The translations under genes were made by a program, and so were the position numbers. From Candidatus Multivoradales bacterium (GTDB lineage: Bacteria; Acidobacteriota; Thermoanaerobaculia; Multivoradales; JAHEKO01): a stretch of DNA of 64,000 bases. This document shows positions 1 to 64,000 of this stretch, one piece after another (position 1 is the stretch's first letter; each line of letters begins with the position of its first letter). The notes below the pieces were generated by a model, which saw only the letters and a program-made list of their open reading frames with translations, was not told the origin of the DNA and searched no databases. The stretch lies in assembly GCA_965248055.1 (NCBI GenBank), contig CBDFIJ010000004.1:2232777-2296776 (forward strand), given 5' to 3'.

Positions 1-146
1 CCCGAGCGCTTCGTACGCGGCTGCCCGAAGCCAAAACCATTACCCGACGCTGTCTGGATTAACCCACCAGATCGGGATCGATCATCGCTTGGCGATGCTC
101 ACTAAATTAAAGATGACGTGTGTCTCATTATCGTTGACAGGTTCCG
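1..146 (+). mobile_element. 3'-terminal 146 bp of an IS3-family insertion sequence: the last OrfB codons plus the right inverted repeat. The window begins inside the element.
   Basis: nt 1-146 match 25981-26124, the 3' end of the complete IS at 24577-26124, with only 2 differences. Identity stops abruptly at 146/26124. Confidence 0.85.
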
Positions 147-730
147 CTTTGACCACTTACCAACCTCAATTCTCGAAAAATCAACAACTCAAGATCATAG
201 CGAAGCGCGTCGCCCTTCGGCCTTCCAACCATGAGACTGTAAAGCCAATTGGCAAAAGTCCGCGGAATCTCGCGATCAGCCGACCATTTCTTGGCCAAGT
301 CGATTGCCAAAGATCTGCAGACAGTCCAGGCTCGCCAGTTTTCCAAATGCTCAAAATCGACGCCCGCTCGTGAAACCATGCGGTCTACGAGATGCGCGGC
401 TGCATTGCGCTTGAACTCCGACTCCTCCCAATATGGAGCTATCCAATATTTCGAATCCAAGGCTAAATCAACACCTTCTAACCGCATTCGAATGACACCT
501 TCCGCATCCTGGCGAGAAGCTCCATGCCACACTCTGAAGTCGCCCTGTCTTTCTACAGCAATGTTCATCTTATTTAGGCCGACCGGAGCGACCTCAATTC
601 GCTCTACGGACGAGCTTTCGAGGCTCACCACTTTGAGTTCGGCACGGTGGAACCCAGCAAAGGCATCAGCAACCTGTGTCCAGTCCGGACATTCAACTGG
701 AGCATTCCTTCCTACTCTGAGTATCGTCAT
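128..730 (-). CDS. Hypothetical 200-aa protein. Candidate immunity protein for the upstream RHS-core toxin. The IS end overlaps its last ~6 codons.
   Basis: ORF lies immediately downstream of, and on the same strand as, the RHS-core gene. No recognisable catalytic motif. Its stop lies within the IS right end (128-146). Confidence 0.4.
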   Translation of the reverse strand: MTILRVGRNAPVECPDWTQVADAFAGFHRAELKVVSLESSSVERIEVAPVGLNKMNIAVERQGDFRVWHGASRQDAEGVIRMRLEGVDLALDSKYWIAPYWEESEFKRNAAAHLVDRMVSRAGVDFEHLENWRAWTVCRSLAIDLAKKWSADREIPRTFANWLYSLMVGRPKGDALRYDLELLIFRELRLVSGQSGTCQR

Positions 731-756
731 GATCTTTTGTCGATTTAATAACTCGA

Positions 757-1644
757 TCAGAGTTTGGGGTCCTCTGGTTTTGTAGGTTTCTTGGGTTCGG
801 GCTTTGGAGACGTATCTTCTCCACGTTTTCCAAATATCTTGTCAACAAGTTTCTTGACCTTGTTTTTGGCAGCTCCTGCGACAAGCCCTACTACAACCGC
901 TGCTGCATCCACTGCATTCTCCGCTTCTGATGCACCTCGAACACGATCTTCTATCTCGGATGCCTCTTGGGCCTCGATGCTTTCAGCTGCTCCGGTGCTC
1001 GTCTGCCCTTCGGGCATCAATATTTCACCGGCTTCTCTAACTCGATCACTTAGGGCAGCAACCGCAGAATCGAATGAAGCTCCCACCGAATCAGCCGCCG
1101 CTATCGCCTCTCGTTGATAGCTCGGATTGGCAGTTGTAACAACGGCAACAACACTAACAACGATAAGCCCACCAACAATCAGCGCTACCGCGAACTCGCC
1201 ATCTGGGTCAGCAAATACGACCGGATTATTTCGTCCGTAGGAGTATCGATTCCACGTCTGCGGGATTCTGACATCAGCACTCCCCAACACCGGATCAACA
1301 CTGCCAAACCTCCCCAACCACGGGCTGTAATACCGCGCATGCATGTAATCCCAGTCATCGATCGCCCCCGACCCATGGTCATCCCGCTCATGGCCGGTGA
1401 AACCAAGCGTGGTCTCCGGTTCTCCATCTGGGTCAGTGGCTACTTGGCGGCCAAAAGGTAGGTAGTCGCGGGACTCGATGACCTTGCCGTTTTCATCCGT
1501 AATTCTGCGCACCGAGCCCAGGTGATCGCTGTGCAGATGGTAAGTAGTCACCTCTTCACGGGGAATTGCGTTTACCGGTGCAGCGAGGCTGAGAAAGTTG
1601 GTGACAATGAGTACAAAAACCAGCAGCGTGGCACGGATCTTCAT
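757..1644 (-). CDS. Secreted RHS-repeat-associated core-domain protein. The variable C-terminal domain carries a TM helix, an acidic Ala-rich region and a Lys-rich tail, and is a putative polymorphic toxin.
   Basis: Perfect RBS AAGGAGG lies 5 nt upstream of the ATG at 1644. Signal peptide MKIRATLLVFVLIVTNFLSLAAPVNA. RHS core hallmarks: YHLHSDHLGSV, YLPFGRQ, GFTGHERD, YMHARYYSPWLGRFGSVDP, NRYSYGRNNP, DPDGE. Hydrophobic FAVALIVGGLIVVSVVAVVTTA follows the core. Confidence 0.8.
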   Translation of the reverse strand: MKIRATLLVFVLIVTNFLSLAAPVNAIPREEVTTYHLHSDHLGSVRRITDENGKVIESRDYLPFGRQVATDPDGEPETTLGFTGHERDDHGSGAIDDWDYMHARYYSPWLGRFGSVDPVLGSADVRIPQTWNRYSYGRNNPVVFADPDGEFAVALIVGGLIVVSVVAVVTTANPSYQREAIAAADSVGASFDSAVAALSDRVREAGEILMPEGQTSTGAAESIEAQEASEIEDRVRGASEAENAVDAAAVVVGLVAGAAKNKVKKLVDKIFGKRGEDTSPKPEPKKPTKPEDPKL

Positions 1645-1706
1645 GGCAGTTCCTCCTTGGACTGAGTTGACAAGATTTCTACTCATCTTCAAATATCTAA
1701 CCCGCT

Positions 1707-4250
1707 TCATGGGACCACCACCAATTCCACCTTCTTCATGACGATGGTCGTCGGATCGCCGTCACTGTGCCACTTTGTGAATTGCAGCCGAATGTCTGAA
1801 TAGTTCGTAAAACCCGCCACAACGCTGGCTGAGAGAGGTACTGCTTTGCGTTGGAACGCGGTACCAAAATAGACGTTGGTCCACCACAAAACAGTGTTAT
1901 TCGGTGCCATAACGTAGAGCCGAGCATGCTTCGCCGTTAGACCGTTTTCCACTTTTCCTGTGAGGTAGACGGTGTGGTCGGTGTCCTTGCCCGGGTCGAT
2001 CATCGGTGACATGCGCACCCGAAAGCTGTCGGTGACCCCTGACGACTTCTGGGATCTAACGACGTTGGTATCGTCATCCAATTTCGACCACAACGGACTC
2101 ACGGCCCAGCCGTCGTTGCTGAGATCTGCCACTGGAAGAGCTGTTTGCGTCGACGAAACGGTGAGCGTCGCAGCAATAGAACCCTTCCCGCCATAGGGAT
2201 TGTTGGCAGCACAGCGATATTGTCCGGCTTCGCCATTGGCGACATTGCTGATGGTGACGTTTTGAGTTAACACTCCAGAATATTTGCCTCCATTGTTGAG
2301 ATCGGTCCAAACATTGGATATCTTCTTTTGCCATTTGTAACTGATCGGATCGGTACCCGTGGCAGCACAGGAGAACGTTGTGTTGGATGCAGGCGCCACT
2401 GTGCGTGAAGTTGGATGTTGGGTGATCGTCGGCGGAGTGGGGACAGCCACTGTAACCGTTCGGGTAAGACTACTGGTGTCCTGTCCGTCGCTAACTGTTA
2501 GACGCACCGTATAGACGCCTTCCGAGGAGTAGCTATGGGCAACTGCTCCAGTTGAGGCCGTCGTTCCGTCACCAAAATCCCAAGAATAGGTGAGGGGATC
2601 ACCTTCCGGGTCGGTTGAGCAGTAGCCGCCAAACGTGTAGTTGTCCCCGACAAGCAATGAGATATCGCCAGCGGGCCTACCAATACACGCCTTAGGTGGA
2701 AGATTGGACACTGGGACTTCAAGACAAAGCTTTTGTAGAACTACGGTCGTCGGATCGCCATCAGTGTGCCATTTGTTAATTTGTAGCCGGATATCTGAGT
2801 AGTTGGTCAACCCTGCGACGGCAGTAGCGGGTAGCAATACTGCTTTCGTTTGAAACGCGGTGTCAAAATACACATTGGTCCACCATAGAACCGTGTTGTC
2901 AGGAGCCATCAGGTAGAGACGGACGTGCTTTTCCGCTAGACCATCTTCAACTTTCCCGGTTAAGTAAACAGTGTGGTCCGTATCCTTACCGGGATCCGAA
3001 AATGGAGCCAGCCGAACACGGAAACTGTCGGTAACACCGCCCGATTTTTGAGATTTCGTCACGTTGGTGTCATCGTCCAGCATTTGCCACACTGGGCTTG
3101 GAGCCCAACCATCGCGTGAGAGGTCGGCAACTGGACAAGATTCCAAGATGGCAAGTACGTCCAACACCGCCGGGTTGGATGGAGCATAATTGCCACAAAT
3201 AGTGCCAATGTCACAATTTGTCGCTGTGTTGTGAGTCCAGCATCGGTACTGGCCTTCATGCTCAAAGTTCACGGGATCAATCGTCAGCTGCTTAGTAAAA
3301 GACCCGCCAATTGATCCCCCATCACTTAGCATGATCCACGCCCCCTCTTGGTAGCTCTGCCATCTATAGGTAATCGGCTCCGTGCCGGTTGCATCGCAAC
3401 TGAAGGTTACGGCACCACCGGCGGCCACAGAATCAGAAACCGGATGCTGAGTAATCGAGACAGGAACGCGGTCCTGTACGTTGATGGTAATCACCGCAGT
3501 GTCACTTGAGGTTTCATCGCTCACCGTCAAGGTTATGGTGTACATGCTAGGCGTCGAATAAACCTTGCCTGAACTTGGTCCATTGGCTGTCGTGCCGTCC
3601 CCTAAATCCCACTCGTAGGTTAAGGGATCGTCTTCTGGATCTGTGGAGCAATCGGCGTTGAAATCGAGTTTTGCTGGTGCGATGTAGAGATCGCCGTCTG
3701 AAGGGTAGGAAATGCACGCTGTTGGAGGCGAGTCTACGATATCGTTCTTAACCGTGGCAATCGGTTGTCCATCACGGAAAATATTGTCGCGTTCCCAAGA
3801 GAGGATGAAAGGATCCGGCCCCTCGTGGGTCAGTTGTCGCAGCACTTTGCCGCCCAACCCGCGTGCGGAAAATGTTTCCACTCTTTGAGCCACTGACCCG
3901 TCTTCGGAAGCAACCACTCCGACGCGCTCATCGTCAGCGTCGTATAAGTAGACTTCTTTCCCGGCGTTGTATTGCCAAGGCATGTTTAAGGGGTCGTACT
4001 GATAGGCATTCCCAGAGAAAGCCAGCAAGTTGCCGGCAGTATCGTAGGTGGCACCCACACCGCCTACATTGGCAATCCTGTTGCTGCTACCGCTAATCGC
4101 GATGCTGAGATTCTCAGTTGATCCAGGGAGAGTGAAGTTGTGCTGTGTGATGTTGCCGTATTGGTCGTAGGTGAGGTTCTCGGTGTATTTTTGGCCACCC
4201 GATGTCACCTCTCCCTTCTTGAGCCGCGACACTGTATGCGTCCATGACAT
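1707..4250 (-). CDS. YD-repeat / PKD / Ig-like multidomain surface protein, 5'-truncated, with an internal tandem duplication of a PKD-Ig-unknown domain unit.
   Basis: YD repeats: LTYDQYGNITQ, ATYDTAGNLL, YLYDADDERVGVV. PKD-like: CSTDPEDDPLTYEWDLGDGTT. Ig-like: TFSCDATGTEPITYRWQ...GQYRCW. Two ~330-aa paralogous blocks. No signal peptide, because the reading frame runs upstream into transposase-derived codons. Confidence 0.6.
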   Translation of the reverse strand: MSWTHTVSRLKKGEVTSGGQKYTENLTYDQYGNITQHNFTLPGSTENLSIAISGSSNRIANVGGVGATYDTAGNLLAFSGNAYQYDPLNMPWQYNAGKEVYLYDADDERVGVVASEDGSVAQRVETFSARGLGGKVLRQLTHEGPDPFILSWERDNIFRDGQPIATVKNDIVDSPPTACISYPSDGDLYIAPAKLDFNADCSTDPEDDPLTYEWDLGDGTTANGPSSGKVYSTPSMYTITLTVSDETSSDTAVITINVQDRVPVSITQHPVSDSVAAGGAVTFSCDATGTEPITYRWQSYQEGAWIMLSDGGSIGGSFTKQLTIDPVNFEHEGQYRCWTHNTATNCDIGTICGNYAPSNPAVLDVLAILESCPVADLSRDGWAPSPVWQMLDDDTNVTKSQKSGGVTDSFRVRLAPFSDPGKDTDHTVYLTGKVEDGLAEKHVRLYLMAPDNTVLWWTNVYFDTAFQTKAVLLPATAVAGLTNYSDIRLQINKWHTDGDPTTVVLQKLCLEVPVSNLPPKACIGRPAGDISLLVGDNYTFGGYCSTDPEGDPLTYSWDFGDGTTASTGAVAHSYSSEGVYTVRLTVSDGQDTSSLTRTVTVAVPTPPTITQHPTSRTVAPASNTTFSCAATGTDPISYKWQKKISNVWTDLNNGGKYSGVLTQNVTISNVANGEAGQYRCAANNPYGGKGSIAATLTVSSTQTALPVADLSNDGWAVSPLWSKLDDDTNVVRSQKSSGVTDSFRVRMSPMIDPGKDTDHTVYLTGKVENGLTAKHARLYVMAPNNTVLWWTNVYFGTAFQRKAVPLSASVVAGFTNYSDIRLQFTKWHSDGDPTTIVMKKVELVVVP

Positions 4251-4574
4251 TTGGCACTGATCGGTATGTTCAGCTACGTATTGTAGCGGTGGTCTTTGTC
4301 GGTGGCTCCAGTGGGGCCTTTCGGCGTTAAACCAGAGCATCCAGTCGAAGAGTTTTTGGTTGAAAGCTTGGAGGTCAGTGAAGAGCAAGTCTTCGTTGTA
4401 GTCAACGAATTTCTCTTGGATGGTTCGATTGAATCTCTCGGCTTGGGCGTTCATCTTCGGGCACCTGGGGTAGGTGTACCAGCGTTTGATTCCAGCCTCA
4501 GCAGCTTTCTTGTCGAAGGCTCCTTGAAACTCACTACCGTTGTCTGAGAGCACGGTAGTAACAGCAAATGGCAA
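4251..4574 (-). pseudogene. Fragment of a DDE (rve) integrase-core transposase, IS481/IS3-like C-terminal part, read through in-frame into the downstream gene.
   Basis: SDNGSEFQGAF...GIKRWYTYPRCPKMNAQAERFNRTIQ...FNAERPHWSH is the C-terminal half of an rve integrase core. There is no N-terminal catalytic part. Confidence 0.65.
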
Positions 4575-4686
4575 GACATCAAGGCTCAGGTCCAGAAAGC
4601 GCGCTGCCGTGGGATGTGTCCCGAATCTTGTGGAAATTGGTATTTGGCGTAGCGTCTCCCGCGGTCAGGTTTAGTTGATTCTAGTG

Positions 4687-4965
4687 CTACGCGGCTGCTT
4701 GACGGTCAAGCATCCGGTGCAAGTCTTGGTAGCCGTTGATGCGGTGCATCCTGATCTGACCGAAAGCGACGAGTCCCCAGAGCAAAGTGACACCAGCTGC
4801 CTCAGTCGAGAATGAGCCTTGGGTCTTGGTACGGCGCCGAAACTCACGGTTGAGATTCTCCAGCGCGTTGGTGGTCCTTGTGGATCGCCACAACGATCTC
4901 GGTAAATCGTAGAAAGTGATCAGTTCCATCCCAGCCTCTTGGAAGCTCCTGGCTACTGCGGGCAC
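4687..4965 (-). pseudogene. IS256-family transposase C-terminal fragment.
   Basis: ITFYDLPRSLWRSTRTTNALENLNREFRRRTKTQGSFSTEAAGVTLLWGLVAF matches the conserved C-terminus of IS256/Mutator-type transposases. Only 92 aa. Confidence 0.7.
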
Positions 4966-5463
4966 CAGCTTGGACCACGGAGGTTACGCCTTTATCAATT
5001 TCCACAACAATCGGGACCGATCCTGGATCTTCTGCCGCTTGCTATCCATGAAAATCAAAGCCTATTCATCCTGACTCACCGTTCGGGCCTTCGGTCTCCT
5101 GAAAAAAAACCTACTATGCCCTCTGCTGACTTCTGCGATGCGGTCAAAGCACCTCACGGTGCTCTCAGTCCCCTTTGCAAGAGACACATCGCAGACCTCC
5201 CGAGGTAAGTTCAAACCACCTTCACCGCACATACGCCGGATTTACAGCCCAGACGCTTGATCGGTATGGACTTTGTGACCTCTTGCTCACTCGTCCCACC
5301 TGGACTGCCTCGTATCCGATTCCCGTTCGTCGTGTCGCGGTTTTGCTCCACACTGCCTTCAGACCAGACCTCACGATCTCGCCCTTGTGCTTCGCTAGCA
5401 CTTCACCTCCATCTGGTTGTGCAGGGACTCGCACCCATAAGTTGTTGAACATGCTCGGCACAC

Positions 5464-5492
5464 AAAAAAGGGCCCTCCTGAGGAGGGCCCTT
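5464..5492 (-). terminator. Rho-independent terminator for the TonB-dependent receptor gene 5527-8553.
   Basis: Perfect inverted repeat gggccctcctc/gaggagggccc. On the minus strand it is followed by TTTTTTGTG. Confidence 0.7.
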
Positions 5493-5526
5493 AATAACTT
5501 CTTTGAAAAGTTGTACTAACTCGAAG

Positions 5527-8500
5527 CTAGAACCGTAGCCTTGCTCCTACAAAGAAGCGTCTGGGTGCAGCGTAATCAATACCGTCAAGATACTGAAAAC
5601 CGTCTCCGCCAGGCAGCAGATCTTGCAAACGAATCAGAGACTGATCGTCAAGGATATTGAAGACATCGAGAAAGAAATCAACTTCGGTATCGCCATTAGT
5701 GGTCCACACGTATGATCCACGGATATCGAGGATCCCATGGCTGTTGCCATCGTGAAAACCAAGCGCGTCGGGCTCAATCCAGGTGTCGTCAAATCCGCCA
5801 CCAGCCCAACCAGCGAACGCAAAACTCTGGTCCACGCGATCCGGAAGACTACGACCAAAGGCTTGTTGGTCGTTACGGTTGAGAATGATTCCGGAATTCC
5901 AGCGATAACTACCACCAACCTGGAAACCGTTGTCCCAGTCGTAGGAACCGTGAACTTTGAACAAATGCTCAACCAAGCCCGGCAAAGTGCCGGTACGGTT
6001 TGGAGCTCGCGGATCTAGGAAGACAACGTCACCAGCGCCATCAAAGTTGGCGTCGGAGTTGGAGTTCCCTTCACCGTCGGCGTAGTTGTACGAAGCAAGC
6101 AACTGCCAGTTGTCGCTGTAGCGCTTACGGAAAACCAACTCAGCACCTTGCCAGTCGCGAAAAGCGCTGGGAAGGGTGCCGATCAGGAAGTTGAGATTGG
6201 TGGGGATGTCGCTCAGGCTGCTGAAGCCGAAGTATTGCGGACCCAAGAATAGTGAGTTCGGATCGTTAAGATCGCCACCCCATTGCGCGGCGTTGTAGTA
6301 AAACGAACCGTAGTCCTCACCGATGGCACTGGTTTGCCGGTCGACTAAGTTGACCTCAAACATCATGTTTCGACCCAGGTCACGTTTGTATTGGATCTGG
6401 ATCTCCTCGGTGACCGGGGTTTCGATGCTCGGAGCGAAAAAAGCGTCCTGAACTGCAGTGCCACCGCGAAAGCGGAAGCGCACCCAGTCTTGCAACGCGT
6501 CAACGTAGACCTGCTCCTCGATCACTCGACCGGTCAGAGAACCAGCAAAATCGATCGCAGTGTCGCGGAAGGCGTCGTAGTACTCACCGTAGAACACACC
6601 GATGCTGCTCTTGCCGTCACCGTTCACGTCGTAGGCAACACTGATGCGCGGAGCCACTTCGGTGTCCCAGGTTCCCACGTCATCGCCGTTGTCAGCGATG
6701 AAGGTGGTGTCTTCAGCACGGAGGCCAGCATTGACGCTCCATTTGTTGTGCTGCCAGGAGTCCTGAATGTAGAAGTGTGTCGACTCGGAGCCTTTGCTGG
6801 AAATACCAGCCTGGGTCTGCAGGTCGCGCGTGTAGTTGACCAAACCATTTGGATTGCCTGCGGTAGTACCGAAAGTCATGTTATTGAGAATCTCTGTTTG
6901 GTCAAGGACGCCATTGTGGTTGTCATCCCACAATCCAACCAATGTCGCCAGCTGGCCTGCGGTGAGGCCTTCGTTGAAGCCATTTAGCTCGTCGCTGGAG
7001 ACGCCAAAGTCACTTGTCGACCAACCTGTCGCACAAGTACCGACTACCTCGCACAGTACGATCGAGCCGCCTGTGGGAGAGAGCGAAATATAGGTTGCCG
7101 GTGGGCTGCCAGTCGTCGAAGGATTCTCAAATAGGGTGCTTTCGCCATCGACCATACCGAATTTCAGCGAATGGTCGCCCCAACTGGTGTCGAACAAGTA
7201 CTCAAGGGATCCCCGAATTGACTCGGTTGCACGGTTGACCGTGACGTTGGTCCCCGAACCACCGAGCTTTTCTTGCGCGGAAGTGAAGACCGATCCAGGA
7301 GCAAAAGAGACATCGTTACGAGGTGCCTGATTCTTCGGAGTTTGATTGCGATCTGCTTCATGGTCGGTAAAGGCAACCTCTAATGCGGTGGAACCCCAAA
7401 CGCGGTTGTATCCAACGCTGTAGCGCTCACCACCTCGTTCACGGGTGAAGTCGGCTGCGTTAGGAATATCCCGATCAAAACTGGCATCGCGATCAACTGG
7501 GTCGGTCAAGAAAGTACCAGAGAGGACATCGCTATCGGTGAGCGCCCAGGTTGCTTTGAAGAAGCCCTGATCAGCACTCTCGGTAGCTGTGCGCAGAAGC
7601 TGGCCTTGTTCGTTGGCCACGTCACGCTCTTGTTCGACCTTGCGAAAACTTCCAAAAAACCAAGCCTTGTCCCGGGTGATCGGGCCACCCAAGGTGGCGG
7701 CTGCGTCAAAGGTCGAGAAGGTTTCGTCTGCGAAGTGCTCGTTGTCACCGACCAAGCTATCGTTTTGTAGGTAGTAGTTAACCGATCCTGAGAACTGGTT
7801 ACCACCACTCTTGGTGACAACGTTCGAGATCAGTCCCGGGGAGCCGACAAATTCGGCCGGGATTGCACCAGTGAGCACACTCTGCTCCTGGATGATCTCG
7901 GAGTTGAGATCGGCGCCAGCGATGCCATCTGTGCGGTCGGTGGTATTGATGCCGTCAAAATAATAGAGATTGTCACTGGAACGTCCAACGTCGCCGCCTT
8001 CACGGTCGGCGTCACGGTAGTTGACGCCGGAACGAGAGGCAGGATTGTCGGAATCGCCCAAGGTGGCTTGCACGCCAGGCACCAACTGTAGGTATCCGGT
8101 ATAGCTACGGGCGGTCGGTAAAGACTCGGTCAACTGCAGGGTAATGTTCTGCCCCGCTTGGGTCTTGGTGACGTCAACGAGTGGTGCTTCGGCGACGACG
8201 ATTAATTCGTCGGAAACCGAGACTCCGCCCAGGGTGACCGTGAGGGACTGTGTTTGTCCAGCCTGCACAATAACGCTGTTCACAGTTTGGTCGGCAAACC
8301 CGTCGAGTACGATCGTGACCACATAATTGGTGGCCGGGGCGAGCGCAACAACCGACACTTTGCCGGTTCCGTCGGTTACCACAGTGCGGCGGGTGAGGGT
8401 CTCGTCTGAAGCAACACTCACCGAAGCACCGGGCAATCCGGTGCCGTCGGTATCGGCCACAGAGACGTCGATACTCCCGTTTTGTGCTTGACCAAAAGCC

Positions 8501-8553
8501 GCCGGTGAAACCAGCAGAAAGGCCATCGCAGTAAAGATTAGAACTCTTCGCAT
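5527..8553 (-). CDS. Oar-like TonB-dependent outer-membrane receptor with an N-terminal carboxypeptidase-regulatory-like domain.
   Basis: RBS GGAGAA before the ATG. Signal peptide MRRVLIFTAMAFLLVSPAAFGQA. N-terminal domain with TDGTGK motifs. ~1000 aa. C-terminal beta-barrel ends in ...GARLRF (terminal Phe). Paralog of 9143-12211. Confidence 0.75.
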   Translation of the reverse strand: MRRVLIFTAMAFLLVSPAAFGQAQNGSIDVSVADTDGTGLPGASVSVASDETLTRRTVVTDGTGKVSVVALAPATNYVVTIVLDGFADQTVNSVIVQAGQTQSLTVTLGGVSVSDELIVVAEAPLVDVTKTQAGQNITLQLTESLPTARSYTGYLQLVPGVQATLGDSDNPASRSGVNYRDADREGGDVGRSSDNLYYFDGINTTDRTDGIAGADLNSEIIQEQSVLTGAIPAEFVGSPGLISNVVTKSGGNQFSGSVNYYLQNDSLVGDNEHFADETFSTFDAAATLGGPITRDKAWFFGSFRKVEQERDVANEQGQLLRTATESADQGFFKATWALTDSDVLSGTFLTDPVDRDASFDRDIPNAADFTRERGGERYSVGYNRVWGSTALEVAFTDHEADRNQTPKNQAPRNDVSFAPGSVFTSAQEKLGGSGTNVTVNRATESIRGSLEYLFDTSWGDHSLKFGMVDGESTLFENPSTTGSPPATYISLSPTGGSIVLCEVVGTCATGWSTSDFGVSSDELNGFNEGLTAGQLATLVGLWDDNHNGVLDQTEILNNMTFGTTAGNPNGLVNYTRDLQTQAGISSKGSESTHFYIQDSWQHNKWSVNAGLRAEDTTFIADNGDDVGTWDTEVAPRISVAYDVNGDGKSSIGVFYGEYYDAFRDTAIDFAGSLTGRVIEEQVYVDALQDWVRFRFRGGTAVQDAFFAPSIETPVTEEIQIQYKRDLGRNMMFEVNLVDRQTSAIGEDYGSFYYNAAQWGGDLNDPNSLFLGPQYFGFSSLSDIPTNLNFLIGTLPSAFRDWQGAELVFRKRYSDNWQLLASYNYADGEGNSNSDANFDGAGDVVFLDPRAPNRTGTLPGLVEHLFKVHGSYDWDNGFQVGGSYRWNSGIILNRNDQQAFGRSLPDRVDQSFAFAGWAGGGFDDTWIEPDALGFHDGNSHGILDIRGSYVWTTNGDTEVDFFLDVFNILDDQSLIRLQDLLPGGDGFQYLDGIDYAAPRRFFVGARLRF

Positions 8554-9069
8554 CCAGTTCTCCTTCTGACATGTAGGTTAAGAGGAAACATTTCCTGTCC
8601 AAAAAAGCTGCAAAGGGTAGACCATCATTTCTGTTAGCTGCTAATAGCTTCGGCTTTGTATCTAACAGTTTTCGTTCGCTAGTCTTGACCGCAAATAATG
8701 GCGTTCGATTTGTCTGTCGAATGCCATCCGGAACCACTCTCAGGGCGTCCGCCGCACGTCAAGACATAGGAACTTAAATTCCGTGTAATCAATGCTTAGC
8801 GAGATTAGCGATTCCCTGCTCAGGGTAGCCGATAGTTCGATGAGAGACCTACCTTGATCTTCAATACGAACTGGGTTGGCGTGTAGAGGTGCCCAATCTG
8901 TGCTCCTGAATTTTGAGCGCACCGGGGGGCGGGAGCAGGTTTCCCGTCAGTCGCCCATCAGCCAATCCAGTCCAATGGACCAATGTGTTCAATATCTTGA
9001 AGTGAAGGCAATATAAAGAAACGTTTTAGCGCTATGGAAGTGGGTGTGCTGTGGCAGTGCCTCAGCGAC

Positions 9070-9102
9070 AAAAAGAAAAGGCCCTCCGTTGGGAGGACCT
9101 TT
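9070..9102 (-). terminator. Probable rho-independent terminator for gene 9143-12211.
   Basis: Imperfect hairpin ggccctcc gttg ggaggacc. A T-rich run on the minus strand follows. Confidence 0.5.
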
Positions 9103-9142
9103 CGTCGGCCTTGCTGGAGGCCGAGTTAACTCGGGCGCGGGG

Positions 9143-12100
9143 CTAGAAGCGTAGTCGCGCTCCGAGGAAAAACCGGCGTGGCTGGACGAAGTCGATACCG
9201 TCGCGGAAGTTGAAGCCGTCACCACCAGTTTCGATGGTTTGCACCCGAATCAACGCCTGGTCATCCAGCACGTTAAAGACATCGACGAAGAAGTCCACCT
9301 CGCGACTGTTCGCAAGAGTCCACAAGTAAGACACACGGGCGTCGAGAATCCCGTACGACTCGCCCTCGAAAAACCCCAGCGCGTCGTCGGCAATCCAGAG
9401 ATCGGCGAATGGTCCGTTCTGACCGGTGAAGCCGTTGGAGGCGAATGGCGTGTTGGTCCACGCCGGGATGGTGCGGTCGAAGGATTGGCCTGAGTTGCGA
9501 TTGAGGGTGACCCCGGAGTTCCACCGGTAGCTGCCACCGACCTGGAAGCCGTTGTCCCAGTTGTAAGAACTATGGACCTTGAACAGCTGCTCCACTAAGC
9601 CGGGCTGGGTACCGGTGCGGTTGGGCGCGCGCGGATCGAGTGGAAACACGTCGCCAGCACCGTCGAAGTTGCCGTCCGAATTGGAGTTGCCCTCGGCGTC
9701 GGCGTAGTTATAAGAAGCCAGCAGTTGCCAATTGTCGCTGTAGCGCTTACGGAATACTAACTCCAGCCCCTGGTAGTCACGAAAAGCCTCCGAAGGTAGG
9801 GAACCGATCAAGAAGTTGAAGTTAGTGGGGATATCACTGAAGCTGTCGAAGCCAAAGAAATTTGCACCCAGGAACAACGAGTTGGGATCGTTGAGGTCAC
9901 CGCCGTTGCCGGTGTATTGTGCTGGATCGAAGTAAATCGCACCGTAGTCCTCGGCTATGCTGGCGGTCTCTCGGTCGATCAGGTTGATCTCAAACATCAT
10001 GTTGTTACCGAGGTCCTGCTTGTACTGGAGCTGGATCTCTTCGGTGACGGGAGTTTCGATTTTTGGTGAAAAGGAGCCGTCAATGGTCTCGATACCACCG
10101 CGATCGCGAAACTTGACCCAGTCCGCCAGTGCGTCGACAAAGACTTCCTCGGCGAAAACGTTGCCGGACTTTGAGCCGGCAAAGTCAATCGCGTTGTCGC
10201 GGAAGGCGTCGTAATACTCACCGTAGAACAAGCCAACACTGCTGCGACCATCACCCTTTACGTCGTATGCGATGCTGATCCGTGGAGCGACCTCAGTGTC
10301 CCAGGTGCCGATGTCCTGGCCCAGATCGTCCAAGAAGGTGGTGTCCTCAGCGCGCAGTCCAGCGTTGATACTCCACCTGTTCCTTTGCCAGGAATCTTGA
10401 ATGAAGTATTGCTTTGACTCTGACCCCTTCTTTGAAGTTCCTGCCTGGGTCTGAAGATCCCGCGTGTAATTGATTTGACCGTGTGGGTTGCCGGCGGTCG
10501 ACGCGAAGGTCATGTTGTTGGTGATTTCCGCGTTGTCGAGAACACCGTTTTTGTTGTTGTCCCACAGACCAAGTAGAGTCGCCGTCTGGCCAGCGGTGAG
10601 GAACCCGCGGAAGCCCTCTAACTCGTCGGGTGAGGCACCAAAATCTACTTGCGAGTAATTGGCTGCCGCACAGGCTCCAGTGACTTCGCATAGAACAATC
10701 GGAGTGCCCAGGCCGCGCGCTGAGAGGGAAAAATAGGTGGCGGGGGGACTACCATTGGTAAGTCTCTGCTCTGCCAGTCCGCTGTCGGCGTTGTTGATGC
10801 CGAATTTGAGAGAGTGATCACCCCAACTGGTGTCAAACAGGTACTCCAGCGAGCTGCGAGTTGATTCGGTACTGCGCAGATCGAGACTGCTAATACCGGC
10901 TCCACCAATGTTGGCTTGAGCGGAAGTAAATACCTCACCGGGCGCGAACAGGATCTCGTTTTGGGCGTCCAAATTGATTGGAAATTCGTTGGTATCTGCC
11001 TCGTGATCGGTAAACCCTAACTCTAGCGCCGCCGAACCCCAGACTCGGTTATAAGAGATCGAGTACCGCTCGCCGCCTCTTTCGAAGGTTGCGTCAGCGG
11101 TGTTCGGGATCGTCCGACTGAAGCTCCCTGTGTCGTCACGGGGATCGGTGAGATAGATCCCAGTCAACAAATCGCTGTCGGTGATCGCCCAGCTTAGTTT
11201 GCCGAAAGCCTGATCTTCATCTCGTTTGACGGTACGAAGGAACTGGCCCTGCTCGTTAACTAAGCTGCGTTCGGTATCGAGCACGCGAAAACTGGCAAAG
11301 AACCAAGCTTTGTCGCGCGCAATCGGACCACCCAAAGTGAAGGCGGTGTCGAAGGTGTCGAAGCCATCGTCGGCGAAGTGCTCGTCATCTGAGACTAGAT
11401 TGTCGTCCTGAAAGTAGTAGTTGAGTGAGCCGGAAAATGCGTTCCCGCCGCTCTTGGTCACCACATTGGAGACCAAGCCGGGAACGCCGACGAATTCCGC
11501 CGGAATGGCGCCGGTAATAACACTCTGCTCTTGGATGATCTCGGTGTTGATATTGGCACCGTTGGTTCCCAAAGAACGGTCGGTGACGTTGATGCCGTCG
11601 AAGTAATAGAGATTGTCACTGGAACGACCGACGCCACCCTCGGTTCCGGCGGCATCGCCCTTTTTTCGATCGCGATAGTTGATGCCGCTGCGAGACGCAG
11701 GGTTGTCGGATTCGCCGATCGCGTCCTGAACGCCCGGGACCAGCTGCAAGTAACTCTGATAGGTGCGAGCGGTTGGCAGGGACTCGGTGAGCTGTAAGGT
11801 GATGTCCTGCCCAGCTTGGGTCTTGCTGACGTCCACCAAGGGCGCTTCGGCGACAACAATCAGTTCGTCGGTGATGGATGCACCGGCGAGGCGAACTTCA
11901 ATCGACTGTGATTGACCGGCGCGCACCACTACTTGGCTGATCGTTTGAGAGGCGAAATTGTCCAAGTTGACCGTGACCACATAGTTAGTGGCCGGGTCCA
12001 AAGAAACAATGCGCGCTCGACCGGCGTCATCGGAAACCACACTTCTCCGAGTCAGGGTTTCGTCAGAAGAAACGCTGACCGTGGCACCCGGTAAGGGGCT

Positions 12101-12211
12101 GCCGTTGGCGTCGGTAACCGTGACATCCACGGTTCCGCGTTGGGCTTGGCTAAACGCTACCGGGGAACCCAGTAGCAAGGCCGCTGTCACAAACATCAGA
12201 ACTCTACGCAT
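9143..12211 (-). CDS. Oar-like TonB-dependent outer-membrane receptor (tandem paralog).
   Basis: The internal start MRRVLMFVTAALLLGSPVAFSQA is preceded by GGAG. The ORF-track N-terminal extension has no RBS. Same architecture and C-terminal ...GARLRF as 5527-8553. Confidence 0.75.
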   Translation of the reverse strand: MRRVLMFVTAALLLGSPVAFSQAQRGTVDVTVTDANGSPLPGATVSVSSDETLTRRSVVSDDAGRARIVSLDPATNYVVTVNLDNFASQTISQVVVRAGQSQSIEVRLAGASITDELIVVAEAPLVDVSKTQAGQDITLQLTESLPTARTYQSYLQLVPGVQDAIGESDNPASRSGINYRDRKKGDAAGTEGGVGRSSDNLYYFDGINVTDRSLGTNGANINTEIIQEQSVITGAIPAEFVGVPGLVSNVVTKSGGNAFSGSLNYYFQDDNLVSDDEHFADDGFDTFDTAFTLGGPIARDKAWFFASFRVLDTERSLVNEQGQFLRTVKRDEDQAFGKLSWAITDSDLLTGIYLTDPRDDTGSFSRTIPNTADATFERGGERYSISYNRVWGSAALELGFTDHEADTNEFPINLDAQNEILFAPGEVFTSAQANIGGAGISSLDLRSTESTRSSLEYLFDTSWGDHSLKFGINNADSGLAEQRLTNGSPPATYFSLSARGLGTPIVLCEVTGACAAANYSQVDFGASPDELEGFRGFLTAGQTATLLGLWDNNKNGVLDNAEITNNMTFASTAGNPHGQINYTRDLQTQAGTSKKGSESKQYFIQDSWQRNRWSINAGLRAEDTTFLDDLGQDIGTWDTEVAPRISIAYDVKGDGRSSVGLFYGEYYDAFRDNAIDFAGSKSGNVFAEEVFVDALADWVKFRDRGGIETIDGSFSPKIETPVTEEIQLQYKQDLGNNMMFEINLIDRETASIAEDYGAIYFDPAQYTGNGGDLNDPNSLFLGANFFGFDSFSDIPTNFNFLIGSLPSEAFRDYQGLELVFRKRYSDNWQLLASYNYADAEGNSNSDGNFDGAGDVFPLDPRAPNRTGTQPGLVEQLFKVHSSYNWDNGFQVGGSYRWNSGVTLNRNSGQSFDRTIPAWTNTPFASNGFTGQNGPFADLWIADDALGFFEGESYGILDARVSYLWTLANSREVDFFVDVFNVLDDQALIRVQTIETGGDGFNFRDGIDFVQPRRFFLGARLRF

Positions 12212-12706
12212 TCTGTCTCCTTTAATCGTTGGTTGCGCCGCATGCCGCCAAGAAGTGCAAGGTGCAATCCAGAGACGAAGCCAGCGACCGTTAAGGAGAA
12301 GGTTCGAGCTTAGTGTACTCCTGAGAGTCGGGCGAATAGGCCCAAACATATTGTGTTGTGGGTGTCGACTCTGCTAGCGAAGCGATCTTTCGATAGGCCC
12401 GAAAGATATGGTTGTAAGTTGTTTTTCTTCAATCCTTTGAAAGTGTTGCTTGTGCCCGGTTAAGGGGTGTTGTTTATGCCGCTAGGTGGACGGCGACCAT
12501 GCTTGGTGAACCCAGGTGTTTGCGGGGGGGCTTCGCGCGAGAAACAAGTCTGAGAAAGACTGACACCGCGTGAGAGCACGCAGTGCAATTTGCTTCCCGA
12601 TGCTTCCTCTTAATTTCTTATATTTAAGGGGATTGTTGGCATTTCAATCGATTGGACTGGGCACTCCAGTTGGTTGAATCTTTGCCGCGCATCTGAGCGC
12701 AAAGAG

Positions 12707-14116
12707 TCAGGAACAAGACCGATCAAGCGCCGAGATCCGGGCGGCGGCTGGGGAACCCGGTGCCGATTTGAGCGATCGGCAGTAGTACCCGACCGCAGCC
12801 TCAATTCGACCTCGGCCTTCCGCGGCAAGGCCCAAGAAAAAGAAAGCCTGGGGGTTTACTGGGTCGATTGCGAGTGCAGCCTCAAAATGGGTTACTGCAG
12901 CTTCCAACACTCCGCTTTGGGCCAAAGCGTTGCCCCAATCGTTGTGTGCTGAAGCGGTAGTTAGTACCCCTAACGCAGCGGTTGTTTCAAAAGTGGAGAT
13001 TGCCGGAGCTAGCTGAGCAGTTTGCATCAGAGCTCTTCCCAACAGCCAGCCGGCGTCCGGGTCATCTGGGGTCAGTCGAACCGCGGCTTCGAGATGGGGG
13101 ATGGCAGCGGTGGTCTCCTGTTGGTCCAGATACAACGAAGCGAGTCGAACCCGACTATCGACCGACTCCGGGTTCAATTCAACGGCCCGTTGAAGATAGT
13201 GACCAACCTTAGAAATTTCGCCGAGATTGCCATAAGCGACCGCCAGTTGAAGATGTGCCTCGGCGTTGGAGGGGCTCAGTTCTATGACTTTGTTCAAGCC
13301 AATGACCGCCTGTTCATTGTTGCCGTTTTCCAGAAAACTCTTTGCCCGCTCCCAGATTTGGATCGAACTCAGTCCCTCAGCCACCACTTGGCCCATCAAT
13401 GGATCCGCAAAGAGGTTGTAGCTGGCGGCATCGCGCGCTCTGGTCGCGATCTTGCGTGCTTGATCAGTCCTTCCTTGTCTCATATAAACCTGACCGAGAG
13501 TCGACAACGCCTGACCGTGACGCGGCGATTTGTTGAGCACAGTCTCGAGGAGATTAGCCGCGGAGTCTAACTCCCCCGAGGCCAGTCGAACTTGGGCCAG
13601 GGCGACCCGTGCTGGCTGCAGAGCTGGCTCCAAATCCAGTGCCCGTTGGAGATTCTGAGCGGCCTCGCCGGGGTTGTTCCGCGAGATTAAGACGTTACCC
13701 AACCGCATGTGAGCGGGCGCGTAGTCTGGATGAAGCTGCATGAAGGAGCGAAAAGACTTTTCTGCCGACTCCAGATCGGTTCCTAGGATGCTCAACACGT
13801 CGCCGAGAAAGTAGGGCCAACGCTCGTCGTTGGGGTCAAGGTCTCGGGCGTTCCGGTAGGCGATCTCCGCCTCGTCCAGCAACTCGTGGGCGTGAGCCAC
13901 CATGCCAAAGCGACCCCATGCTTCCGCTGATGTTGGCTGAGCTTTAATTTCGCTGGCCAGCTCGCGCAACCGATTGGCAACCTGGATCTCCATGGTGGAC
14001 AGCTCGGGGAGTGGCACTTGGTTGGTAGCAGTTTCTTCTGATGTGCCGGAGTCTTGGCAGGCCACAGCGCCGACCAGTAACGCGAGCAAGGCCCGGTGGA
14101 GGAGTGCCAGCTTCAC
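12707..14116 (-). CDS. Tetratricopeptide-repeat lipoprotein.
   Basis: Lipoprotein signal LLALLVGAVAC. Repeated TPR-like helices (AEAW.., A...Y.....D.). Overlaps the upstream gene by 4 nt (operon). Confidence 0.7.
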   Translation of the reverse strand: MKLALLHRALLALLVGAVACQDSGTSEETATNQVPLPELSTMEIQVANRLRELASEIKAQPTSAEAWGRFGMVAHAHELLDEAEIAYRNARDLDPNDERWPYFLGDVLSILGTDLESAEKSFRSFMQLHPDYAPAHMRLGNVLISRNNPGEAAQNLQRALDLEPALQPARVALAQVRLASGELDSAANLLETVLNKSPRHGQALSTLGQVYMRQGRTDQARKIATRARDAASYNLFADPLMGQVVAEGLSSIQIWERAKSFLENGNNEQAVIGLNKVIELSPSNAEAHLQLAVAYGNLGEISKVGHYLQRAVELNPESVDSRVRLASLYLDQQETTAAIPHLEAAVRLTPDDPDAGWLLGRALMQTAQLAPAISTFETTAALGVLTTASAHNDWGNALAQSGVLEAAVTHFEAALAIDPVNPQAFFFLGLAAEGRGRIEAAVGYYCRSLKSAPGSPAAARISALDRSCS

Positions 14117-15843
14117 CCTCCCTCTCCTCGGACCAAGGTTGTCACCTGGTCTACAGAGATACCCGAGAAGGATTCTTCCAGGCCATCGGGCCAGCGCACC
14201 AAGACCGAAACATCCTCTGAGTGATCACCCAGGCCAAAATGAGCCCGTGGATCGCTACTTGAGAGATAGCTCATGGCGCCTTGAATGGTTCTCTGCTGGC
14301 GCCCGATCGTGGAGGTAACCGTGACCCGCGCTCCCAGTGCCCGTCGACCCAGAGTCGGGTCAACCGCGTCGAGAATCAGCCAGTGCCCTTCACCAGGAGT
14401 ACCGCGCAGGACGCGCGCCGGGCTCTCAATACCGCTGACGATCAGATCTTGCCCCCCATCGCCGTCGAGATCTCCAACCGCCAATCCTCGACTGACCTCT
14501 GCTGCCGCGGTAAAAGCAGCCACGCCTTGGTTGTCGTCCAACAGTCTAAAACTGCCGTTGGAGTTGAGGTAAACCAAGTTGGGTTCAGCGTATTGATTCC
14601 ACGGCTCGGGCAGGACATCGGTCAGCGATTCCCCCCGCGTGACCCGACCATTGGCCACTGCGATGTCGAGGTCGCCGTCCAGGTCGAGGTCGATCGGAGC
14701 GACTCCAAAACCGGTAAACGGTGTGCTTGCGGCCGCCAAACCGACCTTGGTGGTTTGATCTTCGAATCCCATCCCTGCCCCCAGATTGCGATAGAAAGTG
14801 TTGGTTTCATCTCGGAGATGGGTGACGAACAGGTCGAGATGCGTGTCGCCGTCAAAGTCCGCCGCGACCACACCCATGCCGGCTTCGTGCAGCCCGGCTG
14901 CGTTGACGCTGGCGCCCATGATCAATCCGTCATCGATAAACTTGCCATCGACTTGGTTGATCCACAGTTGGTTCGGGTCGCCATCGTTGGCGACGTAAAT
15001 ATCGACCCAGCCGTCGTCATTAAAGTCTTCGCACACCACTCCGAGTCCGGCCCCGGTGACGACGTCGATCCCGGCGCGGTCGGTCACGTTGCGAAAGGTT
15101 CCATCGCCACGGTTTTCCAGCAGCACATCGGTACGGTCCTCGAAGCCATCAGGACCGCAGTATTCGCGACGTCCGGCGGTGTCAGTACACTGGACATTTG
15201 GGTCAAAGACCACGTAACGAACCACATAGAGGTCGAGGTAACCGTCGCGGTTGAAATCACAGAATGCGGCGGAGGTCGACCAGTCGTCGTGGTTGGTTCC
15301 GGTCGCACTGACGCCTGAGGTCGCTGAAACGTCAGCGAACGTTCCATCACCGCGCCCTCGATAGAGGTGATCGGGGCCGATGTTGGCGACGAACACGTCT
15401 TGGTGTCCGTCATTGTCGACATCGCCAACCGCTACTCCGGTGCCGTATCCACGGTCATCGAGCCCTGAGGAATCGGTGGTATTCCGGTAGCTGCCGTCGG
15501 GCTGGCGGAGAAACAGCTGATTGCTGGGGCCGTTGTCTGAGTCAGATTGACCGAGTTGCTCCGCTCCATTAATGAAATAGAGGTCCAACCGACCGTCTTC
15601 GTTGGCATCCAGGACGGCAACTCCACCTCCCATCATTTCGGGAAACACCAAATCACCGCTGGCTCCTGAACTGTGGTTGAAGTCAATACCCCAGTCGGTG
15701 GTGACCTCAACCAAGAGTGGAGATCGGGCTTCACTTGGGTCTTCAGAATGAATCTCTAAGCTAGCCTCCTCTGGGGAAGACTGTGGCGAGCCACAGCCGA
15801 ACAGGGTGGCAACGACAATAGCGGCGACAGATCGCGTCAACAT
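14113..15843 (-). CDS. CRTAC1-family / ASPIC-UnbV protein with FG-GAP/VCBS repeats (lipoprotein).
   Basis: Signal ATLFGCGS. Repeated FG-GAP-like D.D.DG..D motifs: GDVDNDGHQD, CDFNRDGYLDLY, EDFNDDGWVDIYVAN, ADFDGDTHLD, DLDLDGDLD, GDLDGDGGQD. C-terminal UnbV/ASPIC-like region. Confidence 0.7.
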   Translation of the reverse strand: MLTRSVAAIVVATLFGCGSPQSSPEEASLEIHSEDPSEARSPLLVEVTTDWGIDFNHSSGASGDLVFPEMMGGGVAVLDANEDGRLDLYFINGAEQLGQSDSDNGPSNQLFLRQPDGSYRNTTDSSGLDDRGYGTGVAVGDVDNDGHQDVFVANIGPDHLYRGRGDGTFADVSATSGVSATGTNHDDWSTSAAFCDFNRDGYLDLYVVRYVVFDPNVQCTDTAGRREYCGPDGFEDRTDVLLENRGDGTFRNVTDRAGIDVVTGAGLGVVCEDFNDDGWVDIYVANDGDPNQLWINQVDGKFIDDGLIMGASVNAAGLHEAGMGVVAADFDGDTHLDLFVTHLRDETNTFYRNLGAGMGFEDQTTKVGLAAASTPFTGFGVAPIDLDLDGDLDIAVANGRVTRGESLTDVLPEPWNQYAEPNLVYLNSNGSFRLLDDNQGVAAFTAAAEVSRGLAVGDLDGDGGQDLIVSGIESPARVLRGTPGEGHWLILDAVDPTLGRRALGARVTVTSTIGRQQRTIQGAMSYLSSSDPRAHFGLGDHSEDVSVLVRWPDGLEESFSGISVDQVTTLVRGEGG

Positions 15844-15940
15844 CGTTCTGATACTAGCAACCCAAGTGTCGTCACCGCAGTGAAGCAGAAGGGTCCGTTA
15901 CCGACAGAAGACATTCCAGTACACTGCCGTACGACTACCG

Positions 15941-16927
15941 ATGCACACCAAGAATGAAATCGTTGCTGTGGCACGTGGTTACTACGCTCTTCCTATCTTG
16001 ATGGCCCTGGCGAGAGCTGGAATTGTTGAGCGGATCCTGGAGCAAGGGGTCGATCTTGCGGATCTTAAAGGTAACCAAAGAAACCTCCGTATTTGTTTGG
16101 ACTATTTGCGCAACCTGGGTTGGTTGATTCTTGAGGAGGATCACTATCGAGCAACTTCACTGGGAGCGTCTGTTCTACGTAGATGCGGCGCGTTTGGGAT
16201 CTTGTTTTCTTACCGCCCGTACATTGCCAACCTTGATCAACTTCTGTTTGATGACGAGGCGAAAGTTCAGGTCTATCGAGATGAGAATGTGGTTGGTAGC
16301 GGAGAAGCGCACGTCCGTAAATATTTTTCTCGCACTGCCGAATTTCTTGCTGCCTCCGAAGCCCAGTATGTACTGGATGTCGGTTGTGGCGATGGCACCT
16401 TCTTGAATTATTGTCGAGAGGTGAGACCGGACATTGGCCTCATTGGTGTGGATTATTCTGAACGCGCCTTGGAGGTTACTCGTAATAACCTTGACGCAGA
16501 AGCCATCTTGTTTCAGGGGAACGTTTCAGAGCCGGAAGTTACCTTGGAAAAATTACACCGTCGCGGCATAGATCCAGCGGAGATTCTGGTTTCAGTCTGG
16601 TTTATCTTTCACGAAGTGTTGGGCATGGAGGGAATCGACTTGGCTGCCATGCTCCGAGGGTACAAAGAGCTTTCCCCTGAGCACGGGATGATTGTTGGTG
16701 AAATCTTCGATATTCCGCATGAAGTGCTGGCAGAGCACCACAACGAGATTGCGATCCCCGAATTCAATTTGTTCCACGACTTGTCGGGCCAAAAGCTCTT
16801 CACTCGAGATGCATGGCAAGAAGCTATTGCGGTTTCGGGGTTTGCGACCGGTAACTTTATTGGCTTGGATGTCTTGCCTTGGAAAGAAACTGAGTACTTC
16901 GGGTCGGCAATCTGGTTCTTGAAGTAG
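15941..16927 (+). CDS. Class I SAM-dependent (O-methyltransferase-like) methyltransferase.
   Basis: SAM motif I VLDVGCGDGTF. N-terminal winged-helix/dimerisation-like segment. Confidence 0.65.
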   Translation: MHTKNEIVAVARGYYALPILMALARAGIVERILEQGVDLADLKGNQRNLRICLDYLRNLGWLILEEDHYRATSLGASVLRRCGAFGILFSYRPYIANLDQLLFDDEAKVQVYRDENVVGSGEAHVRKYFSRTAEFLAASEAQYVLDVGCGDGTFLNYCREVRPDIGLIGVDYSERALEVTRNNLDAEAILFQGNVSEPEVTLEKLHRRGIDPAEILVSVWFIFHEVLGMEGIDLAAMLRGYKELSPEHGMIVGEIFDIPHEVLAEHHNEIAIPEFNLFHDLSGQKLFTRDAWQEAIAVSGFATGNFIGLDVLPWKETEYFGSAIWFLK

Positions 16928-16940
16928 TAGCCAAAGGCGA

Positions 16941-18143
16941 CTAACCGCCAACGATCATGCCGGTCAGGTACATCACGGCAAAGCCGGTGGCGAGTCCGGC
17001 AAAGATAGGTCGACTGGTGAGAAACGGAAGCAGTTCTCGGCCCCCAGCCATGCCGCGACCGATCTGCGGTACAACCTGAGCAATCGCTCCTGCTCCAATC
17101 GCCAAAAAGATCATCGACCAGAAGGTTGAGTAGACCAAGCCGCCAATCCAGGCACCGAGAATGGTCGGTGCGCCAGCCAGTAGGCCAAGCCATAGCAGTC
17201 GAGGCCAGTGGGTCTTTTCCTTGCTCAAGGGCGAGACGATGGCCAGTCCTTCGGTGGTGTTATGTAGCGCAAAGCCGACGATCAACAGAGTGCCCAAGGC
17301 GACTTCTCCGAGACGAAAAGCAGCCCCGATAGCGAGTCCTTCCCCAAGGTTGTGCAAGCCGATTGCGATCGCCATCAGCAGAGCGCTGGTCCAGGCTGGT
17401 TTGCCCCAGGCTCCCGACTCGCCTTGCCTGGAGGTCGTGCGCTGGCGCAGCCAGGCGCCAAGCGATTCGATCGCCAAGAAGGCCAGCCCACTGACCAAGA
17501 CAAAAGCCACGATGCCTTGGTATGAAGACGCCAGTTCATGCGCTGTCTCCAGGCCGTCTTCGACCGTGTCAACAAACAAGAACAGCAGCAACCCGATGGT
17601 CAAAGCGAGCACGAATTCCAAGCCGCTGCGGCCCAGTCGTCGCACCAAAGGCAGCCAGAGGATGCCCAGGGCCACCGGCAGGACCCCAACGTAGATTCCG
17701 ATCAAGGCGAATAGGCCGAGGAACCGAGCGTTGGCGGTTGGCGTTTCTAGCGCTACGTCGATGGTGTGGTCAAAAGTGACTCCCGAAGCGGTGACCAGGA
17801 CCAATTCATGGGCTTCCCCCTCGACCCACGGATAGGGGACGGAAAGAGTGGCGCGGTCCAAGTGTGCCAGCGGACCGGGAGGGCTCTGGTGAAAAGCCCA
17901 ATAGGCCTCGTCAACCATCACTTGGGCAATGGTGATCGGATCGGGACCGTCGTTGACCACCGAGAACTCGATCATCTCTGGTTTGAGGGTGGTGCTTTGA
18001 AACGCTAGCAGTTCGATCGGCGGCGCGTCACCACGCAGTGTTCCGTCGATGTCAGATTTGACCAACCAAGTGATCAGTGCGGCTAACAGCAGCAGCGGTA
18101 TCAAGGCCAACAAAAAGGTCGTGCTCTTGCTAGATTCGCTCAT
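16941..18143 (-). CDS. ZIP-family divalent metal transporter with a ~150-aa N-terminal extension.
   Basis: Paired ZIP signatures HNLGEGLAIGAAF and HNTTEGLAIVSPL in a polytopic membrane core. Confidence 0.75.
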   Translation of the reverse strand: MSESSKSTTFLLALIPLLLLAALITWLVKSDIDGTLRGDAPPIELLAFQSTTLKPEMIEFSVVNDGPDPITIAQVMVDEAYWAFHQSPPGPLAHLDRATLSVPYPWVEGEAHELVLVTASGVTFDHTIDVALETPTANARFLGLFALIGIYVGVLPVALGILWLPLVRRLGRSGLEFVLALTIGLLLFLFVDTVEDGLETAHELASSYQGIVAFVLVSGLAFLAIESLGAWLRQRTTSRQGESGAWGKPAWTSALLMAIAIGLHNLGEGLAIGAAFRLGEVALGTLLIVGFALHNTTEGLAIVSPLSKEKTHWPRLLWLGLLAGAPTILGAWIGGLVYSTFWSMIFLAIGAGAIAQVVPQIGRGMAGGRELLPFLTSRPIFAGLATGFAVMYLTGMIVGG

Positions 18144-18154
18144 GACGCCACTTC

Positions 18155-19186
18155 CTAGCCTTCTGCCGCTTCAAAGAAACCCATCCAGCCGAGTTCTGCG
18201 AACTCGCTCTGGTGGGCGTGGAACATGAACTGACCGGGGTAGCGAAAACGGGTTTCGATAATTGCCCGCTCTCCCTGGCACAACATGATGGTGTCGGTGG
18301 TCTCCTGTGAATCCAACCGGGTGCCGGTGCGGAACACGTCAAAAAACATCGCGTGTAGGTGAAAGCTATTGATCGGATCAAACTCCGTGACATTGAGTAA
18401 GTAGATCCGCACCAGCTCACCAACCTTGACTTGGATCGGTTGGGCCATATGGAAATGAGCCACGGTATTGACTGCGTAGACCTCATTGCCACCGTCAAAG
18501 TTGGTGTCGAAACCGTTCATCACCATCACTACTTCATCCGCTTCTGGCCGACCCTCTTTGGGGTCGACGATGAAAGCTCCATAGAGCCCTTTGTGGATGT
18601 GGCGCTTGAGTGGAACGGCGTGGCAGTGATAGAGATGAAAACCGAACGGCTCGGCTTCAAACTCGTATAAGAACTCTTCACCGGGCATTACCTGATCGGC
18701 CGGTACCGATCCATCCATCTCGGGACGGTGCCAGCCGTGAAAATGCATGGTGTGAGGATGCGAGCCGTGGTTGACGAAGCGAATGCGGATCCGATCCCCT
18801 TCAGTAGCTCGAATAGTCGGCCCTGGGACCTGACCGTTGTAAGTCCAAGCGGGAAAGTAGACGCCGGGCGCGATCTCAATTTCCCGATCGATCGCGACAA
18901 ATTCATACTCCCGTAGCGTCGAGCCATCAGCTTGTGGGGTTTCCCGGTAAACCAAGGAGCGCTTGTCCGCGGGAAGGTCAGAGAAATTCCAAGACCGCAG
19001 GAAACGCATTGGATCGAACCGAGAAGTGTCGACTTGACCCACGACCCCCATCTGGTGCGATGAATGGGGTGGGGTTACGGTTTGGCCTGCGGCGGTGAGT
19101 TTTTGTAAGCCCGTCGCCCCGGCTGCGAGAGAGCCGATGCCCGCCGCCTTGAGCAAGGTGCGGCGTGAGGTTGTGGGTTTCGCCAT
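18155..19186 (-). CDS. Tat-exported two-domain multicopper oxidase.
   Basis: Twin-arginine signal TSRRTLLKAAGIG. Copper-ligand motifs HTMHFHGWH, HLHAMFF, HCHAVPLKRHIHKGLYGAF. 343 aa. Confidence 0.7.
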   Translation of the reverse strand: MAKPTTSRRTLLKAAGIGSLAAGATGLQKLTAAGQTVTPPHSSHQMGVVGQVDTSRFDPMRFLRSWNFSDLPADKRSLVYRETPQADGSTLREYEFVAIDREIEIAPGVYFPAWTYNGQVPGPTIRATEGDRIRIRFVNHGSHPHTMHFHGWHRPEMDGSVPADQVMPGEEFLYEFEAEPFGFHLYHCHAVPLKRHIHKGLYGAFIVDPKEGRPEADEVVMVMNGFDTNFDGGNEVYAVNTVAHFHMAQPIQVKVGELVRIYLLNVTEFDPINSFHLHAMFFDVFRTGTRLDSQETTDTIMLCQGERAIIETRFRYPGQFMFHAHQSEFAELGWMGFFEAAEG

Positions 19187-19297
19187 GATTTTGTGCTGAT
19201 AAAAAGTAAAGAGAAGTCTAGCGAGAATTTTGACTACTCAAAATAATAATCTTGAAGGCTATAAAAAAGCAACTAAAACAGGATATCCTTAATCGCC

Positions 19298-19972
19298 ATG
19301 CCCACCAGTACTGTCGAGGACTACCTGAAACGCATCTTGTTGGAGGAAGCGAAACCCGGTGCGCTGGTTAAGTTTGGACCCATCGCCATCGGTCTCAATG
19401 TGGCACCAGGCACTGTGACCGCGATGATGAAGACCCTGGCCGACAGCGGACTGGTCAGCTATGAGCCTTACTCCGGCGTACGCCTTTCCTCTGCCGGCCG
19501 GCAGCTGGCGATGCACGTGCTCAGGCGCCATCGGCTGATCGAATTATTTCTGGTCGAAGTCCTCGGGTTGGACTGGACCGAAGTCCACGCCGAGGCCGAA
19601 GATCTCGAGCACGCGGTTTCCGATCGGATCGTCGAACGCATTGATGCTTTGCTGGGATTTCCCACCGTCGATCCACATGGAGATCCGATCCCTGACGCTC
19701 AGGGGCAGTTGTCTACAGATTCTGCACAAAACCTTACGGCGGTGCCAGAGGGAGGCGTGTTTCAAGTTGTGAGAGTTCTTGACCAGAGTCCAGGGTTCTT
19801 ACAATTAGTTGAGCTTGAGGGCCTTCGACCCGGCAGCCTACTCACGGTTGAGAGTCATGATGAGGCTTCCGACACAATGGTATTGCGCCGAGATAAAGGC
19901 GATTTGATCAGCCTGGGCTTGAGGGCGGCGAGCAAGCTTCTGGTCGAAGAAGCGGCGCTCAGGTTTGAATAG
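19298..19972 (+). CDS. DtxR/IdeR/MntR-family metal-dependent transcriptional repressor with a C-terminal FeoA/SH3-like domain.
   Basis: N-terminal HTH, metal-binding segment DPHGDPIP, C-terminal FeoA-like domain. Divergent from the MCO/ZIP genes across an AT-rich 110-bp intergenic region. Confidence 0.8.
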   Translation: MPTSTVEDYLKRILLEEAKPGALVKFGPIAIGLNVAPGTVTAMMKTLADSGLVSYEPYSGVRLSSAGRQLAMHVLRRHRLIELFLVEVLGLDWTEVHAEAEDLEHAVSDRIVERIDALLGFPTVDPHGDPIPDAQGQLSTDSAQNLTAVPEGGVFQVVRVLDQSPGFLQLVELEGLRPGSLLTVESHDEASDTMVLRRDKGDLISLGLRAASKLLVEEAALRFE

Positions 19973-20059
19973 ACTTAGGTCGTAATGGGCTCATGTCAGC
20001 TTGACACGGGGCTCTATTCGTTGTGTTTTCTCTTGCGACAGAAATGACTGAATAAAGAA

Positions 20060-20596
20060 ATGTCGAAGAAGTTGTCACCGAGCACTCAGCAATTCGTTCT
20101 TCATTGGGGGTCTATGGGGCCTCACTGGGGAGTCAATCGTAGCGTCGCACAAATCCACGCTTTGCTCTACCTGTCACCCGACCCCTTCACCGCTGAAGAG
20201 ATTTCCGGATTGCTGTCTATTGCAAGGTCAAATGTAAGCAATAGCCTAAAGGAACTCCAGTCTTGGCACATCGTACAAAAAGTCGCTGTGCTCGGAGATC
20301 GACGGGAGCACTTCAAGTCCGAGATTGATGTGTGGGAGATGTTTCAGACTGTTCTTGCTGAGAGGAAGAAACGAGAATTCGACCCGACATTGAAGTTGCT
20401 GCGGGAGATGCCGACAACGGGACACGACTCAGCGGAAACTAACTATACGCGGGAGCGTCTTGCAGAAATGCGTGAGTTCTTCGAGTCGACTTCAGCTTGG
20501 TATGTAGAGATCGGTCGCTTGTCGCCCAAATCTATGCGTCGGCTTGCCACTCTTGGGCGGAGGGTGCGCCAATTGGTTGATCCCGGAAGTCGTTGA
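20060..20596 (+). CDS. GbsR/MarR-type winged-helix transcriptional regulator.
   Basis: QIHALLYLSPDPFTAEEISGLLSIARSNVSNSLKELQSWHIV matches the GbsR-type HTH core. Confidence 0.55.
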   Translation: MSKKLSPSTQQFVLHWGSMGPHWGVNRSVAQIHALLYLSPDPFTAEEISGLLSIARSNVSNSLKELQSWHIVQKVAVLGDRREHFKSEIDVWEMFQTVLAERKKREFDPTLKLLREMPTTGHDSAETNYTRERLAEMREFFESTSAWYVEIGRLSPKSMRRLATLGRRVRQLVDPGSR

Positions 20597-20621
20597 GTTT
20601 TTTTGTACCTGTAGTTCTGTT

Positions 20622-22046
20622 ATGACAGAAATAAAAGAAACGAATGCACGTTCGCTTCTCTTCTACGATGACGAATGTTCTGTTTGTCGGAGCACGGTGA
20701 ACCGTTGGAAGTGGGTGCTGAGGAAGCGAGGTGTGGAGACGGTAGCGATGCAATCAAGCCGCGGCCGCCGTCATCTGGGCTTGGAGAAGGGAGTGGTTCC
20801 GGATGAGATGAAGCTTCGCCTGTCGAGTGGAAAGCTTGTGGGTGGCGGAGATGCTCTGATTCATTTGACGGGTCTCTTTTGGTGGGCGAAGCCCCTTCAC
20901 ACTCTTGCCAGCGTGTGCCCTTGCAGTGATCGCATTGCCAATGGAGCATATCGATGGGTGGCTGCTGGTAGGTATTGCGTGGCTGGAGCATGCAGGGTCA
21001 CGAGTAGTCCAAAGGATCACAACCAACCGAGCTGGCGCGAAATGATTTTAAGTAGCGTGGGGTATCTGCCATTGTTTATTGGCGCAGGCCTCGTGGCGTC
21101 TATCCGCAGCAAATTTTCGCCCTGGGTGTTCATGTGGGTTATCTCCTACACTCTCTTCGTCGGCTTCAAGTTCTTGACGCTTTGGCTGCAACGCGAGAAG
21201 TTGCAGGGTGTACCGTCTTGGCGAATCCTGGCGTATGTTTTCGCTTGGGTGGGGATGGATCCCAGGCCGTTTCTGGTGGGGCAGGGTCGCTCGACGCCAA
21301 GGGTGCCACATAGTGGTCTGGCGTCCAGCCTTTGCTCATTGATTGTAGGAGCCTTGATTCTTGTCTTTGCCGCATCAAACCCGGCCCATTTGCAAGATCA
21401 ATTGAGGGCGGGGCTCGGGCTCATAGGTTTGGCCTGCGTTCTTCACTTCGGACTTTTCAAATTAGTAGCGTGGTTTTGGTCCAATATGGGCATCGCGGTT
21501 GCTCCGGTCATGAATGCACCGCTGCAGGCGACCTCGGTCAACGATTTTTGGAGTCGTCGTTGGAACTTGGCGTTTAGAGACCTCGCGAGAGTTACGGTCT
21601 ACCGCCCGGTCTCACGCTTGGCAGGTGGGGCGGTAGCAATGCTGTTGGTTTTTCTAGTCTCAGGTTTTCTGCACGAAGTGGCCCTCTCGTTGCCTGCACG
21701 GGGTGGCTATGGTTTACCAACTCTCTACTTCTTACTGCAAGGGTGTGCGGCTCTCACTGAGCGTTACGTCCGGTCTCAGAGACCGTCCATGTCTCGGTTT
21801 GCCTACCGACTCTCGGCTCTGGCAACAGTGGTTCTTCCGATACCCCTGCTCTTTCACTCTGCGTTTCTCCGCACGGTCATCATTCCATTCTTGAATTCTC
21901 TACAGGAAGCCTTAACCATGAGAATTACCTACCCCCCCCCTTTGGGTTTTGATCGCAGTTGGAGGAATGGTGCAGATTGCGATAGCGGTCGCTTCGCTCA
22001 TGGTCCCGAAATGCCTACAGTGGCGCCGACGCTTGCTGGGAGTTGA
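20622..22046 (+). CDS. Fusion protein: an N-terminal DCC1-like thiol-disulfide oxidoreductase domain (DUF393) fused to a polytopic MBOAT-like (wax-synthase-type) membrane acyltransferase domain.
   Basis: The internal ATG at 20622 gives MTEIKE.. LLFYDDECSVCRSTVNRW, the D-x-x-C-x-x-C motif. Downstream are ~9 hydrophobic segments and FLVSGFLHEVA (conserved His of MBOAT-type enzymes). The ORF-track N-terminal extension was rejected. Confidence 0.55.
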   Translation: MTEIKETNARSLLFYDDECSVCRSTVNRWKWVLRKRGVETVAMQSSRGRRHLGLEKGVVPDEMKLRLSSGKLVGGGDALIHLTGLFWWAKPLHTLASVCPCSDRIANGAYRWVAAGRYCVAGACRVTSSPKDHNQPSWREMILSSVGYLPLFIGAGLVASIRSKFSPWVFMWVISYTLFVGFKFLTLWLQREKLQGVPSWRILAYVFAWVGMDPRPFLVGQGRSTPRVPHSGLASSLCSLIVGALILVFAASNPAHLQDQLRAGLGLIGLACVLHFGLFKLVAWFWSNMGIAVAPVMNAPLQATSVNDFWSRRWNLAFRDLARVTVYRPVSRLAGGAVAMLLVFLVSGFLHEVALSLPARGGYGLPTLYFLLQGCAALTERYVRSQRPSMSRFAYRLSALATVVLPIPLLFHSAFLRTVIIPFLNSLQEALTMRITYPPPLGFDRSWRNGADCDSGRFAHGPEMPTVAPTLAGS

Positions 22047-22194
22047 CCCAATCGTGCGACACCTTTTCTGGGTCTACGCTGGGTTTATCTTCCTATTATC
22101 CCCAGAAGCTGCCGCGTGATGTATACGTATCTTCTTTGTATCTCTTAGATATATCCGGCCAATCTGGCCGCTGAGATAGATAAACCTGTCCGCA

Positions 22195-22530
22195 TTACTG
22201 GGACAGGTTGTCCGTTCGTACAAAACGCGTAAATTGCTCTGTTGGTCGGAGGGATCGACTGCCTTCGATGAGCCCATGATCGCGCAGCTTGGCAAGTCCT
22301 CTGCGCACCGTTCGATCGGAGATTCCGAGCGCACGTCCGAGGTAGTCGCGAGACGCGAAACACCACCCCGTCTTTCTGGCGAGAACTTCGATCATCGCCA
22401 GAAGGGCGTACTCGTTGATCGTGAGGTTCAGCTTTTTGCGCGCATGCAAGTCGATTCGCACATATGGCGGATTGTTGGCCTTTTGGCCGGTGCGGCGATG
22501 GTTGTGCATGTGTGAGCCACCGTACGTCAG
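22195..22530 (-). CDS. Small winged-helix DNA-binding protein, phage/plasmid-like.
   Basis: LTINEYALLAMIEVLARKTGWCFASRDYLGRALGISDRTVRRGLAKLRDHGLIE is a typical HTH. It sits next to a recombinase pseudogene and an AT-rich patch. Start position is uncertain. Confidence 0.4.
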   Translation of the reverse strand: MTYGGSHMHNHRRTGQKANNPPYVRIDLHARKKLNLTINEYALLAMIEVLARKTGWCFASRDYLGRALGISDRTVRRGLAKLRDHGLIEGSRSLRPTEQFTRFVRTDNLSQ

Positions 22531-22837
22531 CATAAAGGGAGCGTCTAGTGAACGCTGGTCACGGGAGAACATCCGTTCACTCGATAGTGCAATGTCTCTT
22601 CGCCAAACTGGAGCAATGGAGTATGACTTTCCAGAAATCATGAGCCGCTGCTCTCATCTCTCCGAACAAGAACGCGAAGCAGCTCGCGAGCGCCTCAACC
22701 GTTACATCAGACTACTTGTCGACATCGCTCGTGATCCAGAATCACGCCGAAAGTTGGATCAATTGACGAGGACAAGATCGGCGCGTACCGTGAACTCACG
22801 GTCGAACCATTACAAGTCCTAACCAAACACCCGCACT

Positions 22838-23070
22838 ATGCAAAAGTGTTTTGGATACATCCGTGTATCCAGAAAACGCCAAGAAGAAGGTGTCTCGCTC
22901 AAAGAACAGCGAGCAGCCATCATCGCCTACGCTACGAAGCACGGCATCGTCATCATCCATAAGATTGACCGAAACGCCTGAAACCTCCATGACTGGGCCG
23001 ACCTTGCCGACCTCACCGAAGAGGGTGCACTTCCGTCGGGAACGGGCGGCGAATACCGCGCTTCTCTAGC
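22838..23070 (+). pseudogene. Serine recombinase (resolvase/invertase) N-terminal remnant, truncated after 44 codons and frameshifted.
   Basis: ATG at 22838 gives MQKCFGYIRVSRKRQEEGVSLKEQRAAIIAYATKHGIVIIHKIDRNA*. This contains the catalytic-serine motif YIRVS-x-x-Q and the AIIAYA..HG block of serine recombinases. The reading frame is lost after 22972. Confidence 0.65.
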
Positions 23071-23226
23071 GAACCCGCAAATATTACCATGCCCGAATCA
23101 GCTCGTCTAATGACAAGGTTGCTACGAGAATCGAACTTTTGTGGCTCTGCTGAGCTTGTTACTGTTCACACGTTGTGCGACGTTCTAAACACCGTTTTCT
23201 CGAACCACATAGCATTCAGAGAACCC

Positions 23227-23256
23227 AAAAGACCTCTCGGCTGAGAGGTTTTTTTT
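23227..23256 (+). terminator. Rho-independent terminator.
   Basis: gacctctc ggct gagaggt is followed by eight T residues. Confidence 0.7.
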
Positions 23257-23453
23257 GGGACGTTCTTCTGACGAACATTCCTTATTGTCTTGTGTACGAA
23301 CTCAGGACGTAGCTCGAACTTCGGACAATTCGTCCGATTTGGGCACGAAGAACATTCCGAGGTGGTGTGTCCCCATTATCGAGGCGCTCGTTCGCTTTGC
23401 CAAGGGATAGTACGACAGGTTACAGGACAATCCCCGCGACGTTCTTACGGGTT

Positions 23454-23990
23454 CTAGTCGGCGGCAAGGTTGATCTCTGTTCGATCCCCCTTTTCTTGGA
23501 CGGAGAACGATACCGACTCTCCAACTGCCAACTTTCTTAGCTCAAGCGTGTGTTCGGGCTGCTCTTGATCTTCAACAACCTCGATGGACAAGGGCTCCGA
23601 GGTAGCCGAGTCATCGTAGGCGTAAAGAGTGACCTTGCCAGCTTCGATACCTCTGACCTCGAATTCACCGGAAGCATCGGTCGTAGTCGATAGCTCGCGT
23701 CGGCGACGCCCATCACGTTGCTCCCGGATGGCCACAACAAATGCGTCCGCCGGAGCGTCGTTCTTCACAACGTGGCCCACAATACGTGTGTTCTGCAGTA
23801 CCACAGGAACCTTCGCATGGGTCGCTCCCATGGGACGTTCAATAATTTTGGTGCCGGCGGATTGTGTCCCGTTGCTGCCCATCAACTCAACTTCGATCGC
23901 CCATTCCCCTGCTTCAGGGAGATACCCCACGAAAACGACCGTTCTCGTCGGTGGGCACCCGAATCGACCGCACGCTGTTTCGACCCCCAA
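23454..23990 (-). CDS. Carboxypeptidase-regulatory-like domain protein, probably a fragment. Its 5' region abuts the IS5-like remnant.
   Basis: TDASGEFEVRGIEAGKVTLYAY motif typical of CarboxypepD_reg domains. No signal peptide. Confidence 0.3.
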   Translation of the reverse strand: MGVETACGRFGCPPTRTVVFVGYLPEAGEWAIEVELMGSNGTQSAGTKIIERPMGATHAKVPVVLQNTRIVGHVVKNDAPADAFVVAIREQRDGRRRRELSTTTDASGEFEVRGIEAGKVTLYAYDDSATSEPLSIEVVEDQEQPEHTLELRKLAVGESVSFSVQEKGDRTEINLAAD

Positions 23991-24085
23991 AAATGAGGAC
24001 GCCAGCTGTCCGGTCGTCCCCTAGGAGCTTGCTGAAAAACCCCACCACCGGACCATAACGATTCTATAATTGGGAATAGGAGGTT

Positions 24086-24576
24086 TTGATGCGTGGATCG
24101 GATCAAGGTCAGGGATCAATGTTCAGCTACGTTGACCTGGAACGGCGAATTCCTCGGTCTCATCCGTTGCGGCGGATCCGAAGTTTGATGGACGAAGCTC
24201 TTGGAGAGCTATCGGAGCGTTTTGAGACGATCTACGCTTCGAGTGGTCGTCCTTCGATTCCCCCCGAGCGTCTGCTCCGCGCATTGCTGCTTCAAGTGCT
24301 CTTCAGCGTGCGTAGTGAACGCCAGCTGATGGAGCAACTTGAGTACAACCTTCTATTTCGCTGGTTTGTCGGTCTTGGTATCGACGAGCGGGTGTGGGAC
24401 GCGACGACGTTTTGCAAGAACCGAGAGCGCTTGCTCGAAGGTTCGATCGCGGAAGAACTGTTTGCAGCGGTGCTGTCTCAAGCCGAGGACCGTGATCTGC
24501 TGTCACCGGATCACTTCAGCGTTGATGGCACACTGATCGAGGCTTGGGCTTCGCACAAGAGCTTTCGGCCAAAGGA
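24086..24576 (+). pseudogene. IS5/IS1182-family transposase N-terminal part, interrupted by the IS3-family insertion.
   Basis: MFSYVDLERRIPRSHPLRRIR...PPERLLRALLLQVLFSVRSERQLMEQLEYNLLFRWFVGL...SVDGTLIEAWAS is a DUF772/IS5-type N-terminal domain. The ORF-track continuation past 24577 is IS3 sequence read in a wrong frame. Confidence 0.7.
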
Positions 24577-24681
24577 CGAAGTCCTTTCTGCCAACATGAG
24601 TGAGACACTCCCCCGTTCAACAATTAATGTAGGGCGGACGGAGGTAAATCATGTTGAAGATAGATACAAATCGAAGTCTGG

Positions 24682-25080
24682 TTGGTTCGAGGGAGAGATC
24701 CCGTCGCGCTCGACCCGGAGACCCCTGAGAAGCCATATCGACGGCGTTTTAGCGCCGCGTACAAGCTCGGTATTCTGGAGCAGGTTGATGCCTGCACCGC
24801 AGCGGGTGAAGTAGGAAGGTTGCTGCGTCGCGAAGGGCTTTACTCCTCACATTTGACAAGCTGGCGCAAAGCGCGGCGCGAAGGCTCTCTGGCTGGACTT
24901 TCCAAGCGTCGCGGGCGCAAGGCAAAGCCGGTCAATCCCCTGGCCAAGAAAGTCCAGCAGCTTGAGCGTGAGAATGCGCACCTTAGCGGTGAGCTTGAGA
25001 AAGCTCACTTGATTCTATATGTCCAGGGAAAAGTTGCCGGGCTGCTGGGATTGAGCTTCGACGACGGGAAAAGTTCCTGA
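24682..25080 (+). CDS. IS3-family transposase OrfA (HTH plus leucine-zipper).
   Basis: RRRFSAAYKLGILEQVDACTAAGEVGRLLRREGLYSSHLTSWRKAR; coiled-coil LERENAHLSGELEKAHL. Confidence 0.85.
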   Translation: MVRGRDPVALDPETPEKPYRRRFSAAYKLGILEQVDACTAAGEVGRLLRREGLYSSHLTSWRKARREGSLAGLSKRRGRKAKPVNPLAKKVQQLERENAHLSGELEKAHLILYVQGKVAGLLGLSFDDGKSS

Positions 25081-26084
25081 TGGCCGCAGTAGAGCTATCG
25101 GGCACGGTCGGTGTGAAGCCGGCGTGCCAAGCTCTCGGGGTTGCACGGGCCACTTACTACCGTCGCCAGAAGCATTCCAATGGGCGAAAGCAGCCCCGAC
25201 CGACTCCCGCCCGAGCGCTATCGAGCTATGAACGCGACCGAGTACGCGGACTTCTATGCTCGCCACGATTCGCCGATCGAGCCCCCGCTGAGGTGGTTGC
25301 CACCTTGCTCGATGAAGGCACTTATCATTGCTCTGAACGCACGATGTATCGCATTCTGGCTGCCGACAAAGCAACCAAGGAGCGACGCAATCAATTGCGC
25401 CGTCCACGCTATGCCAAGCCGGAGCTGGTGGCCACAGAGCCCAATCAAGTTTGGTCCTGGGATATCACTAAACTCAAAGGCCCAAAGACTTGGACTTGGT
25501 ATTACCTCTACGTCTTACTCGATATCTTCAGCCGCTATGTGGTGGGCTGGATGGTGGCATCAAGAGAAAGCAGTGCCCTAGCCAAGCGATTGATTCAAGA
25601 CAGCTGTATCAAGCAGGGCACTGCCCCAGGAGAGCTCATCCTGCATAGTGACCGAGGATCACCAATGACCGCCAAAGGCACTGCCCAGCTCCTAGCTCAG
25701 CTCGGCGTCACTCGATCACTTTCCCGACCCAAGGTCCCGGACGACAATCCCTTTTCAGAAGCCCAGTTTAAGACCCTGAAATACCATCCGGGATTCCCCC
25801 GTCGTTTCGGCTCCATCGAAGACGCGCTCAGTTTTTGCCGACCTTTCTTTACTTGGTACAACACCGAGCATCGCCACAGCGGGCTCTCGATGATGACCCC
25901 GGAAGATGTCCACTACGGACGCACTGTGCAGGTCCTCGACCACAGAACCAGTGTTCTGGCTGATGTTTTTCTCAATAAACCCGAGCGCTTCGTACGCGGC
26001 TGCCCGAAGCCAAAACCATTACCCGACGCTGTCTGGATCAACCCACCAGATCGGGATCGATCATCGCTTGGCGATGCTCACTAA
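25080..26084 (+). CDS. IS3-family transposase OrfB (DDE integrase core).
   Basis: WSWDITKL...YLYVLLDIFSRYVVGW...HSDRGSPMTA...DNPFSEAQFKTLKYH...YNTEHRHSGL: rve-domain hallmarks. Confidence 0.85.
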   Translation: MAAVELSGTVGVKPACQALGVARATYYRRQKHSNGRKQPRPTPARALSSYERDRVRGLLCSPRFADRAPAEVVATLLDEGTYHCSERTMYRILAADKATKERRNQLRRPRYAKPELVATEPNQVWSWDITKLKGPKTWTWYYLYVLLDIFSRYVVGWMVASRESSALAKRLIQDSCIKQGTAPGELILHSDRGSPMTAKGTAQLLAQLGVTRSLSRPKVPDDNPFSEAQFKTLKYHPGFPRRFGSIEDALSFCRPFFTWYNTEHRHSGLSMMTPEDVHYGRTVQVLDHRTSVLADVFLNKPERFVRGCPKPKPLPDAVWINPPDRDRSSLGDAH

Positions 26085-26124
26085 TTAAAGATGACGTGTG
26101 TCTCATTATCGTTGGCAGGTTCCG

Positions 26125-26424
26125 ATCAGCCAGGTCTACAACTACGTAAGAAAGATCAGGGCGACCAAAGCCAAAGACCGGAAAGGGCGGCCAGTCACGC
26201 TTGGGCCAGATTTGCCTTTCTATGCGTACATACTTGCCGACATCACTCCTTCGCTTGAGACACAAGCGGAGAACGCGAACTTCATTCGTTCGCCGGACAG
26301 CATGGGATATTTTGGTTACAATTCGCGCCTCCGAACCTACGTTGAGATTATGAGTTTCAAGAAGGTCGTTGTCGATGCAAAGAAACGAAATACGGCCTTT
26401 TTTCGACGGTTAGGAATTTCGTAG
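26125..26424 (+). pseudogene. Probable downstream remnant of the interrupted IS5-like transposase.
   Basis: Resumes right after the IS3 right end. Weak similarity to the IS5 transposase middle region (KDRKG..., FYAY, GYFGYNSRL). Confidence 0.3.
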
Positions 26425-26457
26425 AGTTAGCCGAGAGAAGAGGTTCGGATGTCTGCA

Positions 26458-26612
26458 CCATGGCACACTTGAACTCAAGAAATGACGGACCTCGCCAACA
26501 CCTGGCAACAAAGACATTGGTCGCAAGTCACTGATTTTGTTGTGGTTATCTCTTGTGTTCGATTGAGGTCTATTGGCTCGAACCAATCTTCAAAACCGTT
26601 GTCCCGTTCCGG
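26458..26612 (+). repeat. Copy A of a ~155-bp direct repeat, partner at 29637-29790.
   Basis: ~70% identity. Shared blocks catggcaca, ttga(a)ctcaagaaa, gccaaca, ttgtggtta, caatcttcaaaacc. Confidence 0.7.
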
Positions 26613-26839
26613 ATCGGCTCGGGGGGTTGGTTCGATTCCCATGCGCTTCCGCCATTTAAGTTATTGGAATTACAACATCTCGCGGCTGTCGCGTCCGAGG
26701 CGCAAGGTGTGAAAGTAATTTCGTTGCGCTTGCTTTTCCGGGTTTGGAGATCAAGGTGGCGAGTAGATCCGGTTGGCCCTCGGGGGATTTTGCCAGGCTA
26801 GTGTGATAAAATTTGGTCCCGTTAGGATAGAGGTTTCCA

Positions 26840-29080
26840 ATGCTTGTTTCCAAGCGCCTTGTCTGCAGTTCGTTGGCTCTTATTCTCACCGCGTTAGCCG
26901 CTAGCGTCGTTGCGTTCGCAGATGAGATCAAGACTGAACATGCTCTTTGGGTTGGTGGAGACCCAGAGGCCGTTGTGACAGTGATTTTTGGGGAATCTAC
27001 TGCTGGAGATCCTGGTTGGATTTTCGAAGGGAAAAGGTCGCAACTTGGTGCGCAACGGAGCAGATGGACTGGGCGGCCCGCGACGTGTCCACAAGCGTAC
27101 TTCTGCAGCTACGTAGACGATGGCACTCAGGGCCGACTCGTCGTTGATGATGCAAAGGCTCTCGAGCTAGTTCTGCAGCCTCCGACGGACGAAAACCCTA
27201 GAGAGGGAGGCGTGTTGGTGGAGGCTCTGCTCAACAATATTCAGGGAAGAAGTGCGTTCGTGCGGGTGCATGAGTTTAAAATTGGCGAACCGACCGCAGA
27301 GTTTTCGTTCCCTGCTACTTCGGAGGTTCTTAGGGTCTCAGCTGAGGGGTTTGCGCCCACTTACCAAGTGCTCGTTGAGCACGAAGCGGCTACAAGCCGG
27401 CTGACAATTCCACTCCGGCGAGCTGGCACGGTTTCAGGGTGGGTGATTGATTCCAGCGAAGAGTCTCCATGGAGTGTCGTGGCAGTACCAGAGGGAGATC
27501 CGGTCGGTTCTGTTGAGACCGCACCTGCTTTGGCTACAGCCACTCAGGACGGTGGGTTTTTCTCAATACACGGACTCGCTGCTGGTATCCACAAGCTGGT
27601 ATTGCAGCACTTTGAAAAAAGAGTTCATGTAGTAGTCGGAACGGTCCGGGTGACGGAAGGCGAAGAGGTCAATGTCGGTCTTGTCGAGACACCAGTTCCT
27701 ATTGAGCATGTCGTCTTTGCATTTACCTCCGAAGAAAGTGTTGGGAGTCCCAAGGATTGGGAAATCCAGATTGTCTCGTTAGGGCAAAGTAAGCTAACCA
27801 TGTCGTCGCGCTTTGATGAACTGGGACAAGCTTCACTCGATGACGTATACCCCGGTACCTACAACTATTATCTACGTTTACCTCACGGCAATACCTTTCA
27901 ATCAGGTTCTATTGAGATTGATGAGGGTCGCGCCTTTCATTCCATTGATCTGCGTGTAGCGAAAGTGTTTGGAGTCGTCACAAACGCGGGAGGAGATCCT
28001 GCCACTGCAGAGCTACGTGTAGGAAACGGCTCAGGACCACTGATTTCCACTCAAACTGATGCTAGTGGCTACTACGAAGTTCTTATTCCGTATCCAGATC
28101 GCCGACTAGTTGTAGCCCAAGTGACACCGACGCTTGGCGACAACATGTTCTGGGAGTCGATCTCTGATGTCGATGTCGAAGCAGACGGCATCACAGTCAA
28201 TCTTGAGATTCCTTCGTTTGCACTCGATGTGGTGGTCGTCGACAGTTCTGGTTTGCCAGTAGCAAATAGCCAGGTTATAGCGAAAGACAAAGGGGGGCTG
28301 GGTGTACTGGCGGAAACCAACCAAGAAGGGGGTGCGCGGGTGCGTCACCTTCGCGAGGGTGAGTATTCGGTTCGGGCTCGCACAGATGAGGCGCAATCAA
28401 ACGTGGTACAAGTGACCGTATCTAAGACGAGCCCATCTTCGCCCATCCGTCTTACGCTGAGAACTGACGACACCATTAGTGTACTGCTTAGCGACGCGTT
28501 TGGAACTCCCCTACGAGCAGCCGTCGTATTCGCTTCGTTTGACGGGATACCGGTGTCAAAACGCGTCAGTTCCGGGATGGATGGATGGGTGAAGATCCCT
28601 GCGCCTGCTTCCGCAAGTAGCGTAAGCTTGGTTGTCCTTTCCGCCAGATCCGGAGCTATTGCGACGAGCTGTGTGTCGGTAGATCGAAACGGCGACGGTT
28701 CACTTACTTTCCCGTCTGGGGGCACAGGCACCATAGTGTTTGCGCCCCCCAGTGATGCCGCATCTGCTGAATTGTATGTTGCCCAGCTACTTATGACGGG
28801 ACTCACGACACCTCAAGGTGGATTCCTGTCGTTGCAGCATTTCGACGAGTGGGCTCGCATAACCGGGCAAGCATTTGACATTCGAAGCTTGTTGCAGGGT
28901 GGGCGCCGTCTGTCAATTCACGGGGTCGCAGAGGGATTGTACGCGCGAAGTCATAGTCATCATGGATGCATTGCAGCACCTGCTGAACCCTGGGGTGCAG
29001 TAGGCAACGGCCAAGAGTTGGTAATTCGGGCGACGCCGCAAGAGGAGGCGGGCCTGACAAAGAAAGGAGATCCAGTATGA
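26840..29080 (+). CDS. Large secreted protein made of multiple carboxypeptidase-regulatory-like / Ig-like beta-sandwich domains.
   Basis: Signal peptide MLVSKRLVCSSLALILTALAASVVAFA. Repeated ~80-aa beta-rich units, e.g. TDASGYYEVLIPYP. No sorting signal at the C-terminus. Its stop overlaps the next start (GTATGAG). Confidence 0.65.
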   Translation: MLVSKRLVCSSLALILTALAASVVAFADEIKTEHALWVGGDPEAVVTVIFGESTAGDPGWIFEGKRSQLGAQRSRWTGRPATCPQAYFCSYVDDGTQGRLVVDDAKALELVLQPPTDENPREGGVLVEALLNNIQGRSAFVRVHEFKIGEPTAEFSFPATSEVLRVSAEGFAPTYQVLVEHEAATSRLTIPLRRAGTVSGWVIDSSEESPWSVVAVPEGDPVGSVETAPALATATQDGGFFSIHGLAAGIHKLVLQHFEKRVHVVVGTVRVTEGEEVNVGLVETPVPIEHVVFAFTSEESVGSPKDWEIQIVSLGQSKLTMSSRFDELGQASLDDVYPGTYNYYLRLPHGNTFQSGSIEIDEGRAFHSIDLRVAKVFGVVTNAGGDPATAELRVGNGSGPLISTQTDASGYYEVLIPYPDRRLVVAQVTPTLGDNMFWESISDVDVEADGITVNLEIPSFALDVVVVDSSGLPVANSQVIAKDKGGLGVLAETNQEGGARVRHLREGEYSVRARTDEAQSNVVQVTVSKTSPSSPIRLTLRTDDTISVLLSDAFGTPLRAAVVFASFDGIPVSKRVSSGMDGWVKIPAPASASSVSLVVLSARSGAIATSCVSVDRNGDGSLTFPSGGTGTIVFAPPSDAASAELYVAQLLMTGLTTPQGGFLSLQHFDEWARITGQAFDIRSLLQGGRRLSIHGVAEGLYARSHSHHGCIAAPAEPWGAVGNGQELVIRATPQEEAGLTKKGDPV

Positions 29081-29442
29081 GAAGGACGTTATTATTAGGC
29101 TTCGTAGTTGGGTTCGTTGTGATTCTCGGCGCACCGAACTCGCCCGTGGAGGCTACTTGCTTCAATTGTGAGCCGACGACAATTTGTTCGTGGGGATATG
29201 AATGCGTGACAGCCAGCGGCCCGGGAGCGGAGGGCGACCTTTGCGAGCAGACGATTATTTTTATTAACAATAGCTCATATTGCCTCTGCCGTTTTCTCGG
29301 TTGGTGCGACGACCAATGGGCAAACGGCGAGGCTGGAACTTCCTGCGCGGCAGCTGCTGAAACCCAACCTATTGACGCCTGCAGTATTGAGGGGGGAGTA
29401 GGTTTCGCTGCCTGCGAATCGAATAGCCAGATGGTCACCTAA
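29077..29442 (+). CDS. Small Cys-rich secreted protein: 121 aa, 11 Cys in the ~95-aa mature part.
   Basis: Signal peptide MRRTLLLGFVVGFVVILGAPNSPVEA, then TCFNCEPTTICSWGYECV...LCEQ...YCLCRFLGWC... Translationally coupled to the 746-aa gene. Confidence 0.55.
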   Translation: MRRTLLLGFVVGFVVILGAPNSPVEATCFNCEPTTICSWGYECVTASGPGAEGDLCEQTIIFINNSSYCLCRFLGWCDDQWANGEAGTSCAAAAETQPIDACSIEGGVGFAACESNSQMVT

Positions 29443-29636
29443 CCAGCCCTGACTCGCCCAGTTGAACGCTGGGATTCTAGGCTGTCTTACTTGCAGTTCG
29501 GCACTGAATGATCGGGACGGTTGGCCGCCGATGAGTAGTGTCAGGTGAGCGTGGAAGTTGTGCAGGATAGAGAATCGTCTGCTGAAAACGTGGGCGAGAA
29601 CTTCCGCGCGGGAACGGGGTCGCTTCAGTGGCACAC

Positions 29637-29790
29637 TCATGGCACAGTTGACTCAAGAAACGACGATTCATGCCAACACTTGCCAACAACGTTGATGTGG
29701 GCAAGTAGTTGATGTAATTGTGGTTACGAGTTGACGTTTGTTGGGATCTGTTGGTTCCGAGCAATCTTCAAAACCGCTGCCAGTCAACCT
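29637..29790 (+). repeat. Copy B of the ~155-bp direct repeat, immediately upstream of the sorting-signal mini-ORF and sortase gene.
   Basis: See copy A. Contains a TTGACT -35-like hexamer. Confidence 0.7.
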
Positions 29791-29953
29791 TTCGGCTGGC
29801 TGGGATCACACTAAAGTCTTCGGTTCGTTGCCGCTCACCGCGACTCCTTTCGCGGCTCTGATCTTGAGCGGAATCTTATGCCTGATCTTGGCTGCGTTGG
29901 CTCACTCTCGAGTCCGTTTCCAGGTGGTGCGCGCACGAAGCGGAAAGCGATGA
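29738..29953 (+). CDS. 71-codon mini-ORF (TTG start) encoding little more than a sortase sorting signal: LPLTA motif, a TM segment, then an Arg-rich tail.
   Basis: ...KVFGSLPLTATPFAALILSGILCLILAALAHSRVRFQVVRARSGKR*. Its stop TGA overlaps the ATG of the sortase gene (GCGATGA). No N-terminal signal peptide. Confidence 0.45.
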   Translation: MLGSVGSEQSSKPLPVNLSAGWDHTKVFGSLPLTATPFAALILSGILCLILAALAHSRVRFQVVRARSGKR

Positions 29954-30425
29954 TCCGGATCGGTCTTCTGGTGGTTGGGCTGGGTTACTTGGCCCATGGC
30001 TTCTGGTTGTCACTGAAGGCTGAAGTGGCTCAGGTGCTGCTGGATCGAGCGTGGCAACAGACGATTCAGGGAACCCATCAAACGCCTCCCTGGCCGTGGG
30101 CCGATACCTGGCCGGTCGCGCGGATTAAGGTACCCAGACTGAAGATTGATCAGGTAGTGCTGGCCATGTGGCGCTTACGGGACATCGCGATACTCATTTC
30201 CGTTTCCTCCAATATCTTCGTCCGGGAGAGGCCCTGAGCTTGCAGTCGATCGACGGTACCTGGAAACACTACGTCGTTGAGAGGTCCCAGGTGGTCGATC
30301 AAGAAGCAGTCGAAGTCTTGGCGCCAACGGACATTCCAACCTTGACCCTGGTGACCTGCTACCCGTTTGATCGGTTGGCGGTCGGTGGGCGTCAGCGATT
30401 CATCGTTCGGGCGGTCGGCGAGTGA
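29950..30425 (+). pseudogene. Class-GN-like (marine proteobacterial type) sortase gene interrupted by a frameshift near 30150-30170.
   Basis: N-terminal TM MIRIGLLVVGLGYLAHGFWL and ...RIKVPRLKIDQVVLA are in frame 0 (which stops at 30237). The catalytic part ALTGHRDTHFRFL...LTLVTCYPFD...RQRFIVRAV (His and Cys motifs of sortases) is in another frame from 30168. Confidence 0.7.
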
Positions 30426-30593
30426 GTCGCGGAGTCCGTGTCGCGCTCGCCTGACTGGGGTACAGAGGGTTGATCACCGCGTAGGCGCACTCTTCGCATG
30501 TTATTCTGAGCCTTGTTGTGGATGGAATGCGAGTGACGAAGGCCGCTGATGTGGTCGAGCGGAGCCTAGTTTGACCGGGTCACTCGAAGGGAG

Positions 30594-31166
30594 ATGATGA
30601 TGGCTACGACCGTTTACATGGCCTGTGCCGCGATTGGTGGAGCGGTGTTGATCATCCAGATGTTTTTACTTCTGATCGGCGGCGATATCGACGCTGACAT
30701 GGACATGGACATGGACATGGATATTGACGACGCCGATGCTGGGGATGGGTCTTTTAGTCTGTTGTCGATCCGTGCGGTTACCGGATTTTTGACGTTTTTC
30801 GGATTGGTCGGCTGGTGGGGATCGGTCGAAGGCTGGGGACAAACTAAGACTCTGTTGGCAGCCTTGGGATCCGGCTTGGTGATGATGGTCGCTATTGCCT
30901 GGTTGTTCTCGCTACAGCGGCGCCTTCACTCGGAGGGCAACGTGGACTTTCGCAACGTGGTTGGACTGACCGGAAAAGTCTATCTGCGGATTCCAGGACA
31001 CAAGACAGGAAACGGCAAGATCACGGTCGCGATTCAAGGCCGGTCGATGGAATTTCTGGCGCTTACCAGTGGGGAGGAGATTCCCACAGGTAGCGATATC
31101 CGCGTGGTTGCGATGACCACCGAAGGGACCTATGAAGTTGAGCCACTAGATGGCCACGGAGGATGA
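30594..31166 (+). CDS. NfeD-family membrane protein (YuaF-like, with a C-terminal OB-fold).
   Basis: N-terminal TM helices, C-terminal beta-rich GKVYLRIPGHKTGNGKITVAIQG. Directly upstream of, and overlapping, the flotillin gene. Confidence 0.7.
   Translation: MMMATTVYMACAAIGGAVLIIQMFLLLIGGDIDADMDMDMDMDIDDADAGDGSFSLLSIRAVTGFLTFFGLVGWWGSVEGWGQTKTLLAALGSGLVMMVAIAWLFSLQRRLHSEGNVDFRNVVGLTGKVYLRIPGHKTGNGKITVAIQGRSMEFLALTSGEEIPTGSDIRVVAMTTEGTYEVEPLDGHGG
30696..30719 (+). repeat. (GACATG)x4 hexanucleotide tandem repeat inside the NfeD gene, encoding DMDMDMDM.
   Basis: Seen directly in the sequence. Embedded in an acidic DIDADMDMDMDMDIDDADAGDG segment. Confidence 0.9.
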
Positions 31167-32830
31167 TTCTGATGTTGAGCACTCTGATATTGAACGCAAT
31201 GAGCTTGTCCGCAATCTCGCTGTTGGGCGGCATATTTCCGCTATTGATTGTCTTAGCGGCGCTGCTGATCGTCGCAGGTTTTGTGATGGCAATCGCACGG
31301 CGCTATCGAAGGTGTCCCAGTAACCGCATCTTAGTGGTCTATGGACGCACCAGCGCCGGACAGTCGGCGAAATGTGTCCACGGTGGCGGAACCTTTGTCT
31401 GGCCGTTGATTCAGTCCTTCGACTTTTTGGACTTGGACCCGATTCAAATCGAAATCCCCCTAGAAGGGGCGTTGTCGATGGAAAACATCCGGGTGTCGGT
31501 ACCCAGTGTGTTTACCGTTGCGATTGGCACCGACACAGTGACCATGAATAACGCCGCCATTCGCCTGCTTGGTTTGCAAACTCAAGAGATCATGAAACAG
31601 GCGGAAGACATCATTTTTGGTCAGCTTCGGCAGGTGATCGCTTCGATGAAGATTACCGAGATCAATCGCGACCGTGACGTTTTTCTGGAGAAGGTGCAGC
31701 AATCGCTGGAGCCGGAACTGGCGAAGATCGGTTTGGTGTTGATCAACGTCAACATCAAGGACATCACCGACGCTTCGGGTTACATCGAAGCGATTGGTCG
31801 CAAGGCAGCGTCGGAAGCGGTCGAGCAAGCCAAAATCGACGTTTCTGAACAAGAAAAGAGAGGCTCGATTGGTGTCGCGGAAGCCAACCGCGAGCAGGAG
31901 GTCGAAGTCGCCAACGCCGAGAAGTTTCGGGATATCGGCACTAAGGAAGCCGAACGCGAGCGAGCGGTACGCCTGGCTGATCTCGACAAAGAGAAAATTG
32001 TTGGAGAGCAGGCTGCGGCTTTCGAACGGGATGCGCAGGTCAAGGACTCTGAACGGGAAATGCGGGTACAGGTTGCCAGCGCAAACGCCAAAGCGGTCGC
32101 TGGTGAGAACTTAGCCAAGGCAGAGATCGCCACTGTCAACGCCGACCTCAAAGTTAAGGAAGCGGACGCGATGCAGCGCGGTGAGACCCGACGCCGAGAG
32201 GCTGAGGCGGCGGTTCGTGAGGCTCAGTATCGAGCCGAGGCTAAGGCTGCAGTTGCCGAGGCTGAAAAGGTTGAGGCCGAGAAGCGCGCCGAGTTGGAGT
32301 CGCTCGCTCGGGCGGTGAAAGCGCAACAGGTGGTGCAGGCAGAAGCCGACGCTGAGCAACAGCGAATTCGCGCGGAAGGTGAGGCGGCTGCGATCTTCGC
32401 GCGGCTGGACGCCCAAGCCAGGGGTGAATTTGAAGTCTTGGCAAAGAAGGGCCTCGGTATGCGGGAGATTATCGAGAGCTGTGGTGGCTCGAAAGAGGCG
32501 TTCCAGATGTTGATGTTGGAACACATCGACCACATTTCGGAGACCGCCGCGAGCGCAATCGCCAATATTAAGTTCGACAAAGTTGTGGTGTGGGACGGGG
32601 GTCAAGGAAATAGTGAGAACTCTGGGACCGCCGGGTTCGTGCGTAGCCTGGCTAGCGCACTGCCTCCCGCCCTGCAGTTGATGAGAGATATCGGTGGTGT
32701 CGATATGCCCGAATACTTCGGGAAGATTTTGGCGGACGAGCAAGCAACGCCCAGTGGAAAAGACGAAGCTGTCGATTCCGAGGCTAACTCTGTCGAAGAC
32801 GGTTGCGCGGAGACAGAAGAACCGGAGTAA
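31163..32830 (+). CDS. Flotillin-like SPFH/Band-7 protein (FloT/YuaG-type).
   Basis: N-terminal TM, SPFH domain, long Ala/Glu-rich coiled coil (EAEKRAELESLARAVKAQQ...). 555 aa. Confidence 0.8.
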   Translation: MILMLSTLILNAMSLSAISLLGGIFPLLIVLAALLIVAGFVMAIARRYRRCPSNRILVVYGRTSAGQSAKCVHGGGTFVWPLIQSFDFLDLDPIQIEIPLEGALSMENIRVSVPSVFTVAIGTDTVTMNNAAIRLLGLQTQEIMKQAEDIIFGQLRQVIASMKITEINRDRDVFLEKVQQSLEPELAKIGLVLINVNIKDITDASGYIEAIGRKAASEAVEQAKIDVSEQEKRGSIGVAEANREQEVEVANAEKFRDIGTKEAERERAVRLADLDKEKIVGEQAAAFERDAQVKDSEREMRVQVASANAKAVAGENLAKAEIATVNADLKVKEADAMQRGETRRREAEAAVREAQYRAEAKAAVAEAEKVEAEKRAELESLARAVKAQQVVQAEADAEQQRIRAEGEAAAIFARLDAQARGEFEVLAKKGLGMREIIESCGGSKEAFQMLMLEHIDHISETAASAIANIKFDKVVVWDGGQGNSENSGTAGFVRSLASALPPALQLMRDIGGVDMPEYFGKILADEQATPSGKDEAVDSEANSVEDGCAETEEPE

Positions 32831-32890
32831 GCAGATGGTGGGGCTGGACGAACCAACTCTCAGCACGACGCCCTGGCGGACTCCGAGCCG

Positions 32891-33370
32891 TTAGTCTGAG
32901 TCGCCGGTGACGATTGCGTCCTTGGTGGTCGCGACAATTGCAACCAATTCGTTGGTCTCCGCTTCAGGAATCTCGTATTTGGCGAGCACGCCTAGAAAAA
33001 TCTCCACCATGCGGCCCCATTCTGCTTCCGTGATGTTCAGGTGAGCGTGGGCTTCGTCCATCCCCAGACCGGTGTAGGCGCAGGGGCCACCGGTTGCCTG
33101 ACAAACCATGGCGGTGACTTGGTACTTCAGGTAGGCGGCAGGGACGCGCTCCCTGGCGGCGTCAACGGCTTCGTTTTGGTTAATGAACTCGTCAGGAACC
33201 AAGATATCGACAAAATCGCTTACGACCGCTGAGATGGCGGGTAGGCCACCAAGTCGGTCGTACAGTGAGGCGGCCTCTTGAGCCTCTTCTTCCTGCGCCC
33301 CGATACTGCCTCCCGTCATGTTAAGGACCACGAGGATGAGCAAAAAGACTTTGGATGGTTGTCGGTACAT
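32891..33370 (-). CDS. Group I truncated (2/2) hemoglobin with an N-terminal signal-peptide-like extension.
   Basis: Internal ATG at 33370 with RBS AGGA. MYRQPSKVFLLILVVLNMTGGSIGAQ, then SLYDRLGGLPAISAVVSDFVDILVPDEFI...MVCQATGGPCAYTG (trHbN hallmarks). Confidence 0.65.
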   Translation of the reverse strand: MYRQPSKVFLLILVVLNMTGGSIGAQEEEAQEAASLYDRLGGLPAISAVVSDFVDILVPDEFINQNEAVDAARERVPAAYLKYQVTAMVCQATGGPCAYTGLGMDEAHAHLNITEAEWGRMVEIFLGVLAKYEIPEAETNELVAIVATTKDAIVTGDSD

Positions 33371-33622
33371 GACGAATTTTCCTGTGCAATGCAACTTGGT
33401 TGACCCGGAGACGATGCGACTGTTGCCGAATAATCTCCCGCGGTCATACAAATCGCAAACTGGTTTCTAGGCCCACTGGCCAATGAACCTACGGCAACGA
33501 TAGTGAATCGTAAGAGGCGAAGCAGCACTCATGGATGTCGAAACCGAAGTTCCATACGCGAAGAATGCATCGCGCCGAAGAGCTAGCTATTGGCGACAAG
33601 CGCTTCTGGTTGTCTGCTGACG

Positions 33623-35080
33623 CTAGTTGTCTGTTGGTCGATCAAGCATGGTCTTGGTGAACTCAACAAAGGTAAAGACGTCAGCGAAGTTGCTCGCGAG
33701 TCCGAGGGAGACACGTACCGCACCGGTACTCTTGCCGTCGATGCAGCGCTGAAAATCGACAAAAGTCATGTACTCGCCGCTGGCAAAACAGGTCACCAGT
33801 TCCGACTGATCAAGGCCGAGTGCAATCTCGCCAGCTCCGGGATTGCAGAAGCATCCGGTGCGCAGAGAGATATTGTGCTGATTCGCAGCTTGTTCGACCA
33901 ATTGGTGGTCGATGACTTGACCGTCGCAATCCAAAAAATTAACCGCAATGGCGCCCCCACGCTGCTTCATATCACTGGGTCCGTAGAACAAGAACAACGG
34001 AGTTCCGTTGGCGTGGCGAAGCTTCGACAGTTGCCCAAGTAGCCACGCGGTCAGCGCCTGAACCCGATTATGAATTGTCTCTACGCCGACTTGATTCAGG
34101 AAATCGAGTCCGATATCGACCGCCGGAAGGTTGGCATAGTCGAGAGTTCCGTCTTCAAAAGCAGCCGCTCCCCCGGCTGGCACATGGGCGTCCGCCTGCA
34201 CCGAAGCAACTTCAATGGTGCCGCCAGCGAACCAAGGGCGATGCAGCTTCTCCAGCGCCGGCCACCGCGCGATCAGCGCTCCGACACCGGTCGGGTAGCC
34301 AAACATTTTGTAAAACGAAAGCGCTACGTAGTCCGGTTTATGGCGGGATAGATCGAGCCGGTTGGTCGGGACAAACGCCGCTGCATCCAGCAGCACATCC
34401 CAGCCTCGATCTTGCGCTAGTTGCACCCACTTCAAAGGATGTTGTACGCCCGAAAAATTAGATTGAGCCGGGTAGGCAAATAGATTGTGCCGACCGGGTT
34501 CTCCGCGATCGAGAAAAGCGAGCAGGTCGGTTTCGCGCACCCGCATCTCAGGAGGTCGCACTGGGACGTAGGTTGTCGTCGCGCCGTGCGCCCGATCAAA
34601 TTCCCGAATCCCATTGACCGAATTATGATTGTCAAAAGTGAGCAGAAACTGATCACCAGGTTCGAATGGATACGATTCGCCGACCAGTTTGAGGGCCTGA
34701 CTGGCATTGGCAGTAAAGATGACCGCGTACTCTTTTTCCGAGGCGCCAAAGAAGTCGAGAACCTTGCGCCGACATTGCTCTACGCCGTCAGTAGCGGTCA
34801 ACGAGGTCGGGTTGCTGGAGTGGGGATTACCGAGCACACTTGTGAGCAAGAACTTGCCGTGCTCGCGAATCTGGCTCTCGCCGTAGAGACCGCCGCCGGT
34901 GTAGTCGAGGTAGATGTGGTGGGTGGCATCTAGTCGGGCGAATTCACTGTCGCGTAGCTGAGGAAAATCAGGGTTATCGAATCGAGGGTTTTGATCGGCG
35001 AATTCTTTCCGGGCAGCTACAAATTCTCGCCCGCAGGGCGCGGATAGCTCTAGTTCAGCGGTACGGGTTACCATTGACAA
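33623..35080 (-). CDS. Class V aminotransferase-fold PLP enzyme, molybdenum-cofactor-sulfurase / NifS-like.
   Basis: LDYTGGGLY near the N-terminus. C-terminal SLRTGCFCNPGAGE signature. Confidence 0.65.
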   Translation of the reverse strand: MSMVTRTAELELSAPCGREFVAARKEFADQNPRFDNPDFPQLRDSEFARLDATHHIYLDYTGGGLYGESQIREHGKFLLTSVLGNPHSSNPTSLTATDGVEQCRRKVLDFFGASEKEYAVIFTANASQALKLVGESYPFEPGDQFLLTFDNHNSVNGIREFDRAHGATTTYVPVRPPEMRVRETDLLAFLDRGEPGRHNLFAYPAQSNFSGVQHPLKWVQLAQDRGWDVLLDAAAFVPTNRLDLSRHKPDYVALSFYKMFGYPTGVGALIARWPALEKLHRPWFAGGTIEVASVQADAHVPAGGAAAFEDGTLDYANLPAVDIGLDFLNQVGVETIHNRVQALTAWLLGQLSKLRHANGTPLFLFYGPSDMKQRGGAIAVNFLDCDGQVIDHQLVEQAANQHNISLRTGCFCNPGAGEIALGLDQSELVTCFASGEYMTFVDFQRCIDGKSTGAVRVSLGLASNFADVFTFVEFTKTMLDRPTDN

Positions 35081-36433
35081 ATGGTAACAGCGCAGCGCGC
35101 CGGCGACGACCCGGTTACCCCGAAGCCAGGGCTCGGGCTCTGGATGTGTACCGCGTTGGTGGTCGGCAACATGATTGGTTCAGGGGTTTTCTTACTGCCC
35201 GCGTCGCTGGCCCGTTTCGGCGGCATCAGCATCGTTGGTTGGATAGTGAGCGCCGCGGGAGCTGTGTGTCTGGCGCTAGTTTTCGCACGTCTCGGTGCGA
35301 TCATGCCAAGAGTGGGTGGACCGTACGCCTATGCTCGTGAAGGGTTCGGCGACTTTGTCGGTTTTTGGGTCGCGTGGTCGTACTGGATTTCAGTGATGAC
35401 GACCAACGCCGCTTTGGCGGTCGCGTTCATCAGCTACTCGACGGTCTTTTGGCCGGCGCTGGGAGACTCACCGGCGATTGCTGCCATTGCCGCATTGGGA
35501 ACCCTGTGGATCCTCACGCTTGTCAATGCCCGTGGGGTACGGGAAGCGGGTCAGGTCCAACTTGTCACGACCCTTCTCAAGCTACTTCCTCTGGCCGCCG
35601 TCGGGACCTTCGGTTTCCTATCGTTTCGCGCTGAGCACTTTCAGCCCTTCCATCCTTCGGCCGGAAGTCCGCTTAGCGCGGTGACCGCAACGGTGACGCT
35701 CACCTTGTGGGCCTTCTTGGGACTCGAATGCGGGACTATCCCCGCTGGCGATGTACGCAACCCTTCGCGAACGATTCCCCGGGCGACCCTGCTCGGCACA
35801 ATCATTGCCGCGACCATCTACATCATCTGTACGGTGGCGGTTATGGGAATTATCGCACCGGCAGAGCTCGCTCCATCGACGGCCCCTTTTGCTGATGCGG
35901 CAGGCTCGATTTGGGGATCGTGGGGACGCTGGATCATTGGAGCGGGTGCTGCCATCTCCTGTTTTGGTGCACTTAATGGATGGATTTTGGTTGCTGGCCA
36001 AGTGCCGCGTGCGGCAGCCTTGGACGGGCTCCTGCCGGCTCGGTTCGAAAAATTGGGGCCGCGCGGGACCCCGGTATTCGGGTTGCTCTTTTCTAGCGTG
36101 ATCGCAACCGTCCTAATAGCGATGAACTACACTCGAGGCCTTGTCCAGGCTTTCACGTTCTTGATCCTCTTGGCGACTCTTGCGACCTTGCTTCCATACG
36201 TGTTTGCCAGCATGACCGGGCTGATTTTGGCGCTTCGTGAGCGCAAGACCTCACCAGAATCTGGTCGTGTGGCCGGTCGCATGGCCCTCAGCGTCTTGGC
36301 CTTTGGTTTCTCGCTCTGGGCAATCGCTGGAGCGGGTCAGAGCACCGTGTACTGGGGCTTCATGTTGTTGGTGGCCGGAATTCCCGTCTATGTAGCAATG
36401 CGCTGGCGAGGCACAGGCGTGACCAGTGAGTAA
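35081..36433 (+). CDS. APC-superfamily amino-acid permease.
   Basis: 12 predicted TM segments. GSGVFLLPASLA and GGPYAYAREGFGDFVGFWVAWSYW motifs. Confidence 0.8.
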   Translation: MVTAQRAGDDPVTPKPGLGLWMCTALVVGNMIGSGVFLLPASLARFGGISIVGWIVSAAGAVCLALVFARLGAIMPRVGGPYAYAREGFGDFVGFWVAWSYWISVMTTNAALAVAFISYSTVFWPALGDSPAIAAIAALGTLWILTLVNARGVREAGQVQLVTTLLKLLPLAAVGTFGFLSFRAEHFQPFHPSAGSPLSAVTATVTLTLWAFLGLECGTIPAGDVRNPSRTIPRATLLGTIIAATIYIICTVAVMGIIAPAELAPSTAPFADAAGSIWGSWGRWIIGAGAAISCFGALNGWILVAGQVPRAAALDGLLPARFEKLGPRGTPVFGLLFSSVIATVLIAMNYTRGLVQAFTFLILLATLATLLPYVFASMTGLILALRERKTSPESGRVAGRMALSVLAFGFSLWAIAGAGQSTVYWGFMLLVAGIPVYVAMRWRGTGVTSE

Positions 36434-37310
36434 GCAGATCTCTCAACAGTATGGCGTCACCAGCATGGTGGAGCCATTGCAACGGGTAGCCATGTGCCGA
36501 CCAGGAACAGCCATGCTGAAGGCAGATCCGAGCTTGTGGCACTACGCCAAGCCCTTGGATCGAAATCGGCTTCTTCAGCAATACGGTGCCTTCACAGACC
36601 TAGTTGAAAAGAGTGGAGCCAACATAGAGTGGATGGCATCCAATCAAAGTCTTGCGGATTCCGTCTTCACCTACGACCCATCGCTTGTGATTGCTGATGG
36701 CGCTGTAGTGCTACGCCCTGGAAAGCAACTTCGCGAGCCAGAAGCCCAACTGCACCAACAGTTCTACGAGCGATTGGGTGTTCCATTGCTTGGCACGATC
36801 ACCGCCCCAGGCACGGTCGAAGGCGGTGATTGTTTTTGGATCGACGATCAGACTATGGCAGTAGGTCGAGGGTTTCGTTCTAACCAAGAGGGAATCTCGC
36901 AATTGAAGAGAATCCTCGCAGTCCATGGGGTAACCGTCGAATCGTTCGACTTGCCGGTTTGGGATGGAGATTCAGCTTGCTTGCATCTGATGTCGCTGGT
37001 GAGCCCCCTCGATCATGATCTGGCTTTGGTCTATCGCCGATTGCTACCGGTCGCCCTCTACCAGCTGCTCTGCGAGCGAGGTGTTTCTTGCCTTGAAGCA
37101 CCGGATCAGGAGTTCGCTGCTTCCAAAGGCCTGAACCTGAACGTCTTGGCTACCGCACCCCGTCAATGCATTGCGGTGGCAGGATTTCCTGAGACCGCAG
37201 GCTTGATGAGCGAAGCTGGTTGTGAGGTTTCATTGTTCGCCGCCGACGATCTCTGTATTCCTTGCGAGGGCGGACCCACCTGCATGACCCGACCGATCCT
37301 GCGAGGCTAG
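36426..37310 (+). CDS. Amidinotransferase-superfamily hydrolase (dimethylarginine dimethylaminohydrolase / arginine deiminase-like).
   Basis: GTVEGGDCFWIDD...AVGRGFRSN and the C-terminal catalytic-Cys segment CEGGPTCMTRPILRG. Overlaps the permease stop (operon). Confidence 0.6.
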   Translation: MSKQISQQYGVTSMVEPLQRVAMCRPGTAMLKADPSLWHYAKPLDRNRLLQQYGAFTDLVEKSGANIEWMASNQSLADSVFTYDPSLVIADGAVVLRPGKQLREPEAQLHQQFYERLGVPLLGTITAPGTVEGGDCFWIDDQTMAVGRGFRSNQEGISQLKRILAVHGVTVESFDLPVWDGDSACLHLMSLVSPLDHDLALVYRRLLPVALYQLLCERGVSCLEAPDQEFAASKGLNLNVLATAPRQCIAVAGFPETAGLMSEAGCEVSLFAADDLCIPCEGGPTCMTRPILRG

Positions 37311-37353
37311 CCAAGTAAGCCGATCGAAAAGCTCCGTTCTTCGGACAGGTCGT

Positions 37354-38574
37354 CTACGAGTAATCGCGCTGGCGAACGGTCAGGTTGGCAAACAACAATC
37401 CGATGACCAAGGAAAAGGCGATCACCATCATCGAAAAGCCAGCTGAGAGCCCCGAGACAACATCTTCGGCCAAAAGCGCCGAAAGGCTGCGAAATCCGAT
37501 GCTCCCTGGCACCAAGATCAGCAGCGCAGGCAAAATGGGGATCGCCGAAGGGATATTGCGCCAGCGAGACATGAGCGTACCCAGGGTACCCACCAGCCAA
37601 GCTCCCACTAAGGCACCCAGGTAGGGCCCCAAATACTCAGTGCCAAAGCGGGCGCCGAAAAAAGCTACGCTAGTCATCACCAAGACCACGGGAGTGTCTT
37701 TGGGCCTGGCTTGAAACAACACTGTAAGTGCTATCGAAGTGGCCACTAACGCTGCCAAGACGATTGTCAAGGATGGCGGCGATGGCGACGAAGAGGCTTG
37801 CGGGGCGACTGCTAGATCTGCCAACCGTTGTCCCAAAGCTACGCCAAATGCGAGCTGCAGAAAGGTGATCATGGCGCCAGAAAGTCGAGCGGTACCGCTC
37901 ACCAAATGTCGGTGCGCAAGCTCGCTGACCGCGATGGTCAGCGTCAGTCCGGGAAGAATGACGATCAAACCAGCCAAGGTGGGGATCAACGGGTAGAGAT
38001 CGCCGAAGACGCCATTGGCCAGGGTGGTTAATAGTCCGGCTGCAATTCCAGCCAGCGAGGGAAATACCAGCGCCCAGCGAGGAGAGCGGGTGATCAAAGT
38101 GGCCCCAATACCGATAATCAATCCCAGGGCAGCAGAGACCAGCGACTCACGCCAGCCACCGTCGAAGAAAAAAGCAACCGTAGCCGAAGCAATACCGAAA
38201 GCCAGAATGGTAGTCCAAAGAGGATGAGTACCTGGCCGCTGCAACAGTTGTTCAATCGCCTCGGAACCTTCCGAGGGCGAAGTCTTCCTCTGCTGTACTT
38301 GCCGAAAAATGGCTTGCAAGTCATCGAGCTTGGCCAGGTTGCTTTCACCGCTGTCCACCCGAGCCAAATATGTGTGTGAATTGGCGCCCGATCCGAAGGA
38401 GGCCACGATCGAGGTCGGAGTTACCAGAAATTCGGCTTGGGTATCCAAAGCAGCAGCGACTCGCGCTAACGCCCCCTCGGTTCGATGGGAGGGGCTACCG
38501 AATCGATGGAGTGCCCGCGCCAGCTTGACTAAAAAAGCTTGTTCTGGCACCAACGGTTGAGATTGAGTATGCAT
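37354..38574 (-). CDS. Threonine/serine exporter (ThrE)-family membrane protein.
   Basis: N-terminal DUF1212-like soluble part, then ~10 TM segments with Gly/Ala-rich helices. Confidence 0.6.
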   Translation of the reverse strand: MHTQSQPLVPEQAFLVKLARALHRFGSPSHRTEGALARVAAALDTQAEFLVTPTSIVASFGSGANSHTYLARVDSGESNLAKLDDLQAIFRQVQQRKTSPSEGSEAIEQLLQRPGTHPLWTTILAFGIASATVAFFFDGGWRESLVSAALGLIIGIGATLITRSPRWALVFPSLAGIAAGLLTTLANGVFGDLYPLIPTLAGLIVILPGLTLTIAVSELAHRHLVSGTARLSGAMITFLQLAFGVALGQRLADLAVAPQASSSPSPPSLTIVLAALVATSIALTVLFQARPKDTPVVLVMTSVAFFGARFGTEYLGPYLGALVGAWLVGTLGTLMSRWRNIPSAIPILPALLILVPGSIGFRSLSALLAEDVVSGLSAGFSMMVIAFSLVIGLLFANLTVRQRDYS

Positions 38575-38960
38575 TGGTCGCGGTGGTCAATTTTGAAGGA
38601 GAGTTTGCCAGAGGTGAACCGGTAAACGGCTAACCGTGGCTACCTTACACTTGCGTGGTGGACCAAGTGCTGTTGGGGAGACTCCAACACTCCAAATGAG
38701 CGAAGCAAACCCTCCAGGCAGGGCAGCGGACACCATGTTCGCCGGTATTTTTGAACCTAGGAGCCGAAGAGGGGACATCGTGCGTGTCCCCTTTGTCAGT
38801 GGATGGATCTGCCTTCCTTGTCCGTCTGCACAAAGCCGCTCAAACAAGAAGCTGTGCGACGACGCTAGGCTTGCTAAAGTCGATGGAGGAACCGTAGCGA
38901 CGGTACTCCGCCAGGGACTGATTTCCCTGACTCGTTGAAGAATCCATAGTAGGGGTAAGT

Positions 38961-40427
38961 ATGAAACAGACTTTCTTGCGGATCATGGTGATCGTGGTTG
39001 CCGCGCTTTTTCCTAGTCGCGGGGGAATCGCTCAACAGAATCAACCGACGCCAAATATCGCCATGTCTGCATATCAACTAGATGTGACTCTGGACTTTTC
39101 CAAAGGCGGTGAGGAGTATCCGTTTCTCAACGAAATGGTCGGGAGGGCCCGCTTGACATTTTTGAATCGTGGCGATCAGGCGCTTACCAAGATTCCTGTT
39201 TTGCTCAACCGGTTGATGACCGTTACCGAGGCGCGCGACGCGGAAGGCAACAATCTAGTTAGCGATTCCACGTTGGTGGGCATTCAAGGCTGGGAATCGT
39301 TCCAAGTGAATCATACTCAGGTGAGACTGGCGAAGCCCCTCGAACCGAGCCAATCTATGACCCTGGATATCACCTATGGCGGGCAGATGGCAGCATCGCG
39401 CGAGAGCGGTATGGCCTATGTCCAAGAGACGCTGGATCCAGCCTTTTCGATTTTCCGAATCGAGACCTTTGCCTATCCGGTTATCAACCTTCCCGACGCT
39501 CAAGGCAAGAGCCCTCTCGCCATGTCAAGTGCCTTTAGCCAGCGGATAACTATCAATATGCCGGAGGGACACGACATTGCGACAGGCGGCAGCAGACTGC
39601 TGGACAAAGTGCAGCACGGACGCCGCACGGTGACTGTCGAAATAACCACTCCGAGCGACGTTATGGTCTTTGCCGTTGCTCCCTACCAAACCATTCAGGT
39701 CGAGGATGTGCAGTTCTATTTTTTCCAAAGTGATCAGGAGGGGGCACAACGACTGTCAACGGCGGCGGGTGAAGCTCTTGAGTTACTGGCTGACTGGTTC
39801 GGGCCGCGGCAGTCATCCCCGGAAGGAATTGCGTTTGTTGAAATCCCGCCAGGCTATGGTTCGCAGGCGATTTTTCCAACCATCATCCAGACCGCTGCTG
39901 CCTACCGTGACCCAGCGCGGACCTTTGAGATGTTCCACGAAGTAGCACATCTTTGGAACGTTCGCGACCTGGATACTCCGTCGCCGCGTTGGAATGAAGG
40001 ACTCTCGACCTTCTTGCAATATCTTGTAGACGACCGTTTGCGAGAACCCGGAGCTTATGAAAGTGGTACCGAGGCTACGTTCCAAACTGCAAAGCGCCTA
40101 GTTGGTGACGACGCCAACTGCGTTGGTATTCGCGAGTTTGGCGATTCCACGGTGATGCGGGGGCAATCGTATATCTTGGGTGGTCTGTTTTTTTCGCGTT
40201 TATACAATCGATTCGGAGCCGACTTTATCGAGGCTTACGGAGCGTTTTATCAATCCTACAAGGCGCAAGGTGCGACTAGCCGCGAACTTACCGATTTTCT
40301 TGAGCAGCGACTAGGCACCGAAGCGGCGAGGGAAACCCGGACGTGGTTTGATTCCTGCGACTACTTGGATCAGATAAGAGGAGCCGAGAAGTTCTCTGAC
40401 TTTCTGGCGGTGGCGTTGTCCAACTAG
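38961..40427 (+). CDS. Secreted gluzincin metallopeptidase (M1/M61-like, HEXXH...NEG).
   Basis: Signal peptide MKQTFLRIMVIVVAALFPSRGGIAQ. HEVAHLWNVRDLDTPSPRWNEGLSTF. Confidence 0.55.
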   Translation: MKQTFLRIMVIVVAALFPSRGGIAQQNQPTPNIAMSAYQLDVTLDFSKGGEEYPFLNEMVGRARLTFLNRGDQALTKIPVLLNRLMTVTEARDAEGNNLVSDSTLVGIQGWESFQVNHTQVRLAKPLEPSQSMTLDITYGGQMAASRESGMAYVQETLDPAFSIFRIETFAYPVINLPDAQGKSPLAMSSAFSQRITINMPEGHDIATGGSRLLDKVQHGRRTVTVEITTPSDVMVFAVAPYQTIQVEDVQFYFFQSDQEGAQRLSTAAGEALELLADWFGPRQSSPEGIAFVEIPPGYGSQAIFPTIIQTAAAYRDPARTFEMFHEVAHLWNVRDLDTPSPRWNEGLSTFLQYLVDDRLREPGAYESGTEATFQTAKRLVGDDANCVGIREFGDSTVMRGQSYILGGLFFSRLYNRFGADFIEAYGAFYQSYKAQGATSRELTDFLEQRLGTEAARETRTWFDSCDYLDQIRGAEKFSDFLAVALSN

Positions 40428-40532
40428 CCGCCGTTTTTCTAGGCTGCTACTCGACCAGAACGGTAAGTAGGAGCAATCGAACCGAATAGGCCCATCCTTC
40501 CAAACCGAATCGTTTCCGACTCGAGCTTCCAA

Positions 40533-42428
40533 TCAGTCGGCGATCATCTCGACCGCCAACTGTTGCTGCAGTTCTCCGTAGCGATCCATCATCGAGCCAA
40601 TGACTTCTGGATTGGTCATGTCGACCCCGGCGCGCTTGAGCGCGTCCATTGGATAGACACTGCCGCCTAAGCGCAACATCGCCAAGTAGTCTTCCACCGC
40701 GGTGATGTCGCCCTCTCGAAATCGGCCAGCGATCGCTTCGCCAGCGGCGTAGCTGGTGGCATAAACCCAGACGTAGAAGTTACGATAGAAGTGACTCACC
40801 CGTGCCCAACCCGCTTGGTACTCAGGATCGACGACCAAGTCGTCACCGTAGTAGGTCTGCCACAGGTCAGTGTAGGCGGTTCCCAAGCTCTCTTTGGTCA
40901 TCGGTTCGCCAGCTTCCGCCATCGCATGGGCCTTGGCTTCCCATTCATGAAAGAACACTTGGCGCAGAAAGGTGCCGGTGACGTTGTTCATTGCTTGATT
41001 GAGTAGTAACTTGCGCTCATCGGCATCGCTGCTGCGTTGGAACATCCACTCCAAGAATAGAGATTCGCTGGCAACCGACGCGACTTCGGCGACGAACAGA
41101 CTGTAGCTGGCGTCGTGGTAGGGCTGCGCTTGATCGGCCATGTAGCTATGGATCGAGTGACCCATTTCGTGCACTAGGGTCGAGACCGAGTCCAGAGAGC
41201 CGGCCCAATTGAGAAACAGGTAGGGATGGGTATTGTAAGTGCCCCACGAGTAGGCACCGGGTCGTTTGCCCTCGTTGGTGTAGACGTCGATCCAGCGCTC
41301 CTGGCGGGCTCGCTCGGCGATGGCGGCGTACTCCTCACCGAAGGTTTCTTGCCAAAAGTCCATCGCCAGGGCCCAGCCTTGGTCGAAGGTGTATTTTTTG
41401 TCGATCCCCGTTAGCAGGTTGGCGTAGAGGTCGTAGATGTGCAGTTCGTCGAGACCTTGAAGCTGCTTGCGCAGCCCGGCGTAGCTGTGTACCTGATCAA
41501 TATTGTCGTGGACCGTGTTCACCAATCGATCGACCACGGTGCGGGGTACATTGACACCGTCCAATGCCATCTCCAAGGTCGAGTCGTAGCCACGGGTGCG
41601 CGCCATCCAAACTGCTCGTTGAACGCTGCCTCCGTAGGTCGCGGCAAAGGTGTTGGCGAATTGAGAGTAGGCACCGAACATTGCTAGGGCAGCCTGCTGA
41701 CGCACCTCGCGATCGTCGCTGGTTACGAAGCGGGTGTACTGGCCGGGCACCGCCTTGGCGTCATTGCCGTCTTCATCGGTCACCGTTGGCCACTCGATGC
41801 CGGTGTTCTCAAGTGCCGAGAACGCTTGCTGGTGCGCGCTGCCGGAGAGTGATGACCCGGCCAGGATTCCTTCGACCTCTGGCGACAACAGGTGCTCGCG
41901 ACTGCGAACCACGTTGTCAATGTAGTGCTGGTATGGCGCTACCTCTGGATGTCTAAGAAACTCGGTGAGTTGTTGCTCTGAGAGTTGTGAAATTTCTGGA
42001 TCGATGAACGCCGTCGCCTCTTGGAGCCGGGAAGCGAACCCTCGGGCGCTTCCTGCCAGTTCACTCGATTCTGGATCAGCTGTGTTGGTATTGAGTCCTT
42101 GATGGGCATATACGTAAAGGTCTTCGAAGTGACGCGAGGCGGCGAATGACGCGTTCAACGCTGTCGCCAGCGCTTCAGGGGAGTCGCCAAGCGTGCCTTG
42201 ATAGTCGCTGAGAGCGTCAATCATCGGTGCCAAATCCGCTGCTGCTTGTTCCCACGCTTCGCGATCGGCGTAAATCGGTGTCAGATCCCAGCGATCTTGC
42301 TCGGGGATCTGGTTACGAGAATCGTAGTAGAGCTGCTCAGCGGTAGCGTCTTCGGCGATTGCCGGGTTGGGCAACATTGAAAACGCGACCACAAGACAGA
42401 GAAATGAACACAGGTATTTGGTTTTCAT
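40533..42428 (-). CDS. M3-family oligoendopeptidase (PepF-like) with signal peptide.
   Basis: Signal MKTKYLCSFLCLVVAFSMLPNPAIA. HEMGHSIHSYMA zinc motif. ~630 aa. Confidence 0.65.
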   Translation of the reverse strand: MKTKYLCSFLCLVVAFSMLPNPAIAEDATAEQLYYDSRNQIPEQDRWDLTPIYADREAWEQAAADLAPMIDALSDYQGTLGDSPEALATALNASFAASRHFEDLYVYAHQGLNTNTADPESSELAGSARGFASRLQEATAFIDPEISQLSEQQLTEFLRHPEVAPYQHYIDNVVRSREHLLSPEVEGILAGSSLSGSAHQQAFSALENTGIEWPTVTDEDGNDAKAVPGQYTRFVTSDDREVRQQAALAMFGAYSQFANTFAATYGGSVQRAVWMARTRGYDSTLEMALDGVNVPRTVVDRLVNTVHDNIDQVHSYAGLRKQLQGLDELHIYDLYANLLTGIDKKYTFDQGWALAMDFWQETFGEEYAAIAERARQERWIDVYTNEGKRPGAYSWGTYNTHPYLFLNWAGSLDSVSTLVHEMGHSIHSYMADQAQPYHDASYSLFVAEVASVASESLFLEWMFQRSSDADERKLLLNQAMNNVTGTFLRQVFFHEWEAKAHAMAEAGEPMTKESLGTAYTDLWQTYYGDDLVVDPEYQAGWARVSHFYRNFYVWVYATSYAAGEAIAGRFREGDITAVEDYLAMLRLGGSVYPMDALKRAGVDMTNPEVIGSMMDRYGELQQQLAVEMIAD

Positions 42429-42623
42429 TCGGGCCTCCTCCTAGGGTTTGTGCCGACGGGGCTCACGGCATCGCCGGAACATCGTTAGCCAAGTGTACGT
42501 ATGAAGTTGCAGGAAGTTACCCCCGTCGTGGAACCTTGTGTTTTTCAAGTACATTGTTTCTGAGGCGGATAGCCCGCAAGAAATAATACGTCGGTCGGTG
42601 TGAACAAAGCCCTGGAGGTATCT

Positions 42624-43994
42624 ATGTCATCTCTTTTTTCCCACTCTCGCTCATTGACACAATTTGCTATGACTTTGGTTTTGGTCGTGACGATCCTCTT
42701 GTCGGCATTTCCGGCAGCCCAGGCTCAGACACAAGACTCCGGAGTAGAAGCGGTGAAGCTCAGTGAGCAAGTCGCCGCAGAGGGTGTGGCCCTGAAGAAA
42801 GAGGGTCCTAGCGAGCCGGTGGTTGTTCCCGAAACGAGTGAAAAAGCGATGCGCTACTACCGTAGTGGCAACGTTCTTTGGTGGGTCAATCTGCTGATTT
42901 CGCTGTTGATTCCGGTCTTGTTTTTGTGGAGTGGGTTTTCTGCGCGCTTGCGCAGCTGGGCGATGGGTCTCGGTAAGAAATGGTTCTTGGCTTTGGCCGT
43001 TTATCTGGTCGCTTTCAACCTGATCAATTACCTCCTCAATCTGCCTTTGGCTTACTACCAAGGGTTCGTCCGTCAACACGCCTACGACCTTTCCAACCAA
43101 GCTTTCAGCAAGTGGATGGGTGACTCGGTCAAAGGACTGGGGGTGGGACTGATCATGGCGGTGCTGTTTACCTGGATTCCTTATTTGTTAATCCGCAAAA
43201 GCCCACGACGCTGGTGGCTCTATACCGGCCTGGGTGTGGCGCCGTTTTTTTTCTTGGTCAACATGATCGCTCCGATTTGGATTGCCCCGCTGTTCAATGA
43301 ATTCGGCCCAATGAAGAATCAAGCACTGGAAGCCCAAATTTTGAATCTGGCAGACCGCGCCGGAATCGAGGGTAGCCGGGTTTTTGAGGTCAACAAGAGT
43401 GTCGACACCGAGGCGGTCAATGCCTACGTTTCCGGGTTCATGGGAACTAAGCGGATCGTTCTTTGGGACACCATCATCGAAAAGCTGTCCGAGGAGGAGT
43501 TGCTGTTTGTCATGGGGCATGAAATGGGCCACTACAAGCTGGGCCATATCATTGCTTTGACACTGCTCATTTCCGCGATGACGATGCTTGGTTTGTACTT
43601 GATCTATCGGGTTTCCGGGGGGCTGATCGCCAAGTATCGACACCGTTTCGGCTTCAGCGAGCTGGGAGACTTCGCCTCGCTGCCACTGTTATCGTTGCTA
43701 CTCGGTCTGTTCTTCTTCATCCTGACGCCGGGTTTCTTAACCATCAGTCGTCACTATGAGCACGAAGCGGATCGCTTTGGCTTGGAGCTGACGCACGACA
43801 ACTATGCTGCGGCGACGGCGTTCGTCAAACTGCAGGAAGAAAATCTGGGTAACCCCTACCCGGGGCCGCTTTACAAACTGTGGAGATCCGGTCATCCGCC
43901 CCTTGGCGAACGGATCCAATTCTGCAATGAGTACCGTCCGTGGGAGACCGGCGACCCGTTACGTTACGGTGATCGATTCCGAGATTCTGAGTAG
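42624..43994 (+). CDS. M48-family (Ste24/HtpX-like) membrane zinc metalloprotease.
   Basis: RBS GGAGG before the ATG at 42624. Multi-TM N-terminal region. FVMGHEMGHYKLGH (HEXXH). C-terminal ...RPWETGDPLRYGDRFRDSE shared with the paralog. Confidence 0.7.
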   Translation: MSSLFSHSRSLTQFAMTLVLVVTILLSAFPAAQAQTQDSGVEAVKLSEQVAAEGVALKKEGPSEPVVVPETSEKAMRYYRSGNVLWWVNLLISLLIPVLFLWSGFSARLRSWAMGLGKKWFLALAVYLVAFNLINYLLNLPLAYYQGFVRQHAYDLSNQAFSKWMGDSVKGLGVGLIMAVLFTWIPYLLIRKSPRRWWLYTGLGVAPFFFLVNMIAPIWIAPLFNEFGPMKNQALEAQILNLADRAGIEGSRVFEVNKSVDTEAVNAYVSGFMGTKRIVLWDTIIEKLSEEELLFVMGHEMGHYKLGHIIALTLLISAMTMLGLYLIYRVSGGLIAKYRHRFGFSELGDFASLPLLSLLLGLFFFILTPGFLTISRHYEHEADRFGLELTHDNYAAATAFVKLQEENLGNPYPGPLYKLWRSGHPPLGERIQFCNEYRPWETGDPLRYGDRFRDSE

Positions 43995-44212
43995 AGACAG
44001 CAGTACTTTTCATGCGGGTCGATTTCGTCTTTTACGTTGGTCTTCTTTCTCTTGACCTAGGCTTACATTGAAGTATCTTGGGAGTCGCAGCACCACGAAA
44101 GGTGAGTGTAGGCACGTTGAGCAACCTCCGCGAAGCTGCTAGCTTGTTGAGGCACACGTCAGGATCTGGTGCCTGGAGGGCGCCAGGACTTAACTACGGT
44201 CGCGGAGGGGAT

Positions 44213-45586
44213 ATGCACAGTACATCAAACTCAATGCCGCACGGTCGAACCCTGATTCGGTCCCTGGTGGTCCTTGTGGTGATCGCTCTGTCGGGTCTGG
44301 CCCCAGTGGCCGTCGGCCAAGTTTCCACCGAGAAACAAGAGCAAAGCAACGCTGCAGTAGAGGCCGTTGAAGTGGGAGCTACGCTTGTGGCCGACGCGCC
44401 TGACGACCGGGTGATTGTGCCACCGGCGTCTGAAAAAACGCTCAACTACTACAAGAGCGGTAATGTTCTCTGGATTGTCGGTGTCTTAGTCGGCCTTTTG
44501 ATTCCAGCTCTTTTTCTCTGGACCGGGCTTTCTGCGCGCTTGCGTACCTGGGCGATTGGTTTCGGGCGCTGGTGGTTCTTCGCATTGGCTATCTACTTGG
44601 TGGGATACAACGCCATCAGTTATCTCCTGAAGCTACCTCTGGCCTACTACGGAGGATTTGTTCGTCAGCACGCCTACGATCTTTCGAATCAAACGTTAGC
44701 CAAGTGGTTGGGAGACTCAGTCAAAGGCCTTGCCGTAAGTACCATTATTGCAACATTGACCATTTGGCTGGTTTATCTCTTGATCCGCAAGAGTCCAACT
44801 CGATGGTGGCTCTACGCTGGGCTTGCGGTGATTCCGTTCATCTTTGTCATCAACATGATCGCGCCGATATGGATTGCGCCGATGTTTAACGACTTTGGCC
44901 CGATGCAGGACAAGCAGCTTGAGTCCCAAATTCTTGCCCTCGCGGATCGCGTTGGTATCGAAGACAGCCGGGTCTTTGAGGTTGACAAGAGTGTTGATAC
45001 AGAACGAGTGAATGCCTATGTCAGTGGTTTTCTTGGAACCAAGAGGATTGTTTTGTGGGATACGGCCATCGAAAAGCTCGATGCAGGTGCGATTCTCTTT
45101 GTCGTTGGGCACGAAATGGGCCACTACCTATTGAGCCACGTTGTTGTGTTGGTGTTTCTGATGTCCGCAATCGCGATGCTCGGGTTTTACTTTATTTACA
45201 GAGTTTCCGACGGGCTAATTAGACGGCATGAGAAGCGTTTCGGCTTCTCCAAGTTAGGCGACTTTGCTTCTCTGCCGCTTTTGTTTCTCTTGATGAATAT
45301 GTACTTCTTTTTTGCCAGCCCAGGCCTCAATGCCTACACCAGGTATATGGAACGCGAGGCCGATCGTTTCGGGCTTGAGCTGACCCGCAACAATCAGGCG
45401 GCAGCCGAAGGATTCGTCAAGGTACAGACGGAGAATCTTTACAATCCCTACCCCGGACCGTTTTACAAACTGTGGAGATCCGGTCACCCACCCCTAGGCG
45501 AGCGGGTCCAGTTCTGCAATGAGTACCGTCCGTGGGAGACCGGCGAACCGTTACGTTACGGTGATCGATTCCGAGATTCTGAGTAG
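44213..45586 (+). CDS. M48-family membrane zinc metalloprotease (tandem paralog).
   Basis: RBS GGAGGGG before the ATG at 44213. FVVGHEMGHYLLSH. Same C-terminal 20 aa as 42624-43994. Confidence 0.7.
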   Translation: MHSTSNSMPHGRTLIRSLVVLVVIALSGLAPVAVGQVSTEKQEQSNAAVEAVEVGATLVADAPDDRVIVPPASEKTLNYYKSGNVLWIVGVLVGLLIPALFLWTGLSARLRTWAIGFGRWWFFALAIYLVGYNAISYLLKLPLAYYGGFVRQHAYDLSNQTLAKWLGDSVKGLAVSTIIATLTIWLVYLLIRKSPTRWWLYAGLAVIPFIFVINMIAPIWIAPMFNDFGPMQDKQLESQILALADRVGIEDSRVFEVDKSVDTERVNAYVSGFLGTKRIVLWDTAIEKLDAGAILFVVGHEMGHYLLSHVVVLVFLMSAIAMLGFYFIYRVSDGLIRRHEKRFGFSKLGDFASLPLLFLLMNMYFFFASPGLNAYTRYMEREADRFGLELTRNNQAAAEGFVKVQTENLYNPYPGPFYKLWRSGHPPLGERVQFCNEYRPWETGEPLRYGDRFRDSE

Positions 45587-45674
45587 ATCCTAGGCTGAGA
45601 CGATTTTGCGATCGCCCACTTGAGTTAAGCAATTTCCAGCGGAGTAGCTGGGACCTCGATTCTCGCTGAGCCGC

Positions 45675-46181
45675 CTAGAATTCAGTCTTTTGGATCGTTT
45701 GGTGGATCTCGTTGACCTGCATCAAAGCGGCTGAGGCGTAGAGCTTGGTCATTTCATAGACGAAGATCCCGGCTTCGACGGTTGGATCTGTCTTGATGAG
45801 CGCTTCGGCCTTGTCAAGAGTTCCCGCGTTGAGTACCAGAATTCCGCGCATTGGTGCACGGTCCATTAGTGGTCCGGCCACAGCCAATTTCCCTTCTTCG
45901 GCGAGTCGGCCCATGTTGGCGAAATGCCCCGAGAACAAGGCTTGGCGCTCCTCTGGGTCGGTGATTTTTGAGTCCGCGGGACCGGTTTTCAAGATCACCA
46001 GTACGTAGGACTTCATGCCGTATTGGTCTGCCCCCAGTTGCTCTGCCAGTTGTTGGTCGTAGACCTTCTGTGAGGGATGGTCTACCTTGATCGGATCGGA
46101 AGCAAGAAGAGGAGAGACGGCGACCATCAATAGAACGGCAGATAGGAATTTCATTTTAGTCATCACGATTCTCGGTTTCAA
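45675..46181 (-). CDS. Secreted YciI-like / Dabb-fold protein.
   Basis: Signal peptide MKFLSAVLLMVAVSPLLASD. YVLVILKTGP...DPEERQALFSGHFANMGRLAEEGKLAVAGP. Confidence 0.5.
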   Translation of the reverse strand: MKPRIVMTKMKFLSAVLLMVAVSPLLASDPIKVDHPSQKVYDQQLAEQLGADQYGMKSYVLVILKTGPADSKITDPEERQALFSGHFANMGRLAEEGKLAVAGPLMDRAPMRGILVLNAGTLDKAEALIKTDPTVEAGIFVYEMTKLYASAALMQVNEIHQTIQKTEF

Positions 46182-46241
46182 AGATTTGTAGTGCCGGGCA
46201 TTGCCAGCGCGAGACGCGACCTCAACCGCAGCACTATTGGG

Positions 46242-47834
46242 CTAGATCGCCTGACCGGGCTCCAAGAAGCTGGTGCAGGTGGCGCGGGCGTCGCTTTCTG
46301 GGTCGAGAGCGGCATGATCGCAACGGCTGGTCACCGCGTCGCGTGCCGCAGAGATCACCTCTTGTCGTTCGGCGTCGCCCTCAGCCCACTCCAGCATTGC
46401 GGTGGACAAACGGGCCCAGCTGTGACGGTTGCGGCCGGAAAAAGCTGAATCGTCGACCAAGTGCTCGTCGGCCAGTGCCAAGGAATCTCGACGCACCGAC
46501 TCTAAGTTTTCTGGAGTGATTTCCATCAGGGTGCGAATGAACCCGGCGCCGCGTTGCAGCCTTGTCGCTGGACCGGTCGCGGTGTCCCAACCCTTGCGGT
46601 ACCACTTCATGGCTTCTTCGGTGTTCCCGGCGTCGTTTTCCAGCCAGCCAATCCAAGACATGTAGTAGTAAGGCGCTACCGCGTCATCAACCCGATTCTT
46701 GAGTAGTTCGATTGCTTCGCCTTTGAGGCCTGAATCGCGAAGCAAGTGAGCCATAGAGTTCATCACCGACTGGAGTTCGTTGGGGTTGGTGGTCCGATCG
46801 TTGCCCCATTGAACTTTCTCACGCACCGCCTTCAGGAGTTCTTCGGGGAGCTCTTCTTCTTCCTTCGCGGCCAGTTGTGCAGCGCTGATGCGTGGCCGAA
46901 ACGCTGCGATTCTCTCCGCGGTGGTCAGCGATTCATCCGCCTCGACCGTGGTTGCGACCTGTAGCCATTGCTGAATCAACTGATCGCGTTGTTCGCCTTC
47001 CTCTGTGAGCAGCGGAGCGACCGTGTCCAAGCCATAAGCGAACAACCACCAATTGCTGTTACGCAGGGCCGGGTCGTTGATCAAAGCGGTGGTCTCCGCC
47101 AGAAGCTGAGACCGTTCTTCCTCTTCGACCTGGACTTCCTCTTGAGCATCCAAGGTGTCGATATACAGGGCGAGAAAGCGGCTGCGTTCGAGTTGGTACT
47201 CGGTTGGTGTCTCGGACCATAGTCGGCGCGCTACTGCCAGATCCTCCTCGGAGGCATAGTCGAAGTCCGAGTCCTGGCCCCAGGAGTGATAGGCAAGCTG
47301 CCCGAGGTCGTTACGGTCGGCGTTGCCGGGACCGGTTTCCAGGACACTCGCGACCACTTCCTGGATTGGGCTGGTTGCCGCCAAGGCCAGATCCAGCACC
47401 TCGGTGTATTCTGCGATCGGCACATCCGAGGACATGCGTAGAACTTCGTTGCCGTCCGGTTCCAGAATGATCACCGTGGGATAGCCATTGATGTCGAGCT
47501 TCTCGCCCCAAATTTGTGCCCGTTCAGTATCTCCGTCGAGGTAGACCGGGACGAACAGCTTGCTCTTGGCGACGAACTCCGGCTTGGTAAAGATCTTGTC
47601 CTTGAGATAGTGGCACGGTGGGCACCAGACGGCGCCCCAATACAGGAACACAGGCTTGCGGGATTCTTTAGCGTAGGCGAACGCTTCCTCCACAGAGCCG
47701 TCGAACCAAGCGATCTGTTCCGCGCTAGCTTCGTCGTGCTCCGTCGTGGAATCAGAGACTCCTTGACAGCTGATAACAGCCAGGGACAAGGTCAAGAACA
47801 GCGCCGAAATGACGCGAGGTTGGGTCGAAAGCAT
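46242..47834 (-). CDS. Thioredoxin-fold lipoprotein (WCPPC active site) with a long helical C-terminal extension.
   Basis: The internal ATG at 47834 gives MLSTQPRVISALFLTLSLAVISCQG (lipobox), then ...PVFLYWGAVWCPPCHYLKD... Confidence 0.6.
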   Translation of the reverse strand: MLSTQPRVISALFLTLSLAVISCQGVSDSTTEHDEASAEQIAWFDGSVEEAFAYAKESRKPVFLYWGAVWCPPCHYLKDKIFTKPEFVAKSKLFVPVYLDGDTERAQIWGEKLDINGYPTVIILEPDGNEVLRMSSDVPIAEYTEVLDLALAATSPIQEVVASVLETGPGNADRNDLGQLAYHSWGQDSDFDYASEEDLAVARRLWSETPTEYQLERSRFLALYIDTLDAQEEVQVEEEERSQLLAETTALINDPALRNSNWWLFAYGLDTVAPLLTEEGEQRDQLIQQWLQVATTVEADESLTTAERIAAFRPRISAAQLAAKEEEELPEELLKAVREKVQWGNDRTTNPNELQSVMNSMAHLLRDSGLKGEAIELLKNRVDDAVAPYYYMSWIGWLENDAGNTEEAMKWYRKGWDTATGPATRLQRGAGFIRTLMEITPENLESVRRDSLALADEHLVDDSAFSGRNRHSWARLSTAMLEWAEGDAERQEVISAARDAVTSRCDHAALDPESDARATCTSFLEPGQAI

Positions 47835-48435
47835 GACGATCTCCGATAAGTCTGGTTTGTGGGCTGCCGGGATCGGAATCCTAGATCCCCCGCAGGGTAC
47901 CCATTGTACGGAAATAGCGTTGCGATGGCTTGCCCGAAGTTTGGCTCTAGCTATGAGTAGGAATAAGCTGGTGTGGCCGAAAACCACCGTGAACGGAGTA
48001 AGACTATGATCTTTCGACAGATAGTTGACTCGCGTTTGGCCCAGTATGCGTATCTACCGAGATTGTGCTCTTGGCCGTTCGCGGCGCGGCTAAGCTCGCC
48101 ACCGGTGATGTTCCGGACGCGGTTAACATAGCGCCATACTCGCCTTCTGGCACCCAGGATCAACGAAATCCCCCAGGCCGACCAGTTGGCGGTGCATTGC
48201 GAGATGGGAGGGAGAGAAAGCTGGCGGTGTCGTACTTGGAGCACAGCGGAATGACGCCAATTCTCATCACCGAGGTTTTTCCCCAGTGGTGGCATGAGCG
48301 AAAGAAAACTTCCTCGGCGGCATAGCAGGATATCTGTGAAACCCCATGGGAATATCGTAAACTCGCTCGAGCCGATTTGGCCCAGGGTGAATTCTTGAAA
48401 CAGAACCGAATCACCGACGGAAACGAGGAGTGAAG

Positions 48436-48825
48436 ATGATGCACAAGGAAAATCCGCAACGAATGGCTTTAGCAGCAATGCTCGGTGTTCTGGTCTTAAC
48501 CGTGGTCGCAGCTGCTTGCGGTGGCGGTGGCAGTTCAGCCTCTGGTGGTGGCGATCTCGCCGCTGGCAAGGCGCTATTTGGCAAAAACTGCGCCACCTGC
48601 CACGGCCTCAACGGAGAAGGTGTCCCCAACCTGGGTAAGGACATGCGCGGCAACCAATGGATCAAGGATCAATCTGACGCCGAGTTGGTTCAGTTCCTCA
48701 CGGACGGTCGCAAGGGTTCGGATCCACTCAATGTCACCGGTATCGATATGCCGCCCAAGGGTGGCAACGCGAAGCTGACCGATGCAGATCTGGAGAAAAT
48801 CGTCGAGTTCATGCGCACCTTGTAA
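48436..48825 (+). CDS. Class I c-type cytochrome (lipoprotein).
   Basis: RBS GAGGAG. Lipobox LTVVAAACGG. Heme-binding CATCH (CXXCH) with Met ligand region. Confidence 0.75.
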   Translation: MMHKENPQRMALAAMLGVLVLTVVAAACGGGGSSASGGGDLAAGKALFGKNCATCHGLNGEGVPNLGKDMRGNQWIKDQSDAELVQFLTDGRKGSDPLNVTGIDMPPKGGNAKLTDADLEKIVEFMRTL

Positions 48826-49009
48826 GGGCTGGACGATGAGTGAACAGGAACACCGTCCCACTGGCGCATTGGTTTGGATCGCGCTGTACATGGTTCTTTT
48901 GGCGCTGGGTTGGCTCAACGTCTATTTGAGACTTTGGTTCTAGCCCTGGAGAGTTTGCGACCCTGAGGGTGGCGGGCGGTAGCTGAGTTGCGTAAGGAGG
49001 GCATCAGCA

Positions 49010-49537
49010 TTGAAAAAACATACTCTTTTTGAACTGGCCTGGATCCTGCCGAGCTTGGCGCTGCCATTCGGTATCTTGGTGGCGATCTTGGTCACGGTGT
49101 TTGGCGTCGGCATGCACGTGCCCTCCGCCCACAGCCGAATCGATCCAAAACAAGCGGCAACTACAGCTCCGTTCGACCAGTTAGGCGTATTCAAAACCGG
49201 GTACATGACCTACGAGGCCCGCATGCTGGCGCGCACTTGGTCCTTCGATCCAGCTGAAATACGGGTACCGGTTGGCTCTGAAGTGACCTTTGTGGTGACC
49301 AGCCTGGATTTGGTGCATGGGATGTTGATCGACGACCCCAACGTAAACGTAATGTTGATTCCCGGCGAGGTAGCGCGAGTAAAAGCGATCTTCGACAAAG
49401 CCGGCGAGTACCCAATTATTTGTCACGAATACTGCGGCATCGCTCATCAAACGATGTGGGCGCGGGTGATTGTGGAACCCGCGGTCAATGCATCTTTGAA
49501 CCTAGAAGAAGGAGTTGAGGGTCATGCAGCACGCTGA
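49010..49537 (+). CDS. Heme-copper oxidase subunit II, small ba3/B-family type, CuA centre.
   Basis: TTG start with RBS AAGGAGGG. One TM. CuA motif ICHEYCGIAHQTM. 175 aa. Confidence 0.7.
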   Translation: MKKHTLFELAWILPSLALPFGILVAILVTVFGVGMHVPSAHSRIDPKQAATTAPFDQLGVFKTGYMTYEARMLARTWSFDPAEIRVPVGSEVTFVVTSLDLVHGMLIDDPNVNVMLIPGEVARVKAIFDKAGEYPIICHEYCGIAHQTMWARVIVEPAVNASLNLEEGVEGHAAR

Positions 49538-51164
49538 CACCGCGTCCGATCGTAAGCTCACCGGGGCCTTTATTGCGGTGAGCTTGGTGGCTCTGTTTGG
49601 TGGCATGACCACCGGGCTGTTTCAAGGCTTGGAGCACGCCGGAATCAACGTCTACGGCAGCCTCAAGCCGGTCGTTCAGTCTTACTACCACGGGCTGAGC
49701 ATTCATGGCGTATTGAACGCCCTGGTGTTTACCACTTTCTTTATCTGCGGCTTTGTTCCCTTCGTCATGATGCGCGCCCTGGGTCGACCGTTGGCCAGCC
49801 GCAAGCTCGCCTGGGGCACTTTTTGGCTGATGACCGGCGGTTTGGTGATGGCGGCAGTTCCGTTGCTCGCCAATGCAGCTTCGGTGCTTTACACCATGTA
49901 TCCGCCGATGCAGGCACATTGGGCGTTTTATCTAGGACTGACCTTGGTGGTGGTGGGGACTTGGCTGGTGACAGGTAACTTGACCATGACCTACCGGGGC
50001 TGGCGGCGAGATCATCCCGGGGAAAAATTGCCGCTACCTGCCTTCATGTGTGTGGCGACCTTTTTCATGTGGACCATCGCCTCGATGGGCCTGGCGACCG
50101 AGATGGTGACCATGCTGATCCCGTGGTCGATGGGTTTGGTCGAGAACACCGACGCGCTGACCGCGCGCATCTTGTTTTGGTTCACCGGTCACCCGATCGT
50201 CTACTTCTGGTTGTTGCCGGCATACATTTCTTGGTACGCCATGGTGCCCAAGCAGGCCGGAGGCAAGCTGTTTAGTGACCCGATGGCGCGGATCGCGTTT
50301 ATCCTGTTCTTGCTGCTATCGACCCCCACCGGTTTTCATCATCAGTTCACCGACCCCGGCATCCACGAGGGTTTCAAACTGGTGCATATGATCTTTACTT
50401 TTGGAGTGTTTTTTCCCAGCTTGTTGACCTTCTTTAACGTCGTCGCTTCGCTGGAACTGGCCGGCAAGAATCGGGGCGGGCGGGGCATCTTTGGTTGGTT
50501 CTTCAAACTCCCCTGGAGCGACCCGTCTGTGGCTGCCCAGGTGTTGGCGATGGTGGTGTTTGTCTTTGGAGGTATCGGGGGTTTGATCAACGCCTCGATG
50601 AATCTGAACTTGATTGTTCACAACACCGCCTGGATTCCCGGTCACCTCCACCTGACCGTGGGAACGGCTTCGGCGCTTACTTTCATAGGCATTTGTTACT
50701 GGCTGGTGCCACTACTCAAAGGACGGGCTCTTTGGAGCAAGCGTATGGCGCAGGTACAGGTGTGGAGCTGGTTGGTCGGCATGGTGGTGTTCTCCAACGC
50801 CTTGCATCGCTTGGGCCTAATGGGCGCCCCTCGAAGAACCCCACTCGGCTCGGTTGCCTACGCCCAACCGGAGTGGTCTTCCGCCCTGCCGTTGGTGGGA
50901 ATTGGTGGCACTGTGCTGTTCCTCAGTGGGCTGCTGTTTTTCCTCAACATGTTGGCGACCATCTGGGTTTCCAAGCGTGAGGTCGAGATCGAGGTGCCTT
51001 TTGCGGAAGCCATCGCCGATTCGTCCGAAGCCCTGGCAATTCTTGAGCGTTGGGGAATCTGGGTGACCTCTGCCGTGGTCTTGGTGCTGCTCGCCTATGG
51101 TCCACCTTTGATGGGGATTTTGTCGAGACTCGAACTTCAGTCGCCAGGCTTCAAGGTTTGGTAG
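49515..51164 (+). CDS. Heme-copper oxidase subunit I (B-family/ba3-type).
   Basis: ~12-13 TM segments. Conserved His ligands, e.g. WFTGHPIVYFW and HHQFTDPG. An alternative ATG exists at 49524. Confidence 0.75.
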   Translation: MRVMQHADTASDRKLTGAFIAVSLVALFGGMTTGLFQGLEHAGINVYGSLKPVVQSYYHGLSIHGVLNALVFTTFFICGFVPFVMMRALGRPLASRKLAWGTFWLMTGGLVMAAVPLLANAASVLYTMYPPMQAHWAFYLGLTLVVVGTWLVTGNLTMTYRGWRRDHPGEKLPLPAFMCVATFFMWTIASMGLATEMVTMLIPWSMGLVENTDALTARILFWFTGHPIVYFWLLPAYISWYAMVPKQAGGKLFSDPMARIAFILFLLLSTPTGFHHQFTDPGIHEGFKLVHMIFTFGVFFPSLLTFFNVVASLELAGKNRGGRGIFGWFFKLPWSDPSVAAQVLAMVVFVFGGIGGLINASMNLNLIVHNTAWIPGHLHLTVGTASALTFIGICYWLVPLLKGRALWSKRMAQVQVWSWLVGMVVFSNALHRLGLMGAPRRTPLGSVAYAQPEWSSALPLVGIGGTVLFLSGLLFFLNMLATIWVSKREVEIEVPFAEAIADSSEALAILERWGIWVTSAVVLVLLAYGPPLMGILSRLELQSPGFKVW

Positions 51165-51248
51165 TGATCCGGGCTCTAGCAGATTGAAACGTCGTAGCCC
51201 GGGTCTCAGTGGCTCGGACTTGTAAGAAAAACTGACTCGGGAGGTCGT

Positions 51249-51308
51249 ATGAATAGCTTTATCCAAGGGCGTCGTTTGAGGCTTAGGTATTGCCTTGTAG
51301 TGACACTT
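51249..51308 (+). pseudogene. Orphaned 5' start (RBS plus first 20 codons of the signal peptide) of the TonB-dependent receptor gene, split by the IS at 51309-52904.
   Basis: GGGAGG-N4-ATG, MNSFIQGRRLRLRYCLVVTL, then the IS terminal repeat cggaacctg... Confidence 0.55.
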
Positions 51309-51348
51309 CGGAACCTGTCAACAACTTTGAGACAGTTGGCAGAATTAA

Positions 51349-52362
51349 TTAGTGAATCGGGACAACCTCCTTGGTGCGCTGATGTTTGGGTGGGTTGATC
51401 CAGACGGCCCTCGGTAATAGCTGAACGGTCGGTCTTCCACGGACAAATCGCTGTGGGTTGTTTCGCCAAGCTTGGTCAAGGGCCAGTTGACGGATCTTGA
51501 GCTTGTGGTCGGCCTTGCCGCAGTGGACATCTTCGGGTGTCAGCATGGCGATGCCGGCGTGCCGGTGCTGGGTGTTGTACCAGCGGAAAAACGAGCGGCA
51601 GAAGGCGATCGCGTCCTCGATTGAGCCGAACCGATCCGGAAAGCTCGGGTGATACTTGAGGGTCTTGAATTGTGCTTCGGAGAAGGGGTTATCGTTGGAG
51701 ATGCGAGGCCGCGAGAACGACTGAGAGATACCAAGCCGTACGAGGAGTCGTCCGGTGTCCTTGGCGGTCATCGGCGAGCCCCGATCACTGTGTAGGGTTA
51801 GCTGATTCTTGGGAATGCCTTGCTTGGTTGAGGTCTCCTCGAGAAGCCTTTGGGCTAAGGCCTCGCGTTCGTGCTCGGCGAGCATCCAGCCGACCACATA
51901 GCGGCTGAAGATATCGAGGACAACGTAGAGATAGAACCACCATCCCGGCTGCGGACCTCGCAGCCGGGTGATATCCCAGCTCCAGACTTGGTTTGCCGCT
52001 GTGGCGAGTAGCTCTGGCTTGGTATAGACCGGATGGCGGCGTTGGCGCCGTCTCTCCTGCAGCGTCTTCTCAGCTGCCAGGAGTCGGTACATGGTGCGCT
52101 CCGAGCACAGATAGCGTTCTTCGTCGAGAAGGGTGGCCACCACGGCCGCCGGTGCAGCGTCGACAAAGCGCGGCCCGTTGAGTAGGTCAAGGACCTGTTG
52201 TTTTTCGCTGACTGTCAGTGCCCGAGCTGGAGTCGGTCGAGGCTGCTGAGGCTCGGTTGATCTCGGCCGAAGCCGACGATAGAACGTTGCACGACTGACG
52301 CTCAGGCTCCGGCAGGCCGGTGCGATACCGACCCACGGAGCCAGCGTCCTGGCCGCTTTCAC
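51349..52362 (-). CDS. IS3-family transposase OrfB (DDE).
   Basis: WSWDITRL...YLYVVLDIFSRYVVGWM...HSDRGSPMTA...DNPFSEAQFKTLKYHP. Related to, but diverged from, the 25080-26084 OrfB. Confidence 0.85.
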   Translation of the reverse strand: MKAARTLAPWVGIAPACRSLSVSRATFYRRLRPRSTEPQQPRPTPARALTVSEKQQVLDLLNGPRFVDAAPAAVVATLLDEERYLCSERTMYRLLAAEKTLQERRRQRRHPVYTKPELLATAANQVWSWDITRLRGPQPGWWFYLYVVLDIFSRYVVGWMLAEHEREALAQRLLEETSTKQGIPKNQLTLHSDRGSPMTAKDTGRLLVRLGISQSFSRPRISNDNPFSEAQFKTLKYHPSFPDRFGSIEDAIAFCRSFFRWYNTQHRHAGIAMLTPEDVHCGKADHKLKIRQLALDQAWRNNPQRFVRGRPTVQLLPRAVWINPPKHQRTKEVVPIH

Positions 52363-52838
52363 GAGTTCTTCTCGCCCTCTGAGGGGATACCCAGCAGCCC
52401 GGCTACTTTTCTTTGCACATCGATGATCAGCTGTGCCTTGTGCAATTCGTTCTCAAGCCGAGTCTTCTCCCGCTCTAGTCGAGCAACCTTGCTTTCCAAC
52501 GGGTGCCTTTTGGGTTTGCGTCCACGGCTTTTGCCGAGCGCGGCAAGCGATCCCCGTCGCCGAGCTAGGCGCCAGTTAGATAGATGAGATGAGTAGAGAC
52601 CCTCCCGGCGCAACAGGGACCCGACCTCCTCTCGGCTGGAGCAAGCGTCGGCCTGCTCCAAGATCGCCAGCTTGTACTTTGCCGTAAACCGCCGTCTGGC
52701 GGGTCGAGCCTCGATCTCAGGGTCGGGTACCGATTCGGGGGTCGAGGACAAATGCGCCGTCTCCCCTCCGGCTCCCTCGTCGCTACGCTCCTCGGTCGCC
52801 TTCGGCGAGACGGGCAATATGGGCTGATTCTGAAACAT
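52359..52838 (-). CDS. IS3-family transposase OrfA.
   Basis: RRRFTAKYKLAILEQADACSSREEVGSLLRREGLYSSHLSNWRLAR; leucine zipper LEREKTRLENELHKAQL. Confidence 0.85.
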   Translation of the reverse strand: MFQNQPILPVSPKATEERSDEGAGGETAHLSSTPESVPDPEIEARPARRRFTAKYKLAILEQADACSSREEVGSLLRREGLYSSHLSNWRLARRRGSLAALGKSRGRKPKRHPLESKVARLEREKTRLENELHKAQLIIDVQRKVAGLLGIPSEGEKNS

Positions 52839-52904
52839 ACTGAAACCTCCTTCCGCCCTCTAATTATCAGGGGGCCAAGTGTCTCAGCTACGTTGGCAGA
52901 TAGG

Positions 52905-54954
52905 GCTTGGTGGCGCCGTTGCACTGTCGGCAGCCGATCAACAGGGCGTAGAAGTTGAAGATGAGTCGTCGGAAACCAAAGCGGAATTTCGCCAATCGAT
53001 TTCCGTTTCCGCCAATCACCCGGATACACCGTCTGAAGTTGTCAAAACCAGCGATGAGATCGAAACTTGGGGCGGCGAAGATCTTGGAGCCTTGTTGCGA
53101 CGCCAGCCAGGGATGGAAGCAGTCCGGCGCGGTGCCATTGGGATGGATCCGCAGGTGAGAGGACTGCGCGAGGGGCAGCTTGCGATCTTCGTTGACGGTA
53201 CCCGTACTTTTTCGGCTGCGCCTGGGCGTATGGACTCCGCGCTGGCACACATCAGTCCGCGAGCTGTTGAGAAGCTCACTGTGGTCAAAGGACCATACGC
53301 CTTGGAATGGGGTGCTGGGGCGATGGCGGCGATCTACCTCGATACCCACCGCGGGGTCTTTGCCGACTCCTTACTGCAGCCATTGGGGAGAGTTGGCGTC
53401 GACTATGGCAGCAATGGCAACCCCCATGACGCCTACGTGAGCTTGTCATCCGGAGGACCACAGGTGCGTTGGAATGGGTTCGCGCAGACGCGTGCTGGTG
53501 ACGACTATGAAGATGGAAGCGGAGCCAAGATTCCTGGGGACTACCAATCCACAGATCTGCGTTGGAATGTTGATGCCATGATCAACGAGAGTTGGCAACT
53601 CGGCTACGCCGGCGGCCGGCAGAGCCAAGACGACATCGACTACCCTGGGCGGCTTCTGGATGCCACGTATTTCGACACCCGCTCGCACGACCTAACCCTG
53701 ACAGGCAGTTCTCGGTTAGTGGACGCCATACAGTTTCAGGTTTACAGCAACGACAAGAGCCATGCGATGAACAATGCAGCGAAACCCACGGCTCGTCCAA
53801 TGGCGGGGCGGACGCCTCCGTTCGCGATCCAGGTCGACTTGCCGGCGTCTTCCGACACCAGTGGTGGAAGAGCGATGGTGACGTGGGGTTTCGGCGATTG
53901 GTCGTTGACTACCGGCGTCGATCACTACACCCTAGTGCAAAACGCGACTCGCACCATCAGCCGACGCGACACAGGAATGGTGATGTTTGACGATATGGTT
54001 TGGCCCGATGTCCAGACACAAGATACCGGGGCCTACGCCAGAGCGACCTACCGTGGAGACCGGTGGACGATGGGTAGCACTATCCGGATGGACAAAGCGT
54101 CCACAGCCATGCGGGGCGAGTCCGTGTTGTTTTCTGAATTGCCTGCTGAGTTGGGCGGGCGAGATGACAGTCTGATCGCCGTGGCGGTGAGTGGGCGTCG
54201 TCAATTGGGTAGTGAATGGGCGATCGTTGGCGGTCTTGGTGCGGTTGAGCGATTACCGAGTGCTTTGGAGCGCTACGCGGACCGGTTTCCTGCCACGCGC
54301 TTTCAAGTGGCAGCGGAGTTCGTCGGTGACCCACAGCTAGCTCCAGAGAGGTCTCAGCAATTGGACCTCGGTATTGAGTATCGGGGAGCAAAGCTGGATG
54401 GTTCGATTAGCGTCTTTCACCGAGTAGTTGATGACTACATCACCGTATTGCCGGATAGCACCATTCCGCGCCGTCTCCCGATGAGTCCGAGCCAAGTCTT
54501 CCGCTACCGAAACGGTTCCGAGGCAACTTTCAGCGGTGCCGAACTGCAGGCTCGCCGTCAGACCGGGGTCAAGGTTGAGCTGTGGGGCAATCTTTCATGG
54601 TTGCAGGGAACAGACGAAGAATTTGGCGACCCAGCCTTCGGAGTGCCACCACTACGTGCCTGGATAGGAGGGCTACTGCACGCCACCGCCTCTCTCGACA
54701 TTGAACTGGCCTGGACTCTTGAGCACCGTCAAGATCGGGTGGCTACCAGCCGTTTCGAGAAGCCCACTCCGGGATACGGTCGTGGTGACCTGTCATTCGC
54801 ATGGCAACGCTCCGATTGGCACTTCAAGCTGGTGGTCGAGAATCTTAACGACAAGGCATTCGTCCGCCATCTCAACGCCGCCAACCCCTTCACTGGCTTA
54901 AGCGTCTCAGAACGGGGGCACAGCGTTCGCGGCGCGGTGGAATGGAGGTTCTAG
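52905..54954 (+). CDS. TonB-dependent receptor (plug plus 22-strand barrel) whose 5' end is disrupted by the IS insertion. The ORF-track start at 52879 is inside the IS terminal repeat.
   Basis: ...LGGAVALSAADQQ (signal-peptide end), plug motifs, C-terminal ...VEWRF. Confidence 0.65.
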
Positions 54955-55104
54955 TTTGGTAGGGACACAGTGGAGTCTTGGTTTCCGTGATTGGTCGCCA
55001 GATATTTGGCAGAAGTGACACCGAGCTGGCTTGGTAGAAAAGAAATGTATAGCTTGGGAGTCACTCGGGCTCGGGCCTTAGACTCTTCGCAACCCATCGT
55101 TACG

Positions 55105-55674
55105 ATGAACCCGATTCGTCTCACGGCCATCGTCTTGTTGCTCACCGTAGTTGCTGCCTGCCAGTCTGTACCCAAGAGTTCTTCCAAGGATGGCAGCCCG
55201 GAGGCCAGTATGAGCGGTTTCTCGTGGGTAATTACCGATCAACTGGCCGCGATGCCCGCGCCCGGTGGTTCTCGCGACCTTGCTGAAGATCTCGACTACA
55301 TTGCCGGGCAGGGAATCAGCACCTTAGTCTCGTTGACTGAGGAGTCAATTGACATGGATCGACTGGATAGGCACGACTTGATTGGATATCACATTCCAGT
55401 CAAAGACTACACGGCTCCGACCCTGCTACAGATGCATGAGTTCGTGAAAATAGTGAGCCTTGTTGTTGCTCGCGGTGAACGTGCGGCGGTACATTGCACG
55501 GCTGGACTAGGCCGATCGGGCACAATGGTAGCGGCGTATTTCGTCAATCGAGGTCTTGAGGCGAACGACGCTATAGCCAAGATACGCAGGCTCCGCCCTG
55601 ATTCGATCGAGACTGCCGGTCAAGAGCAGGCTGTTCGCGACTACATGCAATTTCTGAAAGAAAAAGACGATTAG
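55105..55674 (+). CDS. Secreted/lipoprotein dual-specificity (Cys-based) protein phosphatase.
   Basis: MNPIRLTAIVLLLTVVAACQ lipobox. CX5R P-loop VHCTAGLGRSGT. Confidence 0.7.
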   Translation: MNPIRLTAIVLLLTVVAACQSVPKSSSKDGSPEASMSGFSWVITDQLAAMPAPGGSRDLAEDLDYIAGQGISTLVSLTEESIDMDRLDRHDLIGYHIPVKDYTAPTLLQMHEFVKIVSLVVARGERAAVHCTAGLGRSGTMVAAYFVNRGLEANDAIAKIRRLRPDSIETAGQEQAVRDYMQFLKEKDD

Positions 55675-55684
55675 GCGACATAGA

Positions 55685-55700
55685 GGACACAATTGTGTCC
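55685..55700. repeat. Perfect 16-bp palindrome ggacacaattgtgtcc, related to the hairpin at 56987-57013.
   Basis: Seen directly. Sits between the phosphatase stop and the Doc gene stop. Confidence 0.8.
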
Positions 55701-55707
55701 CGCTTGG

Positions 55708-56100
55708 TTATCCGATCCGCGTTCTCATCCATTCGGTCAGTTTAATTTTTCCGATCTGGCCTGCTGCGACGGCCAGGGTAGTTTGTTCCAGTGACTCGGG
55801 CGGCGGTAGTTTCTCGGTTTCATTGATGCTCAAGAACACCAAAGTCGCCAAAACCGCGGTGCGTTTGTTGCCGTCGATAAACGCATGGTTTTGCGCGATG
55901 TGAAAAAGATAGGCTGCCGCCATCGCTGGCAGATCAGGATGTAAATACTGGCCGTCGAATTGTTGCTGTGGCATGAGTACCGCCGACTCCAATAGGCCGA
56001 CATCGCGAAGACCACCCAAACCGCCTTCGACAGCGGTGGTGTTTTCGTGGATCGCCAGAACGTTGTTGACGCTGAGGAATTGTAGGTCCACCAAACCCAC
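55708..56100 (-). CDS. Doc (Fic-family) toxin.
   Basis: Fic motif HAFIDGNKRTAVLAT. 130 aa. Immediately downstream of a small antitoxin gene. Confidence 0.8.
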   Translation of the reverse strand: MGLVDLQFLSVNNVLAIHENTTAVEGGLGGLRDVGLLESAVLMPQQQFDGQYLHPDLPAMAAAYLFHIAQNHAFIDGNKRTAVLATLVFLSINETEKLPPPESLEQTTLAVAAGQIGKIKLTEWMRTRIG

Positions 56101-56130
56101 CTATCTCACCCACTTTTCTCTGGGGCCATT

Positions 56131-56358
56131 TCACTGAGCCAAGCGTTGGAGCATGTCCCCATAGGTCGGGCGTAGTTGGTCGATCACCTCATCGACCTTG
56201 TCTTTTCCCACCCCGACATGGATTGGCGTAACAACCAGTGAGTTTCCATGCACGGTGATCTGAAGTTGAGTATCACTGTCGATTCCCAAAGCCTCCATCA
56301 ACGGTTTTTCAATGACCAGGGCTTGGCTGTTTCCGTGTTTCTTAAGAGTCTTGACCAT
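56131..56358 (-). CDS. AbrB/MazE/SpoVT-type antitoxin, partner of Doc.
   Basis: 75 aa. MVKTLKKHGNSQALVIEKPLMEALGIDSDTQLQITVHGNSLVVTP swapped-hairpin fold signature. Confidence 0.7.
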   Translation of the reverse strand: MVKTLKKHGNSQALVIEKPLMEALGIDSDTQLQITVHGNSLVVTPIHVGVGKDKVDEVIDQLRPTYGDMLQRLAQ

Positions 56359-56529
56359 AGCGGCACCTCAGGATGACGAAGATCAATGTTATAACAAAGT
56401 TAGAACGCGATGTAAATAAGGCGTTGTGCCCCAGTGATGTAACCGAATCCCCCTGGCTTGCATCTAGCAAGGTGAAGGATGTCAATAATCGACGTCCAGT
56501 CCGACATGACGATGCAAGGAGACTTGAGA

Positions 56530-56985
56530 ATGAAACACGCAAGAATATGGCTAACCACCGGCTTCGCCCTGTTGATCGCAACAACCGCCGCGGCGCACCC
56601 GCGTGACGCGGGGGATTCGGTGGAGAACGGGGGTCACTTCGGGGAACAGCGGATGGAGCGCCACCTGGATCGGATGGTCGAGGCATTGGAGCTGGACGAC
56701 GGTCAAAAGGCGCAAGTAGAAGTGATTCTCACTGAATCACGCGACCGCCATGCTGCCCGACGAGAAGGGGCTCAAGCTAAACAAGAGATGCTGCAATCTT
56801 TACTCGATTCCAATTCTCCAGACCCGGCTGAGGTGGGAGCGTTGATGATTGAAATACATCAATCGAGACAACAGATGAGCGCTGAACGCGAGCAAGTTCA
56901 CGCCGAGATCTCGGCCCTTTTGACACCCGACCAGTTGCAGCGATTGGATGCGGTGAAAGAGATGCGCTCAGAGGAGAACGAATAA
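56530..56985 (+). CDS. Spy/CpxP-family (LTXXQ) periplasmic chaperone-like protein, copy 1.
   Basis: Signal MKHARIWLTTGFALLIATTAAA. LTPDQLQRLDA (LTXXQ). RBS AGGAGA. Confidence 0.65.
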   Translation: MKHARIWLTTGFALLIATTAAAHPRDAGDSVENGGHFGEQRMERHLDRMVEALELDDGQKAQVEVILTESRDRHAARREGAQAKQEMLQSLLDSNSPDPAEVGALMIEIHQSRQQMSAEREQVHAEISALLTPDQLQRLDAVKEMRSEENE

Positions 56986-56986
56986 G

Positions 56987-57013
56987 GGGACACAATAAGA
57001 GTATTGTGTCCCT
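56987..57013. repeat. Hairpin gggacacaat-aagag-tattgtgtccc, sharing its stem with the palindrome at 55685-55700.
   Basis: Seen directly. Immediately after the Spy copy-1 stop. No T-tract. Confidence 0.7.
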
Positions 57014-57060
57014 CGCTACGACAAAACCTCCAGCCGTGCGGATGACTGGTGAGCGGTCTT

Positions 57061-57528
57061 CTATTCGTCTTCGGCCGATTGTCCTTCGATTAGTCGAAGG
57101 ACGCGGGCGTCCTCCTGGTGGCGCGGGTGATCGATCCGGCTCTTGATGTCCAGCAAACTTGTGCGGTCGATCCAGTTAGTCTCCACCTGTCCGTAGTTGT
57201 CGCGGACGCGCGACGCCCACGCCTGCGAGAAGGTTGGGCCGCCCGCGCTCGCGGGATCTCGCAGCAGATCGATGCGGTTTGGGGCAACCCCAAGTTGGAG
57301 AATTTCGTCCCTGTTTGAGTTCTTGAGAAGGTAAGGACTGCCGAATTCTGCAAGAGCTTTGTTTGCTTTATCGACGTTGACGAAAGAGGGATCAACCCAA
57401 AGGTCCATGTCTTTGGTGTAACGCGGTTTCGCGTGGTAAATGAAGGCGAGCCCGCCAATGATTAGATAGCGGACTCCGAATTGCTCGAACAGGTCGAGAA
57501 GGTCCTCAAAGTCCTGGATGGATTCCAT
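57061..57528 (-). CDS. Minimal nucleotidyltransferase-fold protein, putative toxin or antitoxin of a type II/VII TA pair.
   Basis: VRYLIIGGLAFIYHAKPRYTKDMDLWVDPS contains the NTase G[GS]...D.D signature. 155 aa. Confidence 0.45.
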   Translation of the reverse strand: MESIQDFEDLLDLFEQFGVRYLIIGGLAFIYHAKPRYTKDMDLWVDPSFVNVDKANKALAEFGSPYLLKNSNRDEILQLGVAPNRIDLLRDPASAGGPTFSQAWASRVRDNYGQVETNWIDRTSLLDIKSRIDHPRHQEDARVLRLIEGQSAEDE

Positions 57529-57529
57529 A

Positions 57530-57763
57530 CTAGCGATTCTGGTGTTCGCTGACTGCTTTGCGGTTGCTGATTGCTTCCACGTCGCGATGGATCGATACTA
57601 GAGCCGACAACCTTTCTTGCGGGGTGCAACTCTGCCAGAACTCCAGATCCCAAAGCTCAGCCTCTTCAAAGCTTGAAGAACTGTGGCCAACAATCCGTTC
57701 TCGGCGGCTGCGGCTTCGCTCAGAAAGTGTGGAGCACTGAGGAGGATCCCTATCTTCCAGCAT
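57530..57763 (-). CDS. Small 77-aa partner protein of the nucleotidyltransferase.
   Basis: Stop is 1 nt from the NTase start. No recognisable domain. Confidence 0.35.
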   Translation of the reverse strand: MLEDRDPPQCSTLSERSRSRRERIVGHSSSSFEEAELWDLEFWQSCTPQERLSALVSIHRDVEAISNRKAVSEHQNR

Positions 57764-58425
57764 TTCCCCATTCTATCGTGAACCTAGAGCCAGATTGGAG
57801 TTGGTGCCCCCTTCCTGCTCTTGGTTCTCGGCCAGCCTCCTTTGTTATCGAGAGTCGGGTTCAAAGGCAATTTGTTCGGCTGTCGGCACGATCGAAAAAG
57901 GAGGATGAAGATTGCTGCACCGGCTGAAGATGGAGACGCAGAACCGCAGCCTAGAGCGGAAATCACTGGGTACTTCGCTGCCATTGTTGGGCTGAAGAGA
58001 CCGAGTACGGGGACGGGTCGAAAATCTAATTGACTTGCCTGAAAACCCCTTGGGAAGCTCTTGGCGGAGTCAGAAGAATATGCCCGACACTGTTCAGTTG
58101 CTAAGAGAAGCACGGAACGCAAATGAATGGCACTTTGAGGGCTCTCGAAAAGGGGTTGAACGACACGGACGCCTCGGTGAGTTCGTACGCCAGATCCATG
58201 CTCAAGGGTCTAGCGGGTGATTCTCACGCGTTGGCAATGGTCGATGTCCGTGGCGAGTCAGTTCCGTAGGTGCGAATCCGCCCCTCAACTGCAGCAGTGC
58301 AGAGTGTCCAATCGGGAGCAGCTCTGTCTCTAATGTAACCGAATCCCCTTGGCTTGCATCTAGCAAGGTGAAGGATGTCAATAATCGATGTCCAGTCCGA
58401 CATGACGATGCAAGGAGACTTGAGA

Positions 58426-58938
58426 ATGAAACACGCAAGAATATGGCTAACCACCGGCTTCGCCCTGCTGATCGCAACAACCGCCGCGGCGCACCCGCGT
58501 GACGCGGGGGACTCGGCGGAAAACGTGGGTCACTTCGGGGAACAGCGGATGGAGCGCCACCTGGATCGGATGGTTGAGGTATTGGAGCTGGATGAAGGTC
58601 AAAAGGCGCAAGTAGAAGCAATTCTTACTGAATCGCATGAGCGCCACGCTACGCGGCGAGAAGGAGCTCAAGCCAAACACGAGCAACTGAGGTCTTTGCT
58701 CGATTCCAATTCTCCAGACCCGGCTGAGGTGGGAGCGTTGATGATTGAAATGCATCAATCGAGACAACAGATGAGTGCTGAACGCGAGCAAGTTCACGCC
58801 GAGATCTCGGCCCTTTTGACACCCGACCAGTTGCAGCGATTGGATGCGGTGAAAGAGATGCGCTCTGAGGGGACCGGCCGGCGACACAAACGCCGCGAGC
58901 ACCGCGGCAAGCGACTTCACCAACGGCGTGGACACTAG
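58426..58938 (+). CDS. Spy/CpxP-family (LTXXQ) periplasmic protein, copy 2, with a divergent basic C-terminal tail.
   Basis: Identical leader and N-terminus to copy 1. C-terminal GTGRRHKRREHRGKRLHQRRGH differs from copy 1. Confidence 0.65.
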   Translation: MKHARIWLTTGFALLIATTAAAHPRDAGDSAENVGHFGEQRMERHLDRMVEVLELDEGQKAQVEAILTESHERHATRREGAQAKHEQLRSLLDSNSPDPAEVGALMIEMHQSRQQMSAEREQVHAEISALLTPDQLQRLDAVKEMRSEGTGRRHKRREHRGKRLHQRRGH

Positions 58939-59088
58939 GGCTTGTTAGCGCTTGTCAGATTGCTGCGACGGTGGTCCATTTTGTTCAATGCGAAGAACGA
59001 CAAGCGCAATGTATTCTATGTACTTCAGTGAGAAGAGACGAAGCAGTGTCCAAAATGGGACCCGTCCCAAGGCGTAGGCTTATTCACC

Positions 59089-59679
59089 ATGGACGTACAA
59101 CTCGTGATCACCAAGCCGTGGCTTCTTTTCGCCGCTCGGGATGTCGAAAAGGACGCAGATACCGAATGGGTCCAAGCGGCTCAGGCTGGGGATCGCGACG
59201 CCTTCGAATACCTGGTGACCAAGTACCAGCGAAGAGTCTTTCAACTCTCCGGTCGCTTCTTTCGCCGACCCGAGGACGTTGAGGAGGCGGCACAAGAGAC
59301 CTTCTTGACCGCTTGGCGCAAGCTGGATCGTTATTCTCGACGCGCCCCGTTTGAGCATTGGTTAACACGGGTTTGTCTAAACACCTCATTGGGCATCTTA
59401 CGCCGACAGAAGAAGACGGAGCCGCTTCCGATGGAGATCGTTGCGCGGTCGCCCGGTATCGAAGTACGCATCGAAGCGAGCCAGATGATTGCACGCCTGG
59501 CTCCTGCCGACGCAATGGTTTTGCGCTTGTTGCACGCCGAAGGATGGACCGTAGCTGAGATCGCACACCGACTGGGGTGGACCCAAGCCAACGTTAAAGT
59601 ACGCGCACATCGGGCGCGGGCCAAGCTTCGTAAGTGGGCCGAAGAGGAAAATTCGAGCACCGGAGGCCACAATGTTTAG
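59089..59679 (+). CDS. ECF (sigma-70 family, group 4) RNA polymerase sigma factor.
   Basis: Region 2 FEYLVTKYQRRVFQLSGRFF..EDVEEAAQETFLTAWRKLDRY. Region 4 HTH ...GWTVAEIAHRLGWTQANVKVRAHRARAKLR. Confidence 0.8.
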   Translation: MDVQLVITKPWLLFAARDVEKDADTEWVQAAQAGDRDAFEYLVTKYQRRVFQLSGRFFRRPEDVEEAAQETFLTAWRKLDRYSRRAPFEHWLTRVCLNTSLGILRRQKKTEPLPMEIVARSPGIEVRIEASQMIARLAPADAMVLRLLHAEGWTVAEIAHRLGWTQANVKVRAHRARAKLRKWAEEENSSTGGHNV

Positions 59680-60052
59680 CCGAGTCCAGGTCAAAGACGA
59701 GTGCAGGCAATTTCGTCAGCACCTTGTGGCGGGCAAGCCTGGGAATCGCCACCTTGCCGACTGTCCTCGATGCGGGATTATTGCTCAGCGTTGGCAACAA
59801 ATAGAGCAGGTCTTAAGCGAAGATTCCAAGGTAGGCCCAGCGCCCGGTTTTGCCGGTCGAGTATGCCGGCGACTGGATGGTCGACCTCATCCGGTGGTCG
59901 CGATCGCCCTACGAGTGGTCCCCGCGACCCTGGCCACGGTGGTCGCATTGACCCTGTGGTTGGCCTATCAGGGCGCACTCACCAACGATGGTTCAACTGC
60001 AGCGGTGGATGACTATGTTGCCTGGGTCATGGAGGCGGTGGACGATGAGTAA
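59672..60052 (+). CDS. Anti-sigma factor (zf-HC2-like, single TM).
   Basis: CRQFRQHL...H.ADCPRCG zinc-finger-like N-terminus, then a TM segment. Overlaps the sigma gene stop. Confidence 0.6.
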   Translation: MFSRVQVKDECRQFRQHLVAGKPGNRHLADCPRCGIIAQRWQQIEQVLSEDSKVGPAPGFAGRVCRRLDGRPHPVVAIALRVVPATLATVVALTLWLAYQGALTNDGSTAAVDDYVAWVMEAVDDE

Positions 60053-60491
60053 ATGGCTCGCGGGCGGAGTCGTACTGTTGGTTTTTCTCTCGGGACTTGG
60101 GGTTGGATCGTTGGGAACCCTTGCCTTTCAGCACCACTCTCCCGGAGGCCGTTTTCCTGGGCACCGGTTTTCTGGAAGCGGGATGGTCGATCAGGATCAC
60201 CGGGAACATTCGGCACCAAGGCTGCTCGATCAGCGCTTCATCCGCAGTTTAAACCTCTCGAAGGACCAAGCCGATCAACTAGAAGCTCTTCATCGGCAAA
60301 TCGAAGAAAAGATGGCTAAAGTCCGGCCCCGGGTTCGCAGCGAGGTCGAAGGTCTTCGGTCCTCGCACCTCAATGAAGTGCGTACGATTCTCGACGAACA
60401 GCAGAGAGAACACTTCGACCGGATGATCGCCCGACGAGAGCGCAGGCATCGGCAACGGATGCGACGCCCCCCTGCTGAGATATCCGAATAG
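60045..60491 (+). CDS. Periplasmic LTXXQ-motif (CpxP-like) protein, third gene of the ECF operon.
   Basis: RBS GGAGG. Signal/TM MSKWLAGGVVLLVFLSGLGVG. LNLSKDQADQLEAL, EQQREHFDRM. Confidence 0.55.
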   Translation: MSKWLAGGVVLLVFLSGLGVGSLGTLAFQHHSPGGRFPGHRFSGSGMVDQDHREHSAPRLLDQRFIRSLNLSKDQADQLEALHRQIEEKMAKVRPRVRSEVEGLRSSHLNEVRTILDEQQREHFDRMIARRERRHRQRMRRPPAEISE

Positions 60492-60500
60492 CGTTACGAT

Positions 60501-61781
60501 CTAAGCGTGGCGCACCCAGCGCCACAGCTCGGCAAAGGTGGGTTTCTTGCCGTACATCAGGATTCCGGTGCGGTAGACCTTGGCGGCGACCGAGATCATC
60601 AAGAACATGAACGCGGTGGTCAGCAAGTAGCTGAGAGCGATCTGCCACGCGGGTGGTGTCTTGACGGCAATACGCATCACCATTACCAGCGGGGAAAACA
60701 TCGGGATCAGCGACATGATGACCGATAGTTTGGAGTCAGGGTCATTGATAATCGGAGACAATGCCAGCATTGGCATGATCAGGAATGCGATCCCGAAAAC
60801 GGCCATCTGCTGAGCTTCTTGTACGTTGTTAAATGCGGCGCCGAGAGTGGCGTAGAAAGCGGCATAGATACCGAATCCCAAAAGGAAGAATCCTAGGAAA
60901 TGAAAGACCACGGACAGCGGCAAGCTCGGAAGCTCGATGCCCTCAGGCAGCATCGTACTGGCCGCAAACAAGCCCGGAGTTAGGCCGACAAACGCGGCAG
61001 TTAGCCAAACCACCATCTGGGTCAAAGCAGCGCCACAGATGCCGATCAGCTTGCCCAACATCAACTCGGTGGACGACACTGCCGACAGCATCACTTCAAC
61101 AACCCGACTCGACTTTTCCTCAAGCACGCCGTTAAGAACCGCTTGGCCGTACATGATGATGCCCATGTACAGGGACAAGATGAGGAACAAAGCGAGCAAG
61201 AATGCCGCTCCACCGCCTTTCGAAGTGTCTCCGTCTGCGCCAACTTGCACTGGATTGAGGCTGACTCCCTGAGTGAGGTTGGCAACCTCGTCGGGGTCGA
61301 AGCCGGCGCGAACGAGACGAAGTTGACGGAGCGTTCGATTGAGGGCTCTTCGCAAAACACTTTGGGTGAGTACGTTGGCGGTGCTTTCCGCGTGGTAGTC
61401 CACGCTCTCAGTCGTGAGTGGGTCCTTCCCCAGCCAAATCCAAGCGTCGATTTCCCCTTCCAAGAGGCGTGCATCCAGGTCGGACCGCATCGCCTCAACA
61501 TCGGCCCCGAGCGGTTGGTGGACTAAGTTGAATTGAATTCCTCCACCTGAGGATTCGGAGGCAGGAAATAATTCCGCAGAAAGATCCGCGAAAAGTTCGG
61601 CATCACCACCAGCAACCACTAGTTCTTGTACTGCACTGGCACGATCGGCAAGCAAGGAGGGGAGGAACATCATTACTAACATCAGCACCGGCATCAGCAG
61701 AGTGGCGATCCAAAAGGCTTTTGACTTCAGGCGTGCGAGGTATTCTCGCGAAGCAACGATCAGTGCTTTCTCAATGCGCAT
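60501..61781 (-). CDS. ABC-2 family transporter permease.
   Basis: N-terminal TM, a large extracytoplasmic loop, then 5 C-terminal TM segments. Overlaps the ATPase gene. Confidence 0.7.
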   Translation of the reverse strand: MRIEKALIVASREYLARLKSKAFWIATLLMPVLMLVMMFLPSLLADRASAVQELVVAGGDAELFADLSAELFPASESSGGGIQFNLVHQPLGADVEAMRSDLDARLLEGEIDAWIWLGKDPLTTESVDYHAESTANVLTQSVLRRALNRTLRQLRLVRAGFDPDEVANLTQGVSLNPVQVGADGDTSKGGGAAFLLALFLILSLYMGIIMYGQAVLNGVLEEKSSRVVEVMLSAVSSTELMLGKLIGICGAALTQMVVWLTAAFVGLTPGLFAASTMLPEGIELPSLPLSVVFHFLGFFLLGFGIYAAFYATLGAAFNNVQEAQQMAVFGIAFLIMPMLALSPIINDPDSKLSVIMSLIPMFSPLVMVMRIAVKTPPAWQIALSYLLTTAFMFLMISVAAKVYRTGILMYGKKPTFAELWRWVRHA

Positions 61782-62673
61782 CGCGAATCGTCCTCACGAA
61801 TATTTCTTCGAGGTCAACGGAAGATCGGGTGAACTCTGCAATCTGGTACACAGAGGTGGCCGCGGCCAAAAAGTGAGCGGGGTCGGTCCCTGGAAGCAGC
61901 TGTAGCCGTAGGTGCCCATCGAGTTCCACAACCTCGTCGACTTCTTCCATTGCGCGAAGGTCCTCGATGGATCCGGTTCCTTGCACACGATAGCCGTGAT
62001 CGCCGAAGTTAGCTTTGATCGAGCCTAATTCCCCTTGTAATACCACTTTTCCCATAGAGATCAAGGCGATGTGGTCGCACAGTTTTTCGGCCTGTTCCAT
62101 GACGTGAGTCGAAAACAGAATGGTTTTGCCGAGGCGTTTGTAGTCGGCGAGGGTATCCTTGAACAACCCTTGATTGATCGGGTCGAGGCCAGAAAAAGGT
62201 TCATCGAGGATGACCAGCTCAGGATCATGCAGCAAGGTGCCGGCGAGTTGGATTTTTTGCTGCTGCCCTTTGGACAGTTCTTCGACTTTGCGTGCTGCCC
62301 GGTCGGCCAATTCCATGCGCTCCAACCACTCCATCGCGCGGGTCGATGCGACTGCCTTTTTGAGCCCGTGAATCTTGCCCAAGAACACCAGGTGTTCGAG
62401 CACCGTCATCTTGCGATAGAGCCCACGTTCCTCAGGTAGATATCCGACTCGGTGCAAATCTTCAGCGGTGCGCGGTCGACCTCCAATCAAGACCTTTCCG
62501 GAATCAGGACCAATTATGTCCATGATCATCCGAATCGTGGTGGTCTTACCAGCGCCATTGGGGCCTAGCAGGCCAAAGATAGACCCGGAAGGGACCGAGA
62601 GAGACAATTTGTCGACGGCGACGAAGTCACCGTAGTTCTTGCATACTTCCTGCAAGTCGAGACTTGTGTTCAT
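61771..62673 (-). CDS. ABC transporter ATP-binding protein.
   Basis: Walker A GPNGAGKTT. Signature LSKGQQQKIQLA. Walker B LILDEPFSGLD. Confidence 0.9.
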   Translation of the reverse strand: MNTSLDLQEVCKNYGDFVAVDKLSLSVPSGSIFGLLGPNGAGKTTTIRMIMDIIGPDSGKVLIGGRPRTAEDLHRVGYLPEERGLYRKMTVLEHLVFLGKIHGLKKAVASTRAMEWLERMELADRAARKVEELSKGQQQKIQLAGTLLHDPELVILDEPFSGLDPINQGLFKDTLADYKRLGKTILFSTHVMEQAEKLCDHIALISMGKVVLQGELGSIKANFGDHGYRVQGTGSIEDLRAMEEVDEVVELDGHLRLQLLPGTDPAHFLAAATSVYQIAEFTRSSVDLEEIFVRTIRDAH

Positions 62674-62718
62674 GATTGGCGTGATTTTTCGTTAAGGTCG
62701 CGTACCGGTAGAAGTACG

Positions 62719-64000
62719 TATGTTGAGAAGCAAGGTTAACAGCATCTTGGGCATCTTCGGATTGGCATGTCCGGCGATTCTCTGCGCCCAGGTGAGCGGA
62801 GTGGTGGTCGACGCCAACCAGCGGCCAGTGACCGAAGTGGAGGTGATCGGTTCAGACGGAAACAGCGAAGAACGGCGGCTGTCGGGTGAAGGGGGTATCT
62901 TTAAGATCGAACTTTCGCCTCCACTGCAACTGATCGCGCGCAAACTGGGGTTTGGTGAGGTGGAAGTCGCGGTAACCGCGGGAACCAGCGAAGTGCGTAT
63001 GCAGTTACCGCTGGCGCCTTATGTCGATGAATTGGTGGTCGCGGCAAAAGACGACAGTTTGGGGATTCCGCGCACCGCCTCTTTAGCTACGATTACACCG
63101 GGCGAGGGTGCTGCCGGGACTTCGATCACTGATTTGGTATCCCATTTACCCTCGGTATCGCAAAATGGCCAAGGCGGTCTGTTCCAGGTGTTCTCAATCC
63201 GCGGACTTTCCCGTCATCGAGTGCTGACCTTGATGGACGGAGTGCGCATTGTTTCGGATCGGCGGGCCGGGTCCTCGACCTCGTTTGCCGATCCACACCT
63301 AATCGACGGGGTTGAAGTTCTGCGTGGACCGGCGTCCAGTCGCTTCGGTTCCGGCGCGCTGGGCGGCGTGGTGCAGTTGGTACCGAGAACCAACCACGAG
63401 CTGAGGGCGCATGCCAATTGGCAATCCCAAGGCAGTCAAACCGCACTCGGGATCGGTTGGGGTGATCAAAGCACTAGTTTGGATCTGGCCTACCGACGTT
63501 CCGGCAATACTGAGACTCCGGAGCGAGAGACTCTGTTCTCTCAATATCGGCAGACCTCCTTGCTGGCCGGCCATCGCTGGGGGACAACTGAAAGGAACTA
63601 TCGCGTACGCTTGATGGGCTCATCGGGTCGGAACATCGGCAAAGTGTCAACCGATTTTCCCAGTCGCATCACCAGATATCCAGAGGAAACTCATTGGCTC
63701 GGGCGATTTGTCGCGTCTAGCGCCAGAAACTCCTGGTCGATCGCTGTACATCCGAGCGTGTTGCGCACCGAAGTGGTTGATGCGCAGTTGAGCCAAGTGG
63801 TCAACAGAGCTGCCGATGGGTCGCTGAGTTGGAACCGGACCGAGGGGACCGAGCGCGGTCGATATTTGTGGGGCGCCGACCTCTTTGTACGAAACGGTGT
63901 TCGAGCGTCCGAAACGCTAGCCGGGGTGACTACGACAACCTTGGATGGTGGGCAACTCGAAGCCTCGGGCTATGCAACCTGGGAGCGGCCAACAGAGAAG
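62719..64000 (+). CDS. TonB-dependent receptor, 3'-partial (runs off the window end).
   Basis: ATG at 62719. Signal-like MLRSKVNSILGIFGLACPAILCAQ. CarboxypepD_reg-like N-domain. Plug motif VLRGPASSRFGSGALGGVVQL. No stop before 64000. Confidence 0.6.

What the first reader, a model, noticed from the sequence alone, without database searches (positions are those of the whole stretch)
29738..30425. Mini-ORF encoding a bare sortase sorting signal, overlapping the start of a class-GN-like sortase
A 71-codon TTG-initiated ORF ends ...FGSLPLTATPFAALILSGILCLILAALAHSRVRFQVVRARSGKR. That is the full tripartite topology of a sortase substrate C-terminus (LPxTA-like motif, TM helix, basic tail). It has no signal peptide and no passenger domain. 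Its stop overlaps the sortase ATG (GCGATGA). Marine proteobacterial (GN) sortases are normally paired with one dedicated large target protein (reported to carry VIT/vWA domains). Here the cognate target seems to be absent or reduced to its sorting signal, while the nearby large secreted proteins lack such a signal. This could be a decayed target gene, or an unusual arrangement.
Basis: partly seen in the sequence, partly recalled or inferred. Interest (0 to 1): 0.75.

Follow-up and report, generated by a model that had tools for sequence, protein, structure and literature searches.

The report
Dead sortase and target-gene stub
The mini-ORF is the leftover 3' end of a large surface-protein gene that lost its first ~1.9 kb, and the sortase next to it is also broken, so this is an ordinary decayed two-gene cassette and not a new kind of sortase substrate.

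Summary
The 71-codon ORF (29738-29953), its LPLTAT / membrane helix / basic tail ending and the GCGATGA stop/start overlap are all real. The ORF is not a gene.

A profile of 120 full-length VIT/vWA sortase-target proteins hits the whole window's six-frame translation once, on this ORF. It matches only the last ~50 profile positions (E 4e-10). A tail-only profile gives 57.6 bits, against at most 10.4 for 1000 shuffles.

In the closest relative found (a Candidatus Multivoradales MAG, Planctomycetota), gene order is the same on both sides. There a 740-aa VIT/vWA target sits exactly here and overlaps its sortase by 4 nt. In the window, about 9.8 kb of unrelated, IS-ridden DNA fills the space between the DtxR-like gene and the stub.

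The sortase is also dead. Its two halves lie in different frames, and about 24 conserved codons are missing, consistent with a 73-nt deletion between 13-nt direct repeats.

The first ~12 codons of the mini-ORF, including the TTG "start", come from a 145-nt repeat that also occurs at 26459-26601. They are not target-gene sequence.

Verdict: relic of a known class GN sortase / dedicated-target cassette. Low interest. One loose end is that the repeat at the junction weakly resembles tRNA-Sec.

The parts
29738..29953 (+). Mini-ORF as listed mechanically (71 codons plus stop). It is a chimera of repeat-B sequence (first ~12 codons) and the target-gene 3' remnant.
29756..29953 (+). Surviving 3' end of a VIT/vWA 'marine proteobacterial sortase target' gene (TIGR03788 family). 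It matches profile positions 630-680 of 686.
   Evidence: Profile of 120 targets against the six-frame window gives a single hit, E 4.1e-10. Reading through upstream stops adds nothing. Tail-only profile: 57.6 bits, E 4e-17. Weak TIGR03788 C-terminal hit.
29828..29845 (+). Sorting motif LPLTAT (LPxTAT type).
   Evidence: LPxTAT/MPxTAT occurs in 42 of 120 family tails; the others have LPxGGT or LPxGAT.
29849..29905 (+). Hydrophobic membrane-spanning stretch FAALILSGILCLILAALAH of the sorting signal.
   Evidence: Read from the sequence. Aligned to the hydrophobic columns of the family profile.
29906..29950 (+). Basic tail SRVRFQVVRARSGKR. Its end overlaps the sortase ATG (gcgATGA).
   Evidence: The same 4-nt overlap occurs in L001, L082 and L084.
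29950..30165 (+). Sortase pseudogene, 5' part: membrane anchor and the PWPWADTWPVA block. Its frame runs on to a stop at 30235-30237.
   Evidence: TIGR03784 positions 1-68, 75 bits. tblastn with the L001 sortase, residues 5-75. Alignment A1.
30153..30165 (+). Deletion junction. The 13 nt GGTAGTGCTGGCC read as VVLA in the upstream frame and GSAGH in the downstream frame, and both readings fit the family consensus.
   Evidence: The 73-nt deletion between direct repeats is an inference.
30150..30425 (+). Sortase pseudogene, 3' part, in a frame shifted by +2. It holds catalytic His (30183-30185), Cys of TLVTC (30357-30359) and Arg (30396-30398).
   Evidence: TIGR03784 positions 95-174, 93.2 bits, and Pfam Sortase 2.7e-19. 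Alignment A1.
29638..29779 (+). Repeat B, copy 2. It abuts the target stub and supplies the TTG and the first ~12 codons of the mini-ORF.
   Evidence: blastn against 26459-26601: 72% identity, E 6e-13. Alignment A2. Weak tRNA-Sec likeness, 16.2 bits.
26459..26655 (+). Repeat B, copy 1, followed by a degenerate tRNA-Sec-like 3' part (T loop GGTTCGATTCC, ...CTTCCGCCA).
   Evidence: RF01852 scores 21.4 bits against a gathering score of 47. No tRNA by ARAGORN. It is not a second target tail.
19973..29755 (.). About 9.8 kb segment that occupies the place of the target gene's 5' ~1.9 kb. It holds a MarR-like gene, a DCC1/MBOAT gene, an HTH_36 gene, a CarboxypepD_reg fragment, an IS5-type transposase gene split by an IS3 element, a 746-aa CarboxypepD_reg protein and a 121-aa Cys-rich protein. 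None has a counterpart in the related locus.
24589..26118 (+). IS3-family insertion sequence (orfA 24682-25080, orfB 25080-26084) with terminal inverted repeats. It is inserted into the DUF772/IS5-type transposase gene that starts at 24086.
19298..19972 (+). DtxR-like iron-dependent repressor gene. It is the left synteny anchor; in the relative the target gene starts 136 nt after it.
30594..32830 (+). NfeD-like (190 aa) and flotillin/Band 7 (555 aa) genes. They are the right synteny anchor and are intact.

Best explanation
The locus is the wreck of a two-gene class GN sortase cassette, in which a VIT/vWA surface protein carrying an LPxTAT sorting signal is followed by its dedicated sortase.

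In the lineage of this planctomycete the cassette sat between a DtxR-like regulator gene and an NfeD/flotillin pair. One or more rearrangements then removed the intergenic region and about 630 codons of the target gene. About 9.8 kb of unrelated DNA, rich in insertion sequences, now lies there. Only the last ~55-60 codons of the target survive: a short conserved pre-motif stretch (PVNLSAGWDHTKVFGS), LPLTAT, the membrane helix and the basic tail. The 4-nt overlap with the sortase start is still in place.

The open frame is closed upstream by a TGA. The 'TTG start' lies in foreign repeat sequence. The mini-ORF therefore has no signal peptide, no passenger domain and no evolved start.

Separately, the sortase lost about 24 conserved codons plus one base, most simply by slippage between two 13-nt direct repeats. 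The membrane-anchor half and the catalytic half are now in different frames.

Neither gene can work: a tail without export cannot reach a sortase, and there is no intact sortase in this locus.

Shown: the homology, the synteny, the truncation, the frameshift and missing segment, and the repeat at the junction. Inferred: the order and mechanism of the events, and the lack of expression.
For: 1. Whole-window six-frame search with a profile of 120 target homologs gives one hit, the mini-ORF frame. It matches profile positions 630-680 of 686, E 4.1e-10. Reading through upstream stops in all three frames gives no extension.
2. The tail-only profile gives 57.6 bits, against at most 10.4 for 1000 shuffles.
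3. The closest locus, L001/L002 (Candidatus Multivoradales MAG), has the order TPR, FG-GAP, p398, Cu-oxidase, DtxR, 740-aa VIT/vWA target, sortase (4-nt overlap), NfeD-like, Band 7... aminotransferase. The window has the same order with 56-85% amino-acid identity, except that nothing matches target residues 1-~680.
4. Three further GN sortase loci all have a 676-708-aa VIT/vWA gene directly upstream and overlapping the sortase.
5. The sortase halves match TIGR03784 positions 1-68 and 95-174 in different frames. Alignment with 10 homologs shows the block IVLAGxxGxxLAFGPGHLxxSAxP missing, including six columns that are at least 90% conserved.
6. The ORF called in the deposited assembly (P0010, 119 aa) is identical to the truncated frame.
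7. Repeat B ends where target homology begins.
8. IS3 and IS5-type elements lie inside the replaced segment.
9. No independent small protein resembling the mini-ORF exists in 5.8 billion proteins.
Against: - No closer relative than L001 is available (sortase about 58% identical), so the deletion end points cannot be fixed at nucleotide level. DNA similarity is too low.
- Neither sortase half nor the stub carries internal stops, so the decay is recent. Residual expression of fragments cannot be excluded from sequence alone.
- The lesions rest on one assembly. Reads were not available to rule out an assembly fault.
- An intact second sortase elsewhere in the genome, outside the window, cannot be excluded.
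Confidence: 0.9

Rival explanations
1. The mini-ORF is a real small gene. A membrane-inserted 'bare sorting signal' peptide would be made from the TTG and act on or be processed by a sortase, for example as a regulator or a minimal substrate.
For: The frame is open for 72 codons. The tripartite signal is intact and the stop/start overlap with the sortase gene is preserved.
Against: - The adjacent sortase is frameshifted and lacks a conserved block.
- The start region is repeat-derived and preceded by an in-frame stop two codons upstream.
- No promoter-like site was found nearby.
- No homologous stand-alone small protein exists in the large protein collection.
- All four intact loci examined have a 676-740-aa target instead.
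- Sorting-signal proteins need an N-terminal signal peptide (PMC3237569), and this ORF has none.
Confidence: 0.03
2. The lesions are assembly or sequencing artefacts. The real genome would carry an intact target and sortase, and the contig would be mis-joined or collapsed in this IS-rich region.
For: - The region holds several IS copies and a 145-nt repeat that could mislead an assembler.
- The source appears to be a multi-megabase contig of a metagenome-type assembly.
- Frameshifts are common errors in long-read assemblies (general knowledge).
Against: - The sortase lesion removes about 24 conserved codons, not one base.
- The junction with the target stub is not at an IS end. It lies at a 72%-identical repeat, which is too diverged to cause a collapse.
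- The 9.8-kb segment contains long intact ORFs (500 and 746 aa) and looks like real genomic sequence.
Confidence: 0.05
3. The sortase is still functional as a split or recoded enzyme, through programmed frameshifting or two separately translated halves, and acts on a substrate encoded elsewhere.
For: Both halves are free of internal stops. The catalytic His, Cys and Arg are all retained in the 3' half, which has a GTG at 30168.
Against: - The missing block contains six columns that are at least 90% conserved across the family.
- The catalytic half alone has no membrane anchor or signal peptide.
- No slippery-site evidence was found.
- The combined score is reached only by adding two frames, and each half is below the TIGR03784 cut-off.
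Confidence: 0.02

Closest known systems
Class GN ('marine proteobacterial type') sortase, NCBIfam TIGR03784, with its dedicated adjacent target TIGR03788 (VIT + vWA protein with an LPxTG-type tail). [quoted passage not shown]
   Same: - Both sortase halves have TIGR03784 as best family.
- The stub matches the C-terminus of the target family, including the pre-motif PVNLxAGW...VFGxLPxTAT.
- The order is target then sortase, with overlapping stop and start, as in intact loci.
- The literature describes this as a dedicated one-target system encoded by adjacent genes (PMC3237569; bioRxiv 10.1101/2023.05.05.539549).
   Different: - Both genes are broken here: there is no VIT domain, no vWA domain and no signal peptide, and the sortase is frameshifted with a conserved block missing.
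- The host is a planctomycete, not a proteobacterium.
- Neither this locus nor its intact relative L001 has the OmpA-family PdsO gene or the two-component system seen next to many proteobacterial, L082/L083 and L084 cassettes.
Intact syntenic cassette in Candidatus Multivoradales MAG CBDCXF010000002.1 (loci L001/L002).
   Same: - Flanking genes are the same on both sides, at 56-85% amino-acid identity.
- The sortase is 58% identical over both halves.
- The 4-nt overlap is the same.
- The tail is of LPxTAT type (LPRTAT versus LPLTAT).
   Different: - The relative has the full 740-aa target and a 203-aa uninterrupted sortase.
- It has an extra 283-aa gene after the sortase.
- The window instead has about 9.8 kb of unrelated DNA with IS elements.
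IS-associated gene decay (pseudogene remnants next to insertion sequences).
   Same: IS3- and IS5-type elements lie within the replaced segment. Further IS copies and a group II intron occur elsewhere in the window.
   Different: Neither deletion end point coincides with an IS terminus, so an IS is not shown to have caused the truncation. The right junction is at repeat B instead.

Membership tests
Class GN sortase (TIGR03784) | Sequence matches the family model above its curated cut-off (158.25 bits) as one protein. | tested here: not met
   The two pieces score 75.0 bits (model 1-68) and 93.2 bits (model 95-174) in different reading frames. Model positions 69-94 are absent.
Class GN sortase (TIGR03784) | Catalytic His, Cys (TLxTC) and Arg of the sortase fold. 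| tested here: met
   GHRDTHF, TLVTC and R(F/Y)(I/V)V align with invariant columns of 10 homologs. Pfam Sortase 2.7e-19.
Class GN sortase (TIGR03784) | Uninterrupted ORF joining the N-terminal membrane anchor to the catalytic domain. | tested here: not met
   The frame from ATG 29950 stops at 30237. The catalytic part is in the +2 frame. About 24 conserved codons are missing.
Class GN sortase (TIGR03784) | A dedicated target gene with VIT and vWA domains lies adjacent. | tested here: not met
   Only the C-terminal ~55 codons remain. There is no VIT or vWA match anywhere in the window.
Marine proteobacterial sortase target protein (TIGR03788) | VIT and vWA domains, with a full-length match above the cut-off (551.65 bits). 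| tested here: not met
   12.2 bits, model positions 578-621 of 629 only. The profile of 120 homologs matches only positions 630-680 of 686.
Marine proteobacterial sortase target protein (TIGR03788) | C-terminal sorting signal: LPxTA/LPxGG-type motif, membrane helix and basic tail. | tested here: met
   LPLTAT plus helix plus basic tail. Tail profile 57.6 bits, E 4e-17. Motif census of 120 tails.
Marine proteobacterial sortase target protein (TIGR03788) | N-terminal signal peptide for export. | tested here: not met
   The ORF begins MLGSVGSEQSSKPLP..., right after an in-frame stop, and has no hydrophobic N-terminal segment.
Marine proteobacterial sortase target protein (TIGR03788) | Lies directly upstream of the sortase gene and overlaps it. 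| tested here: met
   ATGA overlap at 29950-29953, the same as in L001, L082 and L084.
tRNA-Sec (Rfam RF01852), considered for repeat B and its flank | Covariance-model score at or above the gathering score (47 bits), with intact acceptor, D, anticodon and T arms. | tested here: not met
   21.4 bits (26564-26650) and 16.2 bits (29732-29819), each with several broken pairs. Neither region is reported in the whole-window gathering-threshold search. ARAGORN finds no tRNA.

The most novel reading that the evidence does not exclude
The truncation may not be random decay. It could be the scar of a site-specific event. Repeat B carries a tRNA-Sec-like piece, and its homology stops at about the anticodon arm, exactly where the target stub begins. 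Its two copies bracket the 746-aa and 121-aa gene pair. This could mean that an element using a selC-like attachment site recombined into the target gene and swapped the VIT/vWA surface protein for another secreted-protein cassette. The stub could then be transcribed from the incoming DNA.
Probability: 0.05. Interest if true: 0.35.

Novelty: new member of a known kind. Interest (0 to 1): 0.1.

Why it matters
It matters little for biology. It shows that a planctomycete lineage once carried the 'Gram-negative' dedicated sortase cassette and that this genome has recently lost it, in a region full of insertion sequences.

Its practical value is as a caution. A perfect tripartite sorting signal can survive as a short open frame after its gene is truncated, and a neighbouring 'sortase' should be checked for frame continuity before any pairing is proposed. 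For annotation, both features should be marked as pseudogenes.

Tried and rejected
1. A search of 5.8 billion proteins with the 72-aa frame found no hit with E <= 0.1. There is no family of stand-alone mini-proteins.
2. tblastn of the relative's 740-aa target against the window found no remnant of the first ~680 residues. A profile search of all six frames with filters off, and of stop-read-through translations, also found none.
3. The exact-sequence look-up of the window's 119-aa ORF returned nothing on record, so the source contig could not be retrieved.
4. Of 80 Planctomycetota NfeD/flotillin loci, only L001/L002 has the sortase cassette next to it. Synteny is confined to the closest relative.
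5. A metagenome scan with the NfeD-like protein found no relatives.
6. DNA-level comparison with L001 is too diverged to place the break points.
7. I tested whether repeat-B copy 1 is a second decayed target tail. It is not.
8. I tested the tRNA-Sec reading of repeat B. Scores are far below threshold, a two-sequence alignment has no power, and the fold z-score is -1.36. This stays unexplained.
9. I looked for counterparts of the genes in the 9.8-kb segment in 81 related loci and found none.
10. The promoter/terminator scan around the ORF was uninformative.
11. Literature on GN sortases is sparse. Two of three searches returned nothing relevant, apart from one taxonomic description that merely contains the term.

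Full report
**Observation**

The ORF exists as described. It runs from TTG at 29738 to TGA at 29951-29953 and has 71 codons. It ends ...FGSLPLTATPFAALILSGILCLILAALAHSRVRFQVVRARSGKR, and its stop overlaps an ATG at 29950 (gcgATGA). LPLTAT lies at 29828-29845. A ~19-residue hydrophobic stretch and a tail with five basic residues follow it.

The frame is closed two codons upstream of the TTG by a TGA at 29732-29734. The 'start' is therefore just the first permitted codon after a stop.

A scan of every stop-to-stop frame in the 64 kb for a motif, hydrophobic stretch and basic-tail C-terminus finds only this one.

**The neighbouring sortase is broken**

- The frame opened by the ATG ends at 30237 (119-aa ORF).
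- The part with the catalytic residues is in another frame (85-aa ORF, 30168-30425).
- The first piece matches class GN sortase TIGR03784 at model positions 1-68 (75 bits). The second matches positions 95-174 (93.2 bits). Each is below the 158-bit cut-off. Pfam Sortase matches only the second piece.
- Aligned with ten homologs, the window sequence lacks the block IVLAGxxGxxLAFGPGHLxxSAxP, which contains six columns that are at least 90% conserved.

The three-frame translation shows that the 13 nt GGTAGTGCTGGCC (30153-30165) read as VVLA in the upstream frame and GSAGH in the downstream frame. Both readings fit the consensus on either side of the missing block. The simplest origin is a 73-nt deletion (24 codons plus 1 nt) between two 13-nt direct repeats. 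This is an inference.

The protein collection holds a 119-aa product identical to the truncated frame, on a 3.35-Mb contig (P0010). The deposited assembly therefore carries the same lesion.

**What the mini-ORF is**

A search with the 72-aa frame found no related stand-alone protein.

The closest intact sortase (P0002, 48% identity in the BLASTP table; ~58% over each half by tblastn) lies in a Candidatus Multivoradales (Planctomycetota) MAG. Its locus L001 reads: TPR, FG-GAP, 398-aa protein, multicopper oxidase, DtxR-like regulator, 740-aa VIT/vWA protein, sortase (4-nt overlap), 283-aa protein, 181-aa protein, Band 7... aminotransferase.

tblastn of these proteins against the window finds all of them in the same order and orientation, at 56-85% identity:
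- DtxR-like gene at 19298-19945
- sortase in two frames at 29947-30153 and 30153-30413
- 181-aa homolog at 30600-31154
- Band 7 at 31187-32800

Two proteins are exceptions. The 283-aa protein is absent, and the VIT/vWA protein gives no significant hit.

I then collected 120 homologs of that VIT/vWA protein. Several are named 'marine proteobacterial sortase target protein' by their sources. I built a profile from them.
- Against the six-frame translation of the entire window, with filters off, the profile gives exactly one hit: the mini-ORF frame, profile positions 630-680 of 686, E 4.1e-10.
- Reading through stops in all three frames upstream to 28900 adds nothing.
- A profile of the last 62 residues of the 120 proteins scores the mini-ORF at 57.6 bits (E 4e-17). 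The best of 1000 shuffles reaches 10.4 bits.

The match covers more than the sorting signal. It includes the conserved pre-motif stretch: window KPLPVNLSAGWDHTKVFGSLPLTATP against, for example, P0124 RPLPVNLPAGWSHEKVFGALPSTATP. LPxTAT or MPxTAT occurs in 42 of the 120 tails, and the others carry LPxGGT or LPxGAT.

Three more GN sortase loci from other phyla all have a 676-708-aa VIT/vWA gene directly upstream of the sortase and overlapping it.

The mini-ORF is therefore the 3' stub of the cognate target gene. About 630 codons are gone.

**What replaced the missing part**

Between the DtxR-like gene (ends 19972) and the stub lie about 9.8 kb with no counterpart in L001 or in 80 other planctomycete loci:
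- a MarR-like gene
- a DCC1/MBOAT fusion
- an HTH_36 protein gene
- a CarboxypepD_reg fragment
- an IS5/DUF772-type transposase gene, cut at about 24588 by an IS3-family element (24589-26118, with inverted repeats)
- the 746-aa CarboxypepD_reg protein gene
- the 121-aa Cys-rich protein gene

Copy 2 ends where the target homology begins. The right break point therefore lies at about 29756-29780. The TTG and the first ~12 codons of the mini-ORF are repeat sequence, not target sequence.

DNA similarity to L001 is too low to place the break points more precisely.

**Mechanism and function**

Literature and family descriptions agree on the system. It is a dedicated Gram-negative sortase (TIGR03784) encoded next to its single VIT/vWA target, and sorting-signal proteins always carry an N-terminal signal peptide (PMC3237569). 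In Shewanella oneidensis the cassette is SO2194-SO2196 and its role is still unknown (bioRxiv 10.1101/2023.05.05.539549).

Here the stub has no signal peptide and no passenger domain. The sortase lacks a conserved block, and its anchor and catalytic halves are out of frame. The cassette is non-functional.

Neither remnant has internal stops, so the loss is probably recent.

**Rivals**

- A real small gene is unlikely. It has a repeat-derived start, no homologs as a stand-alone ORF and a dead partner enzyme, and intact loci always carry the long gene.
- An assembly artefact cannot be excluded without reads. However, the sortase lesion removes 24 codons, not one base, and the junction repeat is only 72% identical to its other copy.
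- A split or recoded functional sortase is unlikely, because the missing block is conserved throughout the family.

**Loose end**

The last ~45 nt of repeat B, plus the sequence that follows copy 1 (26564-26650), resemble tRNA-Sec. The features are a CUUCAAA loop, a variable-arm hairpin, GGUUCGAUUCC and a ...CUUCCGCCA end. The score is 21.4 bits against a gathering score of 47.

Copy 2 scores 16.2 bits and loses the resemblance where the target stub starts.

ARAGORN finds no tRNA, and the whole-window gathering-threshold search reports neither region. Copy 1 is not a second target tail. Folding and a two-sequence alignment are uninformative.

Whether this marks a site-specific recombination at a selC-like site is undecided. 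No integrase gene was seen in the segment.

**Verdict**

This is a decayed copy of a known system. The 'unusual arrangement' reading is not supported, and the 'decayed target gene' reading is supported and extends to the sortase itself.

Noticed in passing
window 26459-26655 and 29638-29819: A 145-nt repeat (72% identity) whose 3' end, together with the flank of copy 1, looks like a degenerate tRNA-Sec: CUUCAAA loop, GGTTCGATTCC and a ...CTTCCGCCA end. Rfam scores are 21.4 and 16.2 bits against a gathering score of 47. The two copies bracket the 746-aa and 121-aa gene pair, and copy 2 forms the junction with the target stub.
   Followed up: partly
window 24086-26118: Nested insertion sequences. 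An IS3-family element (about 24589-26118, inverted repeats CTGCCAAC...GAGACAC) sits inside a DUF772/IS5-type transposase gene. No continuation of that gene was recognised after the IS3 element.
   Followed up: partly
window 1-146 and 1710-4574 (-): The 3' end of the same IS3 element recurs at the window start (98% identity to 25980-26124). A 955-aa ORF on the minus strand begins with an rve_3 transposase fragment fused in frame to PKD and Ig domains, which suggests another IS-disrupted or IS-fused gene.
   Followed up: no
window 5086-5380 (-): Group II intron RNA domains: RF02001 at 126 bits and RF01998 at 59.6 bits, both above their gathering scores. No reverse-transcriptase ORF was checked.
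   Followed up: no
window 51352-52696 (-): A third, diverged IS3-family transposase. Its orfB is 61% identical to the one at 25080-26084.
   Followed up: no
window 23454-23990 (-) and 26840-29080 (+): Two CarboxypepD_reg-domain ORFs (178 aa and 746 aa) lie inside the replaced segment. The short one looks like a fragment. The 746-aa gene overlaps a 121-aa Cys-rich secreted-looking ORF by 4 nt. Neither has homologs in the 81 related loci.
   Followed up: partly
L001 10771-11622 (-): The intact relative has a 283-aa gene without Pfam hits between the sortase and the NfeD-like gene. It is absent from the window, where only 170 nt separate the two.
   Followed up: no
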